Shown piece by piece: positions 1 through 64,000 of a stretch of 64,000 bases of DNA. The translations under genes and the position numbers were made by a program. The notes under the pieces are model-generated. The model ran no database searches. It was not told the origin of the DNA and saw only the letters and a program-made list of their open reading frames with translations. Every line of letters starts with the position of its first letter. Within the stretch, counting starts at the first letter, position 1. The stretch comes from an uncultured Gammaproteobacteria bacterium (lineage in GTDB: Bacteria > Pseudomonadota > Gammaproteobacteria > Steroidobacterales > Steroidobacteraceae): positions 55,232 to 119,231 of the forward strand of contig CAWERO010000004.1 of the NCBI GenBank assembly GCA_963811485.1, written 5' to 3'.

Positions 1-767
1 TCCGACCAGGCGTACCGCGGCCACGGTCACTGAGCGGCACATTGACGAAACCCTCGATCGTGCCGCCGAGCTGTCCGGTGAATCGACTCGGAGGTCAGGG
101 TATACCCGGCCTCAAAACCCCTGGGGTTCGGCTTGTTGGTGATGATGCGTACCGTTCCCGCCATCGAGCTCGAGCCGAACAGGGTACCCTGCGGACCCGA
201 AAGCTGCTCCACTCGCGCCATGTCGTAGATATGCACGTCGAGGTTGTTTGCAATCGTCGTCACCGGCTGCTCGTCGAGATAGAGACCGACCAGCGGCTGC
301 GAGCCGACCTGCAGGCCATCGCCACCATTGGTCACGCCGCGCACGTACAGCTGCGACTGGCCCGGACCGTAACTCTGGCTCGACAGGCTCGGCAGATATT
401 TCAGGTAATCGTCGAACTTCGATACCTGGAGCTCTTCAAGCTTGCGCGAATCGAGCGCCTGGATGCTGACCGGCACATCCTGGAGATTCTCGGCGCGCTT
501 CTGCGCCGTGACGATGATTTCCTCGAGTTGCGGCCCGGCGCCGGCTGGTGCGGGCGGCGTCTGGGCACCCGCGGCGCCCGCCAGTACTGCCGCGACGGCC
601 GAGGCTACCGGCCAGGGCCGGTGCGAGGTGCTAAGCGGTCTTCGGACGGTAACGCGAGGCAGGCTGGCATGGACTGACTTCCGCACAATTTTCCCCCGGT
701 TCGCTGCGAGTAAACCCCGATGCTGTTGTGCAAAATTACCACACCACACCGCTGGCCGGTGATTCAT
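1..767 (-). pseudogene. TonB-dependent receptor, N-terminal part (signal peptide and plug); runs off the window at position 1; frame broken as sequenced
   Basis: ORF 27..767(-) has the plug-domain sequence EEIIVTAQKRAENLQDVPVSIQAL, LYVRGV and RVEQLSGPQGTLFGSSSMAGTVRIITNKP. Below about position 95 the receptor-like sequence (LGGTIEGFVNVPLSDR, then AVRLVG) continues in the other two frames, so there are at least 2 frame breaks. Confidence 0.75.
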
Positions 768-800
768 CTGCCGCCCGGGGCCGCGGGTCTGGCCCGCGGC

Positions 801-1946
801 TCACAAGGCGCGTGAAATGACTTCCTTCATGATTTCGTTGGTGCCGCCATAAATTCGTTGCACACGGCTGTCGGCAAACATACGGCAGACCAGGTATTCG
901 TTCATGTAGCCGTAGCCGCCGTGCAGCTGCACGCATTCGTCCAGCATGTTCTGCTGCATGTCCGAGATCCACCACTTGGCCATCGAAGCGGTCACGGTAT
1001 CGAGCTGGCCGCGGGCAACCCGTGCAATGCAGTCGTCGATAAACGTACGCGCGACGCGCACCAGGGTCGCGGCTTCGGCCAGTTTGAATTTCGTATTCTG
1101 AAATTCGAACACCGACTGGCCGAAGGCCTTGCGCTCCCTGGCATAGCGCAGCGTCGCCTCAAGGGCGCCTTCCATGGCGGCCACGCCGCAGACACCAATG
1201 ATGATCCGTTCGTAGGGCAGATCGCTCATCAGCTGGTACATGCCCCTGCCCTCAACGCATCCCAGCAGGTTCGACACCGGTACGCGCGCGCCATCGAAAA
1301 ACAGCTCGGCGGTGTCCTGGGCCTGCAGGCCCATTTTGTCGAGCACGCGGCCGACGCGAAAACCCTGCAGGTCCCTGGTCTCGACCATCAGTAGCGACAC
1401 GCTTTTGGACCCGGGCGCAGTATCGGTCTTCACAACCAGTGCGATGAGACCGGCAAGCGATCCGTTACTGATAAAAATCTTCGAGCCGCTCACGATGTAG
1501 TGATCACCGTCACGCACCGCGCGGGTCCGAATGCCCTTCATGTCCGAGCCGGCGCCCGGCTCGGTAATGCCGATAGCGCCGATGAGTTCGCCACTGGCCA
1601 TGGCCGGCAGAAACCGGCGCTTCTGTTCCTCGGTGCCGTGATTGAGCAGATAATGGGCGGCGATGCTGTGGACGCCCTGGCCAAAACCGCTCAGGCCACG
1701 GCGGTTGAGCTCCTCGTAGATGACCGCCTCGTGCCGGAAGTCGCCACCGGCGCCGCCATACTCGGTGGGGATGTCGGTACACAGAAGCCCTTGCTCGCCG
1801 GCGCGGCGCCAGATTTCCTTGCCGACATTGTGCTGCGCGCGCCACTGTGCATCGGCCGGCACCATTTCGGCCTCGGCGAATTTCGCCACGGCATCGCGGA
1901 GTATCTGCAATTCATCGTCCATCCAGGGCGATCGCAATGCGTCCAT
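801..1946 (-). CDS. acyl-CoA dehydrogenase family protein
   Basis: Intact 381-aa ORF with typical ACAD sequence (GAIGITEPGAGSD, IFISNG, QLHGGYGYMNEY, RIYGGTNEIMKEVI). Confidence 0.9.
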   Translation of the reverse strand: MDALRSPWMDDELQILRDAVAKFAEAEMVPADAQWRAQHNVGKEIWRRAGEQGLLCTDIPTEYGGAGGDFRHEAVIYEELNRRGLSGFGQGVHSIAAHYLLNHGTEEQKRRFLPAMASGELIGAIGITEPGAGSDMKGIRTRAVRDGDHYIVSGSKIFISNGSLAGLIALVVKTDTAPGSKSVSLLMVETRDLQGFRVGRVLDKMGLQAQDTAELFFDGARVPVSNLLGCVEGRGMYQLMSDLPYERIIIGVCGVAAMEGALEATLRYARERKAFGQSVFEFQNTKFKLAEAATLVRVARTFIDDCIARVARGQLDTVTASMAKWWISDMQQNMLDECVQLHGGYGYMNEYLVCRMFADSRVQRIYGGTNEIMKEVISRAL

Positions 1947-2062
1947 ACTTCAGGTACCTCAGGAGTTGTGGCCATCTTACTGTGCCCGGATCTTGCGCGC
2001 ACGATGGCCTTGCGGCCGGGCGTCGTGCGCACCGAATTGTTCAGCGGAAGATCGGCAGTGGG

Positions 2063-2557
2063 TCAGGAGCCAGCCAGCGGCATGAACAACCCGTACTGGC
2101 GACCGAAATACAGCAGCGGCTCGCCCTCATGGGTTCGCGCCGCTTCGACCAGGCCCACGACAATGGCGTGATCGCCGCTCATGAAGACTTCGTTGGTGAG
2201 GCATTCGATCTGCGCGAGTGCAGCGGGGACCAGCGGCACGTGCATGACCTGGCCGGTGTCGAACCGCGTCTGTCCGCTGCGCTCGCGCCCCGGTCGGGCA
2301 AAGTGCCGCGCGACTTCGGCCTGTCCCGATTCCAGCAGGCTGATGCCGAAACCCCGGCAGGTTACCATCGAGGCGTAGCTTACGGTGTTGCGCTGGATCG
2401 CAAACATAACCAGCGGCGGTTCAATCGATAGGGTGACGAAGGAGGAAATGGTCAGAGCGACAATGGCGTCGCTGTCTGGTTCATGGGCAGCAACGACAGA
2501 TACGGCGCCGGCGGAGGCGCGGCCCAGCTGACGATACAGATCAGCGGAGATTGGCAT
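2063..2557 (-). CDS. flavin reductase-like (FMN-binding, HpaC/NtaB-type) protein
   Basis: Intact 164-aa ORF. The size and sequence (SFVTLSIEPPLVMFAI, GDHAIVVGLV) fit the flavin reductase domain. Confidence 0.75.
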   Translation of the reverse strand: MPISADLYRQLGRASAGAVSVVAAHEPDSDAIVALTISSFVTLSIEPPLVMFAIQRNTVSYASMVTCRGFGISLLESGQAEVARHFARPGRERSGQTRFDTGQVMHVPLVPAALAQIECLTNEVFMSGDHAIVVGLVEAARTHEGEPLLYFGRQYGLFMPLAGS

Positions 2558-2608
2558 GCTTAAAGTCCATGGGGCGAACGCGGCACCGGCACGACTGCAG
2601 GGCGCAGT

Positions 2609-4603
2609 TTACCGGGATTGCGTCGGGGAAAAATCGACGAGTTCCGTGCCCTCGCCCACCTGCTCGCCAGCGGCCACCTTGAAGGCCCTGAGCGTACCGT
2701 CACTCGGCGCCACGACGGTGTGTTCGATTTTCATCGCCTCGAGCACCAGCAGTGCGGCTCCTTTTGCAACCTCGGCGCCGGCGACCGCGATCAACTCGAT
2801 GACCCGCCCGGGCATTGGGGAGCGGAGCCCGGCCGGCCCGGCCGTGGCGGCCGCCGTCGATGTCAGGGGATCGATGTGCATGAACACGTCGCGACGGCCG
2901 TTCATGAACACATGCTCGCTGCCATCGGCCAGCACCGAGGTGGCCGTGTAGCTCCGGCCATCGAGCGTAAATGTCAGCGCCGTGTCGCCCGCAAGGGTTG
3001 CGTTGGCGGTTGCAGCTTGGTCGTCGAGTCTCAGTTCCCACCCATTGACCAGATACTGAACCTGCACGGTCTTCTCCACCTCACCCGCACGCAAGGTCAG
3101 TGCGCGTTGCGACCGGCCGCCGAGGCGCCAGCCATCGACCGAACTCCACGGCGAGTCACGCGCGCCGCTGTGTGCGCGCAGCAGCGTGGCCACGGCCCCC
3201 GCGAGCCACGCCTCCCGGGGAGGCGGCTGCGCGGCATCAAACAGCAATTCGTGCTGTCGTTCGATCAGTGCGGTATCCAGATCGGCGGCCGCGAACGCAG
3301 GCGTGGCCACCAGCCGCCCGAGGAAGGCCACGTTGTTGGCGACACCTACTATCTGGTATGAATCGAGCGCAGTGCGCATCCGCGCGAGGGCACGATCCCG
3401 GGTTTCATCCCAGACAATAAGCTTCGCGATCATCGAATCGTAGTAGGGCGTGATCTCATCGCCCGGGCCCACACCCGTATCGATCCGGACGTGCCGCGTA
3501 GGCCGCGGCGTTGCCAGATACTGGAGGCGACCGGTAGATGGCAGGAAGCCGCGCTGCGGATCCTCGGCATAAATGCGGGCTTCGAGCGCGTGGCCGCTGA
3601 TACCTAGCTCATCCTGCGCCAGCGGCAGGGGTTCGCCCGCGGCCACGCGCAGCTGCCATTCCACCAGATCGAGGCCCGTGATCATCTCGGTGACCGGATG
3701 TTCGACCTGCAGCCGCGTGTTCATCTCCATGAAGAAGAATTCGCCATCGGGCGCGACGATAAATTCCACCGTGCCCGCACCGACATACCCCACAGCACGG
3801 GCCACCGCCACCGCCGCGGTGCCCATGGCCGCACGCCGTGCCGGGGTCATGCCTGGCGCCGGCGCCTCTTCCAGCACCTTCTGATGCCGCCGCTGCACCG
3901 AACAGTCGCGCTCGAACAGGTGCAGGCAGTGGCCGTGGCTGTCGGCAAAGATCTGCATTTCGATGTGCCGCGGTCGCAGCAGGTACTTCTCCACCAGCAC
4001 GCGGTCATCGCCGAAGCTCGCCGCCGCCTCGCGCTTGCAGCTGCTGAGCGCCGCTGCAAACTCCTCGGCCCGGTCGACGCGGCGCATGCCGCGTCCGCCG
4101 CCGCCGGCGCTGGCCTTGATGAGCACCGGATAGCCGATGCGCTCTGCCGCATCCTGCAGGTGGTGCGCGTGCTGATTGTCGCCGTGGTAGCCCGGCGTCA
4201 ACGGCACGCCCGCACGCTCGAGCAATGTCTTGGCGGCGGATTTCGAGCCCATTGCGCGCATGGCGGCAGCGGGCGGTCCCACGAACACGAGCCCGGCCGC
4301 CTGGCACTGCTCAGCAAACTCGGGGTTCTCCGACAGAAATCCGTAACCCGGGTGAATGGCTTGCGCACCACTGTGGCGCGCCGCGGCGATGATCGCCTCG
4401 CTCCGCAGGTAACTTTCTGCCGGCGTGCGGCCGCCGATGTCCATTGCCTCATCACAGGCGCTGACGTGGCGGGCCCGCGCGTCGGCAGCGGAATGTATGG
4501 CAATGGTGTGCAGGCCCATGCGGTGAGCCGTGCGCGCCACACGGCAGGCGATTTCGCCGCGATTGGCGATCAACAGGCGATTGAACTTCGGCACCGGCGC
4601 CAT
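2609..4603 (-). CDS. liuD: 3-methylcrotonyl-CoA carboxylase alpha subunit (biotin carboxylase plus biotinyl domain)
   Basis: FNRLLIANRGEIACRV, ATP-grasp motifs and a C-terminal EAMKIEH biotinylation motif. I place the start at the internal ATG (MAPVPKFNRLL, 4603), one nt from the stop of the upstream carboxyltransferase gene. The ORF-track start at 4702 overlaps that gene. Confidence 0.9.
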   Translation of the reverse strand: MAPVPKFNRLLIANRGEIACRVARTAHRMGLHTIAIHSAADARARHVSACDEAMDIGGRTPAESYLRSEAIIAAARHSGAQAIHPGYGFLSENPEFAEQCQAAGLVFVGPPAAAMRAMGSKSAAKTLLERAGVPLTPGYHGDNQHAHHLQDAAERIGYPVLIKASAGGGGRGMRRVDRAEEFAAALSSCKREAAASFGDDRVLVEKYLLRPRHIEMQIFADSHGHCLHLFERDCSVQRRHQKVLEEAPAPGMTPARRAAMGTAAVAVARAVGYVGAGTVEFIVAPDGEFFFMEMNTRLQVEHPVTEMITGLDLVEWQLRVAAGEPLPLAQDELGISGHALEARIYAEDPQRGFLPSTGRLQYLATPRPTRHVRIDTGVGPGDEITPYYDSMIAKLIVWDETRDRALARMRTALDSYQIVGVANNVAFLGRLVATPAFAAADLDTALIERQHELLFDAAQPPPREAWLAGAVATLLRAHSGARDSPWSSVDGWRLGGRSQRALTLRAGEVEKTVQVQYLVNGWELRLDDQAATANATLAGDTALTFTLDGRSYTATSVLADGSEHVFMNGRRDVFMHIDPLTSTAAATAGPAGLRSPMPGRVIELIAVAGAEVAKGAALLVLEAMKIEHTVVAPSDGTLRAFKVAAGEQVGEGTELVDFSPTQSR

Positions 4604-4604
4604 C

Positions 4605-6212
4605 TTACATTCTGAACACGCCGAAGCGCGTGGCTGGAATCGGTGCGTTGAGCGCGGCCGACAGGCCAAGGCCGAGCACGCGGCGCGTGTCGGCCGGATC
4701 AACGATGCCGTCGTCCCACAGTCGCGCGGTGGCGTAGTACGGGTGACCCTGGCGGTCGTATTGGGCGCGGATCGGGGCGGTAAAGGCTGCCTCGTCTTCG
4801 CTGCTCCAGCTATCGCCCTTGGCTTCGAGCGCGTCGCGCCGCACGCGTGCCAGGACGTTGGCCGCCTGCTCCCCGCCCATCACGCTGATGCGGGCGTTCG
4901 GCCACATCCACAGGAACCGCGGTGAATAGGCGCGGCCACACATGCCGTAGTTGCCGGCACCGAAACTGCCGCCGACGATGACCGTCAGTTTGGGTACCTG
5001 GGCGCAAGCCACCGCGGTCACCATCTTCGCGCCATGCTTGGCGATGCCTTCGTTTTCGTATTTGCGGCCGACCATGAACCCGGTAATGTTCTGCAGGAAC
5101 ACCAGCGGGATGCGCCGCTGGCAGCACAACTCGATGAAGTGAGTGCCCTTGAGCGCGGACTCCGAAAACAGTATGCCGTTGTTGGCGATGAGGCCGACCG
5201 GCATGCCCCAAATGCGCGCAAATCCCGTGACCAGCGTGGTGCCGTAGCGGAGTTTCCATTCGTCGAATTCGCTGCCGTCGACTATGCGCGCGATGATCTC
5301 GTGGACATCGAAGGGCTTGCGCGGATCGACGGGCACGACGCCGTAGAGCTCCTCGGCGGCGTAGCGCGGTTCAACCGGCACCGTCAGGCCGAGATCAGCG
5401 CGTCGCGGCGCATTGAGTCCCGCCACGATGCGCCGCGCGATGCCCAGGGCATGCGCGTCATTCTCCGCCAGATGGTCGGCCACGCCCGACAGGCGCGTGT
5501 GTACGTCGCCGCCACCCAGGTCCTCGACGCTGACCACCTCGCCGGTGGCCGCCTTCACCAGCGGCGGTCCGCCGAGGAAGATCGTGCCCTGGTCGCGCAC
5601 GATGATCGATTCGTCGCTCATGGCCGGAACATAGGCCCCGCCGGCGGTGCAGCTGCCCATCACCACGGCGATCTGTGGGATCTCGGCGGCCGACATGGTC
5701 GCCTGATTGTAGAAAATGCGGCCAAAGTGGTCGCGATCGGGAAAGACCTCGTCCTGGCTCGGCAGGTGCGCGCCGCCCGAATCGATCAGGTACAGGCAGG
5801 GCAGGCGGTTCTCGCGGGCGATTTCCTGCGCGCGCAGGTGCTTCTTGACGGTGATCGGATAATAAGTGCCGCCCTTGACGGTGGCGTCGTTGCAGACCAC
5901 CAGGCATTCGCGCCCGGCAACGCGCCCAATACCGGTGATGAGGCCAGCGCCGGGCGCCTCGCCGTCATAGAGACCGGTGGCGGCGAGCTGCGACAGCTCG
6001 AGGAACGGCGTGCCTGGGTCGAGCAGCATCTCCACCCGTTGCCGGGGCAGGAGTTTGTCGCGCGCCACATGGCGGGCCCTGGCGATCTCGCCGCCCCCCG
6101 CCGCCGCAATGGCCAAGCGGGTGCGCAGGTCCGTAACCAGCGCTTCCATGGCCAGGCGATTGGCCTGGAATTCCTTGCTGCGGGGGTCCAGGGCTGAGTT
6201 GATCGCCGCCAT
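4605..6212 (-). CDS. liuB: 3-methylcrotonyl-CoA carboxylase beta subunit (carboxyltransferase)
   Basis: From [23 protein letters not shown] the protein is 535 aa with carboxyltransferase motifs ([29 protein letters not shown]). The 703-aa ORF-track N-terminus overlaps the divergent ivd gene and is spurious. Confidence 0.9.
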
Positions 6213-6226
6213 GATGCGCCTTGCTC

Positions 6227-6258
6227 TAATAGTCCTATTGTCCGATAATAGCACTATC
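6227..6258. promoter_or_regulatory. two AT-rich inverted-repeat boxes (AATAG-N2-CTATT and AATAG-N2-CTATC) in the divergent carboxylase/ivd intergenic region
   Basis: ctAATAGtcCTATTgtccgatAATAGcaCTATCt, with box centres 19 bp apart. They stand out in a GC-rich 66-bp divergent promoter region. They could be operators and/or -10 elements. Confidence 0.4.
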
Positions 6259-6278
6259 TTTCCGGTTGGGGCAAATCC

Positions 6279-7451
6279 ATGTCCAGCGTCGACGCCTGCG
6301 AATTCAACTTCGGCCTGGGCGATACCCTCGATGAAGTCCGTGCCCAGGTGCGCCGGTTCGCGCGGGCGGAAATCGCCCCGCTGGCCGACGAGCTCGACCG
6401 CACCAACCTGTTTCCGGCGCAACTGTGGCCAAGGCTCGGTGCGCAGGGCCTGCTTGGCCTCACTGTTCCCGAGCGCTGGGGCGGCGCTAATCTCGGCTAT
6501 CTCGCCCACATTGTGGCGATGGAGGAGATCTCGCGCGCTTGCGCAGCGGTCGGCCTGTCCTACGGTGCGCACTCGAACCTGTGTGTCAACCAGCTGCGAC
6601 TCAATGGCAACGACGTGCAGCGTGACCGCTATCTGCCGCGGCTGGTCAGCGGTGAGCACGTCGGCGCGCTTGCCATGTCCGAGGCAGGCGCCGGCTCCGA
6701 CGTGGTCTCGATGCAACTGCGCGCCGAGCGGCGCGGCTCGGGCTTCGTGCTTACGGGCCGTAAGATGTGGATCACCAATGGGCCCGATGCGGATGTGCTC
6801 GTGGTCTACGCGAAGACCAGTCCGGGCGCCGGATCAAAAGGCATCACGGCGTTCATCGTCGAGAAGGAATTTCCCGGCTACTCGACCGCTCAGAAGCTCG
6901 ACAAGCTCGGCATGCGCGGCTCAAATACCTGTGAGCTGGTGTTCGAACAGTGCCTGGTGCCGGCCGAAAACGTGCTGGGGGAGCTCGATCGCGGCGTCAG
7001 AGTTCTGATGAGCGGGCTCGACTACGAACGCGCGGTGCTTGCGGCCGGCCCGCTGGGCATCATGGCCGCGGCGCTTGACCTCGTGCTGCCCTACGTGCAC
7101 CAACGCAAGCAGTTTGGCGAGCCCATTGGCACGTTTCAACTCATGCAGGCCAAGATTGCCGACCTGTACACGAACCTCAATGCCGCACGCGCCTTTGTCT
7201 ATGCGGTGGGCCGCGCCTGTGACGCCGGCACCTGCACGCGCCAGGATGCCGCCGGCGCGGTGCTGTTCGCGGCCGAGAAGGCCACTATTGCCGGGCTCGA
7301 GGCCATCCAGATACTGGGCGGAAATGGCTACATCAACGATTATCCGGCCGGCCGGCTGCTGCGTGATGCCAAGCTCTATGAGATTGGCGCAGGCACACAG
7401 GAGATTCGCCGCCTGCTGATCGGACGCGAGCTCTACCAGAGGACCGCATGA
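6279..7451 (+). CDS. ivd: isovaleryl-CoA dehydrogenase
   Basis: Intact 390-aa ACAD with IVD-like sequence ([59 protein letters not shown]). It is divergent from the carboxylase genes. Confidence 0.9.
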
Positions 7452-8173
7452 GGGTCGAATTCGAGCCGGTGGAATTCGAGCCCGCCTACCGCAAGGTGGC
7501 GGCGGCCCTGCTCGAGCGCATCACCGATCGAACCCTGAGCGCGGGCGATCGCCTGCCGCCCGAAATCGAGCTGGCGCGCCAGTTCGGAGTCAATCGCTCG
7601 ACGGTGCGTGAGGCGCTGCGCGAACTCGAGTCAGCCGGCATGCTGCGCCGGCACCGCGGATCCAAGCTCATGATGGTGAGTCGCCCCGAGCGTGGTATTG
7701 TCGCCGACGGGGTGAGTCGCGCCCTCGCCCTCCACGATGTCAGTATCCGGGATGTCTGGGAGGGCCTGAGCATACTCGAACCGCCGATTGCCGAGGCCGC
7801 GGCCCGCAACCGCCGCGCCGCGGACCTGGCGGTCATCGACTCGACGGTCGCGCACGCCATGCCGCGCGGCGCAGATGCCGCGGCGCGCCAGGCTGCTGAC
7901 TTCTTCCGCCATGTCGGCGAAGCGACGCACAATCGCGTGCTGATGCTCGCGCATGAGCCCCTGTTGCAGCTGCTCGCGCCCTCATTGCGCACGATCATAG
8001 ACGAGGTGGCCGCGGCCCGCGCGCGCATCGCCTCGGCGCAACGCCGGATACTTGATGCCATTCGCACTGGTAACAGTAGCGAAGCGCGCGCCTGGACCGA
8101 AAAACATATCCGCGACTATCGCCGCGGCTTTGACCTGTCCGGGATCGATCTGGCCCATCGCGTGGAGCGCTAG
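7448..8173 (+). CDS. GntR-family transcriptional regulator (FadR/FCD subfamily)
   Basis: N-terminal winged HTH ([31 protein letters not shown]) plus an all-helical C-terminal domain. Its ATG overlaps the ivd stop (ATGA). Confidence 0.85.
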
Positions 8174-8278
8174 CGGTATTGACCGACCGGGGTAGGCAAA
8201 CCTAAGCTGCACCCATGCCGACCAGGTCACGAGTGTGTTGAGTATCGAACCTGGGCGCAGCTTCGCGCCGCTCCTGTC

Positions 8279-9895
8279 ATGAAGCGCTATGACGCCATCG
8301 TGATCGGGGCCGGGCACAACGGCCTGTGCAATGCGGCGTTTCTCGCCCGCGCCGGACTCGAAGTGCTGGTGCTCGAGTCAAACCCTTACATCGGGGGCGC
8401 GACGGTAAGCCGCGAACTGCATCCGCACTGGACCTACTCCAACTGCTCTTACGTGTGCAGCCTGCTGCGGCCGGAAATCTACCGTGCGTTGGAGTTGTCG
8501 CGCCACGGTCTGCAGATTGTCCCGTACGGCGGCGGGGTAACTTTCACGCGTGATGGCGACATTCTCGGCAGCTACCTCGACAAGGACGTCAAGCGTCGCG
8601 AGATCGCCCGTCACAGCCCGCGCGATGCCGATGCCTACATGCGCTACGGCCGCGACACGATGCGTCAATGCCGGCTGATCCGCTCGCTGCTGATGCGCAC
8701 GCCCCCCGACCCGAGTTCGCTCCGCTGGCGCGACCTGCGCGAACTGATGCACCTGGGCAAGGAGTTCAGCAAACTGGGTGAAGCCGGCATCTGCGACACG
8801 ATCCGCTTCTACACGCTGTCGATCGCCGATTATCTGGACGAATATTTCGAGTCCGACGTGGTCAAGGCCACGTTTGCGGGCAGCGGCATTATCGGCACGG
8901 CGCTCGGTGTGCAGTCGCCGGGTACGGCCTATATCCTGCTCCACCATTACATGGGCGACGTGGACGGCCAGATGGGTGCCTGGGGTTTTGCCCGCGGTGG
9001 CATGGGTGCTGTGGCCAATGCGCTGGCGGCAGCGCTGCAGGCGCATGGCGGAGAGATCCGGGTCGGTGCGCCGGTCGAGCGGATCCTGGTGCGCCGCGGC
9101 CGGGCGTGCGGCGTGGCGCTCGCGAACGGGGATGAGTACCAGGCGAACATCGTGGTGTCGAACGTCGACCCCAAACGCACCTTCCTCAAGTTGATGGATC
9201 CAGCCGACCTGCGGCCGGAGTTCCTGCAGCGCGCGCACAATTTCAAGATCCGCGGCTCCTCGGGAAAGCTGAATATCGCGCTCGACGGCCTGCCGGAATT
9301 TCCGGCGCTCGGAGCCGGCAATCCACTGATCAGCGGCGACATGCATTTCCTTGATTCACTCGAGCGCTATGAGCGCGCGTACGACGACTGGAAGAGTGGC
9401 ACCTGGTCGAAGGATCCCTACCTGGATCTGCTGATGCCCTCGCTGACTGACCCGACCATGGCGCCGCCGGGCAAGCATATGATGTCGGTGTTCGTGCAGT
9501 ATGTGCCCCCGAAGATCAATGGACACGAATGGACCGACGCCGATCGCGAGGCATTCAAGCAAACGGTGTTCGACCAGATCGCCCGCTACAGCCCGAATTT
9601 CCGCAGCCTGGTGCTGCATGCTGAAGTACGCACGCCGCGTGAGCTGGAGTCCGAAGTCGGCCTGACCGAAGGCAATATCTTCCAGGGCGAGCTGACCTTC
9701 GACCAGCTGTTCTTCAACCGCCCCTTCCCCGGCTACGCGCAGTATCGCGGCCCGATACGTGGCGTTTACATGTGCGGTTCAGCGACTCACCCCGGAGGGG
9801 GGGTGATGGCTGCGCCGGGCGCCAATGCCGCGCGGGAGATACTCCGCGATCTGCGGCGCAACTCCACCGTGCCCGAGGGGTGGAGCGATGACTGA
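8279..9895 (+). CDS. FAD/NAD(P)-binding oxidoreductase, phytoene-desaturase/amine-oxidase superfamily (module 1, subunit A1)
   Basis: Intact 538-aa ORF with an N-terminal dinucleotide fold (YDAIVIGAGHNGLCNAAFLARAGLEVLVLE) and a C-terminal [25 protein letters not shown]. Confidence 0.8.
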   Translation: MKRYDAIVIGAGHNGLCNAAFLARAGLEVLVLESNPYIGGATVSRELHPHWTYSNCSYVCSLLRPEIYRALELSRHGLQIVPYGGGVTFTRDGDILGSYLDKDVKRREIARHSPRDADAYMRYGRDTMRQCRLIRSLLMRTPPDPSSLRWRDLRELMHLGKEFSKLGEAGICDTIRFYTLSIADYLDEYFESDVVKATFAGSGIIGTALGVQSPGTAYILLHHYMGDVDGQMGAWGFARGGMGAVANALAAALQAHGGEIRVGAPVERILVRRGRACGVALANGDEYQANIVVSNVDPKRTFLKLMDPADLRPEFLQRAHNFKIRGSSGKLNIALDGLPEFPALGAGNPLISGDMHFLDSLERYERAYDDWKSGTWSKDPYLDLLMPSLTDPTMAPPGKHMMSVFVQYVPPKINGHEWTDADREAFKQTVFDQIARYSPNFRSLVLHAEVRTPRELESEVGLTEGNIFQGELTFDQLFFNRPFPGYAQYRGPIRGVYMCGSATHPGGGVMAAPGANAAREILRDLRRNSTVPEGWSDD

Positions 9896-11449
9896 GCGGT
9901 GGCCGGTCATCGTCATTGGCGCCGGTCACAACGGCTTGGTGTGCGCGGCGTACCTGGCGCGCGCCGGGCGCAAGGTGCTGGTGCTGGAGGGAGCGACGCA
10001 GGTAGGGGGTGCCGCGGTAACGCGCGAGTTCGCGCCCGGCTTCCGGGTGTCGGCGGTGGCGCATCTGCTGCACCTGCTCGACCCGGTCGTGGAGCGGGAG
10101 CTGGCACTGGCGCAGCACGGGCTGGCTTACGCGCGAACCGGACTGCGCACCGTGGCGCTGTCGACCGAGCGGCCGCCGCTCAGCCTGGCGGGCGGTGAGG
10201 TGTACGCCGGCGAGGTTTCGAGTGCGGATCGCGCGGCGCTGCGCTCGCATGCCGCCCGCATGCAGAAATTTGCACAGGTGATCGCGCGTCAGCACGGTCG
10301 CGTACCCCCGCGGCTCCGCTTCGAGTCCTGGCGTGATGTGCTGCCGGCAGCGGCTGTCGCCCTGGATATACGGCGGCTCGGCCGGCGCGGACATGCAGGA
10401 ATTCCTGCGCGTGGCGACCATGAATATCTTCGACGTGCTGGAAGAGCAATTTGATCACCCGCAGCTCAAGGCGGCGCTGGCGCTCGACGCAGTCCTGGGG
10501 ACGCGGCTTGGCCCGCGGTCGGGCAACAGCGTGTACGCCGCGCTTTACCGCCAGAGCGGTTCGGTCAACGGCGCGCAAGGCGCGCTCGCGCTGCCGCGTG
10601 GCGGAATGGGAGCAGTGACCGCCGCGCTCGCCGCAGCGGCGCGGAGCGCCGGGGCGGAGATTCGCTGTGGTTCGCCCGTTGCAGAAATCATCGTGAAGGA
10701 AGGCCGCGCGGCCGGTGTGCGCCTGCAGCAGGGGCAGGAGTTGATGGCGGACATCGTGGTGTCGAATGCGGACCCGAAAGCCACGCTGCTGCGGCTGCTG
10801 GGCGCGCGTCACCTGGAGGCGGAGTTCGCGCGCCGCGTGCATCAGGTGCGCACCACGGGTACCGCCGCGAAGCTCCATCTGGCGCTGAGCGGCCGTCCGC
10901 ATTTCCTGGGCCTGGCGGCCGAACAACTGGGCGAGCGCCTGGTGATTGCTCCCGATATCGATTATATCGAGCGCGCCTTCAACCCCGCCAAGTATGGCGA
11001 GTGCTCCGCCGCAGCCGGTGATGGAAATCACCCTGCCCTCGACCCATGAGGCCAGCCTGGCGCCAGCCGGCAGCCACGTGCTTTCGGCCGTGGTGCAATA
11101 TGCTCCCTACGATCTCAAGGGCGGCTGGGCGGCCGGCAAGGCGCGCTTCCAGGCCGCCATCATGGCCGTGCTCGAGCGCTATGCGCCAGGGATCGGCGCC
11201 CTCGTGCTGCATGCGGAACTGCTGACGCCGGCCGACATCGAGCAGCAGTTCGGAATCAGCGGCGGACACTGGCACCACGGCGAGCTGGCGCTCGATCGCT
11301 TCATGATGCTGCGGCCAGTCGTGGGCGGCGCGCACTACGCCATGCCGGTGGACGGACTCTACCTGTGCGGCGCGGGCTGCCATCCCGGCGGCGGCGTCAT
11401 GGGCAGCGCCGGACGCAACGCGGCGCGCGTAATACTCGGGAGGCGGTGA
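9888..11449 (+). pseudogene. FAD/NAD(P)-binding oxidoreductase, same superfamily (module 1, subunit B1); 2 frame breaks as sequenced
   Basis: MTERWPVIVIGAGHNGLVCAAYLARAGRKVLVLE. The sequence runs through ORFs 9825..10454, 10333..11049 and 10946..11449 and ends [26 protein letters not shown]. The breaks are near 10385 and 11015, located by comparison with paralog B2. The ATG at 9888 lies inside the last codons of A1. Confidence 0.8.
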
Positions 11450-11454
11450 GCATC

Positions 11455-12645
11455 ATGCTGGCTCGCGATCACTTCCGGCAGACCGTCTGCGAGACGCCGT
11501 TTCACCCGCGGACCGCAGCCGCCAACCAGTTGAACCTGTGGCATCGCTGGCGCGATCACACGGTCGCCGACGCCTATATCGATGTCGGCATGGAATACAA
11601 CGCGATTCGCAACAGCTGTGCGGTGTTCGACCTGTCGCCGATGACCAAGCACCTGATCACCGGTCCGGATGCGCTCGCGTACATGAACCGCCTGGTTACG
11701 CGCGATGTGGCAAAGATCAAGCCGGGGCGCGTCGGCTACTGCTTGTGGTGTGATGACGCCGGGCAGGTGATCGACGATGGCACCATTTTCCACCTGCGCG
11801 AGGGTGTTTACCGGCTGTGTTCGCAGGAGCGGCAACTCGACTGGCTGTACACATCAGCCCTCGGGTTCGAGGTGCGGATCTGCGAGGAAACCAATGAGGT
11901 CGCCGGGCTCGCGTTGCAGGGCCCGACCTCGTGCGCGGTCCTGAAAGCCATGGGGCTCGCGAGCATTGAGACACTGACGCCATTTGGCCTGCGCAGTTAC
12001 CCGTTTGCGGGCGGCCAACTCGAGGTGTCACGCACCGGCTACACCGGCGACCTGGGATACGAACTGTGGATCGATCCGGCGCGTGCCCTGCAACTCTGGG
12101 ATGCCTTGTTCGCTGCCGGCCAGCATCACGGCATCCGCGCCATCGGCACGCTGGCGCTGGAGATGAGCCGTGTCGAGGCCGGCTTCATCCAGGCTGGCGT
12201 CGACTTCCTGCCCGCCGACCGGGCGGTGCGCGCCGATCGCACACGCTCGCCGTTCGAACTCGACCTGGGGCGCCTGGTCGATTTCAGCAAAGCCAATTTC
12301 ACCGGCCGCCGAGCGTTGCTCGAGGAGCAGCGCCGCGGCTCGCGCTTTCGGCTGGTCCGTCTCGACGTTGAAGGCAACAAAGCTGCCAAGGACGCCTACA
12401 TCTACGACGGGCGGCGCCGCAATATTGGCGTCGTCACCTCATCGATGTGGTCGCCGGCCGCCAAGGCCAGCATCGCGCTGGCTTCGGTCACGATGCCGTG
12501 GGGCGCGCCAGGCGATGAGCTGTTTGCCGAGATCTACTACCAGAAGGAACTCAGGTGGAACCGGTTCATGGCGCGCTGCCGGGTCGTCGAGGGTGCATTC
12601 TTCGATCCACCGCGCCGGCGGCAGACTCCCGCGGCCGACTGCTGA
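11455..12645 (+). CDS. aminomethyltransferase (GcvT-fold, folate-binding) family protein (module 1, T1)
   Basis: Intact from MLARDHF (GGGAGG 12-17 nt upstream). GcvT-family sequence: AIRNSCAVFDLSPMTK, LALQGPTS, SRTGYTGDLGYELW, ALEMSRVEAG. Confidence 0.85.
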   Translation: MLARDHFRQTVCETPFHPRTAAANQLNLWHRWRDHTVADAYIDVGMEYNAIRNSCAVFDLSPMTKHLITGPDALAYMNRLVTRDVAKIKPGRVGYCLWCDDAGQVIDDGTIFHLREGVYRLCSQERQLDWLYTSALGFEVRICEETNEVAGLALQGPTSCAVLKAMGLASIETLTPFGLRSYPFAGGQLEVSRTGYTGDLGYELWIDPARALQLWDALFAAGQHHGIRAIGTLALEMSRVEAGFIQAGVDFLPADRAVRADRTRSPFELDLGRLVDFSKANFTGRRALLEEQRRGSRFRLVRLDVEGNKAAKDAYIYDGRRRNIGVVTSSMWSPAAKASIALASVTMPWGAPGDELFAEIYYQKELRWNRFMARCRVVEGAFFDPPRRRQTPAADC

Positions 12646-12661
12646 TCACAGCGGATTCGCC

Positions 12662-14007
12662 ATGATCACGGGCGTGCAACGATTCTGGGCGGGCGCGGCC
12701 GGGCAGAATCCGCCGACCATCGCTCGCGCCCAGGGGCTCCACATCTGGGATCGCGCGGGCAAGCGCTACATCGATGTCACCTCCGGTCCGATCGCCGTCA
12801 ACATCGGTCACGGCAATGAGCGCGTGTTGGGCGCCATGCGCGAGCAGGCCGAGCGATTCTGCTTTGCCTATCCCAGCAATTTCGAAAGCGAGCGCAGCAC
12901 GGAACTGAGCCAGCGGCTTGCCCGCCTGGCCGGGCCCGGCCTTGATTGCGCGTTTTATGTGTCGAGCGGCTCCGAGGCCGTGGAGAAATGCCTGCAGTTC
13001 GCGCGCCGCGTAGCGCTGGCGCGTGGCGAGGGCGCGCGCTACAAGATGATCAGTCGCAATCCGTCCTATCATGGCAGCACGCGCGCCACGATGGCGCTAT
13101 CGGCCGACCCGGCCTACGCGCCCTATCTGATCGGCTACCCGCCGGGGCTCCACGTGCCGGCGCCCTCGAGCTACCGGCCGCCGGCCGGCGTGGGAGCGGG
13201 GGTGCATGCGCTGCAATGCGCGGAGGCGCTGCGCGCGCGCATCAGTGAAGCCGGCCCCGACTCGGTGCTGGCCTTCATCATGGAGCCGGTGATGGGTTTC
13301 TGTGGTGGCGCCGACAGCGCGCCGCCCGAGTACTACCGGCGCGTCCGCGAGATCTGCGACGAATTTGGCGTGCTGCTGATCTACGACGAGATCGTCAGTG
13401 GCGCTGGCCGCACTGGCACCTTCCTGGCGGCCGACCGCTGGCCCGCGGCGCGACCCGACCTGGTGGTACTCGCCAAGGGTCTGGGCGGTGGCTACGCTCC
13501 GCTGGCCGCGTTCCTGGCGCCCGCGCAGGCTGGTGGATGCGGTGGCCGGCGCCGGTGGATTCCATCGTCGGTCACACCCACAAGGCGCAGCCACTGGCTT
13601 GTGCCGTTGGTCTGGCGGTGCTCGACGTGACCGTCGAAGAGCGGCTGATCGAGAAAGCGGCGGAGCTGGGCGAGTACCTGCGCGGCCAGCTGCGAGGGCT
13701 CCAGCGCGACAACCCCGTGATCGGCGACGTGCGCGGCCTCGGCATGCTGAACGCCATCGAGATCGTCGCCGATCGCGACAGCAAGCGCATGCTGCCGCGG
13801 GAACTGGACGTCATCGGTCGGGTGCAGGCCCTGGCGCGCGAGCAGGGCCTGCTCATCTACGGTCGCCGCACGCACGCCGGGCGCTTTGGCGACTGGATCA
13901 TGGTCGCGCCGCCACTGATTGCGACGCGCGCGGACGTCGACGAGATCGTCGAGGGTCTGGGCCGCTGCCTGACCCGCTACCAGCAGGAACAGTCGGTCGC
14001 GAGCTAG
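12662..14007 (+). pseudogene. class-III (omega-type) PLP aminotransferase; 2 frame breaks near 13525-13565
   Basis: MITGVQRFW.., GPIAVNIGHGNERV, SGSEAVE, LLIYDEIVSGAGRTG, LAKGLGGGYAPL. The sequence then hops frames (RLVDAVAGAGGF, then IVGHTHKAQPLACAVGLAVL) and ends at TAG 14005-14007. Confidence 0.85.
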
Positions 14008-16601
14008 CGCCGCTGCTCGAACACCTTGCGCGCCGCGGCGATCTGATCAAGCGTCATCTGTCGTTCCAGTGCCGTGTTGAAATCCGGATGCACCCGCGCC
14101 GCATCGGCCAGGCGGTCGATCCAGGCGATGAAGTAGTCGGCGTCGATGCCGCAGTGCAGTGATTGCTCCCGGGCTGGTCAAGAATACCGGGTTGGTCGTG
14201 GCGTAGGGATAGATGTCGAAGATGTCCGGGCTCGACATGCTCGTTCCAGGCACGCAGCAGCAACCAGCCCGGCGCCGTGACGGTGATCTGTTGGTCGAGA
14301 TCGGCGCTGCGGCGGTCGCCCTTGAGCGGAATTTCGAGCAACACCTTGCCCTGCTGCAGGACCTGCAGATGGTCCATGGGGACGATCGAGCGCATGAAGC
14401 CGCTGCAGGTGGACTGTAGCCCCATTGGATGGCAACTCGAGTTCGGATCCTGGCGCCTTGCCGTCGACTTCAAGACCGAGCAACGCACTGTTGGTCGCCA
14501 TGCTGTGTCCGGCCTTGAGCGCCTGCAGCCAGCGGCCGAGGCGCGTATGACGATCCGCCGCAGTGGCCGCCGCCACCCCACCCGCTCCGTCCTCCACATA
14601 GACGCGGTCCAGACCCACCGGACCGTGCATCGAGGCGTAATTCGCCATGGCGTCGGTTCCAGCCGCGGCCGACGGGCGGAACCCGCAGTTGAGCAGCCGG
14701 TGCCAGACGGTGGCGCTGGCCTGGTGATCGCTGAACCCGACGACTTCGTAGTAGTCCACCTTGCCCAGCGCCACATCGACCGGCAGTTCGCTGGTCAGCG
14801 TGGCGTCGTGCGCCGGATCGGGCGGATCATCGTAGGGATGTACGTACCCGACCAGCGCCGACTGCGCATGGGCCAGGTCCGCAATCGCCGCATTGGTCGG
14901 ATAGAGGCTCGCCGCCGCGGTGTTCGCGTAGGCCGCGTAACCAGGCAGCAGGAAGTGATCGTTCAGGCCCAGCAGCCCCAGGTGCCCCCAGTAGCTGGTG
15001 TGGTACTCCTGGCCGTGCGAGAGCAGCACCGCAGCGCGTCGAGGCGCGGTCGGGTTCGGGCGAGAAGTAGGCGATATCCGGAATGCGCTGTTCCTTGTTG
15101 ACGACCAGGTCGAATACGACATCCAGATCTTCGGCACTGCGCCTGCGCGACCAGCCGCTGCGGATTGTCGCGGTAGGCGCCGGCGTAGTTCATGTGCACG
15201 TGCACGTCCGCGCTGTGCCAGTGCTCGCGCCAGGCCGCCGGCAGGTGCAGCGGTTCGAGTGCGATACGCTCGCTGCGTCGTGGCGCCGGCCTGAATCAGC
15301 ACTTCGCGTCGGGCGATGAGCGTGGCGAGTCCACGCCAGACGGTGATGCTTCGCTGGTCCCGGCGGCAGCGTCAGGAGTGAGCGGCCCTGGCTGTGGAAA
15401 TAATGGGTCTCGAAGCGCTGCGCTGCGCGATCGAAGCCATCGTCGCCGCGGCATCCAGGCGTCATCGGGCGCGTAGGCGCGACCGTCGGCCGCCACCACC
15501 GAAACGCGCGCCGGCAGATCGGCGCCGTTGCGTACGCGCCGCGTCCGCGATGCGCAGCTGCAAGCTGGCCCATCGGATGCAGGTACTGTCGCTCGCGTAT
15601 CGCGAGCACCTGCGAGCGCGCGCCCGGCATATCGAGCACGTGGATCTGCGTAATCGCCCGTGCTGTTGCTGAGATAGGCCAGCGCCTCGCCGTCCGCCGA
15701 CCAGCGCGCGCCGGTGGCGTCTGCGTCGCCGTAGGTCAGCGCCAGCGGATCGCCGTTTCCGGCCGCGGTCGTCAGCCAGATCTGGTGCGAGTTGCGGCCG
15801 GCATAGGAGGCATAGGCAATGCGCTTGCCGTCGGGCGACCAGTCGGGCCGCGCTCGCCAGGTGGTTTCTTCCTGCGCGCACCAGGCTGGGTTCGGCATCG
15901 CGCTCGAGCGCGCGGCGCCAGATGGAGCCGGTGCCGTAGATGATCTCGGGATTGCCGACGTAGACCAGCTCCTTGCCGTCCGGCGACCAGCTCGGCGACA
16001 GCTCATGATCGAAGGCGCTGTAGTAGTAGCGCGGCGTAGTGCTCTTGCGCTCAGGCCAGACCGCCCCGCCCTGCGAGCTGGTTGCCATTGAGCGTGCCCG
16101 ACGAACACGTGGAAGTGCCCGGTGCCGGCGGTCGACACCCAGGCGATGCGCGTTGCCGTCGGGCGACCAGCGCGGCTCGCAGTTGACGGCGCCGCCGTTG
16201 GTGAGCGGCGTCGACTGCGCCGGTGGCCGAGGTCGAGCAGCTGCAGTTCCATCGCGTCGCCGAGATAGCGCATGAAGACGACGTGCGGCCGTCGGGCGAC
16301 ACGTCCGGCTGGTAGTCGTAGCCTGCGCCCGCTCGTCAGTTGCACGGCGGTGTCCGAATCGAGCGCTTGCTTCCACAGGCTCCCCTGCATCGAATAGACG
16401 AGCGAGCGGCCGTCCGGCATGAAGGCCAGGCTCCCCGGGCCGCTGGTCAGCTGCGGCAGGTACATCTCGCGGAAATAGTAGTGATGCGGCACGTCGATCT
16501 GGCTGAGCACCGCGTGCCGATCCGCCAGCGCCGCGCGCGCACAGCAGCAGTCCGCCCAGCAGCGCCGCAGCGCGCGCCACTCGCGCAGCGCGCGAACGCA
16601 T
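14004..16601 (-). pseudogene. secreted TolB-like beta-propeller / PHP-type (CehA/McbA-like) metallohydrolase fusion protein; many frame breaks
   Basis: Signal peptide MRSRAARVARAAALLGGLLLCA (ATG 16601). Repeated propeller signatures (FMPDGRSLVY, WSPDGKELVY, DWSPDGKRIAYAS, WSADGEALAY). Then a PHP-like part (DVHVHMNYAG, GHLGLLGLN, GYVHPYDD, KVDYYEVVGFSD, WHRLLNCGFRPSAAAGTDAM). Fragments are spread over at least 6 ORFs in all three frames. The stop TAG overlaps the stop of the convergent aminotransferase. Confidence 0.65.
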
Positions 16602-17951
16602 CAGCGCAGCTTCGCTCCGCGAGCACTTCGCGGATCGAACGGTGCAGGATGTCCAGCCCTTCATCGAGGAGCGGCGCATCGATCATCAGCGGCGGAATGA
16701 TGCGCAGGCCGCTGGCGCCGCATTCGAGCAGCAGCAGGCCGTTCTCGAAGGCGCGCGTGACCAGCCGCGTGGCGAATTCCTTCGCCGGCGCCTTGCTGAC
16801 GCGGTCCTTGACGAACTCGACGCCGATCATCAGCCCCGCGCCGCGCACGTCGCCGATCACCGGGAATTCCTGCGCGAATTTCTGCAGCCGCTCCATGGCG
16901 CGCTGCCCCATGACGCGCGCGTTCTCGGCGTAGCCGCCGCTGACGAGCTTGAGCGTCGCCAGCGCCGCCGCGCAGCAGACCGGATTGCCGCCGAAGGTGT
17001 TCGCGTGCGAGCCCGGCGGCCATTTCTCCATGATCTTGCGTGCGCCGACCATCATGCCGATCGGCAGTCCCGAGCCCAGGCCCTTGGCCAGCGTGATCAT
17101 GTCCGGCCGCACGCCCGTCGTGCTGCCAGGCGAACATCTTGCCGGTGCGGCCGATGCCGGCCTGCACCTCATCGAATATCAGGCAGATGCCGTGCTTGTC
17201 GCACAGCGCGCGCAGCGCCGGCGAGGAATCCCGGCGGCGGCACGATGTAACCGCCCTCGCCCTGGATCGGTTCGATGAGGATCGCGGCGACTTCAGTTGG
17301 CTGGCAGGTTGCGCTCGAACAGCATCTCGATGTACGCGATGCACGGCGCGACCCTGGTCATCGCCGGCGAACAGCGGACGATAGGGATTCGGGTACGGCA
17401 CGTGCACCACGCCCGGCATCGCCGGAAAATAGCCGCGCTGCTGCGTGTACTTCGAGGCCGTGAAGGCCAGCGAGCCCATGGTGCGGCCATGGAAGCCGCC
17501 GAGGAAGCCGATGTAGCGCCCGCGCCCGCTGACCTGGCGCGCGAGTTTCAGCGCCGCTTCGACCGCCTCGGTGCCGGAGTTGGCGAAGAAGCACATCGCC
17601 GGCCCGCTCACCGGATCGAGCGCGGCAATCGTCTCGGCCAGTTCGACCTGGCGCCTCGTGCCAGTAGTCGCAGGAGATGTGCAGGAAGCGTTCGGCCGCC
17701 GTCTTGATGGCGGCGACCACGTCCGGATGGCTGTGCCCGGTGGAGCACACGGCGATGCCGGAAGCGAAATCGACGAAGCGATTACCGTCGACGTCCCACA
17801 CTTCGGCGCCGCGGCCGCGCTCCATGACGAAGGGGTAGTCGCGCACGTAGCTCGGCGAGACCACGGCCTTGTCGCGCTCGATGAGCGCACGCGCCTTGGG
17901 ACCGGGAAGTGGTCTGGCTGTGCTGCGTTGTACGTCGTTCATGTCATTCAA
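16601..17951 (-). pseudogene. class-III aminotransferase, 4-aminobutyrate aminotransferase (GabT)-like; at least 4 frame breaks
   Basis: MNDMNDV..VVSPSYVRDYPFVMERGRGAEVWDVDGNRFVDFASGIAVCSTGHSHP, FFANSGTEAVEAALKLAR, LIFDEVQAGIGRTGKMFA, ITLAKGLGSGLPIG, THANTFGGNPV, GDVRGAGLMIGVEF. The 3' end is uncertain. The TGA at 16601-16603, which overlaps the next ATG, needs one more frame change. Confidence 0.8.
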
Positions 17952-19527
17952 CCCGCGTCTGTGATTGTTCGCGCTGATACTGCGCCAGGTAGTAGAAAGA
18001 TGCGATGCCCTTGCCGGTGTTGCCGGAGCCCTTCCAGCCGCCGAAGGGCTGGTAGCCCGGCCAGGCGCCCGTGGTCGCGCCCTGCGGCCGGTTGGCGTAG
18101 GTGACGCCGGCTTCGATGTTGTCGAAGAACCAGTCCACTTCGTCGGCTGCCGCCATAGAAACCGGCGGTCAGGCCCAGCTCGCTGTCATTGGCCAGCGCC
18201 ATCGCGCGTTCGCGGTCCGGGACCCGCGCCAGCATCGCGATCGGCAGGAACATCTCCTGCCGCCACAGCGGGTGGTCGAGCGGCGCCTCGGCCAGCGTCG
18301 GCTCGCAGTAGTATCCGGCGGCGAGCGCGCCTTCGGTCAGCGTGCGGCCGCCGGCGATGATGCGTGCGCCCTCCGAGTGCAGTGCGCGAGCTGTAGCGGC
18401 GGTAATTCTCCTGCGCCGCGCCATTGATGACCGGACCCAGCCAGTTCTGCCGCTGGCGTCGGATCGCCGATGCGGATCGCGCGGATGCTGCTCGTCGAGT
18501 GCACTGATCAGCGCTTCGGCGGCTCGCTCCTCGACAAAAATGCGCGACAGCGCCGAGCATTTCTGCCCGCCCATGCCGAAGGCCGAGCGCACGATGCCGG
18601 CGGCGGCGCGCTCGCAGATCGGCCCGCGCGGTGACGATCACCGCGTTCTTGCCGCCCATCTCGGCGATGCAGGGTCTCGGGCACGGCTGCCAGCCACCAT
18701 GCGACGTGCGATGCCCATGCCCACCTGGTGCGAGCCGGTGAAGGTGATGCCGGCGATGTCGGGATGCGCGACCAGCGCTGCGCCCGCCTCGGACCCGTTG
18801 CCGTTGAGGTAGTTGAAGACGCCTGGCGGCACGCCGGCATCGTGCAGGCAATCGGCCAGCAGGCGGCCGGCCCACGGCGTGTCGGTGGCTCCCTTGAGAA
18901 CGACCGTGTTGCCGGTGACGAGCGCCGCGGCCACCGGGCCGCCGGCCAGCGCGAATGGAAAATTGAACGGCGCGATGACCGCCCAGGGGCCGTGCGGCTT
19001 CATGACCGAGCGGTTGCGGCTGCGGTAACCCTTGACCGGATCATCGGGCAGCGCGTGATCGAAGCCCTGGCGTTCGAAGTCGTCGCAGTAGAGCGCGAAG
19101 AAATCGGCCGTCTCCTGCACTTCGCCCAGGGCCTCCATGCGGTTCTTGCCCGACTTCGAGGGCGACGGCGGCGCTGATGTCATAGACGCGCGCCGCAATC
19201 AGGCTCGAGACCCGGCGCAAGATCGCGGTGCGCTCGCCGACCGGCAGCCGCCGCCACGCCGGGAAGGCGCGCTTCGCCGCGGCGACGGCCAGTTGCACGT
19301 CTGCGGTGCCGGCCTCCGCGAAGCGCCCGAGGTGCATGCCCCGGTCGATCGGGCTGAACTTGTCGCGGCTGGCGGCCGCGGTGCGATTGCTGCCGTCGAT
19401 ATAGAGGCCGTGCTACTGTGGGCGGTGCAGCGCGCAGGCGCGCCAGCGCCGCCTCGAACGCCTGATGGAGCGATTCGGGCGGCTCGAACATGGTCGAATA
19501 CGTGAGCTTGAACTCCATGCGCACCAT
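17944..19527 (-). pseudogene. aldehyde dehydrogenase family protein (glutamate-semialdehyde/P5C dehydrogenase-like); at least 5 frame breaks
   Basis: MVRMEFKLTYSTMFEPPESL.., WAVIAPFNFPFAL, VVLKGATDTPW, ITFTGSHQVG, CIAEMGGKNAVIV (general-base Glu), GMGGQKCSALSRIFV (catalytic Cys), GYQPFGGWKGSGNTGKG. The stop overlaps the start of the downstream aminotransferase by 8 nt. Confidence 0.75.
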
Positions 19528-19646
19528 TTTGGCACAACTGGAGCCCGTGGAGGCGCGTGTCCGGCGGATCGGCGGCGGAACGCCTGGTTCAGGTCGCCGG
19601 AGCGCTGACTGCGTATCGGCCGGAACCGTTGCCGCCGGCGGCACGG

Positions 19647-20581
19647 CTAGCAGGCGCCGCGGCCGCAGCCTGCGCCCGCCTCGCGCGTGTCGGTGCGCAG
19701 CGCGGATTCCTCGGCCTGCTTGGTCATGACGATGATGCTGATGCGCCGGTTGATCGGATTGCGCGGATTCTTCTGGTCGAACAGCACGACCGAAGACAAG
19801 CCGACGACGCGCGCGACCTTGTCGGCGTTAAGTCCGCCGGCCTTCGAGCGCGCGGCGCGCGGAGTTGGCGCGATCGGCCGAGAGGTCCCAGTTGGTATAG
19901 CCATTCTTGGCCACGTACGGCGTCGTATCGGTGTGCCCGGACAGACTGATGCGATTGGGCACCGAATTGAGGTAGCTGGTGAGCTCGTGCAGAATCGAGA
20001 CCGTGTAGTCCTTGAGCCGCGAGCTGCCGAGGTCGAACATCGGGCGGTTTTGCGCATCGACGATCTGGATGCGCAGCCCTTCGGGCGTGATATCGAGCAG
20101 CAGCTGGTCCTTGAACGGCCGCAGCGTCTTGCTCTTGTCGATGGCCGCGCGCAGGTCCTGCAGGAGCGACAGCAGCTGCTTGCGCTCGGCCTCTGCGGCC
20201 AGTCGCTTGGCCTCGTCGACATCCACCGGCTTCGGCAGCGATCCGGCCGACATGCCGGTCTCCTTCTTCAGCGCGGTCTTGGGCGCGTCCATGCCACCGC
20301 CCATGTTGATCACGCTGGTGCTGGCGCCGCCCGGACCATTGACGCCTTTGGCGGCCTTGACGGACTGGCCCGCCTCCATGCTCGGGTTCTTGAAGTAGTC
20401 GAAGATCGCCGCGCGCTGCTCCTTGTTCACGGAAGATCACCAGCCACATCACCAGGAAGAAGGCCATCATCGCCGTCACGAAGTCCGCGTACGCCACTTT
20501 CCAGGCGCCGCCGTGATGACCGCCGTCGCCGCTCTTGCGCCGCTTGACGATGACGATCGGTCGCGTGGCCTTGTCGGTCAC
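19647..20581 (-). pseudogene. motB: flagellar motor stator protein MotB (OmpA-like C-terminus); 2 frame breaks
   Basis: [41 protein letters not shown] matches the MotB N-terminus and TM/plug. [28 protein letters not shown] is the OmpA-like domain. The proposed GTG start at 20581 overlaps the inferred motA stop (GTGA). Confidence 0.8.
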
Positions 20582-21456
20582 GCCGGCGCTGCCTTCTTTC
20601 TTGCGGCCCTTGAGGTGGTTCTCGAGGTCCGCGAATGTCGGCCGCACTTCTGCGAACAGGAGCTTGCGCGCAAACTCGATGGCGACCGGCGGCGCGTAGC
20701 CGCGCACGCTCGCGACCAGCGCCATCTTCACGACCTCGAAGGCCTTGCCCTCCTCGTGCACCCGATGCTCCATGGCAGCCGCCGTCGGGCCGACGAATCC
20801 ATAGGACACCAGGATGCCAAGGAAGGTGCCGACCAGGGCCGAGGCGACCTTGTGGCCGATGGTGGCGGTGTCGGCACCCTCGATCGCACCCATGGTGTTG
20901 ACGATGCCGAGCACGGCGGCGACGATGCCGAAGCCGGGCAAGGCATCGGCCACGCGCATGCACCGCATGCGCAGGCTCGGCCGACTCCTTGTGATGGTTC
21001 TCGAGTTCGTATTCGAGCAGCGATTCGAGTTCGTGCGGATCCAGGTTGCCGCCGACCATCAGGCGCAGGCAGTCGGTCGTGAATTCGATGAAGTGATGGT
21101 CGCCGAGGATGCGCGGGTACTCGCTGAACAGCTTGCTCTTCTCAGGCGCTTCGAGATCCGCCTCGATCGCCAGCATCCCGGACTTGCGGATCTTCACCAG
21201 GATGTCGTAGAGGAGCTTGAGAATGTCGACGTAGTCGGCGCGCCGGTAACGCGGCGCCTTGAGCAAGCGTGATGGCGTTGACGAAAGCGACCTTCACCAC
21301 CTTGAGCGGATTGCTGATGATGAAGGCACCAAAGGCCGATCCGCAGATGACGAGGATTTCGGTCGGGTGCCACAAGGCCAGCAGTTTGCCGTCCTCGAGC
21401 ACGAAGCCACCGAGGACCGAGCCGATCACGACCAGGGTGCCAACGATTTGCAGCAT
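20578..21456 (-). pseudogene. motA: flagellar motor stator protein MotA; 2 frame breaks, and it reads in frame into motB as sequenced
   Basis: MLQIVGTLVVIGSVLGGFVLEDGKL.., [59 protein letters not shown] 1-nt change in the run aagaaagaagg would give ..KKAAPA-TGA, overlapping the motB GTG. Confidence 0.8.
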
Positions 21457-21590
21457 GAATGCCAGCAGCCACGAACTTGCGGAAGGTGCAACGCTGGATA
21501 TCGGCCCGCGGGGCGCGATCTTGACCGCACCATTAAAGTGCAGCGGCGGCGCCGGGCTGCGCCGAAACGTGACTCAGGTCACGTCTTGCA

Positions 21591-22553
21591 TTAGGTCTTG
21601 GCCGACGCGCGCCGCTTGCGCGCTGTTACAGGCCGGCGGCGCTTGCCTCGCTTGCGCGCCGTGGCAGCGCCGCCGGCCAGCTCGTGCATCAGCCGCTGGA
21701 GGTAGGCGCGAAACGAGTGATTCAACTCATGATGTGCCAACGCAAACTCGACCGTCGCCTGCAGGTAACCGAGCTTGCTGCCGCAGTCGAAGCGCTTGCC
21801 GGTGAAGCGATGGGCGTATACGGCTTCCCGTTTCAGGAGCCGGGCAATGCCGTCCGTGAGCTGGATTTCCCCACCGGCGCCTCGTCCTACCTGACGTAGC
21901 TCGTCGAAAATGGCGGGCGTCAACACATAGCGGCCGACCACTGCGAGCGTGGACGGGGCGGCGGCGGGCTTTGGTTTCTCGACGATGCTGCGAATCCGGC
22001 TGACCGGTGCGTGCGCCGCCTCGACTTCGACGATGCCATATTTCTCGGTATCGCGACGCGGCACCTCTTCCACTCCGAGTACGCTGCCGCGATGGAAGGC
22101 ATAGCTGGCGGCCATCTGCTTGAGGCAGGGAACCTCCGATTCGATCAGGTCGTCGGCCAGATGGACAAAGAACGGCTCCTGGCCCACCGCCGCCTCGGCG
22201 CACAGCACCGCATGTCCGAGACCCAGGGGTGCCGGCTGGCGTATATAGATGCAGGTGGCATACGCTGGCAGCACGCCACGCATCTGCCGCGCCAGGTCGG
22301 ATTTACCCTGGGACTCAAGCAGTTTTTCGAGTTCCGGGTCGGAATCGAAGTGATCTTCGATTGCTCTCTTGGCTGCACCCGTGATGAATACCAGGCGTTG
22401 CGCTCCGGCCGCCAGCGCCTCTTCCACGGCATACTGGATCAACGGCTTGTCGACGACCGGCAGCATTTCCTTGGGGCTGGCCTTGGTCGCCGGCAGAAAG
22501 CGGGTGCCGCGTCCGGCCACCGGAAATACGGCTGTCCTGATTTCGGGCTTCAT
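21591..22553 (-). CDS. galU: UTP-glucose-1-phosphate uridylyltransferase
   Basis: [45 protein letters not shown]. Intact. It carries an unusual K/R-rich C-terminal tail of about 27 aa. Confidence 0.9.
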
Positions 22554-22623
22554 GGCGGCCTCGGTTGCGACGGCAAGGGCACCCATTATAGGGGTCGGAG
22601 TCGAATCCGCCCTGCGCGTTAGG

Positions 22624-22653
22624 CACGCCCGGCGGCCGCATACGCCGGGCGTG
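22624..22653 (-). terminator. hairpin downstream of the comEA-like gene
   Basis: CACGCCCGGCG-gccgcata-CGCCGGGCGTG: a perfect 11-bp stem, 28 nt after the stop at 22681. No U-tract. Confidence 0.4.
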
Positions 22654-22680
22654 GCTGGCTGGCTCGGATCCAGACCGCCA

Positions 22681-23004
22681 TTAACGCTGTGCCGGCAGTT
22701 TGGGCGCGATGCGGGAAGTGGCCACCGCAGCCGGGCCCGTGCGGTCGATACGCAGATCAGCCCGGTTGCGGTCGATCAGCTTCTGACTGATGCCCTTGAC
22801 CTGCGCCAGCTCATCGACGGAGTGAAACACGCCGTGCTTCTGGCGGTACTCGACGATGGCCCTTGCCTTGGTTGCGCCAATGCCCTTGAGTCCCTGCGCC
22901 AGCGTGGCGGCATCGGCAGAATTGATATTCACAGGCGCGCACCATACGGTGGCAGCGCCAGCGGCCAGCAAGAATGACAACATGAGTCTGGTGAATTTGT
23001 TCAT
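22681..23004 (-). CDS. ComEA-like helix-hairpin-helix DNA-binding protein with signal peptide
   Basis: [72 protein letters not shown] (tandem HhH). The ORF-track start at 23205 adds non-homologous sequence. Confidence 0.8.
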
Positions 23005-23134
23005 GACGGGCACCTCCAGGAGCAGCGGGTGGAAACACCCGTTCACACTAGGGGGCGATCGTTGCAATCGCGAGCGGTGAAACTGCTGCGTTTGCAGAAG
23101 ATTGGCCGCGCGGACAACGGGGGCGACTGCAGAG

Positions 23135-24454
23135 CTAATATGTGCCGGTGCGCCCCCAGCGCCGGGCACCATACAGGACGGTGACTGCCAGCGCCGCGCC
23201 GCCAAGTGCGATCCATTCGGCCCACCGCAAGGCGCTCAGGATCAGGAGCATTCCTGCGCCGCCGACCAGTGGAATCAACGGACCGCCGCGTAGTGCAAAG
23301 GGCGCCTGGGTGGCACTCTTGTTGGTGCGCTGCAGCTCCCAGGCCGCCGCGCAGCACGCCACATAGACCAGGCACAAGGCGCCGCCTGACACCAACGCCA
23401 GGCCGCCAAAGCTGCCCGCGACGGCGAGCAGCCAGGCCAGCAACGCGTGCAGCGCGACAGCTCGCAACGGCGCGCGACGCTTGCTCACCGCAGCCAGTGT
23501 TGCCGGGAGGAAACCGTCGCGTGCCAACGCGAACAGCAGGCGGGAGGAACCGAGCAGGTCCCCCAGCAACACGCCGATCAGCGATACGGTTGCTGTCAAT
23601 ACCACCAGGCCACCTGCGCCCGCAACGATGAGCTCCGCGATTGCAGCAAGCGGCGCATTGTTGCCCGCAAGTGCTGCACCCAGCACACCCTGCGCGACCA
23701 GCTGCAGGCCCACGTACAGCGTGATGATGACGGCGACGCCCGCCAGCGCCGCCTTCGGCAAAGCGCGGGCCGGATCGCGTACCTCGCCGGAGGGTGCCAG
23801 CGCAATCTCGATGCCGGAGTAGGCGAACACGACCAGCACCAGCGAGGTGCCGACCGAGGTCCAGTTCGGAAATGGGTGCACACTAAGATTCTCAACATGC
23901 ACGTAACGCCAGCCAAAGGCCGCAAGCAGGAGCAACGGCAGCGCTTTGGCCGCGGCAAAGGCCGCGATCGCGGCTGCTCCGATCCTGATCCCGAAGGCGT
24001 TGAGACCCACCAGCACGCCATACACGGCGAACAGAAACAGCGCTCGTGGTGCTGGCTGGCCAAGCGACGGGGCCACTTGGGCGAGCTGATCGGCCAGCAC
24101 CGCCGACATGCTCCCGCTGCCGGTGACGCTCGAGATCCACAGTATCCCGGCAATTGCGATAGCGGGAAATTGACCGAACGCCTCGCCCACGTAGATGTAG
24201 GGTCCGCCAGAGGCGGTCACGCGGCTGCCGGCTGCCGCAAAACACAGCGTGATGGGGATGAACAACAGCGCCCCCAGGACGAACGCCAGTGGCGCCGCCG
24301 AGCCCATTGCAGCCGCCAACACGCCGGGCAGCGCGAAGATGCTGCCGCCGATGGTAATGTTGATGATCGACGCGGCGATCGCCCAGGAGCCCAATACGCG
24401 CAGCAGCGCCGCATCGCCATGCCGCGTCCGCGGATCGGGGTCAGCGCCGGGCAC
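23135..24454 (-). CDS. APC-superfamily amino acid/polyamine permease
   Basis: Intact 439-aa ORF that is hydrophobic throughout (about 12 TM segments) and has an N-terminal INITIGGSIFALPG motif. The start is uncertain (GTG at 24454). Confidence 0.8.
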   Translation of the reverse strand: MPGADPDPRTRHGDAALLRVLGSWAIAASIINITIGGSIFALPGVLAAAMGSAAPLAFVLGALLFIPITLCFAAAGSRVTASGGPYIYVGEAFGQFPAIAIAGILWISSVTGSGSMSAVLADQLAQVAPSLGQPAPRALFLFAVYGVLVGLNAFGIRIGAAAIAAFAAAKALPLLLLAAFGWRYVHVENLSVHPFPNWTSVGTSLVLVVFAYSGIEIALAPSGEVRDPARALPKAALAGVAVIITLYVGLQLVAQGVLGAALAGNNAPLAAIAELIVAGAGGLVVLTATVSLIGVLLGDLLGSSRLLFALARDGFLPATLAAVSKRRAPLRAVALHALLAWLLAVAGSFGGLALVSGGALCLVYVACCAAAWELQRTNKSATQAPFALRGGPLIPLVGGAGMLLILSALRWAEWIALGGAALAVTVLYGARRWGRTGTY

Positions 24455-24756
24455 TAGTCGCGGATCGGCCGGTTGGTGCCTTCGTTGACGCGTTCGCGCA
24501 GGTCCTTGCCGGGCTTGAAGTGCGGCACGTACTTGCCATCGAGCGCCACCGCTTCGCCGGTCTTCGGGTTCCGCCCCTGGCGCGGCGGCCGGAAATGCAG
24601 CGAGAAGCTGCCGAAGCCGCGGATCTCGATGCGATCGCCCTGCGCCAGCGCGTCGCTCATGATCTCGAGCATCTGCTTGAGCGCGAGCTCGACGTCCTTG
24701 GCGGGCAGATGCTTCTGCTTGGTCGTGATGATTTCAATCAGTTCAGATTTGGTCAT
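24454..24756 (-). CDS. ihfB: integration host factor subunit beta
   Basis: [58 protein letters not shown]. Located downstream of rpsA, as in many Gammaproteobacteria. Confidence 0.93.
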
Positions 24757-24780
24757 GCCAGGCCCTGCTGTTTCTGGATC

Positions 24781-24820
24781 GGCACCCGCAACCGGCATCT
24801 GCCTGCCGGTCGCGGGTGCC
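24781..24820 (-). terminator. long GC-rich hairpin between rpsA and ihfB
   Basis: GGCACCCGCAACCGGCA-tctgcc-TGCCGGTCGCGGGTGCC: a 17-bp stem with one mismatch, 20 nt after the rpsA stop. There is no U-tract, so it may act as an attenuator or processing site rather than a full terminator. Confidence 0.45.
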
Positions 24821-24839
24821 AGGATCGTTACGCTACGGA

Positions 24840-26521
24840 TCAGTCGCGCTCCGGAGAGTTGATCTGTTCCTTGAACAGATCACCCAGGCTGGTGCCCGAG
24901 GACGGCTGCTCGGAGCGGTAGTTCTGCACCGCCTCGGCCTCCTCGTGCACTTCCTTGGCCTTGATCGACAGCGAGATCGAGCGGGTCTTGCGGTCGACGC
25001 CGACGAACTTCGCTTCGATCTCGTCGCCCACCTTCAGCACCTGGCGCGCGTCCTCGATGCGGTCGCGCCCCAGTTCCGAGGCGCGCAGCTGGCCCTCGAT
25101 GCCGTTGCCCAGATCGATGATCGCGCCGCGCGCGTCGACTTCGCGCACCGTGCCGCGCACCACGCTGCCCTTCGGGTTGTCGGTGATGTAGCCGGAGAAC
25201 GGATCCTTGGCCAGCTGCTTGATGCCGAGCGAAATGCGCTCGCGCTCCGGATCGATCGCCAGCACCATCGCCTCGACCTGCTGGCCCTTCTGGTAATTGC
25301 GCACGGCTTCTTCGCCGGGCACGTCCCAGGAGATGTCGGACAGGTGCACCAGGCCGTCGATGTTGCCGGCCAGGCCGATGAAGATGCCGAAGTCGGTGAT
25401 CGACTTGATCTGGCCGCCGACCTTGTCGCCGCGATTGTTGTTCTCGGCGAATTCCTTCCACGGATTGGCCGCGCACTGCTTGAGGCCGAGGGAAATGCGG
25501 CGCCGCTCCTCGTCGACGTCCAGCACCATGACCTCGACTTCCTGGCCGGTGTGCACCACCTTGGCCGGATTGACGTTCTTGTTGGTCCAGTCCATCTCCG
25601 AGACGTGCACCAGGCCCTCGACGCCGTCCTCGATCTCGACGAAGGCGCCGTAGTCGGCGATGTTGGTGATCTTGCCGAACACCCGCGTGTTGGGCGGATA
25701 GCGCCGCGCAATGTTCTCCCACGGATCAGCGCCGAGCTGCTTGAGGCCCAGCGAAACGCGCGAGCGCTCGCGATCGAACTTGAGGATGCGCACGTCGATT
25801 TCGTCGCCGACCTTGACCACTTCGGATGGATGCTTGACGCGCTTCCAGGCCATGTCGGTGATGTGCAGCAGCCCGTCGATGCCGCCGAGATCGACGAAGG
25901 CGCCGTAGTCGGTGAGGTTCTTGACCGTGCCCTTGACCACCGCGCCTTCCTGCAGGTTGTCCATGAGCGCATTGCGCTCGGCGGAGAATTCCTGCTCGAC
26001 GACGGCGCGGCGCGAGACCACGACGTTGTTGCGCTTCTGGTCGAGCTTGATGACCTTGAATTCGAGCGGCTTGTTTTCCAGGTACGCGGTGTCGCGCACC
26101 GGGCGCACGTCGACCAGCGAGCCAGGCAGGAATGCGCGCACGGTTTCGATGTCGACTGTAAAGCCGCCCTTGACGCGTCCCGAAATGATGCCGGTGACGA
26201 TCTCGCCTTCGTTGAAGGCCTGCTCGAGCCGCGTCCAGGTGCGGGCGCGCTTGGCTTTCTCGCGCGACAGGCGCGTCTCGCCGGTGCCATCTTCGACGGC
26301 GTCGAGCGCCACTTCGATCTGGTCGCCGGCCTTGACCTCGACTTCGCCACGTTCATTCTTGAACTGGTCGAGCGGCACGACCGCTTCGGATTTCAGGCCG
26401 ACGTTGATGATGCACGACGTCGGGCGTCACTTCGACGACCAGGCCCATCAGGATCATGCCGGGGCGAATATGCTTATTCGCCAGGCTGCTGCTCGAACAT
26501 CTCGCTGAAACTTTCGCTCAT
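24840..26521 (-). pseudogene. rpsA: 30S ribosomal protein S1; 2 single-base frame breaks near the 5' end
   Basis: ORF 24840..26378 carries the repeated S1 domains. The true N-terminus MSESFSEMFEQQ (ATG 26521) hits a stop after 15 codons. [24 protein letters not shown] is in the +1 frame and [19 protein letters not shown] in the +2 frame, consistent with two 1-nt insertions at about 26482 and 26410. Confidence 0.93.
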
Positions 26522-26620
26522 GTTTTCTCTCGCGTGCCTGCTGTTGGGCACGCACTGTTGGCCGCAGGCACGATCCGGCGCCACGCGGGTTCGTTGACGA
26601 ATGGGCTTGGCTTCCCTGCC

Positions 26621-27322
26621 TTACCCGCCTGAAATCATCCCTCTTGCCACAATCCGCGCTGCCGCCGAGCCGCCAGACGCGCTCGACCACCTCGGCCACG
26701 GTCAGGCCGGTGGAATCGATCGACGACGGCGTCCCCGGCTGGCACCAGCGGCGCGACCGGGCGGGTTGCATCCTGCCGGTCCCGCGCCGCGATCTCGCGC
26801 GAAAGGGCGGCAAGGGTAACAGCAGAGTCCTTTCCTTTCAACTGGTTATAGCGCCTGAGGGCCCTTTCTTCGGGCGTGGCGATCAGGAAGATCTTGAGCG
26901 GCGCGGTCGGGAAAACGATGGTGCCCATGTCGCGGCCGTCGGCCACCAGCCCCGGGGGCCGGGCAAAGGCCCGCTGGCGGGCCAGGAGCGCCTCGCGGAC
27001 CTCCGGCCAGGCGGCCACGCGCGAGGCGCCCATGCCGCTCGCCTCGCTGCGGATGCCCTGCGGTGACATCGTTGCCAGCCAGCAGAATCAGCTCCGAGCC
27101 GTCGGCACGTACGCCAAAACGGCTGTCCAGGCTGCTGCGCCAGCCGGGCGTGCCCGGCCCGATCATCCGCGGCCAGGCCCTGTCCGAAGCCCCGCGTAGG
27201 CCACCAGGCGGTACAGCGCGCCGCTGTCGAGCAGGTGCCAGCCCAGCCGCCCGGCCAGCAGCCGGCTGACCGTGCCCTTGCCCGCCCCGCTCGGCCCGTC
27301 GATGGTCACGCACGCGGCGCGC

Positions 27323-27326
<4 letters not shown>
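26621..27326 (-). pseudogene. cmk: cytidylate kinase; at least 3 frame breaks; 3' end uncertain
   Basis: MSAPRA, then [35 protein letters not shown] (P-loop), then [34 protein letters not shown] and [16 protein letters not shown], all in different frames. The ATG overlaps the aroA stop (ATGA). Confidence 0.8.
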
Positions 27327-28647
<1,321 letters not shown>

Positions 28648-28651
<4 letters not shown>

Positions 28652-29796
28652 GGCGCGCGCCGCAATTGCCCCAGCAGCGCCAGCAGTCGGTCATTCTGCC
28701 CGGGCAGGCCAATGGAAATGCGCAACTGTTCCGCCAGTCCGTAACCCTGCAGCGGGCGCACGATGACTCCGCCGCGCAGCAGTTGCTCGTAGACCTGCGC
28801 GGCGCCCGGCCCCACCTCCACCATCAGGAAATTGCCGGCCGATGGCGCGCAGGCCAGGCCCATGGCCTGCAGAGCAGCCGCTACCCGATCACGCTCGGCC
28901 ACGATGCGGCGCACGGCGTCGGCAACATGCGCCTGGTCGCCGAGCGCGGCGGCGGCGCCCGCCTGCGCCACATTGCTGACATTGAAGGGTGGGCGGTAGC
29001 GGTTCAGGGCATCGGCCACTTCGGGGTGCGATACGGCGTACGCCACACGCACGCCGGCCAGAGCCGTAGGCCTTGGAGAATGTGCGCAGCACGACCAGGT
29101 TCGGTTGCTCCCGGAGCCACGGCAGGGCGGTGCTGCAACCGCTCAAGGCGGCGAATTCGAGGTAGGCCTCGTCGAGTACGATCAGCGTGTGCGCGGGGGC
29201 CGCGTCGATGAACGAGCGCAGCGGGCCAGGATCAAGCCAGGTTCCGGTGGGGTTATTGGGATTGGCGATGAACACGAGCCGGGTGTCGGCGCCGATCGCC
29301 GCTGCCATCGCGGCCAGATCGTGCCCATAGGGCATCGCGCTGCCGGCGGGATTGGCGCGCACCTCGATGCAGCGCGCGCCGGTCGCGCGTGTCACCAGCG
29401 GGATAGATGGCGAACCCGTATTGCGAGCACACCGCGCTGCATTGCGCGGTCAGGAAGGTCTCCGCCAGCATCAGCAGCAATTCGTTCGAGCCGTTGCCCA
29501 CGCGTCAGCCATGCAGGTGGCACTGACAGGTGCGCGGCCAGCGCGCGCTTGAGCTCATGGGCGCTGCCGTCCGGATAGAGCCAGACCGAGTCCAGCGCGG
29601 CGCGCATGGCCGCGATGGCCGCAGGGCTGGGGCCGTAAGGGTTTTCGTTCGAGGCCAGCTTGACGATGTCGCTCACGCCGTACTCGCGCTCGAGCTCGCT
29701 GATCGGCTTGCCTGGCACGTATGGAGACAGGTCGCGTACCGCCGGCGAGGCGAGCCTGCCTGGGTGTGCCGCCGCGTGCCGGTCACGGGCGCTCAC
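28648..29796 (-). pseudogene. hisC: histidinol-phosphate aminotransferase; at least 3 frame breaks
   Basis: LSPYVPGKPISELEREYGVSDIVKLASNENPYGPSP, GNGSNELL, FIANPNNPTGTW, VLDEAYLEF, VVLRTFSKAYG, VAYAVSHPEVADALNRYRPPFNVS. Confidence 0.88.
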
Positions 29797-29797
29797 G

Positions 29798-30922
29798 TCA
29801 CAGGACCGAGCGCGGGTAGGAACCGATGATCCGGAACAGCGAGGCGCGCGACTTCAGGCTCTTGAGGGCGCGCGCCACCGGCGCGTCGCTGGCGTGTCCT
29901 TCGATGTCGATGAAAAACACATAGTGCCATTTGCCGCGGCGCGAGGGCCGGGACTCGATGCGGGTCATGCTGATGCGGTTCGCGGCCAGCGGCTCGAGCA
30001 GCCGGTGCAACGCGCCGGGCGCCGCGGTGCTGCTGGTCGAAACCAGCAGCGTGGTCTTGTCGCTCCCGCTCGGCTCGAGAATCTTGCGGCCGATGACCAG
30101 GAAGCGCGTGGTGTTGTCGGCCCGATCCTCGATTTCGCGAAACAGCAGCCGCAGATTGTAGACCTCGGCGGCGGTATCGCCGGCGATCGCCGCCGTGCCC
30201 AGTTCATCGCGCGCGCGGCGCGCGCCCTCGGCATTGCTGCTGACCGCCACGCGCTCGAGTCCGGGCAGATGCTCATCGAGCCAGCCCCGGCACTGGGCCA
30301 GGGCCTGCGCGTGCGCGCACACGCGCATCACTTCGGCCAGTGATTCCATCCGACCCATCAGGCAATGATGGATGCGCAGTTCCACCTCGCCGCAGATGTG
30401 CAGCGGACTGCTGACCAGCCGATCGAGCGTGTGGGTAACGGTGCCCTCGGCGGAATTCTCCACGGCAACCACGCCAAAATCAGCATTGCCGGCTTCAACT
30501 TCGTGAAACACTTCGTCGCTCGTGGCCAGCGCCAGCGCGCGCACCGAGTGGCCAAAATGCTTGTACACGGCCGCCTGGGTGTAAGTGCCCTCGGGCCCGA
30601 GAAACGCCACCTTGAGGGGTTCCTGCTGCGCCAGGCAGGCCGACATGATCTCGCGAAACAGCCGCGCGATTTCCTCGTCGCGCAGCGGCCCGCGATTGCG
30701 CTCCAGCGCGGCGCGCAGCACCTGCGCCTCGCGCTCCGGGCGGTAGAAATCGACCGTGTGGCCGTCGGCATGCTTGGAGACGCCGACCTGCTGCGCGAGC
30801 AGCGCGCGGCGGTTGATCAGGGCCTGCAGCTGCTCATCGAGCGCGTCGATTTCGACCCGCATGGCCGCCAGCGGTATCGCGCCCGCCTTGCCGCCGCCCC
30901 GCTTGCTCCGCTTTGCAGCCAT
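29798..30922 (-). CDS. pheA: bifunctional chorismate mutase / prephenate dehydratase (P-protein)
   Basis: Intact 374 aa: CM domain (LAAMRVEIDALDEQL), PDT domain (VAFLGPEGTYTQAA, VVAVENSAEGTV) and a C-terminal ACT domain (TRIESRPS). Confidence 0.92.
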   Translation of the reverse strand: MAAKRSKRGGGKAGAIPLAAMRVEIDALDEQLQALINRRALLAQQVGVSKHADGHTVDFYRPEREAQVLRAALERNRGPLRDEEIARLFREIMSACLAQQEPLKVAFLGPEGTYTQAAVYKHFGHSVRALALATSDEVFHEVEAGNADFGVVAVENSAEGTVTHTLDRLVSSPLHICGEVELRIHHCLMGRMESLAEVMRVCAHAQALAQCRGWLDEHLPGLERVAVSSNAEGARRARDELGTAAIAGDTAAEVYNLRLLFREIEDRADNTTRFLVIGRKILEPSGSDKTTLLVSTSSTAAPGALHRLLEPLAANRISMTRIESRPSRRGKWHYVFFIDIEGHASDAPVARALKSLKSRASLFRIIGSYPRSVL

Positions 30923-30940
30923 GATCGCTCCGAAGCCTTC

Positions 30941-32122
30941 CTAGATCTGCTCGCGCACGATGCGCGCCGAAAGCACACCCGCGATGCGGCGCAGCCGTTC
31001 AACCAACGCGTCATCGACGCCGCCGTCGGTGTCGATCAGCGTGTAGGCGTATTCGCCGCGCGAGCGGTTGAGCAAATCGGCGATATTGACGTTGGCGCTG
31101 GCCAGGCAGGTGGAAATCTGGCCGACCATGTTGGGGACGTTGTGGTTGGCAATCCCGAGGCGTGTCTTGCCCGGTACACGCGGCAGCATGGCGTCGGGAA
31201 AATTCACGGCGTTGCGGACGTTGCCGTTCTCGAGAAAATCACGCAGAGTTTCCGCCGCCATCGCCGCGCAGTTGTCTTCGGCCTCGCCCGTCGACGCGCC
31301 CAGGTGCGGCAGGGTAACGGCGCGCGGATGGAGTTTCAGGGCGTTGCTCGGGAAGTCACAGACATAGGCGTGCAGCCGCGCGCCGTCGAGCGCGGCTAGC
31401 ACGTCGGCTTCGTTGACAATAGGCGCGCGGGAAAAATTCAGCAGCGCGCCACCCGGGCGCATGAGCTTGAGGCGTGCAGCGTTGACCAGCCCGCGGGTGC
31501 GCTCGTTGAGGGGCACGTGCACGGTGACCAGGTCGGAGCGCGCGAACAGATCGTCGAGCGACTGGGCCTGTTGTACCGAGGCGGACAGCTGCCAGGCGCG
31601 CTGCACGGTAATTTGCGGGTCGTAGCCCAGCACCTGCATTCCGAGGGCCTGCGCGGTGTTGGCCACCTCGACTCCGATCGCGCCCAGTCCGACCACGCCC
31701 AGCGTGCGGCCCGGCAGTTCGAAACCGACGAATTCCTTCTTGCCCTTTTCCACCGCCGCGTCGATCGCCGCGTCTTCTCCCTCGAGCGAGCGTGCAAAAT
31801 TCCAAGCCTGGCAGATATTGCGCGCGGCGAGGAACAAACCGGCGAGCACCAGCTCCTTAACCGCATTGGCGTTTGCGCCCGGCGCGTTGAACACCGGAAT
31901 GCCGCGCGCGCTGAGCGCCGCGACCGGAATATTGTTGGTTCCGGCCCCGGCGCGCGCCACCGCCAGGAGCGAGTCGGGTAGCGCGAGCTTGTGCATGTCG
32001 GCCGAACGCACCAGCACAGCGTGCGGGTTGACCAGTTCCGCGGCCACCTCGTAGCGATCGCGCGGGAGTTTCTCCAGGCCGCGCGCGCTGATGCTGTTGA
32101 GCTTGAGTATCCGGTAGCTCAT
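30941..32122 (-). CDS. serA: D-3-phosphoglycerate dehydrogenase (about 390-aa type with C-terminal ACT domain)
   Basis: Intact 393 aa with D-2-hydroxyacid dehydrogenase motifs (LGVVGLGAIGVEVA, VTVHVPLNERTRGL) and a C-terminal regulatory domain. Adjacent to serC. Confidence 0.85.
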   Translation of the reverse strand: MSYRILKLNSISARGLEKLPRDRYEVAAELVNPHAVLVRSADMHKLALPDSLLAVARAGAGTNNIPVAALSARGIPVFNAPGANANAVKELVLAGLFLAARNICQAWNFARSLEGEDAAIDAAVEKGKKEFVGFELPGRTLGVVGLGAIGVEVANTAQALGMQVLGYDPQITVQRAWQLSASVQQAQSLDDLFARSDLVTVHVPLNERTRGLVNAARLKLMRPGGALLNFSRAPIVNEADVLAALDGARLHAYVCDFPSNALKLHPRAVTLPHLGASTGEAEDNCAAMAAETLRDFLENGNVRNAVNFPDAMLPRVPGKTRLGIANHNVPNMVGQISTCLASANVNIADLLNRSRGEYAYTLIDTDGGVDDALVERLRRIAGVLSARIVREQI

Positions 32123-32129
32123 GGCGGGC

Positions 32130-33211
32130 TCAGGCGTGCCGCCGGGAGAAGTCGGCCATGAAAGCCACCAGCGCGTCCACCCCCTCGGGCGGCATGGCGT
32201 TGTAAAGGCTGGCGCGCATACCGCCGACCGAGCGATGGCCCTCGAGATTGACCAGACCGGCGGCGCGCGCTTCGGCCAGAAAAGTCCGGTCGAGCTCGGG
32301 GCGTGCCAGCGTGAAGGGGACGTTCATCCAGGAGCGGCAGGTGCGCGCGACCGGATTGCTGTAGAAACCGGAATCGTCAATGGCCCGGTAGAGTTTCGCG
32401 GCCTTGGCCTGGTTCCGACTCGGCCATGCGCGCGAGCCCGCCCTGGCGCTTGAGCCACTTGAACACCAGTCCGGCGAAGTACCAGCCAAAGGTCGGCGGC
32501 GTGTTGAGCATCGAGTTGTCGCCCGCCACCAGCTGGTAGTTGAGCACGGTGGGCGTCGTGGCCCGCGCGCGGCCGAGCAGGTCGTCGCGAACGATGACCA
32601 CGCAGAGGCCGGCGGGACCAATATTTTTCTGCGCGCCGGCGTAGATCAGCCCGAAACGGCTGACTTCGATCGGTCGCGACAGGATGGTCGAGGACATATC
32701 GGCGACCAGCGGCACGGCCACCTCGCGGCACGAACGGAAACTCCACGCCGCCGATGGTTTCGTTGGGCGTGTAATGCAGGTACGCCGCGCCGGGCGTCAG
32801 GCGCCAGTCCGGCTGGCGCTGGCACGTCGCAGTACTGGCTGGCCGCGGCATCGGCAACGACATTGACCCGACAGTAGCGTTGCGCCTCGCCGGTGGCCTT
32901 CTTCGACCAGTGGCCGGTGTTGACGTGAGTCGACGACGCTGTCACTGGTCGGTGAAGTTCAGCGGGATCGCCGCGAACTGCAGGGTTGCGCCGCCCTGCA
33001 TGAACAGCACCTTGTAATCGGCAGGAATCGACAGTAGCTCGCGCAGGTCCGCTTCAGCCTCGGCAGCGCAGGCTACGAAGGCTTTGCCGCGGTGGCTTAC
33101 CTCCATGACCGACGAGCCGACGCCGTTCCAGTCGAGCAGCTCGTCGCGGGCCTGCTCCAGCACTTCGCGGGGCAATACGGCGGGGCCAGGGGAAAAATTG
33201 TAGACGCGCAC
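32130..33211 (-). pseudogene. serC: phosphoserine aminotransferase; at least 4 frame breaks
   Basis: GTG start after [109 protein letters not shown] and [16 protein letters not shown] are spread over five ORFs. Confidence 0.9.
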
Positions 33212-33281
33212 GAATTTCCTCAGGACCCGGTTGCGGGTCGGTGTTGCAGCCTGGGAAGCCTCGAGTCTAGCAGAGCGCGGT

Positions 33282-35905
<2,624 letters not shown>

Positions 35906-35993
35906 CGTGAGTAAACCTATGTTTTTAGCCGCGAAAGTCTACCACATTGGGGCTCCCCGGACAGCGCGCGCCACCGGAGCGTTTAGCGCTCGC

Positions 35994-35999
35994 TATACT
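35994..35999 (+). promoter_or_regulatory. candidate -10 box (TATACT) 6 nt upstream of the ubiG ATG
   Basis: cgcTATACTgtgcggATG, with no Shine-Dalgarno sequence between. No convincing -35 element. Confidence 0.3.
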
Positions 36000-36005
36000 G
36001 TGCGG

Positions 36006-36722
36006 ATGAGCGCTGCGGCCAATCTCGACACGGCGGAACTGGCGAAATTCGAGTCGGTCGCGCCCCAGTACTGGGATGCGGCGGGCCCGCTTCATACGCT
36101 GCACAGCCTGAATCCGGTACGTGCGGGGTTTATCGCCGCGCGCATACCGCTGGGCGGTGCCCGCGTGGTGGACGTGGGCTGCGGTGGCGGGCTGCTCAGC
36201 GAATCGCTGGCGCGCCTGGGCGCGCGGGTGACCGGCATCGACCTGTCCGGCGCCATGATTTCAGTCGCGCAGCTCCATGCTGAAGGCCTGGGCCTGCAGC
36301 TCGACTACCGGCTGGAGTCGGCGGCGGCGCTGGCCGCGACCGCTCCGGGTAGTTTCGACGTGGTCTGCTGCATGGAGCTGGCCGAGCATGTACCCGATCC
36401 CGCGGCGCTGCTCGCTTCACTGGCGCAGCTGCTGCGGCCTGGTGGGTCGCTGTTCATGTCGACCATCAACCGAACTGCGCGCGCATTTCTTGGCGCGATC
36501 GTCGCAGCCGAGTACCTGCTGCGGCTGGTGCCGCGCGGCACGCACGAATACGCGCGGCTGATCCGGCCGGCCGAACTGGCGCGTGCGGCGCGCAGTGCCG
36601 GCCTCGAGTTGCGTGAGCTCAGTGGCCTGGAGTACAACCCGTTCACACGCCGTGCGCACCTCGGGCCACGCGTGGACATCAACTACCTGGCGCATTTCGT
36701 CCGTGCTGCGGGGCCGGCGTGA
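36006..36722 (+). CDS. ubiG: ubiquinone biosynthesis O-methyltransferase
   Basis: MSAAANLDTAELAKFE..WWD.., SAM motif VVDVGCGGGLLSE, and RGTHEYARLIRPAEL. Divergent from gyrA and followed by gph, as in many Gammaproteobacteria. Confidence 0.9.
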   Translation: MSAAANLDTAELAKFESVAPQYWDAAGPLHTLHSLNPVRAGFIAARIPLGGARVVDVGCGGGLLSESLARLGARVTGIDLSGAMISVAQLHAEGLGLQLDYRLESAAALAATAPGSFDVVCCMELAEHVPDPAALLASLAQLLRPGGSLFMSTINRTARAFLGAIVAAEYLLRLVPRGTHEYARLIRPAELARAARSAGLELRELSGLEYNPFTRRAHLGPRVDINYLAHFVRAAGPA

Positions 36723-37408
36723 GTGAGCGTTCGCGCGCGCGCGCAGCGCTGTTCGATCTCGATGGCACGCTGCTCGACACGGCGCCGGATCTGAGCCGCG
36801 GCGCTCAACGTGCTGCTGGCAGAGGAGCGGCGCGCAGCCACTCAGCCTGGCCACGGTCCGGCCGCATGTGTCCACCGGCGCGATCGCGGTGGTGCGCACC
36901 GGATTCCCCGAGGTCGATGTCAACGCTGCCGCATTCGAAGCGCTGCGGCTGCGCTTTCTCGATCACTATCGCGCCGCGGTAGCGGTACACACGCGCTTGT
37001 TCCCGGGCTTCGAGCCGGTACTGAAGACGCTCGAAGCGCACGCCCTGCCCTGGGGCATCATTACCAACAAGGCCGCCTGGCTGACCGAACCGCTGCTCGA
37101 GGAGCTGCAGCTGCTCGGGCGCGCAGCCTGCGTGGTGAGCGGCGACACGCTGGCAGTGCGAAAGCCCCATCCGCAGCCGCTGCTGCTGGCCGCTGAGCGG
37201 ATCGGCGTGCCGCCGGCCGAGTGCGTCTATGTCGGTGATGCGCTGCGCGACGTGCAGGCCGCGCGTGCGGCCGGCATGGTGCCGCTCGGCGCACGCTACG
37301 GGTATCTGAATGAGGCAGAGCGCCGGACAGCTGGCCGGTGGCCGGCTGGCTCGATGAGCCGCGGGATCTGCTGCCCTGGCTGCAGATTGGCCGCCGGGGA
37401 CTCCACTG
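36719..37408 (+). pseudogene. gph: phosphoglycolate phosphatase (HAD superfamily); at least 3 frame breaks
   Basis: AALFDLDGTLLDTAPDL (HAD motif I), WGIITNK, VYVGDALRDVQAARAAGM. The C-terminus PDSWPVAGWLDEPRDLLPWLQIGRRGLH-TGA lies in another frame. The GTG start overlaps the ubiG stop. Confidence 0.8.
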
Positions 37409-38628
37409 ATGGCAACGGGCGCCGCGCCGCTCGTGATCGGCCTGCTGCTCGGCGCCGCCGGCGCCCTGCTGCTTGCCTGGTGGCTGATGCGCCGCCGCGG
37501 GCCAGCACTGCCCGAGGTGGAAGCACGCTTGGGCGACGCTTTGCCGAACTGGCCAACGGCGCGTTGCGCAACAATTCGGACATGTTTCTGAAGCTGGCGC
37601 GTGAATCATTCGCGCGCGAACAGGCCGGCGCGCAGGCCGCACTGCGCGAGCGCGAGACGGCGCTCGCGCACCTGGTCGAGCCCATCGCCAAGGCGCTGGA
37701 GAAAACGGAGCAACAGTTGCAGGGCATCGAGCGCGAGCGGCGCGATGCCTTCACCAGCCTGCGCACGCAGATCGAACAGCTGACCCTGGGGCAGGGCGCG
37801 CTGCAGCGCGAGACCCGCAACCTGGTCGGAGCGCTGCGCCGCCCGGAGGTGCGTGGCCGGTGGGGCGAACTGACGCTCCGCCGCGTGGTCGAGGTGGCGG
37901 GCATGTCCGAACACTGCGACTTCACCGAACAAGCCACCGTGGGCGGCACGGAAGGATTGCTCCGTCCGGACCTGATCGTGCGCATGCCCGAGGGGCGCGA
38001 CCTGGTCGTGGACGCCAAGACGCCGCTCGATGCCTATCTCGATGCCATCGAAGCCAGCACCGATGAGGCGCGGGCCGCGGCGCTGACGCGGCACGCGCAG
38101 CAGGTGGAGGCGCGCGTGCGCGAACTCGCCGGCAAGGCTTACTGGAGCCAGTTCAAGAAGAGTCCGGAGTTTGCGGTGCTGTTCCTGCCGGGCGATCAGT
38201 TCCTGAGCGCCGCGCTCACCGAGCGCCCCGAGCTGCTCGAAAACGCCATGCGTCAGGGGATCGTCCTGGCAACGCCTTCTACGCTGATCGCGCTGTTCAA
38301 GGCCGTCGCCTATGGATGGCGGCAGTCTGTCGTGGCCGAACACGCGGCGCGCATCCTTGATCTGGGCCAGGAGCTGCACCGGCGCCTCGGTACTTTCGTC
38401 GGGCATCTCGATCGCGCCGGCCAGCGGCTCAGCAGCGCAGTCGATGCCTACAACAATGCAATAGGCTCGCTCGAGCGCCAGGTGCTGCCGCAGGCACGCA
38501 AATTTACCGAGCTGGGCGCCGTGAGCGGCGAATCGCTGCCGGCGATCGAGCCGCTGGACCGGCTGGTAAGAGCCGCGAATCTCCATCCGGATGACCAGCC
38601 ACCCACTGATTCGCCGGCGCCGCCCTAA
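37409..38628 (+). pseudogene. rmuC: DNA recombination protein RmuC; 1 frame break about 37535
   Basis: N-terminal TM MATGAAPLVIGLLLGAAGALLLAWWL, then (in another frame) FAELANGAL..coiled coil..RGRWGELTLRRVVEVAGM, PDLIVRMPEGRDLVVDAKTPL, AVLFLPGDQF. Confidence 0.85.
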
Positions 38629-38631
38629 GCC

Positions 38632-39555
38632 ATGCTGAACCCGGTTGAAATCCGCGCCTACCAAGCACCCCCCGGCCTGCTGCGTGAGCGTGTGATCGCC
38701 ATTACCGGTGCCGGCGACGGCATCGGCCGCGCGCTGGCGCTGGCGGCTGCGCGCCATGGCGCGCGGCTGGTGCTGATCGGCCGCAATGTGCGCCGTCTCG
38801 AGGCCCTGCACGCGCAGATCGCTCCATTCGAGACTGCGGACACTCAAGCGCAGCAGTCCAGCATCGCGCCGCTCGATCTGGAGAAGGCGCTCGCCAGCGA
38901 CTACGACTCGCTTGCCGCCGCATTACTGCAACGATACGGGCGACTCGACGGCCTGGTGCACAACGCGGCCCTGCTGGGCACGCTCGCGCCAATCGAGCAC
39001 GCCGACATGCTGAACTGGTGTCGGGTGCTGCACGTGAACCTGACTGCGGCGTTTGCGCTCACGCAAGTGCTGCTGCCCGCGCTGCGGGCTTCGGCCGATG
39101 CCTCGGTGATCTTCACCTCCAGCAGCGTGGGCCGCCGCGGCCGCGCCAACTGGGGTGCCTATGCCGTGTCCAAATTCGGTGTCGAGGGCCTGAGCCAGGT
39201 GCTCGCCGACGAGTTGTGCGGAAATTCCGCAGTACGCGTCAATGCAGTCAATCCCGGCCCGACGCGCACGCGCATGCGACGCCAGGCGTTTCCCGGCGAG
39301 GATCCGGCGCAGTTGCCGGAACCCGCGGCAATCCTTGCGCCTTACCTGTGGCTGCTGGGACCCGCCAGCCGCGGGGTCACGGGCCAGAGCCTGGATTGTC
39401 AGGCGCTGCGACCCCCGACCGGCGGCGGCACCGGGTTGAGGAGCGCGGCGATTTCGTCCGGCGTCAGTTCCCGCCAGCGGCCGCGCGGGAGCGAGCGCTC
39501 GAGCGCCAGGCTCCCGAGCCGGATGCGCATCAGGCGGCTGACCGCAACGGCCTGA
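38632..39555 (+). CDS. short-chain dehydrogenase/reductase (YciK-like); 3' end doubtful
   Basis: ITGAGDGIGRALAL, NAALLG, SSSVGRRGRANWGAYAVSKFG (S..YxxxK). The last 45-50 codons overlap the convergent rluB-like gene and look non-homologous, so the true stop is probably near 39400-39430. Confidence 0.75.
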   Translation: MLNPVEIRAYQAPPGLLRERVIAITGAGDGIGRALALAAARHGARLVLIGRNVRRLEALHAQIAPFETADTQAQQSSIAPLDLEKALASDYDSLAAALLQRYGRLDGLVHNAALLGTLAPIEHADMLNWCRVLHVNLTAAFALTQVLLPALRASADASVIFTSSSVGRRGRANWGAYAVSKFGVEGLSQVLADELCGNSAVRVNAVNPGPTRTRMRRQAFPGEDPAQLPEPAAILAPYLWLLGPASRGVTGQSLDCQALRPPTGGGTGLRSAAISSGVSSRQRPRGSERSSARLPSRMRIRRLTATA

Positions 39556-40163
39556 CGTTCCAGCAGCTGGCGCAGGTCGTTGCCGCTCGCGCCCAGCGTA
39601 TCGATCTGATACCAGTGATTGGTGCCGGCGCCACCCGCCGCGGCGATGCTCAGCACGTTCAGGTTCGTGCCACGATCGAGCAGGCCGGCACTGATGCCGG
39701 CCTCCTGCACCGGCGTCAGTTCGCCGCGCACGCGCAGGCTGAATACCACGGTTTGCGCACGCACGGCGCGCTGCAGGCGGCCGGCCAGTTCGCCGTCGGC
39801 CGTCAGGAGCTCGAGCCCGCCGTCCACCAGCGGCAGCGGGCTGATGCTCATGAATCGCTGCCCCGCGCGCCGTGGCAGTTGCGCTGCCAGTGATTCCGTG
39901 CCGGCGGGATTGGGCAGCAGCGGGATACCGGGCGAGCGATGGCACAACAGCACCGGCCGCTCAGCCGCGACGCGGTTCTGGCGGATCATGCGACCGTCGA
40001 GCCGCAACTGGTCGCTGCGAGCTACTTTGTCGCCGAGGCTCGCCGCCCGTCCGTTGATCGACAGGCGTCCGGCCTTGATCCACTGCTCGGCCTCGCGACG
40101 CGAGGCCACCCCGAGCCTCGAAAGGACCTTTTGCAGGCGCTCGGGCTCCGGCTCGCGCGCCAT
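39399..40163 (-). CDS. RluB/RsuA-family pseudouridine synthase homolog with a non-canonical active-site loop
   Basis: S4 domain (ERLQKVLSRLGVASRREAEQWIKAGRLSINGR) plus a pseudouridine-synthase-like core (LELLTADGELAGRL, VSRLMRIRLGSL, LPRGRWRELT). SPLPLVDGG stands where VGRLDxxxxG is expected. Confidence 0.7.
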   Translation of the reverse strand: MAREPEPERLQKVLSRLGVASRREAEQWIKAGRLSINGRAASLGDKVARSDQLRLDGRMIRQNRVAAERPVLLCHRSPGIPLLPNPAGTESLAAQLPRRAGQRFMSISPLPLVDGGLELLTADGELAGRLQRAVRAQTVVFSLRVRGELTPVQEAGISAGLLDRGTNLNVLSIAAAGGAGTNHWYQIDTLGASGNDLRQLLERQAVAVSRLMRIRLGSLALERSLPRGRWRELTPDEIAALLNPVPPPVGGRSA

Positions 40164-40168
40164 GCCGT

Positions 40169-40870
40169 TCAGTCTTCGGCGGTCGGGCCGGCCGCCACCA
40201 GCCCAGGCACGGCTGCGGATAATTCCGGGGAATTGCCCGGTTCGTCCTCAGGGTCACCCGCGTTATCGCTCAGCATGGCCGCGGCCGCAATTTCCTCGGC
40301 GGGCTCGGGACCGACTGGCAGCACCAGCTGCGGATTGATTTCGTCGAGCCCACGCAGCTGCGCCAGCGGTGGCAGTTCATCGACACTGCGCAGGCCGAAA
40401 TAATCGAGGAATTCACGCGTCGTGCCGAGCAGTTCAGGCCGGCCCGGCAGCTCGCGATGGCCGACGACCCGGATCCAGTTGCGCTCGAGCAGGGTGCGGA
40501 TGATGTCGGGATTAACGGTTACGCCGCGCACTGCTTCGATCTCGGCGCGCGTGATCGGCTGGCGGTAGGCGATCAGCGCCAGCGTTTCCAGCAAGGCACG
40601 TGAATAGCGCTGCGGCCGCTCGGGCCACAACCGCGACACCTCGGTGGCGAACTCGCGGCGCACCTGGATGCGCACGCCGCTGGCCGTTTCCTTCAGCTCC
40701 AGGCCGCGCGTGGCGTATTCCTGCTCGAGCGCGGCCAGGCAGGCACGGATCGCTGCCGTGCCGGGGCGATCGGTCTCGCCAAACAGCGCCGCGAGCTCAT
40801 CGAGCCCCAGCGAGCGGCCCGCGGCCAGCAGTCCCGCTTCCACGACGTTCTTGATGTATTGCTCGTTCAT
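40169..40870 (-). CDS. scpB: segregation and condensation protein B
   Basis: Intact 233 aa: LETLALIAYRQPITRAEIEAVRGV, GRPELLGTTREFLDYFGL. Confidence 0.9.
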   Translation of the reverse strand: MNEQYIKNVVEAGLLAAGRSLGLDELAALFGETDRPGTAAIRACLAALEQEYATRGLELKETASGVRIQVRREFATEVSRLWPERPQRYSRALLETLALIAYRQPITRAEIEAVRGVTVNPDIIRTLLERNWIRVVGHRELPGRPELLGTTREFLDYFGLRSVDELPPLAQLRGLDEINPQLVLPVGPEPAEEIAAAAMLSDNAGDPEDEPGNSPELSAAVPGLVAAGPTAED

Positions 40871-41766
40871 GCCCCGCCCTCGGGTTCCGCGTCCGGCACC
40901 AATTGCAGTGTACGCACCGGCGCGGTGCGGCGCACGTGGAGCGGTGCCAGAGCTTCGGTCTGTACGATGTCGATGAGCCCTTCCCGCAGCAGTTCGAGTA
41001 TCGCCACAAAAGTCACCGTGACGCCCATACGGCCTTCCTCCGGGGCGAACAGGCGCACGAAATCGACGAACTCGCCCGCCTCCAGTGCGGCCAGCACATT
41101 GCTCATTCGTTCCCGCACCGACAGCGCTTCCCGTTGCACGCGATGGTGCGCGAACATCTGTGAGCGCGTGGCCACCTCGCGGAAGGCCAGCAGCATTTCA
41201 CGCAACGTAACCTGCGGCAGCACCCGCGCCACCGGCCGATCGCGCAATTCGGCGCTGGCCTGGAACACATCGCGTTCGAGGCGCACCAACTGGTCGACAT
41301 CGCCCGCAGCCCGCTTGAAGCGCTCGTATTCCTGCAGCCGGCGCACCAGTTCGGCGCGCGGATCATCCTCGCCCTCAGCGGCGCTCGCCGGCCGCGGCAG
41401 CAGCATGCGCGACTTGATCTCGGCCAGTGTGGCCGCCATCACCAGGTATTCGCCGGCCAGCTCGAGCTGCAGGTCCTGCATCAGCTCGATGTAGCGCATG
41501 TACTGGCGGGTGATCTCGGCGATCGGAATATCGAGAACATCGAGATTCTGGCGGCGGATCAGGTACAGCAGCAGATCGAGCGGGCCCTCGAAGGCCTCGA
41601 GGAACACTTCAAGTGCCTGCGGCGGAATGTACAGGTCGCGCGGCATGTGCGTGACCGGCTCCCCATTGACAATGGCGAAGGGCATTTCCGCCTGTTCGGG
41701 CGCGAGCCCGGCCAATTGGGGTGGCGGCGGGCTGGAAACCACGATTTTCAGATCCGGCTTGGTCAT
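40867..41766 (-). CDS. scpA: segregation and condensation protein A
   Basis: From MTKPDLKIV (its ATG overlaps the trpS stop): FEGPLDLLLYLIRRQNLDVLDIPIAEIT. The 375-aa ORF-track N-terminus overlaps trpS and is spurious. Confidence 0.88.
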   Translation of the reverse strand: MTKPDLKIVVSSPPPPQLAGLAPEQAEMPFAIVNGEPVTHMPRDLYIPPQALEVFLEAFEGPLDLLLYLIRRQNLDVLDIPIAEITRQYMRYIELMQDLQLELAGEYLVMAATLAEIKSRMLLPRPASAAEGEDDPRAELVRRLQEYERFKRAAGDVDQLVRLERDVFQASAELRDRPVARVLPQVTLREMLLAFREVATRSQMFAHHRVQREALSVRERMSNVLAALEAGEFVDFVRLFAPEEGRMGVTVTFVAILELLREGLIDIVQTEALAPLHVRRTAPVRTLQLVPDAEPEGGA

Positions 41767-42977
41767 TCGTTGCGCAGGTGCATGGCCCGGCGCACGTCCT
41801 CGAGCGTGTGGCGTGCCGACTCGCGCGCCTTCTCGGCACCTTCGGCCACGAGATTCTTCACCAGGTCGGGGTGATCCTGGTAATCCTTCGCGCGCTCGCG
41901 CATCCCGGTGACTTCCGCGACTACTTTTTCGATCAGCGGCTGCTTGCATTCGAGGCAGCCAATGCCAGCGCTGCGGCAGCCCGCGCTCGCCCACTCGCGC
42001 GTGGCCTCATCCGAGTAGATGCGATGCAGGTCGAACACGGGGCACTTCGCCGGATCGCCCGGATCCGTGCGCCGGGCCCGCGCCGGGTCGGTCTGCATGC
42101 CCTTGAGCTTACGCGCCACACTGTCTGGATCCTCGCGCAGGCCGATGGTGTTGCCGTAGGACTTGGACATCTTTCGCCCGTCGAGCCCAGGCACCCTGGG
42201 ATTGGCGGTCAGCAACACCTGCGGTTCCGGCAGGATGCTGACGCTGGTGCCTTCAAGGTAGCCCAGGAGCCGCTCGCGGTCGGCCACCGTGATGCGGGTG
42301 TTGCCGCTCACCAGATTGCGCGCCCGCTCGAGCGCTGCCGGATCGCCTTTCTCCTGAAACTGCCGGCGCAGTTGGCGGTAGAGGGTAATGTTGCGCCCAC
42401 CCAGCTCCTTCACCGCACGCTCGGCCTTGGCTTCGAAATCCGGCTCCTGGCCATAAAGGTTATTGAAGCGCCGCGCGACTTCGCGGGTGAATTCCACGTG
42501 CGCCGCCTGGTCCTCGCCTACCGGCACGAAGGCGGGTCGGTAGATCAGGATGTCGGCGCTTTGCAGTAGCGGGTAGCCGAGAAACCCGTAGGTGGCCAGG
42601 TCCTTCTCGCGCAGCTGCTCCTGCTGGTCCTTGTAGCTGGGCACGCGCTCCAGCCAGCCGAGCGGTGTGATCATGGACAGCAGCAGGTGTAGTTCTGCGT
42701 GCTCGGGCACGTGCGATTGCACGAACAGCGTCGCCACGTCCGGATTCAGGCCCGCGGCGAGCCAGTCGACCACCATCTCGCGGATCATCTCCGGCAGGTC
42801 GGAGGTGTTGTCATAGCCCGTGGTCAGGGCGTGCCAGTCCGCGACGAAGAAGTAACATTCGTACTGGTACTGCAGGTCGACCCAGTTTCGCAGCGCCCCG
42901 TGGTAATTGCCCAGGTGCAACTGGCCGGTCGGGCGCATACCGGACAGTACGCGCCTGGCTTGGGGAGCAGAACTCAT
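41763..42977 (-). CDS. trpS: tryptophan-tRNA ligase (long, about 400-aa form) with a C-terminal four-Cys motif
   Basis: Class-I signatures HLGNYHG and KMSKS; ADWHALT. Cys312, 334, 341 and 344 form C-x21-C-x6-C-x2-C. Confidence 0.92.
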   Translation of the reverse strand: MSSAPQARRVLSGMRPTGQLHLGNYHGALRNWVDLQYQYECYFFVADWHALTTGYDNTSDLPEMIREMVVDWLAAGLNPDVATLFVQSHVPEHAELHLLLSMITPLGWLERVPSYKDQQEQLREKDLATYGFLGYPLLQSADILIYRPAFVPVGEDQAAHVEFTREVARRFNNLYGQEPDFEAKAERAVKELGGRNITLYRQLRRQFQEKGDPAALERARNLVSGNTRITVADRERLLGYLEGTSVSILPEPQVLLTANPRVPGLDGRKMSKSYGNTIGLREDPDSVARKLKGMQTDPARARRTDPGDPAKCPVFDLHRIYSDEATREWASAGCRSAGIGCLECKQPLIEKVVAEVTGMRERAKDYQDHPDLVKNLVAEGAEKARESARHTLEDVRRAMHLRNE

Positions 42978-43019
42978 CCGTCGGCATTATACGGGCCGCT
43001 GCCCTGCCCGTCTCAGGCC

Positions 43020-43646
43020 CTATTGGGCGCCGAATCCTGGCAGCTGGCCGCGCCCCTGGCGCAGGATGACCGGCGGCGAGACGGCCAGGTCCACGACTGT
43101 CGTGGGCTCCAGGCCGCAGTTGCCCGAATCGAGCACGGCGTCGATCTGGTGCTCGAGCCGCTTACGGATCTCATGTCCTTCGGTGAGCGGCACGGCTTCT
43201 CCGGGCAGCAGCAGCGTGGAACTCATGATCGGTTCGCCCAGTTCCGCGAGCAGCAGGCGTGGTACCACATGGTCGGGAATGCGGATACCAATGCTGCGCC
43301 GCTGCGGATGCTGCAGGCGGCGCGGTGTTTCGCGGGTGGCCGGCAGCAGAAAGGTGAACGGCCCGGGCGTCGCGGCCTTGAGGAGGCGGAATTGCCAGGT
43401 GTCAACTCGGGCGTAGCGGGCGATCTCGGCCAGATCGCGGCAGACCAGCGTGAAGTGATGGTGCTTGTCGGCCTGGCGGAGCCGCCTGATGCGCTCGAGG
43501 GCCTCCCGGTCACCGATATGGCAGCCCAGGGCATAGCAACTGTCGGTCGGGTAGGCGATCAGGCCCCCGTCGCGCAGGATCTGCACCGCCTGGCGGATGA
43601 GTCGAAGCTGCGGATTCTGCGGATGCAATTCGAAATACTGGCTCAA
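43020..43646 (-). CDS. YrdC/YciO/Sua5-domain protein (threonylcarbamoyl-AMP synthase family)
   Basis: From a TTG start (MSQYFELHPQNPQ): GGLIAYPTDSCYALGC, FTLVCRD, GPFTFLLPAT, IGIRIPDH, STLLLPGE. About 208 aa. Confidence 0.8.
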   Translation of the reverse strand: MSQYFELHPQNPQLRLIRQAVQILRDGGLIAYPTDSCYALGCHIGDREALERIRRLRQADKHHHFTLVCRDLAEIARYARVDTWQFRLLKAATPGPFTFLLPATRETPRRLQHPQRRSIGIRIPDHVVPRLLLAELGEPIMSSTLLLPGEAVPLTEGHEIRKRLEHQIDAVLDSGNCGLEPTTVVDLAVSPPVILRQGRGQLPGFGAQ

Positions 43647-43718
43647 GCAGCTAATATACGCGGCCCATAAGGGCCCCGTGCCCGAAACCGGGAACGCACC
43701 CCGAGGAACCGTGACCGG

Positions 43719-44280
43719 ATGCAAGCCGCGCTCAATTTTCTGCCGCTGGCCGCTTTCATGCTGGCCTACCGGCTCCGCGGCATCTACATGGCGACGGCCG
43801 TGCTGATGGGGGCCATGCTGCTGCTGGCCCTGGTCGATTACCTGCGCTTCGCGCCGCGTCTCGCCCATGCACGCGTTGAGCACCGTGCTGGTGCTGGTGT
43901 TCGGCGGCGCGACGCTGGTATTTCACGATCCGCGGTTTCTGAAGATCAAGCCGACTTTGCTGCTGTGGCTCATGGCGCTTGCCTTTCTCGGCAGCCAGTG
44001 GATTGGCAGGACCCCGCTCGTGCAGCGGCTGCTGGAACCGGCGCTCACGCCCGGAGCCACTGTGCCGCGGGAACAATGGTTGCGCGCCAACTGGGTCTGG
44101 GTTGGCGCCTACGTGTTGCTCGGCGCGCTGAACCTGTACGTGGCGCAGCACGCGAGCGAGCAGGTCTGGGTCTACTTCAAGGGCTTCGGCCTGACGATCG
44201 CACTGATGGCCCTGGCCATGGGCCAGGCCATCTGGCTGCATCGGCGCCAGGCCGGCATCAGCGCGGAATCCGGGCCATGA
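43719..44280 (+). pseudogene. yciB: intracellular septation protein A (YciB/IspZ); 1 frame break about 43850
   Basis: MQAALNFLPLAAFMLAYRLRGIYMATAVLM.. then, in another frame, MHALSTVLVLVFGGATLVFHDPRFLKIKPTLLLWL... Confidence 0.8.
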
Positions 44281-44564
44281 CGCAGGGGTCGGCGCCTGGA
44301 TCCCGGGTTGAACGAATTCGCGCCGTGGTGCAGGATGCGCTCCATCCCGTTCTGCTTGAGATTCGCGATGACAGTGCGGCGCACGTCGGCCATGCCGGTG
44401 GCGGCGGCAAGGGGCACTTTAGACTCGTGATCGTGTCTGAGCTCTTTTCCGGGAAATCGCTCCTGCAGCGACATCGCCTGGTGCATGAGGCGCTGGCGTC
44501 GCTGCTGGAGAGCGATATCCACGCATTGGTACTGAGCACCAAGGCGCCTGATGAATTACATTAA
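44277..44564 (+). CDS. BolA-family protein
   Basis: 95 aa with an ATGA overlap with yciB. HVGHAGGGGKGHFRLVIVSELFSGKSLLQRHRLVHEAL carries the BolA F.G..RHR.V signature. Confidence 0.8.
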   Translation: MTQGSAPGSRVERIRAVVQDALHPVLLEIRDDSAAHVGHAGGGGKGHFRLVIVSELFSGKSLLQRHRLVHEALASLLESDIHALVLSTKAPDELH

Positions 44565-44581
44565 GTTTATATTGTAACCCT

Positions 44582-45412
44582 ATGAGAGTTAAAATGAATA
44601 TTTTTAGAATTATGGCGATAACAGCGCTCGCCCTGTTGGCGGGCTGCGCACCGAAGAGCGATCAGACCAACGGCAATGCGGCCGCAGCAAAGCCGGTCGC
44701 CACCGTCAATGGTCGCGCGATCGCCAGCGCGCAGTTCGATTTCTTCGTCAAGACCGTGACGGGCAAGCCGGCAGCCGACCTGACGGTCGAACAGCGCGGG
44801 CAGGTGCTGGACACCCTGGTGCGGGCCGAAGTGGTCGCGCAGCAGGCTGAAAAGGACGGGCTGGATAAGCAGGGAGACGCGCCCGCCTCGCTGGCCATGG
44901 CGCGCCTGCAGGTTCTGGAGCAGGCGGCCATGGCGAGCTACCTGAAGGACCGCAAGGCGACGGATGCGGAACTCAAGTCCGAATACGACACCCAGGTCGC
45001 GGCGATGCCCAAGACCCAGTACAAGGCCCGGCACATTTTGGTGAAGACCAGGGACGAGGCCGAACAGGTCATTGCTGCGCTCAAGAAAGGGGCGAAGTTC
45101 GAGAAACTGGCCGCTGAGCAATCGCTGGATGGCTCCAAGACCAATGGTGGCGATCTGGGCTGGTTCAGCCCGACCAATATGGTGCGCCCGTTCGCCGAGG
45201 CCGTAGCCGGTCTCAAGAAGGGCGAGACCACGAGCGCGCCCGTGCAGACTGAATTTGGCTGGCATGTCATCCGGCTCGATGACATGCGCGAGACCGCGCC
45301 GCCGGCCTTTGACTCCGTCAAGGACCGTCTGGTGCAGATCGTGGAGGGAAAGAAATTCAAGACCTACGGTGACGGCCTGATGAGTGCCGCCAAGGTGGAG
45401 AAGACGCCCTGA
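44582..45412 (+). CDS. parvulin-type peptidyl-prolyl cis-trans isomerase lipoprotein
   Basis: Lipobox LLAGC. PpiC domain YKARHILVKTRDEAEQVIAALKKGAKFEKLAAEQSLDGSKTNGGDLGWF..GWHVIRL. The start may instead be ATG 44594. Confidence 0.85.
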   Translation: MRVKMNIFRIMAITALALLAGCAPKSDQTNGNAAAAKPVATVNGRAIASAQFDFFVKTVTGKPAADLTVEQRGQVLDTLVRAEVVAQQAEKDGLDKQGDAPASLAMARLQVLEQAAMASYLKDRKATDAELKSEYDTQVAAMPKTQYKARHILVKTRDEAEQVIAALKKGAKFEKLAAEQSLDGSKTNGGDLGWFSPTNMVRPFAEAVAGLKKGETTSAPVQTEFGWHVIRLDDMRETAPPAFDSVKDRLVQIVEGKKFKTYGDGLMSAAKVEKTP

Positions 45413-45443
45413 GTCAGCGAGGCCGCGCTCGGTGGCACGCTGG

Positions 45444-47177
45444 CTAAGGCAGGCTGGCGTCCAGGAATTGGCGGAACGCGGCCACGGCCGGCGGCGCGGC
45501 AGCGTGTGGCACCGCGCGATACCCTGGCGCGGCCAGGCCGCGCTGCGTCGATGCGGCCAGATCCAGATCCAGGCGCAGCGCCTCGCGGCCAATGCGCCCG
45601 GCCAGGAGCCGCGCTGCGGTCGCGTCCTGCGCGCCGTCCGCAAACCAATAGTCGAAGCATTGCCAGCGGCTGCGGCCCGGCGCGACGGGTATGACCTGGA
45701 TGGCGCTGATGCCATCGGGCCGCCACTCAAGCAGGATGTTGGGCCACAGAAAAATGCGCCGCCATCCTGCCCCGTCCCGTGCCTGGGCAGCCGGCCCGAG
45801 GCGCAACGTGGTCCCGGCGCTGCCGGCGGCAGGCTGTGCGCGCCAGCGCAGCTGACGCCGGTCGGGATCGGATTCGAGAGCTGGTGCGTCGAAGCTGTGC
45901 ACCCCGCCGTGTACCGGGTGGGCGCTCAGGCGGTGCAGCAGTAGCTGCTCGACCGCGACTTTCCAGTCGGCGGCGACTTCAAGCTCGGAAAATGTGCCGC
46001 TGTCGTTCACGCCGGGCCCGGGCTGCGCGGGGTGCGGCGCGCTCTCGGACAGGTCCGGCGGCAGCGGCACATCGCCCTCGGCTGTGGCGCACACAAACAC
46101 GAGCCCGGCCGAAGTGGCCTGGTGCACGGCCGCCAGGTTGCCGCTGGCGGCCGGATCGGCGGCCCTGCCGTCCAATGCAAAACAAAGCTGATGCAGGGGA
46201 CAGGATATGCTTTGCCCCAGCTGGCTGCGCCGCGCCAGCACCAATGCGTGCGGCTGCGGCGGGCAGCTGTTGTCCAACGCCCGCAGGCGCGCGGCGTCGC
46301 GCAGCACCAGCACCCGGCCTGTAGCCAGTTCTACGGTCAGGCTATCGCCCGGCGAGCGCAGTTCCGCCTCGTGCCCGGCGAGCTGCCATGCAGCGCCGAA
46401 CCAGCGCGCCCGCTCCTGCTCGAAGCGCTGTTCCACCGCCAAGCCGTCCCAACCACGTGCGGGCAGGCGGGACGGAAAATGACCAGGAAATACCGAGGCG
46501 AGGTAGGCCAGGGCGCGCGCGCGCGCGGCGCTGCGGTCGATGCGCTCCTCGGTCTGGAAGGCAAAGCCCTGCCAGATCATCTCCAGCACGCCAATCAGGC
46601 CCAGCGAGATGGCGTCCGGATCCAGGTGCGCCTGCCCACTCTTCTCGATCATGCGCCCGATCAGCTCGAGCACCAGATCGGCGAAGCGGTCGTCCTTCTG
46701 GCCGCAGATGTCCTGGTATTCCTGGCGGGCGGTGGCCTCGCCCCAGAATGCATACCAGACCGAGACCTTGCGCGTGCTGGCCACGGCCGCGTCGAGGTAC
46801 AGATCGACCAGCGTTTGCAGCGCCTGCACCGGCGCATGACGCAGGCTGCCGACCGGCTCGAGCACCAGTTGTTCGAACTCGGTCGACAGGAAGCGGAGCG
46901 AGGCGACCAGCATGGCGCCTTTGGACTTGAAGTAGAATCGCACGATGCCGGGCGACAGCTTCGCGATGGCGACCACCTTCGCCACCGTAGTTTGCGACGG
47001 TCCGTAGATATGCAGCGCGGAAATGCAGGCGTCGATCAGTCGCTGGCGTTGCCGGCTGGCGGACAGGCGCCGCTGCGGCGTCGCGCCCGGCCGGCGCCGC
47101 GGCCGGGAAGCCCGCGCGCTCAAGTAGTGCTTCCGGGGCGGCCCGCCGCCACGACGGCGGGCGAAACCAGCTTGCAT
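45444..47177 (-). CDS. TetR-family (BetI-like) regulator fused to a Rieske-oxygenase alpha-subunit-like domain with degenerate metal sites
   Basis: One uninterrupted 577-aa ORF. The HTH is RLIDACISALHIYGPSQTTVAKVVAIAKLSPGIVRFYFKSKGAML, followed by a TetR C-domain. From about residue 250 the sequence aligns to the window's own Rieske oxygenase (53291..54506). Confidence 0.7.
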   Translation of the reverse strand: MQAGFARRRGGGPPRKHYLSARASRPRRRPGATPQRRLSASRQRQRLIDACISALHIYGPSQTTVAKVVAIAKLSPGIVRFYFKSKGAMLVASLRFLSTEFEQLVLEPVGSLRHAPVQALQTLVDLYLDAAVASTRKVSVWYAFWGEATARQEYQDICGQKDDRFADLVLELIGRMIEKSGQAHLDPDAISLGLIGVLEMIWQGFAFQTEERIDRSAARARALAYLASVFPGHFPSRLPARGWDGLAVEQRFEQERARWFGAAWQLAGHEAELRSPGDSLTVELATGRVLVLRDAARLRALDNSCPPQPHALVLARRSQLGQSISCPLHQLCFALDGRAADPAASGNLAAVHQATSAGLVFVCATAEGDVPLPPDLSESAPHPAQPGPGVNDSGTFSELEVAADWKVAVEQLLLHRLSAHPVHGGVHSFDAPALESDPDRRQLRWRAQPAAGSAGTTLRLGPAAQARDGAGWRRIFLWPNILLEWRPDGISAIQVIPVAPGRSRWQCFDYWFADGAQDATAARLLAGRIGREALRLDLDLAASTQRGLAAPGYRAVPHAAAPPAVAAFRQFLDASLP

Positions 47178-47197
47178 TTGGCATAGTCACGCATCAG

Positions 47198-48116
47198 ATG
47201 AAAGGCAATTTCCTGGTGAAATACCGGATCGGCAGGCACCGGCGCTGGCTGATCATCGCTCCGCCGTTCCTGTTCCTGCTGGTCTTTTTCCTGATCCCGT
47301 TCGGTTTTGCGCTGACGATCAGCTTTGCCCAGACCGCGATCCGCGTGCCGCCGTTCACCGATATCGTGTCGATGGACGCGCATCACCACCTGCATCTGGT
47401 GCTGAAGCTGGACAACTACCGCTATCTGCTCACGGACAAAGTCTATGCCCTCTCCTACTTATATTCCCTGAAAACCGCGTTCTTTTCCACGCTCATCTGC
47501 CTTCTGATTGGCTATCCGATGGCCTATGCCATCTCGCGCACCTCGCGCAGCACGCAGAGCATCCTGTTGCTGATCATCATCCTGCCGTTCTGGACTTCCT
47601 TCCTGCTGCGGGTCTACGCGCTCGAGGGGATCATTCGCGAAAACGGCCTGCTCAACCAGGCGCTGCTGTGGCTGGGTCTGGTCCACCGAGCCGCTGCAGC
47701 TCATGCACACGACCAGCGCGGTCTACCTCGGCATCATCTATTCCTACCTGCCGTTCATGGTGCTGCCGCTGTTCGCGACGCTGGAAAAGCTCGACCGCAC
47801 GCTGCTGGAGGCCTCGGCCGACCTCGGCAGCCCGCCCTGGCGTGCCTTTCTCGACGTTACGCTGCCGCTGTCGATGCCCGGGGTGATCGCCGGCTCGATG
47901 CTGGTGTTCATTCCGGCGATCGGCGAGTTCGTCATCCCGACGCTGCTGGGCGGCGCCGACAATCTGATGATCGGGCGCGTGCTGTGGGACGAGTTCTTCG
48001 GCAACCGTGACTGGCCGGTCGCCTCCGCGGTCGCGGTCGCATTCCTGGTGCTGCTGGTCGGACCGATCGCCATCTACCAGCACTATCACAGCAAGGAGCT
48101 CGAGGCGCACGCGTGA
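47198..48116 (+). pseudogene. polyamine-type ABC transporter permease (PotB/PotH-like); 1 frame break about 47685
   Basis: RRWLIIAPPFLFLLVFFLIPF.. then AVYLGIIYSYLPFMVLPLFATLEKLDRTLLEASADLGS (EAA loop) in another frame. Confidence 0.85.
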
Positions 48117-48946
48117 ACGAGCGGCCGCCGACCATGCTGATGACGCGTGCTCGCGCATCGGCGTGGCGCTGCTCTACATCCCGATGCTGGTGATGATCGG
48201 CTATTCCTTCAACGCCTCGCCGCTGGTCGGCATCTGGGGCGGCTTCTCCACGCACTGGTACCGCGAACTGGTGCACAACGATCAGCTCATTTCCGCTGCC
48301 TGGCTGTCGCTGCGCATCGGCTTTGTCGCCGCCACCTCGGCCATGGTGCTGGGCACGCTGGCGGCGATCGCGCTGGTGCGCTTCAGGCGCTTTCGCGGCC
48401 GATTGACGCTCACCGCCATGGTCAACGCGCCGCTGGTGATGCCCGAGATCATCACCGGCATCACGCAGCTGCTGCTGCTGATCTCCATGCTGCACCTGTT
48501 CGGCTGGCCGCACCGCGGCTTCCTGACCATCGTGCTGGCGCACGTCGACCTTCTGCACCGCCTACGTCACGGTCACGGTGCAATCGCGCCTCGGCACGGC
48601 CGATCGTTCGCTGGAGGAAGCGGCCATGGACCTGGGTTCCGGGCCGGTGCGCGCCTTCATCGACACCACGCTGCCGATCATCGCCCCGGCGCTGGCCAGC
48701 GGCTGGCTGCTGAGCTTCACGCTCTCGCTCGATGATCTGGTGATCTCGAGCTTCGTCTCGGGGCCGGGCGCCAGCACGCTGCCGATGGTGATCTTCTCGA
48801 AAGTGAAGCTGGGCGTGAGCCCGGACATCAACGCGCTCGCCACGCTGATCATCGCCACGGTCGGCGCCGGCGTGCTCATTGCCGGCGTGCTGATGCGGCG
48901 CGCCGACCAGCAGCGGCTGCGCGACCTGCAGCTTGCCGCGCAATAG
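48113..48946 (+). pseudogene. polyamine-type ABC transporter permease (PotC/PotI-like); at least 2 frame breaks
   Basis: IGVALLYIPMLVMIGYSFNASPLVGIWGGFSTHWY.. then SLEEAAMDLGSGPVRAFIDTTLPIIAP..VISSFVSGPGASTLPMVIFS. The GTG start overlaps the upstream stop (GTGA). The exact start is uncertain. Confidence 0.8.
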
Positions 48947-48966
48947 CGGCATGCGCCTGGCGATCG

Positions 48967-50062
48967 TTACTCGCCGGTCTTGATGCGCGTCCAGATTCGC
49001 GTGCGGATCCGCTCCAGGGTGATGCTCGTTTCCACGTTGGGGTAGAGGCGCGCTTCGATCTCGGGCGTCGGGATACAGGATGGGGTCGTTCAAAATGTCC
49101 GGCCGGACGTAGGCATTGGCCGCGAGGTTGGCGTTGCCGTAGTAGATTTCATTGGTGATGCCGGCAATGACTTTCGGGTCCATGAGGTAATTGAGGAATG
49201 CGTAGGCCGCCTCCGGATGGGGCGCGCCAACGGGAATCAGGAACGAGGACAAGGTCAGATTGGCACCCTCGACGGGCACCGTGAACGCCAGGTGCACTGG
49301 CGCCCCGGCAGCGCGCGCGCGCGCCATCACCGTTTCGTAGTCGGCTGACCACGACATTGCGATGCATACCTCCTGGTTGGCGAGCGCGTTCATGTACTCG
49401 ACCGAATCGAAGGTGCGGACGTAGGGGCGCACCTTGAGCAACAGCCGCTCGGCCGCCTCATAGTCCTCGCGGCGCGTGCTGTTCGGGTCCAGATGCAGGT
49501 ACTTCAAGGCGAGCTGCAGCACATCCTGCGGCGAGTCGAGGAAAGTCACGCCGCAGTCGGCAAAGCGCGCAATGATCTCCGGCTTGAAGATCATGTCGAG
49601 GCTCCCGACCGGTGCGTCGTGCATGCGTGCGCGGATCTGCTCCACGTTGTAGGCGAAACCGTTGATCGCCTGCATGTACGGCACGCCGTAGCGATTGCCC
49701 GGGTCGCTGTCCTCCAGGTTGGCCAGGAAGTGCGGATCCAGGTTCTTCCAGTTGGGCAGCTTTGACTTGTCGAGCGGGATGTAAACACCAGCCCTGATCT
49801 GGCGGCTCGAGAAGTTCGAAGACACGCTAACCACGTCGTAGCCGGATTCGCCGGCCAGCAGCCGTGCCTCGGCGGTTTCCTCCGCGTCGTAGGTGTCGTA
49901 CACCACCTTGATGCCGGTGAGTTTCTCGAAGCGCTTGATGGTGCCGGTACCGATGAAGTCGGACCAGTTGTAGATGAACAGGCGCTTGTCCGCCGCCACG
50001 GCCTCGCCGCCGGTGGCGGCCAGCAGCAGTGCAAGTATGCCGGCGCGGTACTTCCGCATCAT
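48967..50062 (-). pseudogene. periplasmic polyamine/putrescine-binding protein (PotF/PotD-like); 1 frame break about 49075
   Basis: Signal peptide MMRKYRAGILALLLAATGGEAVAA. LFIYNWSDFIG, YDVVSVSSNF, YGVPYMQ. The last 33 aa (TPEIEARLYPNVETSITLERIRTRIWTRIKTGE-TAA) lie in another frame. Confidence 0.85.
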
Positions 50063-50068
50063 GCAGTC

Positions 50069-50076
50069 ATTATAAT
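50069..50076. promoter_or_regulatory. palindromic ATTATAAT element (TATAAT on both strands) between the divergent potF-like and amidohydrolase genes
   Basis: attataat at 50069-50076. On the minus strand TATAAT ends 6 nt before the potF-like ATG (50062). On the plus strand it lies 46 nt upstream of the amidohydrolase start. No convincing -35 element. Confidence 0.3.
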
Positions 50077-50121
50077 GGGTGGCGGGCGCACGCATGCGCT
50101 TTGGATTCAGGGGAGACAGTC

Positions 50122-52140
50122 TTGAGAAAATCGGACGGACGGGACTGGACCGCGGTCAAAGCCCTGCTGGCGTTAGCCGTCGCGTCGCCAGCGGGCGCCG
50201 CGCCCGCCGATCTGGTGCTCTCGCATGCCCGCATCTATACCGCCGCCGGGCCTGCGTTGGCCGAGGCCCTGGCTGCAAGCCACGGCCAGATCGTCTACGT
50301 GGGCGATGCGGCCGGGGTCAAGAAATATGTGGGGGCGCGCACGCGCCGGGTCGATGCCGGCGGGCGCCTGGTATTGCCGGGGCTCGTCGACTCGCACATC
50401 CATCCGATCGACCTGGTAAGCGGCGACGAATGTGACCTGCTGAGCGGACCCCGGTCGCTGCGCCAGATATCGGCGTTTGTCCGTGGCTGCATCGCGCATT
50501 TCCGTCCGTCAGCCGGCGGTTGGCTCCGCGTCCAGGGCTGGAGCAACACGTACGGCAACACACCCGATGCACAGTTCCCTACCCTGCGCGTGGCGCTGGA
50601 CAAGGCTGCGCCCGGGAATCCAATCTACATGATGGGCGACGATGGCCATCACGCCGTCTTCAACAGTGCCGCCATGGCGCTGGCCGTCAACGCCCAGGGC
50701 CGCAGGGTCGGGCTCAGCCGGGCCACCCTGGCCAGTGATTTCGCGCGTTATCGCTTGCTGATCAGCGTCGACGCGCAGGGCGAGCCCGATGGCCAGATGA
50801 ACGAGGAAGCGCAGTACCTCGTCAACCGCGATTACATGAACTACAACGAGCTGCAGATCGCGCTCGAGCATCCTGAGCGGATGCCGCGCGCGCTCAACGC
50901 GGCGGGCATCACGGCCGTGCTCGACGCGGCGGCCGCGCCCGAAGCCAATCCCGTCTACGAAAAACTGCTGGCCTCCGGAACACTGACCGCGCACGTCACG
51001 CTGGCTCAGTATTTCAACCCGGACTACAACCTTGACGCCGCCGGCCACATCGACTACCCAGGCATGGTGGCGCGTGCGCTGGCGATGCGTGCCCGTTACG
51101 CGTCCAATCCGCTGCTGCGCGCTGATTTCGTCAAGCTGTACGCCGATGGCGTGGTCGAGGGCAATCCCTTTGCCACGCCACCGACGCTGGGCAACGCTGC
51201 GATGTTGCAGCCCTACCTGCAACCGATGTTCAGCATCGACGCTGCGGGGCATCCGAGCGTGACTGGCTACGTGGATACGGATTCACCGTTGTGCCGCGAA
51301 GTGCGCGCGCATCCTGAACAGTATCAGGACGTGGCCGCATTCAGCACGGCCCACGGCTTCTATCCCGGCCAATGTGACCTGTCGATGGGTCAACTCAAGG
51401 ACGATCGCGAGGTGATCCTCGAGATGGCGCGCCGCATGCACCTGGCCGGGTTCAACCTGCACATCCACGTCATCGGCGATCGCGCCGCCCGCACTGCGCT
51501 CGATGCGATCGAAGCCGCGCGTGCCGCGGACGGCAACGGCAGTACGCACGACAGCTTCGCGCACCTGCAGTTCGCGCAGCCGGAAGACGTCGAGCGGCTG
51601 GGCCGCGACCACCTGTACGTGGCCTTCACCTTCTGCTGGGCCACCTCGAGCATCGACTATGACATGACGGTCGTGCCCTTCCTGCAGCACATGACCGGCA
51701 ACAGCGCCGAGAGCCGCATGGTGCCTGGCAGTTATTACTATGAAAACAGCTACCCGGTACGCGCCGTGCGGGATGCAGGCGGCATCGTAGTAGGCGGGTC
51801 CGATGCGCCGGTAGGCACACGCGACCCGCAACCCTTCGTCAACATCGCCGTGGCCTTGCTGCGGCACATGAGCGGAGACTTGACGCTCAACCCACAGCAG
51901 GCTCTGACGGTGCGCCAGGCGCTCGACGCTTACACGATCGACGGAGCGAGGTTCCTGGGTCGGGAGCGGGAATTTGGCTCACTCGAAGCGGGCAAGTCGG
52001 CCGACTTCATCATCGTGGATCGCGACCTGCTGGCGCTCGCCGATTCCGGCCGGGCCGAGCAGATCGCCGGTACGCGCGTACTCGAGACCTGGTTCCGCGG
52101 CCGACAGGTCTATCGCGCCAGACAGCGCGGCGGGCGCTGA
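50122..52140 (+). CDS. secreted metal-dependent amidohydrolase (amidohydrolase-3 / COG1574-like)
   Basis: Intact. TTG start 6-7 nt after GGGGAG, and a signal peptide (ALLALAVASPAGAA). PGLVDSHIHP (HxH), HIHVIGDRA, GGSDAPV. Confidence 0.8.
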   Translation: MRKSDGRDWTAVKALLALAVASPAGAAPADLVLSHARIYTAAGPALAEALAASHGQIVYVGDAAGVKKYVGARTRRVDAGGRLVLPGLVDSHIHPIDLVSGDECDLLSGPRSLRQISAFVRGCIAHFRPSAGGWLRVQGWSNTYGNTPDAQFPTLRVALDKAAPGNPIYMMGDDGHHAVFNSAAMALAVNAQGRRVGLSRATLASDFARYRLLISVDAQGEPDGQMNEEAQYLVNRDYMNYNELQIALEHPERMPRALNAAGITAVLDAAAAPEANPVYEKLLASGTLTAHVTLAQYFNPDYNLDAAGHIDYPGMVARALAMRARYASNPLLRADFVKLYADGVVEGNPFATPPTLGNAAMLQPYLQPMFSIDAAGHPSVTGYVDTDSPLCREVRAHPEQYQDVAAFSTAHGFYPGQCDLSMGQLKDDREVILEMARRMHLAGFNLHIHVIGDRAARTALDAIEAARAADGNGSTHDSFAHLQFAQPEDVERLGRDHLYVAFTFCWATSSIDYDMTVVPFLQHMTGNSAESRMVPGSYYYENSYPVRAVRDAGGIVVGGSDAPVGTRDPQPFVNIAVALLRHMSGDLTLNPQQALTVRQALDAYTIDGARFLGREREFGSLEAGKSADFIIVDRDLLALADSGRAEQIAGTRVLETWFRGRQVYRARQRGGR

Positions 52141-53294
52141 TGGGCAAGGTGCGCTCGCGGCCAGGCCGCGCCGGATGGGGTGCGATCGCCTGCCTGCTCG
52201 CTGCCTCGGCCGCGACGGCGGGGCCGCACTCGCGGGCAGCCGTCGCGGCGCTGGTACAGGAGGAAATGGCTGCCCAGTCCATTCCAGGCCTGGCGATCGC
52301 GATTATCGAGCACGGTCACGTGCGCATGGCCCGCGGGTTCGGTTACGCCAATGTCGAGCATGCGGTGCCAGTGACGGCCGCGACCGTGTTTCAATCCGGC
52401 TCGGTCGGCAAGCAATTCACTGCGGCAGCAGTGATGCTGCTGGTGGAAGAGGGCAAACTCTCGCTCGATGATCCGATCGGCCACTACCTGCCGGAGGCGC
52501 CACCCTCCTGGCAGGCCATTCGCATCCGGCACCTGCTGACGCACACTTCCGGCATTGCCGACTACACGACCGAGGCCTTCGATGTGCGCCGCGCCTACAC
52601 CGAGGCCGAGCTGGTGCGCACGATCTGTGCGCTGCCGCTGGAGTTTCCTGCCGGCGAGCGCTACAGCTACAGCAATTCAGGGTATCTGCTGCTCGGGGCG
52701 ATCATGGATCGGGTCAGCGGCCGCCACTACAGCGAGTTGCTGCGCGAGCGCGTGTTCCAGCCGCTGGGCATGCATAGCGCACGCCTGATCGATGAAGCGG
52801 CGATCGTGATGCACCGGGCCGCCGGCTACCGCCTGCTCGACGGCAAGCTGGCCAACCAGGCCTGGGTGGCCCCGGAGCAGAACACCACCGCCGATGGTTC
52901 GCTGTACCTGTCGCTGGCGGACATGATCGCGTGGGACCGCGGCGTGCGCGCCGGGCGGGTGCTGCGTCCGGAGTCCTGGCGGCAGATATTCACCCCGGTG
53001 CGACTGAACAGCGGCAACCCCTACCCTTATGGCTTCGGCTGGGAACTGCCCACCGTGAACGGGCAACAGGTCGAATCGCACGATGGCGGCTGGCAGGGAT
53101 TCTCGGTCCACATATCGCGCTACCTGGGGAGCGATATCAGCATTATCGTTCTGACCAACCTGGCCGAAGGGGATCCGGCGCGCATTGCGCGGCGGGTGGC
53201 GGCCACGTTGCGTGATGAACTGCGAGCGCCAGCGAGAGCCGCCAGCGCTGATTCCAGGCCGGATTCGTCGGTTGCGCTCGCGCCGGTCGACTAG
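52140..53294 (+). CDS. secreted serine hydrolase, beta-lactamase/transpeptidase-like family
   Basis: Intact 384 aa with a signal peptide and the S-x-x-K motif (FQSGSVGKQFTA); also YSNSGYLLLG. The start overlaps the upstream stop (TGATG). Confidence 0.8.
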   Translation: MGKVRSRPGRAGWGAIACLLAASAATAGPHSRAAVAALVQEEMAAQSIPGLAIAIIEHGHVRMARGFGYANVEHAVPVTAATVFQSGSVGKQFTAAAVMLLVEEGKLSLDDPIGHYLPEAPPSWQAIRIRHLLTHTSGIADYTTEAFDVRRAYTEAELVRTICALPLEFPAGERYSYSNSGYLLLGAIMDRVSGRHYSELLRERVFQPLGMHSARLIDEAAIVMHRAAGYRLLDGKLANQAWVAPEQNTTADGSLYLSLADMIAWDRGVRAGRVLRPESWRQIFTPVRLNSGNPYPYGFGWELPTVNGQQVESHDGGWQGFSVHISRYLGSDISIIVLTNLAEGDPARIARRVAATLRDELRAPARAASADSRPDSSVALAPVD

Positions 53295-54506
53295 GCCAGC
53301 GCCGCGGACTCGGCCAGCGCGGCATCGGCCGCCGTTTCTGCCAGATACCATTCGACGAAACGCCGGGCGTAATCCTCCTGCAGTGAATACGGTCCCGGCT
53401 CGTAGTAGCGCGAATTCACGCCCTGCTGATTACGCTCGATGATCAGCTTGTCCTCGACGCTGGTCACCTGCCAGAGCCAGCTGAGGCGCTCGGCGTCATA
53501 GTCGCGCCCCGCCACCGCGTCGGCGTGCACCAGCCAGATGACCTCCATTTCGGTGCGATCTACGGCGCGGGGAATGAAGCGATAGATCACGCCGTGGTCT
53601 GCATAGGCCAGGAAGTCGCTGATCGGACCGATGTCGAAGTAGGTCGAACTGCCGTCGTGTTGCGAAAAGTCGCCCATCAGCGGCGCGACCGGCTGGCCGT
53701 CGGGCGATGCCGGTGAGGTGCCCGGCGAGCAGCGCGCTGCGCAGCACGGACACTGATTCCTGCCCCGGCCGCGCCCGCAGGCCATAGCCATCGACGTCTG
53801 TCGATCTGGATGCCGAGCGCGCGCTGCGCTCGCTGCGCGGCCTGCTCGAGTTCTGCGTGCTCTGCGCCAGCCGGCCGCGCATAGACGTGGCGGCGCGCGA
53901 ATTCCGGGTGCGCGGGCTGGCAGTGATAGCACTCCATGTAATTTTCGAGCGCCAGCTTCCAGTTGGCGTGAATCTCGAAGCTGGCCCGATGCGCCACCTT
54001 TGCCTTGGCCCAGCCATGGGTGCCGGCGGCGCTGGCGAGCGCGCGCTCCGCATCGTCGAGCGCGGGCGGCGCGGCGGCAAAGCTGACGAAGATGAGCCCC
54101 TGCGAGCACCCGCACGTGCAACGGCCTGAGGCCTGCAGTTTCGCGCCGAAACGACGCCGGCATTTCGCGCGCCGCGCGCAGGCGGCCATCGAGCCCGTAG
54201 GACCAGGCGTGGTACGGGCAGGTGAAGCCGCCGCCCTGGGCGGTGCCGGAACGCGTCACGCACACGCGTGAGCCCCGGTGACGGCAGACGTTCAGCAGCG
54301 CGTGCACGTTGCCGTCGGCGGCGCGACACACGATCACGGATTCGGCGGCCGAGATCCACCAGGAAGAAGTCGCCCGTGTCCGGCAGGCTGCTGACGTGGC
54401 CGGCGCAGAACCAGTGCCGCAGCAGCATGCGCTCCATGTCCTGCTCGAAGATCGCCGGATCGGTGTAGAACTCGCGCGGCAGCGAGTAGCCTGCGCGCGG
54501 CGCCAA
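53291..54506 (-). pseudogene. Rieske [2Fe-2S] non-haem-iron oxygenase alpha subunit (GbcA/Stc2-type N-demethylase-like); at least 4 frame breaks
   Basis: YSLPREFYTDPAIFEQDMERMLLRHWFCAGH; Rieske motif CRHRGSRV..CPYHAWSYGLDGRL; catalytic motif NWKLALENYMECYHCQPAHPEF; C-terminus YEPGPYSLQEDYARRFVEWY. The fragments sit in three frames. Confidence 0.8.
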
Positions 54507-54540
54507 GCGCGGTTGCTGCCAGCACGACCCGTCGCCTCCC

Positions 54541-57171
<2,631 letters not shown>

Positions 57172-57189
57172 GATCGACTCCCCCTGCAA

Positions 57190-58338
57190 CTAGGATTGCA
57201 GCACGATCGCTGCGTTGGCGTTCCAGCTCACGAAGACTTCGTCGCTCCAGTCGATCGACCACTCCGAAGTGCGCTGTTCGTTCTTGCCCAGCACCGTCAG
57301 CATCTTGCCCGTAGGCGTGCGGATCCGGTAGGTCGAGCGGTTGCCCAGGTAGCCGAGCTCGGCGACGACGCCCTTCAGGCGGTTGAGTCGCTCGCCGGTC
57401 GGCGGCTCCTTGCTGAGGCGGATCTTCTCCGGCCGCAGCGCCACCCAGACCTGCTGGCCGACGGCTGACCTGCGCCGCGATCGTCGACCAGCAGCTCGGC
57501 GCCCGCCTCCGGGCTGTGCACGCGGATCTGACCCGGCTCGACCCCGGTCACGGTGCCTTCGAAGAAATTCGTGGTGCCGATGAAATCGGCGATGAAGCGG
57601 CTCTGCGGGAATTCGTAGATCTCGGCCGGCGTGCCCACCTGGATGACCTTGCCGTGGTCCATCACCGCGATGCGGGTGGCGAGCGCCATGGCCTCGTCCT
57701 GGTCGTGCGTCACGAAGATGAAGGTGATGCCGACCTTGTACTGGATGTTCATCAGCTCGAACTGCGTCTGCTCGCGCAGCTTCTTGTCGAGCGCGCTCAG
57801 CGGCTCGTCGAGCAGCAGCACCTTGGGGCGACGGATCAGCGCGCGCGCCAGCGCCACGCGCTGGCGCTGCCCGCCGGAGAGCTGGTGCGGCTTGCGCTGC
57901 GCCAGCGCGCCCAGCTGCACCATGTCGAGCGCCGCCTGGATGCGCTGCGCTGCGCACGGCCGGCTCCAGCGGCATGCGCCGCAGGCCGTAGCCGACGTTG
58001 CTCTCGACCGTCATGTGCGGGAACAGCGCGTAGGACTGGAACATCATGTTGACGGGGCGCTGGTGCGGCGGCACCTCGTTCATCACGGCGCCATCGATGG
58101 TGATCTGGCCGGCGGTCGGCTGCGTGAAGCCCGCCAGCATGCGCAGCAGCGTGGTCTTGCCGCAGCCCGACGCTCCCACCAGCGCGAACATCTCGCCCTT
58201 GAAGATGCTCAGGCTCACGTTGTCGACGGCCGTCACACCAGGATAGGTCTTGCAGACGCCGTCGATGACGACCTGCGGCTGCGCGTCGGGATCGAGCCAC
58301 GGGCGATCGGCAAGCTGCTTGGGATCGGGCTGGCCCAA
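57190..58338 (-). pseudogene. potA: polyamine-type ABC transporter ATP-binding protein (PotA/PotG-like); 2 frame breaks
   Basis: Walker A GASGCGKTTLLRMLAG, Q-loop MFQSYALFPH, signature [15 protein letters not shown], Walker [12 protein letters not shown], and a C-terminal TOBE-like part. TTG start directly after the upstream stop. Confidence 0.88.
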
Positions 58339-59530
58339 CTAGAAATCTCCCGGCGGCGTCACGCGCCGTGCGTTCGGGCGCAAAGAAGGGTTTCTCGACC
58401 ACCTGCGCCCGGCACATGCGCCGTTCCCAGACCAGTTCGCGGCTCAGGTATACCTCCGCCCACATGGTCGTCCCCATCGCAAAGTGCGGCGCTTCGACCA
58501 TAGCAAGCGCGATGTTGCGTTTGCAAGTTGGCGACCACATCGCCGAGGTGACGCTGCCGATTTCCGCCTGGCCCTTGCGGTCGGCGTACAGCAAGGCGTT
58601 CACGGCCGGCTTGTTGCCCGCGATGTCCAGGCCTACGAGCTGCCGCTGCAGTCCCTGGCGCTCTTGATCCAGCAGCGACCGCCGGCCCGTGAAGTGACCC
58701 TTGTCGAAATCGACCAGCCAGCCCAGCCCCAGTTCCAGGGGCGAGCGGCTGGTGCCGATGCGCACCGTGCCCTCGGCCGAGATGAAGTCGATATTGGGCA
58801 TCAGGAACCCGGCCTCGATGCGCGCCATGTTGAGCGCGCGCGAACCGATGGCGCGGATGCCGCGGCTCTGGCCGGCGGCCATCAGCGCATCCCAGAGCTG
58901 GTTGGCCTGGAGCGGATCCACCCACAGCTCGTAGCCCAGGTCGCCGGTAAAACCCGTGCGCGAGACCATCAGGCGCATGCCCGCAGCTTCGAAAAAACCG
59001 AACTCGAAGGGCTTCAGGCGCTCGACACCCGCCAGGCCCAGTTTCTTCAGCACGGCGCACGAGGTCGGTCCCTGCAGTGCCAGCGCGGCGATCTGTTCGG
59101 TGACTTCGCTGACCTGTACGTCGAAGCCGATTGCGGAATCGAGGAACCAATCGAGCTGCCGTTCGGCGGTGCACAGCCGGTACTCGTTCTCGCCCAGCCT
59201 GAATACGGTGCCGTCGTCGATGATGTGGCCGGCGTCGTTGCACCAGACGCAGTAGCTGACGCGGTTCACGCGCAGCTTGCTCAGGTCGCGCGTCACCAGC
59301 CGATTCAGGTAGCGGCCGGCATCGGGGCCGGCGATGCGGTACTTGACCATCGGCGTGAGGTCATAGACCGAGCAGGCATTGCGGATGGCGAAATATTCCT
59401 GGCCGGCATTGGTGAACACATCGACCGTGGTGTAGCCGGCCCACGGGACGAAGCTGTCGACCTGGCTGAGTGCGCGGGCCCGCTCGTGGAATGGCGTTGG
59501 CAGCAGCGGCTGCCTGAAGTGCGGAGCCAT
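58339..59530 (-). CDS. aminomethyltransferase (GcvT-fold) family protein (module 2, T2); probable frame break in the last 10 or so codons
   Basis: MAPHFRQPLLPTPFHE.., AIRNACSVYDLTPMVK, LALQGPTS, SRTGFTGDLGYELW, ALNMARIEAG. About 55-60% identical by eye to T1. As sequenced the frame runs on into potA. A 1-nt shift gives ..RRVTPPGDF-TAG, parallel to the T1 end RRRQTPAADC. Confidence 0.8.
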
Positions 59531-59544
59531 ATCGGCGGTATCGC

Positions 59545-61147
59545 TCACGTAGCTGCCTCCCCCGCGATGACTTGCCTGGCGGCATTGCGTCCGGCAATGC
59601 CCATGACTCCCCCGCCCGGGTGGCAACTGGCGCCGCACAGGTAGAACCCCGGCAGTGGCGTACGATGCTGGGTTGCGCCGGGTACCGGGCGCACGGCATA
59701 GAACTGATCGAGCGCCAGGTCCACGTGATGCCAATGTCCGCCGCTGATCCGGAACTCGCGTTCCAGTGTCCGGCGGGGTGAGCAGCTCGTGCTCGCGCAC
59801 CAGCGCACGCAGCCCGGGTGCGTAGCGGTCGAGCTGGTCGATGAGCTGGCGCGCGAAAATCTCGCGCTGCCCTTCCCAGCCGCCAGCGAGCTGGTACGGC
59901 GCATACTGCACGATGGCCGACAGCACGTGCTTGCCGGCAGGCGCCAGGCCCGGATCGCTCAGCGTCGGCAGGGTGATCTCGAGCGCCGGTGCGGCGGAAT
60001 ACTCGCCGTACTTGCTGTGGTTGTAGGCGTGCTCGACATAGTCGAGCGAAGGCGCGATCAGCAGCCGCGCGCCGTGCGCGGCTGCGGGCAGCCCGCTGAA
60101 CTTCGGCAGCCCGTCGAGCGCCAGGTGGAGCTTCGCCGCCAGGCCGCGCGTGCGCAGATGGTGCACGCGGCGCACGAAGGCCGTGTCGAGGTGCTCGCTG
60201 CCGACCAGTCCCAGGAAGGAAGTCCTGCGGGTCAGCGCTGGAAATGACGGCGCCCGCCGCGATCGACTCGCCCGATTGCAGCGTGACGCCGCAGGCACGA
60301 TCATCGGCGACCGTGACCCGCGCCACTGGCGCGGCCAGGCGGATCTGCGCTCCCGCGGCACGCGCGGCGGCCGCCAGCGCGTCGGCTACGGCGCCGAGCC
60401 CACCGACGGGCAGCGCGAGCGCGCGCACGCCGGCCCCATGTTGTGCGGCGAGGCGATACAACAAGGTCATCACCGTACCCGGTGCGCGCGGTCCGAAGTT
60501 CGTGCCGAGTACGGCGTCAAACCCCAGCGCGCCCTGCAGGAGCGGTGAGCGGAAGTGTTCCTGCAGCAGGTCGTAGGCATTCATGCCGACGATGCGCAGC
60601 AGCTCGCGCATGTCGCGCCTGCCCAGCCGGCGGATCCGCCAACCGAGGCGCATGAGGTTCAGCCGGTCGCTCCAGCGATCGGTGCCGAGCCGCGGCGGCA
60701 GCGCTTCCAGCATCGGATTCAGTCACGGCGGCAAAGCGCTGCATCAGCGCCGTGAAGCCGCGCGTAGGCGTCGCGTGTCTTCGCGGCTCGACTGGTCCCT
60801 CGATACTGCCAGGGCCGGAGACCGCCGAGCAGCAGCGCGGCGCCGTCCGGCGCGAGTGCGGCCGTCGGGAGCGATTGCGCCGCCCAGCGCAGGCCGTGCT
60901 GTCTCCAGCGCCAGTTCCTCGATCAGGCGCTGCCGGCATCTGGTGCAGCAGGTGCGCGCCGGCCGATACGCGGAATCCGGGCGCGAACTCGCGCGTGACG
61001 GCTGCTCCGCCCAGGCGTTCCGCCGCTTCGAGCACCAGCACGGAGCGGCCGGCGCGCGCCAGGTAGGCCGCGCAGGCCAGGCCATTGTGACCGCCGCCAA
61101 TGACGATGCAGTCATAGGCCGCACGTGCGTGTAGCCACGGAGTTCAT
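59545..61147 (-). pseudogene. FAD/NAD(P)-binding oxidoreductase, CrtI/amine-oxidase superfamily (module 2, subunit B2); at least 6 frame breaks
   Basis: [163 protein letters not shown] clear paralog of B1. The ATG overlaps the A2 stop (ATGA). Confidence 0.8.
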
Positions 61148-62752
61148 GTCGCCGCCAGCCGCAGGTCGCGCAGCACGGCGCGCGCGGCGTTTGCGCCCGG
61201 CGCTCCCATCACGCCGCCGCCCGGATGCGTGCTCGAGCCGCACAGGTACAAGCCCGCGCAAGCGGCGTGCGGTATTGCGCGTAGCCGGGAATGGGCCGGT
61301 TGAACAGCAGTTGATCGAAGGTCAGTTCGCCCTGGAAGATGTTGCCTTCGGTCAGGCCGACTTCGTTCTCGATATCGAAGGGCGTGCGCACCTCGGCGTG
61401 CAGGATCAGGCTCTTGAAGTCCGGGCTGTGACGCGCGATCGTGTCGATCACGGTGTCGCCGAAGGCCTTGCGCTTGGCTGCGTCCCAGGGGCCGCTGGCG
61501 AGCTGGTAGGGGCAGTACTGCACGAACACCGACATGTAGTGCTTGCCGTCCGGCGCCATGGTCGGATCGATCTGCGACGGAATAAGCATGTCGATGTAGG
61601 GGGCGCGCGACCAGCGCGCCGTCCTTCCAGTCGTCGTAGGCGCGCTCCATCATCTCGATGGTGTCGGTCACGTGCATGTCGCCGCGGGTGCTGGGCGAGC
61701 CGGCCGGAATGGCCGGGAACGTCGGCAGGCCGTCGAGCGCGATGTTGAGCTTGCCCGAGGAACCGCGGATCTTGAAGTTGCGCACCTGGCGCAGGAAGTC
61801 TGCGGGCAGTTCCTTGGCATCGACCGTTTCGAGGAAGGTGCGCTTCACGTCCATGTTGGAGAGCACCAGCCGGGCGTCGATCTCCTCGCCAGTCGGCCAG
61901 CGCCACGCCGACGCTGCGGCCGTTGCGCACCAGGATCCGCTCCACCGGGGCGCCGGCCCGGATGGTCCCGCCGCTCGCCTGGAGCGAGGCCGCCAGCGCC
62001 TGCGTCACTGCCCCCATGCCGCCGCGCGCGAAGCCCCAGGCGCCGACCGTATCGTCGATGTCGCCCATGTAATGATGCAGCAGCACGTAGGCGGTGCCCG
62101 GCGAGCGCGGCCCGAGCGCCGTGCCGATGATCGCGCTGCCGGCCATGTGCGCCTTGACGATCTCGCTTTCGAAGTATTCGTCGAGGAAATCCGCGATGCT
62201 CATGGTCCAGAAGCGCAGCGTGTCGTACATGCGCGCCTCGCCGAGGCGGTGGAAGTGCCCGCCCAGGTACAGCAGTTCGCGGATGTCGCGCGGCTTGAAC
62301 GAAGTCGGGTCCGGCGGCTCGCGCATCAGCAGCGGCTTGATGAACTTGCACTGGCGGATCATGTCGCGCGCGAAACGGTCGTAGGCCTCGGCGTCGCGCT
62401 TCGAGTGACGCGCGATTTCGCGGCGCAGCGCGTCGTGGTTGTCGTACAGCGCCAGATGCCCGCCATCGTGCATCATCGTGCAGCCGCCGTCGTAGGGAAT
62501 GATCTGCAGGCCGTAGCGCGGCAGCTCGAGCGTGCGCATGATCTCGGGCCGCAGCAGGCTGCACACGTACGAGCAGTTCGAGTAGGTGAAGTCCTGGTAC
62601 AGCTGGCGGCTGACCGCCGCGCCGCCGATGTAGGCATTGCGCTCGAGCACCTGCACCTTGAGCCCGGCGCGCGCCAGATAGCAGGCCGCCACCAGGCCGT
62701 TGTGCCCGGCGCCGATGACGATGGCATCGTACTGCTCGCGCTCGCGGGCCAT
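61144..62752 (-). pseudogene. FAD/NAD(P)-binding oxidoreductase, CrtI/amine-oxidase superfamily (module 2, subunit A2); 3 frame breaks
   Basis: [148 protein letters not shown]. About 65% identical by eye to A1. Confidence 0.8.
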
Positions 62753-62770
62753 GCGCCGGCTGCCGGACGT

Positions 62771-64000
62771 TCAGACTGTGCTGCTGCGCGCCGTAAGTGC
62801 GTTCGGTCACCTCGCGCGCACCGTTCAGCGTCACGTCGACGGCCTTCTCGAAGGCCGTCAGCGTGTCGGCTAGGCAGGAGTCGTCGTGCGCCGCGCTGAT
62901 GAACCAGGGTTCGCGCGAATCCGGCTCGCACAGGATCAGCTCGTCGTGCAGCACCCGCGCCATCGCGTCGTAGAAGGAATAGTCGCTGCCCTTCCAGTCG
63001 CGATAGTTGCGCGGCGGCTCCTGCGCGAAATACAGGCCGCTCATCGACGGATGGCCGACGAAGCTGTGCGGGATGCCGCGCGCGCCGAGCACCGCGTGCA
63101 TGCCGGCGCGCAGGCGCGTGCCGTAGTCGGCGATGCGCTCGAGCGCGTCGGTCTCGTCGAGGATCTCCAGGCACTTCTCCGCCGCGGCCATCGACACCGA
63201 GTGCGCCGTGTAGGTGCCGCCGTGCGCGACGCCCTTGCCGAGCTTGCGCATGATGTCCTCGCGCCCGGCCAGCACCGAGATCGGATAGCCGTTGGCGACC
63301 GCCTTGGCGAAGGTGCACAGGTCGGCCTTGACGCCGTAGAGCTCCTGCACGCCGCCGCGCGCCACGCGGAAGCCGGTCTTCACCTCATCGATGAGCAGCA
63401 CCGTGCCGTACTTGTCGCACAGGCTGCGCGCCGCGCGCAGGTATTCGGGCTCGGCGGCGATGCCCAGGCAGTTGCCCATGATCGGCTCGATCAGCATGCA
63501 GGCGATGCGCCCGGCCGTGCGCTTGAACACGTCCTCGAGCTGGTTGGCATCGTTCGCCTGCACGAAGTGCGCGAAGCCGCGCAGCCCGACCGGAATGCCC
63601 TCGCTGTAGGGCTGTATCTGCGGATCGCCGACCTGGCTCCACTTCTCCATCGGCGTGTACCACATGGCCGCGTCGAACAGGCCGTGGTAGCCGCCCTCGA
63701 GGATGATGTAGTCGTCCCGGCCGGTGTAGGCGCGCGCCAGGCGCAGGCCCGCCATGACCGCCTCGGTGCCGGAATTGGAAAAGCGCACCAGTTCGGCCGC
63801 CGGCACCATCTTGGGGATGCGCTCGGCGACCTGGTATTCGCGCTCGGTCGACAGCGCGAACACGCCGCCGACCTCCATGCCTTCGCGGGCCGCCGCGTCG
63901 ACGCGCGGATCGGCGTAGCCGAGGATCGCCGGGCCGTAGCCCAGGCGATAGTCGACGTAGACGTTGTCGTCGATGTCGGTGACGCGCGCGCCGCGCCCGT
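62771..64000 (-). CDS. class-III aminotransferase (glutamate-1-semialdehyde aminomutase-like); 5' end outside the window, 3' end uncertain
   Basis: ..VTDIDDNVYVDYRLGYGPAILGYADPRVD.., FSNSGTEAVMAGLRLAR, LLIDEVKTGFRVARGG, CTFAKAVANGYPIS, GGTYTAHSVS. As sequenced there is no stop until 61845, well inside A2. A TGA at 62771-62773 becomes in-frame after a 1-nt shift. Confidence 0.75.

Follow-up and report, generated by a model that had tools for sequence, protein, structure and literature searches.

A conserved gene unit encoding two PYROXD2-family flavoproteins and a GcvT-fold protein as a candidate folate-coupled N-demethylase

We found that a gene cluster (module 1) within a 64,000-nucleotide stretch of bacterial DNA (the window) contains one copy of A-B-T, a widespread, uncharacterised three-gene unit encoding two paralogous flavoproteins and a GcvT-fold protein. 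From sequence comparisons, it is fairly likely that A1, B1 and T1 of module 1 form a three-protein folate-coupled N-demethylase of a methylated amine and that the neighbouring aminotransferase removes the primary amino group exposed by demethylation. This reading follows from the conservation of the triad, the overlaps at its gene junctions, the correlated divergence of its members, the similarity of T to trimethylamine N-oxide (TMAO) demethylase (Tdm) and of A and B to PYROXD2, and the amine-catabolic context. It also follows from a separate pairing of PYROXD2-like and GcvT-clade genes and from the intact B and aminotransferase genes of relatives. Searches of NCBIfam, the PDB and the full-text literature turned up no characterised member of the triad and, in the literature, no paper describing A-B-T. 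The initial annotation of this DNA, which knew of no characterised pathway with such a composition, stands on this point.

Module 1 consists of genes for a GntR/FCD-family transcription regulator (7448..8173), A1 (8279..9895), B1 (9888..11449), T1 (11455..12645) and a class-III PLP aminotransferase (12662..14007). ORF calls placed all five on the plus strand, with the layout and overlaps first described. A1 is a single intact ORF of 538 amino acids and T1, a stand-alone GcvT-fold protein of 396 amino acids, is intact as well; B1 and the aminotransferase are each split into three frame pieces (519 and 450 amino acids, respectively, in relatives). The B1 ATG at 9888 lies 8 nt within A1 (junction sequence ATGACTGA), the T1 ATG at 11455 is 5 nt downstream of the B1 stop (11447-11449), and 16 nt separate the T1 stop from the aminotransferase ATG at 12662. 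A1 and B1 are paralogues, as had been claimed, with 35-41% identity over the three frame pieces of B1, and both have VIGAGHNGL close to the N terminus and HPGGGVM close to the C terminus. Profile-HMM searches returned the expected families: Amino_oxidase and NAD_binding_8 for A1 and B1, GCV_T and GCV_T_C for T1, and Aminotran_3 for the last gene (281 bits against a cutoff of 30.5, E 2e-83, for the frame-corrected sequence). The aminotransferase reached no NCBIfam equivalog, its top model being PRK07483 (369.5 versus 485).

The complete triad was present, in the same gene order, in 59 of the 60 genome loci that had enough upstream DNA, and a further 16 truncated loci retained at least B. Because these 59 independent loci, from Gamma-, Alpha- and Betaproteobacteria, share an identical order, the arrangement is far beyond chance; whether the triad is a conserved neighbourhood, a question raised by the initial annotation, can thus be answered in the affirmative. 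In a plasmid collection, the seven records with A (61-66% identity) were the same seven with T (46-51%), and A-like matches beyond those seven fell to 39% identity. Among 68 loci, 54 had an overlap of 4, 8 or 14 nt between the stop of A and the start of B, and 42 had one of 1 or 4 nt between the stop of B and the start of T; B and T shared one frame without a stop in one locus. The identity matrices of A, B and T correlated (r = 0.77-0.86), and for each of the two modules in the window the nearest loci were identical for all three proteins. A, B and T co-occur strictly, have co-evolved and are translationally coupled; the coupling suggested earlier for A1 and B1 is one instance of a junction kept across loci.

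The second copy, module 2, was located by tblastn on the minus strand (58367..64000). Its layout is the commoner one, with an aminotransferase gene (~62780 to past the window end), A2 (~62752-61147), B2 (~61116-59527) and T2 (~59536-58367), and it is most closely related to the Steroidobacteraceae loci L056, L049 and L043. Listed against L056, module 2 carries about ten +1 insertions.

Alignment of module 1 to two related loci, L001 and L002, revealed four single-base +1 insertions, two in B1 (near 10389 and 11006) and two in the aminotransferase gene (near 13528 and 13566), which account for the broken frames flagged at the outset. Both genes are intact in L001 and L002, to which the B1 pieces are 79-82% identical and the aminotransferase pieces 83-87%. 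Since close relatives lack the insertions and similar insertions occur elsewhere in the window, the frame breaks are probably sequencing errors. That they are instead genuine mutations in a decayed pseudogene cluster seems improbable: two of the four genes are indeed out of frame, and the breaks cluster in parts of the window, leaving 1-9.9 kb clean, but all breaks examined were +1 insertions, with zero deletions, and three of the four in module 1 lengthen a G or C run. The same type of break also affects unrelated neighbours (a protease, a second aminotransferase and an aldehyde dehydrogenase) and module 2. Moreover, identity to the relatives, whose genes are intact, persists at 79-87% past each break, and the restored frame is free of stops.

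A1 and B1 had been called CrtI/amine-oxidase-like flavoproteins. Both belong to the flavin amine oxidoreductase superfamily, matching Pfam Amino_oxidase (PF01593; 71.2 bits, E 1e-19, for A1 and 69.3 bits for B1, cutoff 19.8) and NAD_binding_8. By sequence similarity, they are better named PYROXD2-family than CrtI-like, because A1 matched mouse PYROXD2 (P0374) with E 4e-121 (38% identity over 549 amino acids, full length) and CrtI (4dgk) with only E 2e-16. B of L001 showed 35% full-length identity to mouse PYROXD2 (E 8e-93), and A, B and PYROXD2 share the motifs PGxxYxLLHHxMG, GNIFxG and HPGGGVMG. In humans, N-methylated amines have a very strong mQTL at the PYROXD2 locus, which is associated with an NMR signal attributed to trimethylamine (P < 1e-307) and also with dimethylamine, N-methylpipecolate and ADMA (PMC4564198). 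PYROXD2 itself is an orphan, a lone mitochondrial protein for which neither a partner nor a reaction is known (PMC8777681), whereas its bacterial relatives come in A/B pairs accompanied by a folate protein of their own.

Were A and B carotenoid or isoprenoid desaturases or ketolases of the CrtI/CrtO kind, the proximity of T would be incidental. CrtO was the top NCBIfam match, CrtI and CrtD were the top PDB sequence and fold matches (4rep being the best solved fold, TM 0.71, with the same Rossmann and substrate-domain architecture), and source databases label homologues 'phytoene dehydrogenase-like'. Yet the CrtO model, with a cutoff of 1000, gave A and B 279.5 and 233.9 bits, and crtI_fam, with a cutoff of 238.1, gave them 121 and 135; crtB, crtE and crtY were absent from all ~85 loci. 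A and B are invariably linked to T and to amine-catabolic genes, and their similarity to PYROXD2 lies far above that to CrtI. We therefore rejected assignment to the CrtO/CrtI family and regard a carotenoid function as very remote; the carotenoid clade, named at the outset as a possible home for A and B, does not contain them.

Conservation within the triad is highest for A (66% mean pairwise identity, 140 invariant positions), whereas B retains the GxGxxG and HPGGG motifs and has only 43 positions invariant across orthologues. We propose that A1 would be the catalytic amine-oxidising subunit and that B1 may be an auxiliary or electron-transfer subunit. An AlphaFold2 single-chain model of A1 had a pTM of 0.82 and a moderate pLDDT of 75, with the lowest confidence exactly at the conserved motifs. 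Its fold matches were headed by CrtD/CrtI, followed by NicA2, MAO and putrescine oxidase, and it fitted flavin amine oxidases and dehydrogenases nearly as well as CrtI/CrtD. LSD1/KDM1A and other flavin amine oxidases belong to the same Pfam superfamily as A and B but share only 14-18% identity with them, and they are single-subunit enzymes without a dedicated GcvT-fold partner. LSD1 demethylates N-methyl-lysine via a flavin-generated iminium, and it reportedly binds folate (Luka et al., 2011 and 2014).

T1 falls within the GcvT-fold folate-binding superfamily, with both domains (Pfam GCV_T, PF01571, 179 bits, E 1e-52; GCV_T_C, PF08669, 35.8 bits) and conserved folate-site residues, and it stayed under all NCBIfam equivalog cutoffs. 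Among solved structures, T1 comes closest to the THF domain of TMAO demethylase (9q59, E 5e-45), and this C-terminal domain of Tdm is also its closest relative in NCBIfam. Invariant features of T include a DD motif, RTGYTGxxGYE and an Arg equivalent to TDM R480. At the positions of the THF-contacting Tyr101 and Arg223 of E. coli GcvT, T has Phe and Leu, the same substitutions as in Tdm. According to one modelling study, Tdm could not bind THF with these residues in place (PMC12560246), a claim that a later cryo-EM and ITC study contradicts. The TDM C-terminal domain binds THF with a Kd of ~149 nM and captures channelled formaldehyde as methylene-THF (PMC13619132), and by homology we propose that T1 would likewise bind tetrahydrofolate and capture a C1 unit. 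T1 is not Tdm itself, since its match covers only positions 382-760 of the model's 763 (250 bits versus 1100) and T orthologues, of ~400 amino acids, have no N-terminal domain; in Tdm, by contrast, the folate domain is fused to a Zn-dependent catalytic domain of the DUF1989 fold, which is not a flavoprotein. GcvT proper was also rejected (PRK00389, 203.9 versus 300; TIGR00528, 139.8 versus 235.85; gcvH and gcvP absent among the neighbours).

The triad, with the N-methyl oxidation and folate capture proposed from its genes, resembles heterotetrameric sarcosine oxidase (SoxABDG), a multi-subunit flavoenzyme that passes the C1 unit of an N-methyl group to THF in a GcvT-fold module and likewise pairs a catalytic flavoprotein with another part that binds a nucleotide through a Rossmann fold. 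However, the catalytic beta subunit of SoxABDG is a DAO-family protein with covalent FMN, whereas both flavoproteins here are PYROXD2/CrtI-type paralogues; its alpha subunit carries the GcvT fold as a fused domain, whereas T is a separate protein; and its small gamma and delta subunits have no conserved counterpart in A-B-T. In line with the original remark that A1 and B1 are not DAO-family, the DAO profile matched A and B only at the Rossmann N terminus. Identity with sarcosine oxidase was rejected on this ground, on the score of T1 against the soxA model (144 bits versus 1164) and on the absence of conserved small ORFs from the triad. Dimethylglycine dehydrogenase/oxidase, a fusion of DAO and GcvT domains, also couples flavin-dependent N-methyl oxidation to folate capture of iminium or formaldehyde, as proposed here, and its GcvT fold is homologous to T1 (1pj5, E 1e-23; 4p9s, E 2e-20). 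Unlike A-B-T, it is a single polypeptide with a DAO-family flavin domain and lacks a paralogous second flavoprotein.

The gene neighbourhoods place the triad, by family assignment, in methylated-amine and polyamine catabolism, in favour of the amine-catabolic role first suggested. Frequent neighbours were GbcA-like Rieske oxygenases, a PotF-like binding protein with an ABC transporter, and aldehyde dehydrogenase, and a class-III aminotransferase adjoins the triad in other loci as well. OYE/Fe-S flavoproteins of the amine-dehydrogenase type, a carnitine 3-dehydrogenase above its equivalog cutoff, and PuuA-like and PuuC-like genes were also found. Some loci had acyl-CoA ligase, ACAD and ECH genes and others glutamine-synthetase-like and DAO genes, so no single substrate emerges from these differing sets. 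No electron acceptor gene (ETF, cytochrome) was consistently linked at triad loci. In a carnitine-type cluster, a different GcvT-clade gene comes after a lone PYROXD2-like gene, a separate pairing of the two families.

These neighbours also bear on whether T is the partner of A and B. T might serve the same pathway apart from them, as a DmdA/LigM-like THF methyltransferase or as a formaldehyde scavenger for Rieske N-demethylases encoded nearby, with A and B behaving like polyamine oxidases and cleaving a C-N bond that is not to a methyl group. Stand-alone GcvT-fold methyltransferases are known, DmdA acting on a sulfonium and LigM on a methyl ether, and both match T1 (132.6 and 60 bits; PDB entries 3tfh and 5x1i). 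The formaldehyde-releasing GbcA-like oxygenases occur in many triad loci, and the PotF-like transporters and PuuA-like and PuuC-like genes suggest polyamines. We nevertheless consider this arrangement unlikely, given that Rieske genes are missing from module 1 and many other loci whereas A-B is present in 59/60, that the B/T junctions overlap, and that T scores well under the DmdA and LigM cutoffs and has a formaldehyde-capture domain as its closest relative.

Further investigation of the upstream region qualified the view of the GntR protein as the regulator of module 1. The 241-amino-acid protein is present and belongs to the FadR/FCD subfamily of the GntR family, with an N-terminal winged helix-turn-helix (Pfam GntR, 70.9 bits) and a C-terminal FCD domain (42.9 bits); it reached no NCBIfam equivalog cutoff. 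But its ATG overlaps, as ATGA, the stop of an upstream acyl-CoA dehydrogenase gene (6279..7451, plus strand; 390 amino acids, 88% identity to the L002 orthologue, generic ACAD matches only in NCBIfam), to which it is translationally coupled and with which it probably shares one transcript. The regulator is also lineage-specific: it is retained in L001 and L002 and missing from the remaining ~80 triad loci, which mostly have a BetI-like TetR repressor instead (48/80 loci). Downstream of it, a block on the plus strand (8175..8209, GGTATTGACCG...GGCAAACCTAAGCTG) is near-invariant in the window, L001 and L002, whereas conservation among them breaks off in the intergenic DNA on either side. The block holds CGGT-N4-ACCG and TTGACC and is a candidate promoter or operator of the A-B-T-aminotransferase transcript; it was not among the promoters called by a scan for the sigma-70 consensus. 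Direct reading of the sequence also identified an 8-codon upstream ORF, MPTRSRVC (8215..8241, plus strand), with MSTASRAC at the aligned position in L001; in L002, a deletion fuses the ATG of this ORF to the A gene.

In the proposed N-demethylase, A, a PYROXD2-type FAD enzyme with conserved active-site motifs, would act on a secondary or tertiary amine and oxidise its N-CH3 bond to give an iminium ion, hydrolysis of which would yield the demethylated amine and a formaldehyde equivalent. THF-bound T would trap this C1 unit as 5,10-methylene-THF, and B, a diverged paralogue with FAD-binding motifs, may act as a structural or electron-transfer partner of A. The resulting primary amine would be converted to an aldehyde by transamination and then oxidised further. 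An N-methylated omega-amino compound or polyamine, imported by a PotF-type transporter, is the probable substrate. Counted against this reading were the Phe and Leu of T, the absence of a consistently linked acceptor gene, the variable neighbours, the moderate A1 model and the two of four genes that are out of frame in the window sequence. We infer the physical complex, the use of folate and the direction of the reaction, as well as its electron acceptor and substrate. The earlier interpretation, a folate-coupled oxidative N-dealkylation or deamination followed by transamination, is supported, with its heteromer, folate use and substrate still to be read conditionally. On the best reading of these sequences, A-B-T would represent a new architecture of folate-coupled flavin N-demethylase.

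All five genes of module 1 were found on the forward strand at the positions given in the initial annotation, and Pfam matches bore out the domain content expected of their products. A gene for a GntR/FCD regulator (7448–8173; Pfam GntR plus FCD) is followed, after a spacer of 105 nt, by A1 (8279–9895), an intact open reading frame (ORF) of 538 aa, and by B1, which starts at 9888, 8 nt within A1 (ATGACTGA). Both flavoproteins matched Pfam Amino_oxidase plus NAD_binding_8 and are indeed paralogous, at 35–41% identity. T1 (11455–12645), an intact ORF of 396 aa with GCV_T (E 1e-52) plus GCV_T_C domains, starts 5 nt past the B1 stop, and the aminotransferase gene (Aminotran_3, E 2e-83) starts at 12662, 16 nt past the T1 stop.

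The initial annotation had not recorded that the GntR start overlaps the stop of an upstream acyl-CoA dehydrogenase gene (ATGA at 7448–7451); co-translation of the two genes is therefore likely. This dehydrogenase gene (6279–7451, forward strand) is part of a leucine-catabolism-like cluster at 801–7451, whose remaining genes, on the reverse strand, encode another acyl-CoA dehydrogenase (801–1946), a flavin reductase (about 2069–2557), and the alpha (about 2612–4585) and beta (about 4608–6212) subunits of methylcrotonyl-CoA carboxylase. Between the GntR gene and A1, a 35-nt block starting at 8175 (GGTATTGACCG...GGCAAACCTAAGCTG) is conserved in three relatives. It is followed by an upstream ORF of 8 codons, ending at 8241, that encodes MPTRSRVC; the Steroidobacteraceae relative L001 has MSTASRAC, and in L002, a second such relative, a deletion fuses the ATG of this ORF to the A gene. 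A sigma-70 consensus scan of 7300–14300 called no promoter, so the conserved block is a candidate promoter only. Convergent to module 1, the reverse strand at 14007–19518 carries genes for a Tricorn/PD40-like peptidase, a second class-III aminotransferase and an aldehyde dehydrogenase, all frameshifted in the window and intact in L002; in L001, an Xaa-Pro dipeptidase-like amidohydrolase gene lies past the aminotransferase gene.

B1 and the aminotransferase gene are each spread over three frames. This may mean that the module 1 locus has decayed here, although the kind and distribution of the breaks speak against it. L001 and L002, metagenome-assembled genomes retrieved by protein search, have the same gene order with an intact B of 519 aa and an intact aminotransferase of 450 aa. 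DNA alignment to these relatives revealed four single-base insertions in the window (near 10389, 11006, 13528 and 13566), three of which lengthen a G or C run. Similar breaks occur in the downstream protease, second aminotransferase and aldehyde dehydrogenase genes, and module 2 (58–63 kb) has about ten break sites, with all clear cases being +1 insertions. Breaks were frequent at about 10000–20000 and 57000–63000, and the first 9.9 kb of the window was free of them. Every break examined was a +1 single-base insertion relative to the relatives, and the frame restored downstream of each was 79–87% identical to theirs. Because the breaks are insertion-only, homopolymer-biased and distributed across unrelated genes, they point to sequencing or assembly error, not gene decay.

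A and B may have a carotenoid role, as the best NCBIfam match of A1 and B1 was CrtO ketolase and their best PDB sequence match was CrtI. However, the CrtO scores (280 and 234 bits, respectively) were far below the cutoff of 1000, the CrtI match reached merely E 2e-16, and no carotenoid genes were present in the triad neighbourhoods (window region 45–58 kb and best 80 loci). By contrast, A1 was 38% identical to mouse PYROXD2 across 549 residues (E 4e-121), and the B protein of L001 was 35% identical to it (E 8e-93). Scores and gene context thus exclude a carotenoid role and put A and B outside the characterised carotenoid clades, membership of which the initial annotation had named as a refutation of its amine-oxidation hypothesis; by sequence, A1 and B1 appear much closer to animal PYROXD2 than to CrtI. 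An AlphaFold2 monomer of A1 (pLDDT 75, pTM 0.82), which is informative at the fold level only, matched CrtD and CrtI first, with nicotine oxidoreductase, monoamine oxidases, putrescine oxidase and pseudooxynicotine amine oxidase close behind. In this model, residues 203–234, 462–472 and 501–508 (window about 8885–8980, 9662–9694 and 9779–9802) had pLDDT < 50; the best-conserved of the motifs that A1 shares with PYROXD2 fall in these stretches, which would fit loops that depend on a cofactor, substrate or partner.

Across 62 triads, A was the most conserved member (66% mean identity, 140 invariant positions) and B the least (49% and 43, respectively). GxGxxG and HPGGG are kept in both proteins, so both probably bind a dinucleotide cofactor. 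The PYROXD2-type motif PGTAYxLLHHYMG and a second such motif are kept in A only, B having diverged at both. Since A is the more conserved and the sole keeper of these motifs, we take A as the putative catalytic subunit and B as auxiliary.

T1 has a GcvT fold and scored below every NCBIfam equivalog cutoff: 250 bits against 1100 for Tdm (trimethylamine N-oxide [TMAO] demethylase), 204 against 300 for GcvT, 144 against 1164 for SoxA, and 133 against 410 for DmdA. Score cutoffs and gene context ruled out T1 as a glycine-cleavage protein. Among solved structures, T1 is closest to the C-terminal domain of TMAO demethylase (9q59, E 5e-45). This domain binds tetrahydrofolate (THF) with a Kd of about 149 nM and makes methylene-THF from formaldehyde that reaches it by channelling from the catalytic site (PMC13619132). 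T-family proteins are stand-alone and about 400 aa long. The DD motif, the RTGYTGxxGYE segment and an Arg matching TDM R480 are retained in T orthologues. At the positions of E. coli GcvT Tyr101 and Arg223, T orthologues and Tdm alike carry Phe and Leu. A modelling paper took these substitutions in Tdm as a loss of THF binding (PMC12560246), a reading that later structural and ITC data on TDM contradict (PMC13619132).

We scanned one genome per species using a T-protein alignment as the query, which yielded at least 596 related loci, and analysed the neighbourhoods of the best 80. These came from Gammaproteobacteria (Steroidobacteraceae, Woeseiaceae, Halieaceae, Porticoccaceae, Lysobacterales and Arenicellales), Alphaproteobacteria (Kordiimonadaceae, Kiloniellaceae, Rhodobacterales, Hoeflea, Mesorhizobium, Manganibacter and Hyphomicrobium) and Betaproteobacteria (Burkholderiaceae). 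Where at least 3.4 kb of sequence upstream of T was available (60 loci), the order A, B, T occurred in 59, with A fragmented in the remaining one; 16 truncated loci still carried at least B. The A-B-T neighbourhood, whose conservation had been an open question in the initial annotation, is therefore shared across genomes of three proteobacterial classes. Seven records of a plasmid collection encode an A-type protein (61–66% identity), and these seven, and no others, encode a T-type protein (46–51%); further A-like matches fell to 39%. Of 68 loci, 54 have B starting within the end of A (overlap of 4, 8 or 14 nt), and 42 have T starting within the end of B (overlap of 1 or 4 nt). Triad anatomy, family membership, co-occurrence, coupling and context can all be read directly from these loci. 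Because the pairwise-identity matrices of A, B and T correlate (r = 0.77–0.86) and the nearest loci are identical for all three proteins in each of the two window modules, the triad is passed on and duplicated as a block.

We also sought A-B, B-T and A-B-T fusions as Rosetta-stone evidence; the best 150 T-family representatives were all at most 525 aa long, except for one Tdm-like protein. The sole read-through locus, L028 (8420–11173), has B and T in a single frame without an intervening stop, joined by ...ILRSNRSKTNLAGEKGECCMRSHDETMM..., which could be a natural fusion or an assembly error. In L069 (13243–17601) and L070 (14000–18316), a second triad in the order B-like, A-like, T lies a few kb downstream of the first. 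We found no account of the A-B-T triad in the literature, and an exact-sequence look-up of A1 returned no match.

The module 1 layout is lineage-specific, with GntR upstream, the aminotransferase downstream and leucine-type acyl-CoA genes farther upstream. Unlike module 1, module 2 (aminotransferase, A2, B2 and T2; about 64000–58367, reverse strand), a second copy of the unit, follows the commoner arrangement. A +1 insertion near 58369 removes the T2 stop, and the ORF continues to 57836. Among the best 80 loci, we observed a divergent BetI-like TetR repressor in 48 (112 bits, against a BetI cutoff of 118), a HemL/GntE-like class-III aminotransferase immediately 5' of A in 31, a PotF-like binding protein with an ABC transporter in 27, GbcA-like Rieske oxygenase alpha subunits in 27 plus 12, an ADP-forming acyl-CoA ligase in 21, an acyl-CoA dehydrogenase in 18 (other lineages included), a PuuC- or BADH-like aldehyde dehydrogenase in 17 and a glutamine-synthetase-like protein in 13. 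Rarer neighbours were a DAO oxidase, an enoyl-CoA hydratase, an OYE/Fe-S flavoprotein of the amine-dehydrogenase type and a carnitine 3-dehydrogenase above its equivalog cutoff (611 versus 592 bits); a PhnA-like match was too weak (E 3e-6). By their sequence families, these neighbours, like the genes beside module 2, are typical of the breakdown of quaternary and methylated amines and of polyamines.

A methylated-amine/polyamine island adjoins module 2 (45444–58338, mostly reverse strand). It encodes a PotA-like ATPase (57190–58338), a TonB-dependent receptor fragment (about 54700–57043), a GbcA-like Rieske protein (53291–54358), a beta-lactamase-family protein (52140–53294), an amidohydrolase (50029–52140), a PotF-like binding protein (48461–50095) and two permeases (47198–48735), and includes one ORF that merges a BetI-type TetR with a Rieske oxygenase (45444–47177); the region carries two Rieske genes.

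The Shinella sumterensis plasmid NZ_CP132306.1 (L086, 5995–8746) carries a single PYROXD2-like gene, whose product is 39% identical to A1 and has A-type motifs. The gene immediately after it is of the GcvT family, with a product from a different clade (28% identical to T1). The pair lies in a carnitine-type cluster with enoyl-CoA hydratase, ADP-forming CoA ligase, 3-hydroxyacyl-CoA dehydrogenase and BKACE genes. This is a one-flavoprotein version of the flavoprotein/GcvT pairing, and lends it independent support from a separate clade.

In the scheme that we infer, which extends to complex formation, folate use, reaction direction, electron acceptor and substrate, A would oxidise an N-methyl C–N bond through FAD to an iminium ion, and water would free the demethylated amine and a formaldehyde equivalent. 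T, holding THF, would turn the latter into 5,10-methylene-THF, and B would stabilise A or relay electrons. The adjacent class-III enzyme would transaminate the exposed primary amine, and an aldehyde dehydrogenase would then oxidise the product. This logic is that of heterotetrameric sarcosine oxidase, dimethylglycine dehydrogenase and Tdm, although the flavoprotein family differs and the folate module is a free subunit. T may instead work separately from A and B, whether transferring methyl groups in DmdA fashion or clearing away formaldehyde from the Rieske enzymes, but both the invariant A-B-T linkage and the lack of Rieske genes at many triad loci speak against this.

For folate-coupled demethylation by the triad, our best guess at the substrate class is an N-methylated omega-amino compound or polyamine, because PotF-type uptake, an omega-transaminase, a BetI-like sensor and Rieske enzymes occur at triad loci; the Rieske enzymes could bring a quaternary precursor down to a tertiary amine. 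No single substrate was derivable from the triad neighbours in the lineages compared, whose neighbour sets differ (carnitine-type CoA chemistry, Puu-like gamma-glutamylation, and OYE/Fe-S amine dehydrogenase-like proteins), and different lineages have probably plugged the triad into different pathways. Comparative genomics supports well the initially proposed folate-coupled oxidative N-dealkylation or deamination followed by transamination, and the module would be an uncharacterised, widely distributed variant of the folate-coupled oxidative demethylases.

The PYROXD2 connection makes the triad matter beyond this genome. In humans, few known metabolite QTLs are as strong as that of PYROXD2, a gene that has also been linked with a severe mitochondrial disorder of infancy. 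The human protein is mitochondrial, and its 'precise biological function' is described as unknown (PMC8777681). Its locus associates with a urinary NMR signal assigned to trimethylamine (P < 1e-307) and with dimethylamine, N-methylpipecolate, caprolactam and ADMA (PMC4564198); other retrieved studies mention N6-methyllysine. We found no PYROXD2 enzymology in the literature. Bacterial members of the family are locked to a folate C1-capture protein in methylated-amine islands, a clue to N-demethylation by the family that, to our knowledge, has so far gone unused; the idea itself was not found in the searchable literature. We tentatively suggest, with somewhat less than even confidence, that the PYROXD2 family, human enzyme included, comprises folate-coupled N-methyl amine demethylases, with A-B-T as the prototype of a third, evolutionarily independent architecture beside the DAO-GcvT enzymes and Tdm. 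If true, family-wide N-demethylation would supply the missing biochemical explanation for the human metabolite associations, and bacterial gene context offers a testable function for human PYROXD2, namely N-demethylation with folate.

In soil and sea, methylated amines and betaines are among the main forms in which nitrogen and carbon are exchanged. Carriers of the triad include lineages that are abundant in the sea and in sediments (Woeseiaceae, Halieaceae, Porticoccaceae, Kiloniellaceae and Rhodobacterales), where its members are currently annotated only as 'NAD(P)/FAD-dependent oxidoreductase' and 'aminomethyltransferase family protein'. Knowing what the triad does would supply a missing piece of the models that describe methylated-amine turnover and one-carbon flux.

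Follow-up and report, generated by a model that had tools for sequence, protein, structure and literature searches.

A BetI-like TetR regulator fused to a Rieske oxygenase-like module with altered metal ligands, conserved in the Steroidobacterales

In the stretch of DNA analysed here (64,000 nucleotides, hereafter the window), a single gene joins a BetI-like TetR regulator to a module resembling the alpha subunit of Rieske oxygenases, and this fusion is conserved throughout the Steroidobacterales. It lies back-to-back with potB/potC-like permease genes inside an island for amine uptake and catabolism. We consider it fairly probable, from sequence comparisons, that the protein acts as a one-component BetI-type TetR repressor of this island and that the 330 residues at its C-terminus descend from the alpha subunit of a group-V (quaternary-ammonium or amine) Rieske oxygenase, have become non-catalytic and serve as the sensor.

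Results

A TetR regulator and an oxygenase-like module share one reading frame

The original prediction had described a single TetR-Rieske-oxygenase open reading frame, and this frame indeed spans 45444..47177 on the reverse strand (577 codons plus stop), with all four domains found by Pfam (TetR_N below its cut-off) and with the quoted peptides C305-P-P, C326-P-L-H329 and DWKVAVEQLLLHRLSAHPVH all present. The true start is probably the TTG codon at 47121-47123 (L19), giving a coding sequence of 559 aa at 45444..47123 on the same strand: in the alignment the N-termini of homologues, which start MS.RRSRPRR, match L19, a GGAAG stands 7 nt upstream (codon check), and a TTG start is common to L002, L004, L006 and L013. 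An Arg-rich, predictedly disordered arm (residues 19-42; 47052..47123, reverse strand) precedes the DNA-binding region and has low pLDDT in the AF2 model (below 50 for residues 9-26, with means of 49 for residues 21-30 and 62 for residues 31-40). The helix-turn-helix that follows (residues 50-92; 46902..47030, reverse strand) scores 18.6 bits with PF00440 (TetR_N), under the 24-bit Pfam cut-off; precomputed PF00440 matches are present in many relatives, and the columns of the helix-turn-helix are nearly invariant across the fusion family. The BetI-type C-terminal regulatory core (residues 116-230; 46488..46832, reverse strand) matches PF13977 (TetR_C_6) with 48 bits (cut-off 27) and carries a WYAFWGE motif that is invariant in the family; we take the AWLAFWA motif of E. 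coli BetI to be the counterpart of the family's VWYAFWGE.

BetI is a choline-responsive TetR-family repressor of the bet genes. The helix-turn-helix and TetR_C_6 core of the fusion match BetI models over residues 42-166, and the fusion is likewise tied to quaternary-amine or amine metabolism. However, its scores of 68.8 bits with TIGR03384 (cut-off 201.3) and 62.2 bits with NF001978 (cut-off 118) fall far under the BetI equivalog cut-offs, and the protein is thus BetI-like rather than a BetI orthologue. It differs further from BetI in its extra 330-residue oxygenase-like module and in its neighbours, which are a pot-like transporter and amine-catabolic genes instead of betAB.

The two halves meet in a linker (residues 231-263; 46389..46487, reverse strand) of variable length in the alignment and with a pLDDT of 73-78; the junction is conserved in 357 genomes. 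Beyond it lie a Rieske-fold domain (residues 264-343; 46149..46388, reverse strand; PF00355, 34.7 bits) and a homologue of the ring-hydroxylating alpha-subunit catalytic domain (residues 398-573; 45459..45986, reverse strand; PF00848, Ring_hydroxyl_A, 38.8 bits), that is, the domain pair and the fold of an alpha subunit. The AF2 model of the whole protein has a pLDDT of 86.5, and its top Foldseek matches are Stc2 and CntA (probability 1.00, TM (target) 0.57-0.67, with 20-22% identity to the CntA chains). CntA is also the best PDB match of the catalytic-domain homologue by sequence profile (E = 1e-31).

The architecture recurs end to end in more than 120 protein clusters (46-67% identity), and a relative is encoded in 357 species-representative genomes, nearly all of them Steroidobacterales MAGs. 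The literature searches brought up no characterised TetR-Rieske or BetI-Rieske fusion, which agrees with the original view that no such regulator had been characterised.

The Rieske site has lost its first histidine and kept an invariant Cys2His2 set

The Rieske ligands had been described as degenerate. This holds for the first canonical His: in the non-canonical motif C305-P-P-Q-P-H310 ... C326-P-L-H329 (46191..46265, reverse strand) the canonical His position, 307, is Pro, and the window protein departs from the pattern C-x-H ... C-x-x-H, although it keeps the second motif, C326-x-x-H329. Only 38 of 120 relatives have His at position 307, and Pro is found there in the window protein only. 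In contrast, C305, H310, C326 and H329 are each present in 120 of 120 relatives, and on the strength of this invariant Cys2His2 set a metal or Fe-S site has probably been retained at the Rieske fold. P309, which takes the place of the canonical Gly in 118 of 120 relatives, implies a remodelled loop, and the AF2 model has a pLDDT of at least 95 around the loops of this domain. Some sub-branches have C-x-x-D instead of C-x-x-H, which would still offer a potential ligand. We also considered H310 as a newly gained ligand. This idea is weakened by the presence of the His at +5 from the first Cys in at least 90% of the fusions with canonical ligands described below (CRHRAH) and in CntA (CPHRGH), whose listed Rieske ligands are Cys86, His88, Cys106 and His109; the +5 His thus appears to be ancestral and need not be a ligand.

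The iron triad may persist in the window clade without the bridging carboxylate

At the mononuclear-iron site the outcome depends on the alignment register. An ungapped HMM alignment to CntA places L417 and V422 opposite His208 and His213, which is the mismatch originally reported, whereas MAFFT, with a two-residue gap, brings H415 and H420 opposite the same residues as a canonical H-x4-H-P. With the gap, D537 (45567..45569, reverse strand), the counterpart of the carboxylate iron ligand Asp323 in the alignment to CntA, would complete the triad. In the clade of the window protein (window clade) H415 is conserved in 59/60, H420 in 48/60 and D537 in 58/60 sequences, so that an iron site and some chemistry are possible. 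Yet H415-R-L-S-A-H420 (45918..45935, reverse strand) equals the canonical H-x4-H only after a deletion that removes the bridging carboxylate. The segment lost in the gapped alignment is the E-x-Y that precedes the first iron His, and three residues before this His stands no carboxylate: the position is L412 in 60 of 60 window-clade sequences when gapped, and L/A414 when ungapped. In CntA the bridging carboxylate, E205, is essential, and mutating it abolishes activity (PMC7948474). Both iron His residues and the Asp are lost from the sister clade; in 54 of 60 of its sequences W412 occupies the position of the cation-pi residue Tyr203 of CntA, which points to a kept amine pocket.

The oxygenase-like domain is functional and under purifying but relaxed selection. 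Its dN/dS of 0.17-0.38 is 2-4 times that of the neighbouring genuine oxygenase (0.06-0.11), compared with 0.02-0.16 for the TetR module, and pairwise identities are 43.5%, 60% and 79%, respectively. Taken together, the loss of the first Rieske His, the loss of the bridging carboxylate and the raised dN/dS favour the original proposal of a catalytically dead oxygenase, which is tempered by the triad residues kept in the window clade.

The fusion gene lies back-to-back with permease genes in an amine island

As had been claimed, the regulator is divergent from polyamine-type permease genes, both in the window and in relatives' loci. On the forward strand follow a potB-like ABC permease gene (47198..48116, frame broken near 47687) and a potC-like one (48011..48946, frame broken near 48144-48156 and at 48548). 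A PotF-like periplasmic amine-binding protein gene (48970..50128, reverse strand) is broken near 49073, and the forward-strand genes for an Amidohydro_3 family hydrolase (50029..52140) and a beta-lactamase-fold serine hydrolase (52140..53294) are intact. On the reverse strand lie a GbcA-like ('type B') Rieske oxygenase (53345..54506) with canonical CRHRG...CPYH and YHCQPAHP motifs, a TonB-dependent receptor gene (54544..57250, several frame breaks) and a PotA-like ABC ATPase gene (57193..58338, two frame breaks). Among 80 fetched loci the potB-like gene is present in 69, the potC-like in 66 and the PotF-like in 59, and most also encode a Rieske oxygenase as a separate protein; wherever the flank upstream of the regulator could be recovered in relatives, the gene is nearly always divergent from the potB/potC-like genes. 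The fetched flanks showed no gene for a reductase, and Rfam and tRNA scans found no RNA elements in the window.

A genuine Rieske oxygenase is thus present in the island, as originally stated, but the reported gene at 53291..54506 had been stitched together from three frames, kept apart by a minimum of three +1 insertions with respect to the L006 orthologue. The neighbouring window genes carry 20 non-triplet insertions relative to L006, which points to errors or decay in the assembly or the locus; none falls inside 45444-47177.

Directly 5' of the potB-like ATG lies a conserved non-coding 19-mer, TGGCATAGTCACGCATCAG (47179..47197, forward strand), a candidate operator or promoter element. Apart from the window itself, 15 window-clade loci were examined, and 14 of them have it at the same place with 0-1 mismatch; no further copies were found elsewhere in the window or in the sister clade, where the start codons of regulator and permease are 0-17 bp apart. 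Neither the 19-mer nor the window's control region contains a palindrome, no family-wide palindromic operator emerged across 65 upstream regions, and scanning 46900-47400 for consensus promoters and terminators gave no hits.

The window family is a probable offshoot of fusions that keep their ligands

The original prediction had likened the fused domain to the oxygenase at 53291..54506. The closest standalone relatives of the fused domain are, however, different, 'type A' enzymes (140-175 bits, versus 84-104 bits for the window's GbcA-like enzyme), which adjoin the fusion gene only in the sister clade. We therefore rejected the GbcA-like oxygenase as the parent, 'type A' oxygenases and canonical fusions being closer; the neighbour-joining tree is rough, with long branches.

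The window protein belongs to a larger TetR-Rieske-oxygenase fusion family, with collinear TetR_N/TetR_C_6, Rieske and Ring_hydroxyl_A domains and an amine-catabolic locus. The canonical-grade fusions of this larger family match the window protein in all four Pfam domains and their order, with 28-37% full-length identity to it; they are 590-650 aa long, come from Alpha- and Gammaproteobacteria, taxonomically broader than the window family, and are annotated 'SRPBCC family protein' (for example P0181 from a Kiloniellales MAG and P0290 from Labrys wisconsinensis). Across 50 such sequences C-x-H, C-x-x-H, E-x-Y-H-x4-H and E-D are invariant, so that, unlike the window protein, they have a complete set of Rieske ligands, the full 2-His-1-carboxylate triad and the bridging Glu. 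They too sit in amine-catabolic loci (four loci examined), three of the four being devoid of a separate oxygenase. The window family looks like a degenerate offshoot of this larger, uncharacterised ligand-keeping family.

Discussion

In the reading that we favour, a repressor with an oxygenase-derived sensor, the TetR module would bind an operator in the control region shared by potB and the regulator, for which the 19-mer at 47179-47197 is the window-clade candidate, and would thereby repress the importer and neighbouring catabolic genes. The oxygenase-derived module, keeping its substrate pocket and metal site, would bind the pathway's amine and alter the TetR core, so that the repressor leaves the DNA. 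That the oxygenase-like domain senses the ligand is what we infer from sequence; the highly conserved BetI-type core with its aromatic WYAFWGE region could instead be the effector site, in which case the oxygenase-like module would have another role.

Several other readings deserve consideration. C305, H310, C326 and H329 may hold a Rieske-type [2Fe-2S] cluster through unusual C-x4-H ligation, with its redox or assembly state, not an amine, gating DNA binding; the amine-oxidation pathway, which depends on iron and oxygen, would in that case be expressed according to the supply of cofactor or oxygen. The invariance of these four residues in a domain averaging only 43.5% identity, the loop remodelled around P309, the potential ligand kept by the C-x-x-D sub-branches and the confident model of the loops are in keeping with such a redox, iron or oxygen sensor. 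We nonetheless regard it as rather unlikely, since the +5 His is inherited and may not serve as a ligand, and the site might just as well be a structural one, with Zn or Fe-S. The chance that the module is still an active oxygenase, whose catalysis or turnover controls DNA binding in the manner of PutA or BirA, appears smaller. The gapped H415-x4-H420 pair with D537 and the existence of fully canonical relatives, mostly in loci lacking a separate oxygenase, would suit an enzyme-repressor, but Pro replaces the canonical Rieske His in the window protein and the position varies across the family, the carboxylate before H415 is missing, the sister clade has lost the whole triad, the dN/dS exceeds that of the genuine oxygenase, such an oxygenase is encoded nearby, and the fetched flanks showed no reductase gene.

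CntA-type oxygenases form head-to-tail alpha3 trimers (PMC7948474). By analogy, the module might trimerise like these cores or dock onto the genuine oxygenase or its reductase, setting the oligomeric state of the TetR dimers or reporting the state of the enzyme without binding a small molecule. Conservation in the module is highest at fold-level motifs (DWK, EQ, PN, S.Q.G) and not at obvious pocket residues, as would befit a scaffold; W412 of the sister clade speaks for an amine pocket, and we find a purely partner-binding role improbable, a little more so than an enzyme-repressor. The insertions that riddle the neighbouring genes could raise the suspicion that a frameshift from sequencing or assembly joined two adjacent genes, one for TetR and one for the oxygenase, or that the domain is a decaying remnant. 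We reject a frameshift fusion because the uninterrupted architecture recurs across the 357 genomes in independent assemblies; the gene itself is free of such insertions, its dN/dS is well below 1, and an artefact of either kind has next to no probability.

Akin to CntA (carnitine), Stc2 (stachydrine) and GbcA (glycine betaine), the fused module has the two-domain fold of group-V Rieske oxygenases, which act on quaternary amines, with CntA and Stc2 as top structure matches, and shares with them the NxC, CxxH, DWK, PN and S/E.Q.G motifs and the His at +5. It differs in the replaced first Rieske His, the missing bridging Glu, an iron His pair shifted by two residues or lost in the sister clade, and its attachment to a DNA-binding module; against GbcA it scores 31.2 bits (equivalog cut-off 670). 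In MocR/GabR regulators, a GntR helix-turn-helix is joined to a domain of aminotransferase fold. These too are connected with amine (GABA) catabolism, and their effector domain is homologous, though catalytically impaired, to the kind of enzyme under their control; this is analogy and not homology, as they differ in DNA-binding family, enzyme fold and cofactor (PLP). PutA, a catalytically active 'trigger enzyme' with an RHH domain and FAD, likewise unites a redox-cofactor enzyme and a repressor on one polypeptide and is a possible model for the canonical-grade fusions, whereas the window protein is without key catalytic features.

The apparent position of a degenerate branch within ligand-keeping fusions fits a path on which an enzyme-repressor would have become a dedicated sensor after a duplication gave the standalone oxygenase. 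Canonical, half-degenerate and degenerate ligands would thereby form a natural series for enzyme-to-sensor evolution. In its boldest form, which we hold to be doubtful, a bifunctional oxygenase-repressor would have turned into a pseudoenzyme sensor in which a [2Fe-2S] cluster or other metal, held by an unprecedented C-x4-H ... C-x-x-H/D set, and the old substrate pocket would together gate DNA binding.

TetR regulators, the largest repressor family, are normally two-domain proteins of about 200 residues that sense the ligand in their own core, and a conserved, oxygenase-derived third module would add a new type of sensor to the family. A Rieske-type metal centre in transcription control is a testable possibility; if the metal-gated reading is true, the protein would be without precedent both as a transcription factor with a Rieske cluster and as a TetR regulator bearing Fe-S. 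Steroidobacterales abound in soils and sediments and are known almost exclusively through MAGs; an uncharacterised island for amine uptake and catabolism is widespread among them, and the fusion gene marks the point at which this island is controlled.

A TetR-oxygenase fusion conserved across genomes

The ORF listing of the window contains a 577-codon ORF without interruption at 45444..47177 (-). The peptides quoted in the original prediction were found in its translation, and four collinear Pfam domains bear out the single TetR-oxygenase ORF that it had described: TetR_N (residues 50-92; 18.6 bits, below the 24-bit cut-off), TetR_C_6, the BetI-type core (residues 116-230; 48 bits), Rieske (residues 264-343; 34.7 bits) and Ring_hydroxyl_A (residues 398-573; 38.8 bits). 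The best NCBIfam model for residues 42-166 was BetI (68.8 bits, well short of the 201-bit equivalog cut-off), and those for residues ~250-365 were anthranilate dioxygenase and GbcA. To judge from the family alignment, the protein is probably 559 aa long, because homologue N-termini align to window residue 19 (MS.RRSRPRR...), the TTG codon at this residue (47121-47123, with GGAAG upstream) is likewise the start position in four relative loci (L002, L004, L006 and L013), and the ATG at 47177 lies within unconserved sequence.

As the original prediction had suggested, we searched databases for the same architecture. Among 5.8 billion clustered proteins, more than 120 clusters (474-590 aa, 46-67% identity, 85-98% query coverage) carry the same precomputed Pfam architecture, and 357 genomes encode a relative of the fusion in a scan that took one genome for each GTDB species. 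The best 80 of these are, with few exceptions, MAGs from many separate assembly projects, classed as Steroidobacteraceae, Steroidobacterales or unclassified Gammaproteobacteria. Since the architecture recurs in 357 genomes from independent assemblies, the predicted junction is believable without resequencing, and we regard the chance of an artefact as negligible. One protein of the representative library, P0191 (1342 aa), has an N-terminal TetR-Rieske part that runs on into ABC-exporter-like sequence with extended low-complexity tracts, which probably reflects a chimeric or frameshifted gene call and not a true architecture.

Catalytic residues are incomplete and a Cys2His2 set is retained

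An AF2 model made with a 120-sequence alignment had a mean pLDDT of 86.5 and a pTM of 0.67; pLDDT was 95 or higher in the vicinity of the Rieske loops, and the ~30 N-terminal residues were disordered. In a Foldseek search against the PDB, the quaternary-ammonium Rieske oxygenases Stc2 and CntA ranked first (E ~1e-15 to 1e-16; TM on target 0.57-0.67). We read the ligand columns from the same 120-sequence alignment, dividing the family into the window's clade and a sister clade (60 clusters each), and aligned the window profile to CntA (E = 1e-31). All 120 sequences have C305, H310, C326 and H329, and 118/120 have P309. C305, C326 and H329 match the CntA ligands Cys86, Cys106 and His109; H310 falls three positions past CntA His88, by position on His91, which is absent from CntA's listed ligands. 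Position 307, the site of the canonical first Rieske His and counterpart of His88, is His in only 38/120 and otherwise mostly Q, E or N, with Pro in the window alone. In one sub-branch of the degenerate fusions (P0124, P0138, P0139, P0141, P0144, P0148 and P0154), C-x-x-D replaces C-x-x-H while both Cys and the +5 His are retained, a pattern that suggests a metal site altered yet maintained.

At the iron site, D537 matches the CntA ligand Asp323. The original prediction that the iron His pair does not line up without gaps agrees with the ungapped HMM alignment, in which L417 and V422 stand opposite CntA His208 and His213; in a MAFFT alignment with the standalone neighbours, a 2-residue gap puts H415-R-L-S-A-H420-P on H-x4-H-P. 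This gap deletes the E-x-Y segment, which holds the bridging carboxylate; every mutant of that residue in CntA (E205) was inactive (PMC7948474). H415 (59/60), H420 (48/60) and D537 (58/60) are kept in the window's clade and lost in the sister clade. Position 412, the site of the CntA cation-pi Tyr203, is L in 60/60 of the former and W in 54/60 of the latter; position 414 is L or A in the former and E or D in 54/60 of the latter. Neither clade has the full catalytic apparatus and both keep the Cys2His2 set, so that the ligands are degenerate, as first proposed, with respect to catalysis and not to metal binding as such.

Mean pairwise identities from the same genomes and Nei-Gojobori dN/dS values for close pairs were 43.5% and 0.17-0.38 for the oxygenase-like module, 79% and 0.02-0.16 for the TetR module, 60% and 0.06-0.11 for the neighbouring genuine oxygenase, and 83% and 0.02-0.06 for potB. 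These estimates indicate that selection maintains the module, yet under clearly weaker constraint than a working oxygenase. Between the window and its closest genome (L006), no other gene of the locus has diverged nearly as far as the regulator (61% identity overall; TetR module 86%, oxygenase-like module 55%; most flanking genes 79-99%). Fast evolution of the module is a family property, because other genome pairs show the same pattern.

Amine islands and a conserved control element

ORFs were called by GC3 and neighbours clustered over 80 fetched loci. Where the upstream flank was recovered, the fusion gene almost always stands divergent from potB- and potC-like permease genes, after which comes a convergent PotF-like binding-protein gene. 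Beyond these, the island of the window's clade encodes an Amidohydro_3 hydrolase, a beta-lactamase-fold hydrolase, a GbcA-like Rieske oxygenase, a TonB-dependent receptor and a PotA-like ATPase, as verified on the window itself. Downstream of the fusion gene, the sister clade has genes for a PuuC-like aldehyde dehydrogenase, a different, 'type A' standalone Rieske oxygenase, class-III aminotransferases, 2-3 flavin amine oxidase-like proteins and PotA; its upstream genes encode an S58 peptidase, an amino-acid permease and an HD protein. Type A oxygenases are nearest to Stc2 and CntA and score 140-175 bits against the fused-module HMM, versus 84-104 bits for the window-type GbcA-like oxygenases.

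On the regulator's downstream side, 43020-45412 holds housekeeping genes seemingly unconnected with the island: a YrdC/Sua5-like gene (43020-43883, -), a septation-protein-A-like gene (43867-44280) and a BolA-like ORF ending at 44564, all three read from ORF translations only, and a PpiC-type peptidyl-prolyl isomerase (44582-45412) confirmed by Pfam. They mark where the island ends in the window's clade.

Given the TTG start, the divergent intergenic region spans 47124-47197, and its sole conserved part is a 19-mer, TGGCATAGTC(A/G)CGCATCAG, which reads TGGCATAGTCACGCATCAG at 47179-47197 (+), directly before the potB-like ATG and with no Shine-Dalgarno sequence in between. The 19-mer occurs once in the window and, with 0-1 mismatch, at the same position in 14/15 further window-clade loci examined, the other intergenic DNA of these 14 having diverged; it was not found in the sister clade. 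We detected no palindrome in it, no consensus promoter in the control region and no family-wide palindrome in the upstream regions of the family. A TGn-CATAGT stretch within it resembles an extended -10, in which case the potB mRNA would be nearly leaderless; the 19-mer is a candidate operator or leaderless-type promoter element. In the sister clade (L016, L018-L080) only 0-17 bp separate the start codon of the fusion gene from that of the divergent potB-like gene, and in L037 the two overlap as CATG; control elements there must therefore be located in coding sequence, each promoter within the opposite gene.

Canonical ligands in a wider fusion family

When 1.84 billion cluster representatives were scanned exhaustively with HMMER, 113 clusters matched at E <= 1e-30, among them a more distant grade (590-630 aa, 28-37% identity) aligned across both modules and carrying the motifs NVCRHRAH...CPYHGW, DNYLE(G/D)YH....GHP and ED......Q.G. 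A search seeded with one such canonical fusion, P0181, gave 779 matches at E <= 1e-40, with the four-domain architecture in 120/120 of the matches listed. They come from Kiloniellales, Labrys wisconsinensis (a cultured carrier), other Alpha- and Gammaproteobacteria and Steroidobacteraceae, and are labelled only 'SRPBCC family protein' or 'ring-hydroxylating dioxygenase large subunit/AcrR'. Fifty canonical fusions show no variation at any Rieske ligand, at the bridging Glu, at either iron His or at the Asp, and conservation of their +5 His is at least 90%; P0168 is intermediate, with a canonical Rieske site and the iron site lost.

The four canonical-fusion loci examined encode a PotF-like binding protein, Gln-synt_C, DAO, a class-III aminotransferase, an amine oxidase, GCV_T, an arginase-family protein and an aldehyde dehydrogenase, and are amine-catabolic, like the degenerate-fusion loci; three of the four lack a separate oxygenase. 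Canonical fusions of 590-650 aa (P0172, P0178, P0181, P0195, P0202, P0215 and others; L081-L086), a large family so far uncharacterised, were seen in amine, methylamine or guanidino-type catabolic loci, often lacking a separate oxygenase. We consider the canonical fusions candidate enzyme-repressors, conceptually akin to PutA-type trigger enzymes. In a rough NJ tree the degenerate fused modules all cluster and the canonical ones fall with type A standalone oxygenases, a hint of a path from enzyme-repressor through duplication to sensor plus standalone enzyme.

Interpretation

We favour, with some confidence, a TetR repressor of BetI type that carries a non-catalytic sensory module. The repressor would control the adjacent genes for amine import and catabolism, and the oxygenase-derived module would have given up catalysis and become sensory, an enzyme-fold sensor carried on a regulator being conceptually similar to MocR/GabR. 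The module probably still binds the amine and a metal; we infer its effector-binding role, the effector and the metal-site content. The retained Cys2His2 set might instead make the protein a redox or Fe-S sensor, which we think unlikely. That the module is still active, as in an enzyme-repressor, is quite improbable for a family with an incomplete catalytic apparatus, even if its distant relatives keep every ligand. A scaffold or partner-binding role seems slightly less probable again.

Full-text literature yielded no report of a TetR-Rieske or BetI-Rieske fusion, in line with the original prediction, which knew of no characterised regulator of this kind. Both domains are already recognised by automated annotation; the architecture itself appears uncharacterised.

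Against L006, the closest genome at 85% nucleotide identity, the window shows 20 non-triplet insertions and only 2 deletions in well-conserved non-homopolymer contexts. Between 47687 and 57030, sixteen of these fall within or next to the genes for potB, potC, potF, the oxygenase and the TonB receptor (affected positions 47687, 48144-48156, 48548, 49073, 53708, 54102, 54348, 54509, 54623, 54763-54802, 55346-55362, 55589, 56460 and 57030), and potA has two further frame breaks at about 57468 and 57950. Each of the potB, potC, potF, GbcA-like oxygenase, TonB-receptor and potA genes is spread over 2-5 reading frames, their proteins otherwise being 88-99% identical to those of L006, and no such indels affect the fusion ORF or the genes for the amidohydrolase and the beta-lactamase-fold protein. 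The insertions reflect either a one-sided assembly or consensus error mode or recent pseudogenisation. If they are real, the regulator in the window's strain has lost most of its targets, and the window-specific P307 might belong to the same decay.

Follow-up and report, generated by a model that had tools for sequence, protein, structure and literature searches.

Two copies of a module of paired PYROXD2-like flavoproteins and a GcvT-fold protein, a candidate tetrahydrofolate-linked amine demethylase, in an uncultured gammaproteobacterium

The 64,000-nucleotide stretch of DNA analysed here (the window), from an uncultured gammaproteobacterium, carries two modules that each encode two FAD-type flavoproteins (A and B), a GcvT-fold protein (T) and a class-III aminotransferase (AT). 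Module 1 occupies positions 8279-14007 of the plus strand and module 2 positions 64000-58339 of the minus strand (Table 1), where the gene order is AT2, A2, B2, T2 and the 5′ end of AT2 is truncated by the window, about 40 of its codons lying beyond the end. The initial annotation had placed the two modules about 44 kb apart, which agrees with the 44.3 kb measured between them, and the gene boundaries it gave, including a partial AT2 at the window end, are compatible with those found here. The A2 stop and the B2 ATG overlap in the 4-nt ATGA (61147-61144), while the B2 stop and the GTG start of T2 overlap as GTGA. The A/B start-stop overlap had been described as retained between the copies; an overlap is indeed found in both modules, but ATGA occurs in module 2 only, its counterpart in module 1 being the 8-nt ATGACTGA (9888-9895). 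After correction, T2 ends in a TAG stop at 58341-58339 that abuts the TTG start, at 58338, of a PotA-like gene, and since this start codon follows the T2 stop immediately, the PotA-like gene belongs to the operon of T2. It is 93-97% identical to its orthologue in the intact relative L003, which scores 386.5 bits on the NCBIfam potA subfamily model TIGR01187 (cut-off 355.6). Directly upstream of A1 lies a gene for a GntR/FCD-family protein, a candidate regulator of module 1.

Table 1. Genes of the two modules and their surroundings, with positions counted from the first letter of the window and, where bases were removed, lengths after correction.
Gene	Position	Strand	Assignment	Length	Insertions removed
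GntR/FCD-family regulator	7448..8173	+	Pfam GntR and FCD; syntenic in L001 and L002		
A1	8279..9895	+	PYROXD2-like FAD oxidoreductase, intact	538 aa	
B1	9888..11449	+		519 aa	about 10388, 11009
T1	11455..12645	+	GcvT-fold protein, intact	396 aa	
AT1	12662..14007	+	class-III omega-aminotransferase, PRK07483-like	447 aa	two, at about 13525 and 13565
BetI-type TetR and second Rieske oxygenase	45444-47174	-	module 2 side		
ABC permease	47198-48113	+	module 2 side		
PotF-like solute-binding protein	48970-50128	-	module 2 side		
GbcA-like Rieske oxygenase alpha subunit	53345..54506	-	extended module 2 neighbourhood; frameshifted by insertions		
PotA-like gene	57190..58338	-	PotA/PotG-like polyamine-type ABC ATPase	381 aa	57951, 57473, 57464
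T2	58339..59548	-	stand-alone GcvT-fold protein, putatively folate-binding	402 aa	58370
B2	59545..61147	-	diverged A paralogue	530 aa	61129, 60931, 60901, 60820, 60787, 60774, 60758, 60722, 60224, 59766
A2	61144..62752	-	PYROXD2-like FAD oxidoreductase	534 aa	61892, 61615, 61263, 61250
AT2	62771..64000	-	class-III aminotransferase, HemL/GntE-like		one, near 62780

The likeness of A2, B2 and T2 to A1, B1 and T1 had been proposed from shared motifs, each of which is found in the sequence. Global alignment of the frame-corrected proteins gives 67.9% identity for A1/A2 (360/530), 55.4% for B1/B2 and 54.8% for T1/T2, with the similarity spanning the full lengths rather than being confined to the FAD and folate motifs; the corresponding values are 39-40% for A vs B and 29.9% for AT1/AT2. 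The proposed conserved core, A-B-T, is also recovered in trees, where A, B and T each form a clade of their own (200/200 bootstraps for the module T proteins) that takes in plasmid-borne copies from Rhizobium, Shinella, Fuscovulum and Parasedimentitalea, and where bootstrap support for monophyly is 200/200 for each of A1, A2, B1, T1 and T2 and 199/200 for B2. Because the three clades are separate, each with monophyletic 1 and 2 copies, the three genes were duplicated, or acquired, as a unit. Module 2 is an ancient paralogue of module 1.

The aminotransferase partner, as the initial annotation had it, is both different and relocated, AT2 being HemL/GntE-like and upstream, AT1 PRK07483-like and downstream, at 30% identity. 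AT2 matches Pfam Aminotran_3 at 184.5 bits (E 3.4e-54, cut-off 30.5), as the AT1 and AT2 orthologues likewise do above the cut-off, and shares 97% identity with the intact L003 orthologue (449 aa) over residues 41-446 of the latter. Its best PDB and NCBIfam matches are glutamate-1-semialdehyde aminomutase and GntE, both under the equivalog cut-offs: the AT2 orthologue scores 432.8 bits on GntE, its best model (cut-off 525), and 329.1 bits on hemL (cut-off 527.3), and hence the description of AT2 as glutamate-semialdehyde-aminomutase-like holds in the sense that it is HemL-like but not HemL. In Fuscovulum ytuae an aminotransferase 67% identical to AT2 has the same position in the cluster, so a local rearrangement does not account for the AT2-first order, and the aminotransferase partner varies repeatedly among A-B-T modules. 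The regulators differ as well (GntR beside module 1, BetI-type TetR genes near module 2), as do the neighbourhoods, and the pair of modules is kept in three genomes. These observations are consistent with two substrate specificities; the modules would share one chemistry and most probably differ in substrate.

T1 and T2 both belong to the GcvT superfamily, T2 scoring 206.7 bits (E 4.8e-61) on Pfam GCV_T (PF01571) and 51.5 bits on GCV_T_C (PF08669), and T1 179.0 and 35.8 bits, where the gathering cut-offs are 25.6 and 25.9. The orthologue of T2 in L003 (90.8% identical to it) aligns with residues 410-784 of trimethylamine N-oxide (TMAO) demethylase (Tdm, PDB 9q59) and with Thermotoga maritima GcvT, and has the IDDGT and SRTGYTG-GYE motifs common to both. 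T resembles GcvT in its GCV_T and GCV_T_C domains, its length, and the IDD and SRTGYTG-G(Y/F)E motifs; however, it is coupled to flavoproteins, and the T2 and T1 orthologues fall below the GcvT cut-offs of both TIGR00528 (179.5 and 146.7 bits vs 235.85) and PRK00389 (227.2 and 206.6 vs 300). The ORFs scanned with Pfam included no gcvH or gcvP. T scores best against the C-terminal domain of Tdm (251-286 bits with NCBIfam; 9q59, E 2.7e-50), with which it aligns end to end at 34-37% identity. Tdm proper is defined by a length of about 760-790 aa and by a catalytic domain ahead of the C-terminal folate domain; Tdm itself has about 790 aa and demethylates by its N-terminal domain, whereas T (396-402 aa) lacks that domain and stays well under the Tdm cut-off of 1100 bits.

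The combination of a flavin C-N oxidoreductase with a GcvT-fold tetrahydrofolate (THF)-binding module also characterizes dimethylglycine oxidase and dehydrogenase (DMGO, DMGDH), 4-methylaminobutanoate oxidase and the heterotetrameric sarcosine oxidase. Among their folate domains, those of DMGDH, DMGO and SoxA are hit by the T2 orthologue of L003 (E 1e-22 to 1e-28). In betaine catabolism these enzymes act downstream of Rieske-type betaine demethylation. Their defining feature is a DAO-family FAD domain that is fused to the GcvT-like folate domain or complexed with it, as in SoxABDG, whereas T has no FAD domain, the soxA model gives 144-162 bits against a cut-off of 1164, and A-B-T comprises two PYROXD2/CrtI-fold paralogues and a separate T, with no delta or gamma subunits. 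T is thus predicted to be a stand-alone GcvT-fold THF-binding protein, nearest to the C-terminal domain of TMAO demethylase.

The flavoproteins are full-length homologues of mammalian PYROXD2, A1 aligning with the Pongo protein over 550 columns at 39% identity (E 3e-118) and the L003 counterpart of B2 showing 36% identity to PYROXD2; A2 and B2 are 95.7% and 92.1% identical to their L003 orthologues. A is assigned to the PYROXD2-like proteins by full-length homology and conserved residues: of 120 columns that do not vary across PYROXD2 and the A1 orthologues, A-type proteins keep 109-115 (91-96%; A2, 113). B-type proteins, B2 among them, keep 59-83 and have common substitutions (H222Y, H223R, I467W, F468H), so B is a separate subfamily. 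The N-terminal GxGxxG motif (VIGAGHNGL) and the C-terminal FAD motif (HPGGGVMG) occur in A and B alike. In Pfam, A2 matches Amino_oxidase and NAD_binding_8 and B2 matches Amino_oxidase across the full profile, and of the 443 profile positions the Amino_oxidase match takes in about 3-290 for A2 and B1 and 3-429 or 3-443 for A1 and B2, while the match to the DAO model covers the first 40-50 or so residues (the dinucleotide-binding motif) in four of the five module proteins scanned, the best in B1 covering 7-337. An AlphaFold model of A1 (pLDDT 84.6) has as its best Foldseek match 4rep, a CrtI-family carotenoid desaturase (E 1.3e-24, TM 0.74), with NicA2, MAO and putrescine oxidase, all flavin amine oxidases, next at TM 0.55-0.62. 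This places A1 in the CrtI/flavin amine-oxidase fold, although a fold match does not separate a C-N oxidase from a C-C desaturase. By homology, then, A and B are FAD proteins and paralogues that fall in the PYROXD2/CrtO-like branch of this fold; A has kept the residues it has in common with human PYROXD2, and B is its consistently diverged partner. The overlapping or abutting start and stop codons, taken by themselves, suggest that A and B may form a heteromer in contact with T.

In each of two related Steroidobacteraceae MAGs a single contig carries both modules, in convergent orientation and separated by 41-44 kb; the A-B-T operon is found in dozens of Steroidobacteraceae species and on alphaproteobacterial plasmids. 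The plasmids of Rhizobium, Shinella, Fuscovulum and Parasedimentitalea combine A-B-T with an aminotransferase, a GbcA-like Rieske alpha subunit, a TetR and a PotF-type ABC transporter. Database searches with A1 and T1 returned thousands of homologues each, the best 120 being 74-93% identical; A-B-T homologues carry generic annotation only, and no published characterisation of the set was found. Among related loci with enough flanking sequence, T2 is accompanied by the Rieske alpha gene in 56/56, AT2 in 54/56, A2 in 55/56 and B2 in 56/56, and PotA follows T2 in all 55 of 55. The L003 orthologue of the Rieske alpha subunit scores 286 bits on the GbcA model (cut-off 670), and no Rieske gene adjoins module 1. 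A carnitine 3-dehydrogenase gene, above its NCBIfam cut-off, is next after PotA in 39/55 loci, and a gene of the BKACE (beta-keto acid cleavage enzyme) family lies near module 2. Module 2 would lie within a catabolic island of the betaine/carnitine type, and the GbcA-like Rieske, BetI-type TetR, carnitine 3-dehydrogenase and BKACE genes would point to methylated amines.

Gene context and family resemblance together lean, by a little, toward A-B-T being a THF-linked oxidative N-demethylase of methylated amines whose action is followed by transamination. In this scheme A-B would oxidise a secondary or tertiary methylamine at its N-methyl C-N bond, the one-carbon unit would be captured by T on THF to give 5,10-methylene-THF, and the unmasked primary amine would be converted to an aldehyde by the class-III aminotransferase. 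Upstream, GbcA-like Rieske oxygenases would convert quaternary to tertiary amines, and the substrate would be imported by the PotF/PotA-type ABC system. Some features sit less easily with this scheme. The solute-binding protein is PotF-like, that is, of the polyamine type, and betaine solute-binding proteins are usually of the OpuAC/ProX type. If dimethylglycine or sarcosine were the substrate of module 2, there would be no obvious need for an aminotransferase, and the carnitine dehydrogenase gene is not adjacent in the window's own lineage (the window, L003, L005 and L025).

It is unlikely that T is instead a THF-dependent methyltransferase of the DmdA/LigM type, forming 5-methyl-THF with a methyl group taken straight from a sulfonium or quaternary ammonium compound, with A and B responsible for an independent redox reaction of the amine or the carbon skeleton. 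In favour of this, the GcvT family includes DmdA and LigM, which work without a flavoprotein, the DmdA model is hit by the T2 orthologue of L003 (E 1.2e-46), and the Fuscovulum cluster contains a DMSP-lyase-family gene; however, T scores far higher on the methylene-capturing Tdm domain (286 bits) and GcvT (227) than on DmdA (159) or LigM (94), T is always translationally coupled to B, and the matching clade structure of A, B and T suggests one functional unit. The PotF/PotA-type transporter, the likeness of the A1 model to putrescine oxidase and MAO, and the acetylpolyamine-amidohydrolase-like protein ("histone deacetylase family") and GNAT acetyltransferase of the Parasedimentitalea cluster would fit an A-B that acts as a polyamine or amine oxidase cutting a non-methyl C-N bond (for example, of a spermidine-like secondary amine), with T merely scavenging Rieske-derived formaldehyde. 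This reading is equally improbable, in that known formaldehyde capture by the GcvT fold is channelling inside a single enzyme (DMGO, sarcosine oxidase, Tdm), the T gene is coupled to B and not to the Rieske genes, and module 1 comprises A-B-T with no Rieske gene next to it.

The frame correction that the initial annotation had called for in module 2 amounts to 16 single-base insertions (one in AT2, four in A2, 10 in B2 and one in T2). The AT2 insertion, which masks a TGA stop at 62773-62771, was placed, and the stop restored, from the sequence itself; relative to L003, the intragenic indels from A2 through the PotA-like gene are all +1 and mostly outside homopolymers. With the inserted bases removed, complete ORFs with proper stops are obtained, and their dN/dS against L003 is 0.04-0.12 (A2, 0.054; B2, 0.103), equal in the first part and the remainder of both A2 and B2. 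Sixteen frame disruptions within 5.7 kb, and the loss of the AT2 and T2 stops in the sequence as read, might be taken to mean that the frameshifts are real and module 2 a decaying pseudogene copy of module 1, but this is highly improbable, given that module 2 contains no in-frame stops or deletions, that its orthologues are intact in about 55 species, and that B1, AT1, the PotA-like gene, a TonB receptor, gyrA and aroA are disrupted in like manner (the latter two being split), with positions 1-10380 of the window free of any disruption. The frameshifts reflect erroneous insertions of single bases into the sequence and not decay, because only +1 insertions occur, gyrA and aroA are likewise broken and dN/dS is low after removal. 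Neither copy is decayed, and the genes of module 2, AT2-A2-B2-T2-PotA, form an intact operon that is kept under purifying selection. As a practical warning, the many single-base insertion errors of this window should not be taken as pseudogenisation.

The database names "phytoene dehydrogenase-like" and CrtO would make A and B desaturases or ketolases of carotenoids or isoprenoids, a reading that deserves next to no credence. They do share the fold and FAD-binding motifs of CrtI/CrtO/CrtD and have the CrtO ketolase as best NCBIfam model and a desaturase as best structural match. However, identity is about 18%, A1 and the A2, B1 and B2 orthologues score three- to fourfold under the family cut-offs (CrtO, 225-287 bits vs 1000; crtI_fam, 119-141 vs 238.1), no carotenoid gene was identified in the neighbourhoods examined, and what A and B are constantly found with is a folate-binding protein, aminotransferases and amine transporters.

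To our knowledge, folate-linked oxidative amine demethylation is confined to Tdm and to flavoenzymes of the DAO family, namely the oxidases and dehydrogenases of dimethylglycine and sarcosine; in the present modules that folate-binding fold is tightly coupled with a pair of PYROXD2/CrtI-fold flavoproteins. If the N-demethylase reading is correct, this would be a new enzyme architecture for the turnover of methylated amines, carnitine and betaine in soil and sea, and would account for some genomes retaining two such modules. A more tentative proposal, with somewhat less than an even chance of being right, is that A-B-T is a previously unrecognised family of three-component THF-coupled N-demethylases in which catalytic A is the bacterial counterpart of human PYROXD2. 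A-B-T would then also amount to a widespread catabolic route for methylated amines, in soils and the sea, that takes the place of the DAO-type dimethylglycine and sarcosine enzymes. For methylated amines, variants of PYROXD2 count among the strongest metabolite QTLs, and its loss leads to an infantile mitochondrial disorder. If A is such a counterpart, then the operon predicts the reaction of this orphan mitochondrial flavoprotein, namely oxidative demethylation of tertiary or secondary methylamines, and provides a testable hypothesis in which N6,N6-dimethyllysine derivatives, trimethylamine and dimethylamine would be candidate substrates. For PYROXD2, an orphan enzyme that occurs as a single mitochondrial protein, no partner of the B or T type has been reported (PMC8777681). 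Human genetics offers independent support for methylated amines as substrates: the expression of PYROXD2 is inversely correlated with urinary trimethylamine and plasma dimethylamine maps to its variants (PMC3169529), which are also associated with N2-acetyl,N6,N6-dimethyllysine (PMC13352909).

Module 2 is real, intact and conserved. As the initial annotation observed, a second A-B-T set with an aminotransferase is present, the four genes at 64000-58339 being paralogous to module 1 at 30-68% identity, and all of the motifs quoted for the two sets are found in the sequence, where the G+C content of the window is 66.9%. Module 1 was located on the plus strand by tblastn with module-2 fragments as queries. 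The A/B start-stop overlap, described as a retained ATGA, occurs in both modules but in different forms, as a 4-nt ATGA in module 2 and as the 8-nt ATGACTGA in module 1. A GTGA overlap also joins B2 to T2, and 5 nt separate B1 from T1.

Features of the window and of related loci (L numbers) used for comparison
Feature	Position	Strand	Remarks
Leucine/isovalerate cluster	800-7451		acyl-CoA dehydrogenase, flavin reductase, methylcrotonyl-CoA carboxylase alpha and beta, isovaleryl-CoA dehydrogenase
A1	8279-9895	plus	
B1	9888-11449	plus	
T1	11455-12645	plus	
AT1	12662-14007	plus	
Three genes downstream of module 1	14054-19518	minus	CehA/McbA-family metallohydrolase fused to TolB-like beta-propeller (about 857 aa); second class-III aminotransferase (meets NCBIfam PRK05769 cut-off); aldehyde dehydrogenase
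593-aa ORF	24816-26594	plus	overlaps long opposite-strand ORFs (24840-26378)
aroA	about 27163-28599		
gyrA	33282-35902		
Amidohydro_3 protein (703 aa) and beta-lactamase-family, D-aminopeptidase-like protein (384 aa)	50029-53291	plus	
AT2	within 64000-58339	minus	class-III aminotransferase; 5' end cut by window edge
A2 and B2	within 64000-58339	minus	paralogous FAD proteins
T2	within 64000-58339	minus	GcvT-fold protein
PotA-like ABC ATPase	after T2		start codon abuts T2 stop
L001 and L003	JANYHD010000026.1		both modules on one contig
L002 and L005	contig_2722		both modules on one contig
Carnitine-dehydrogenase-type fusion, L072	12302-13852		
Carnitine-dehydrogenase-type fusion, L011	13695-15260		
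Phosphodiesterase/phosphatase-superfamily gene, L011	12099-13481		

As read, A2, B2, B1 and AT1 are broken over several frames and the stops of AT2 and T2 are lost, as might be expected of a decaying pseudogene. In a DNA alignment of window positions 57000-64000 with an intact relative, L003 (89% identity), the indels inside the genes A2 to PotA are without exception extra single bases in the window, mostly outside homopolymers, and deletion of the inserted bases yields complete ORFs with correct stops for A2 (534 aa), B2 (530 aa), T2 (402 aa) and PotA (381 aa), each 91-97% identical to its L003 orthologue. The hidden stop of AT2 would be explained by one more insertion near 62780. In the corrected genes, third codon positions take 69-88% of the substitutions relative to L003 and dN/dS is 0.036-0.123, the values for the first part of A2 and B2 being the same as for the rest. 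Unrelated genes are broken likewise, including gyrA (three ORFs share its DNA_topoisoIV profile), aroA (split into at least two ORFs) and genes for a TonB receptor, a Rieske oxygenase and an aldehyde dehydrogenase, while positions 1-10380 (7 mapped genes) are free of disruption and 50113-52119 likewise lacks a frame break. The insertions, of which 16 fall in 58339-64000 and whose density in 57000-62800 is about one per 300 bp, are therefore sequence errors, unevenly spread along the window, and look like the result of uneven polishing or another sequence artefact. The restored ORFs, the low dN/dS and the like breakage of gyrA and aroA led to the rejection of a decaying module 2, and the clear decay of one copy that the initial annotation had named as a refutation of its reading is not seen. 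Pseudogene calls anywhere in the window are unsafe. Many single-base insertions, their bases apparently random, break the frames of essential genes within 10380-64000, where 13500-19500 is a further example of an affected stretch.

Frame-corrected global alignment of the paired proteins, as proposed in the initial annotation, gave identities of 67.9% for A1/A2, 55.4% for B1/B2 and 54.8% for T1/T2, compared with 29.9% for AT1/AT2 and 39-40% for A versus B, and the same values came from the unbroken orthologues of L001 and L003. In neighbour-joining trees (200 bootstraps), the A and B clades are each supported in 200/200 replicates, as is the monophyly of A1, A2, B1, T1 and T2 (B2, 199/200), and all module T proteins group together, separately from Tdm and GcvT, in 200/200. 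B1 and B2 are sisters in 147/200 bootstraps, and the A and T trees each place the module-1, module-2 and alphaproteobacterial proteins in a trichotomy. The phylogenies that were expected to tell duplication from separate acquisition thus resolve the copies as clades but, with these trichotomies, are compatible with both a within-lineage duplication and an ancient separate acquisition.

The relatives are metagenome-assembled genomes of uncultured Steroidobacteraceae and other Gammaproteobacteria, and two of them carry both modules convergently on one contig, 41-44 kb apart, like the window. Neighbours were mapped by tblastn in 80 loci fetched with T2, of which 56 had enough upstream and 55 enough downstream sequence. 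B2 and the Rieske oxygenase gene RieskeA(-) lie upstream of T2 in 56/56, A2 in 55/56 and AT2 in 54/56, and PotA follows T2 in 55/55. On alphaproteobacterial plasmids (Rhizobium sp. SL42, Shinella, Fuscovulum, Parasedimentitalea), A-B-T adjoins a TetR regulator and is accompanied by a class-III aminotransferase, by one or two alpha subunits of Rieske oxygenases and by an ABC transporter of the polyamine type. The module-2 gene order recurs in Fuscovulum, whose upstream aminotransferase is 67% identical to AT2, and the remaining plasmids (Rhizobium, Shinella, Parasedimentitalea) have class-III aminotransferases of other kinds. The 120 best homologues of T1, and likewise those of A1, are all stand-alone proteins, with no A-T or B-T fusion. 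Judged from the matching clades and trees together with the plasmid copies, A-B-T moves and duplicates as one unit, and the split between the modules is older than the divergence of the sampled species; the variable partner is the aminotransferase. This bears out the earlier structural interpretation of a conserved core with an exchanged aminotransferase, with the refinement that placing AT2 first is an old arrangement common to several carriers, not a local rearrangement.

A and B match Pfam Amino_oxidase and NAD_binding_8. Their top NCBIfam model is the CrtO ketolase, on which they reach 225-287 bits where the cut-off is 1000, and they score 119-141 against 238 on crtI_fam, so that by the curated cut-offs they are not carotenoid enzymes. 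The AlphaFold model of A1 (pLDDT 84.6) best matches a CrtI-family desaturase (TM 0.74), followed by the flavin amine oxidases NicA2, MAO and putrescine oxidase. The A and B motifs resemble those of human PYROXD2, and a database search brought up genuine primate and mouse PYROXD2 sequences, that of Pongo being 39% identical to A1 over its full length (E 3e-118); PYROXD2 is 36% identical to the L003 orthologue of B2. Of the 120 alignment columns constant in A1 orthologues and mammalian PYROXD2, A-type proteins, A2 and the alphaproteobacterial ones among them, retain 109-115 and B-type proteins 59-83, which makes A the PYROXD2-like and probably catalytic subunit and B a distinct partner family. 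H222Y, H223R, I467W and F468H are common to all B-type proteins, and N466H and Y58H are found in nearly all of them, changing LLHH to LxYR and GNIF to GHWH. This signature possibly reflects a different active-site or partner-binding role. Tyr-Arg replaces the His-His of PYROXD2 and A-type proteins (A1 222-223) in all gamma- and alphaproteobacterial B-type members, and the change to GHWH (A1 466-468) is found in all but that of Fuscovulum, which keeps Asn.

T matches Pfam GCV_T and GCV_T_C, and its best NCBIfam models are the TMAO demethylase C-terminal domain (251-286 bits) and GcvT (207-227 bits), followed by SoxA (144-162), DmdA (138-159) and LigM (65-94), all scores being below the equivalog cut-offs. 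Over its whole length T can be aligned with T. maritima GcvT and with residues 410-784 of 9q59, and the IDDGT and SRTGYTG-GYE motifs are common to all three. An Rfam scan of the whole window gave no match, and hence no glycine or THF riboswitch.

AT2 is HemL/GntE-like and AT1 resembles the PRK07483 omega-aminotransferase, both below equivalog cut-offs. In the window, module 2 is followed by PotA, a TonB-dependent receptor, a GbcA-like Rieske oxygenase, a beta-lactamase-family hydrolase, an amidohydrolase, a PotF-like binding protein, a permease and a BetI-type TetR plus a further Rieske oxygenase. The Amidohydro_3 gene, whose 703-aa product has no NCBIfam match, and the D-aminopeptidase-like gene lie between the PotF-like binding protein and a Rieske oxygenase; L002, Fuscovulum and Parasedimentitalea likewise have amidohydrolases beside A-B-T. 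In most other species, the few kb after PotA encode a 3-hydroxyacyl-CoA dehydrogenase-thioesterase fusion that meets the NCBIfam carnitine 3-dehydrogenase cut-off (595.8 versus 592; 39/55 loci), a BetI-type TetR (37/55) and an acyl-CoA dehydrogenase (38/55), genes that make up the vocabulary of quaternary-amine (carnitine, betaine) catabolism. The window's own lineage has the TonB-dependent receptor and Rieske oxygenase where others carry carnitine-dehydrogenase-type genes, and neither carnitine dehydrogenase nor BKACE (beta-keto acid cleavage enzyme family) is found within the window. By synteny with L003, RieskeA, BKACE and an ADP-forming acyl-CoA synthetase are expected just past 64000. Some relatives, such as L011, have a weak type-I phosphodiesterase/alkaline-phosphatase-superfamily gene in the interval from PotA to the carnitine-dehydrogenase-like gene.

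To our knowledge, all GcvT-fold proteins characterised so far handle a one-carbon unit carried by tetrahydrofolate (THF), and those most closely related to T capture the methylene unit that oxidative or hydrolytic N-demethylation sets free. The coupling of T to two flavoproteins with the amine-oxidase/CrtI fold, the constant partnership of A-B-T with class-III aminotransferases and amine-type transporters, and the recurrence nearby of Rieske oxygenases from the family of glycine-betaine monooxygenase fit one pathway. In this putative demethylation pathway, a Rieske enzyme would convert a quaternary amine to a tertiary amine, A-B would oxidise the remaining N-methyl groups, T would pass the carbon to THF and the aminotransferase would remove the unmasked primary amine. 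Against it, a PotF-type binding protein is unexpected for betaines, and the aminotransferase would lack a clear role were the substrate dimethylglycine. The A-B-T system probably works like the folate-linked amine demethylases yet lies outside all of those families. In the literature searched, no characterisation of the system was found. For the PYROXD2 family, independent human genetics also points toward methylated amines: PYROXD2 expression is inversely correlated with urinary trimethylamine and plasma dimethylamine maps to PYROXD2 variants (PMC3169529), N2-acetyl,N6,N6-dimethyllysine is associated with such variants (PMC13352909), and the reaction that PYROXD2 catalyses is still called unknown (PMC8777681).

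The setting of module 1 differs from that of module 2. Upstream of module 1 are a GntR/FCD regulator and leucine-catabolism genes, the intact leucine/isovalerate cluster lying directly upstream of the regulator. The three genes downstream, all frameshifted here, are unbroken in L001 and L002 and may act in one pathway with module 1. The 593-aa ORF, which has no Pfam match, is probably either spurious, as high-GC ORFs can be, or a gene hidden by frameshifts.
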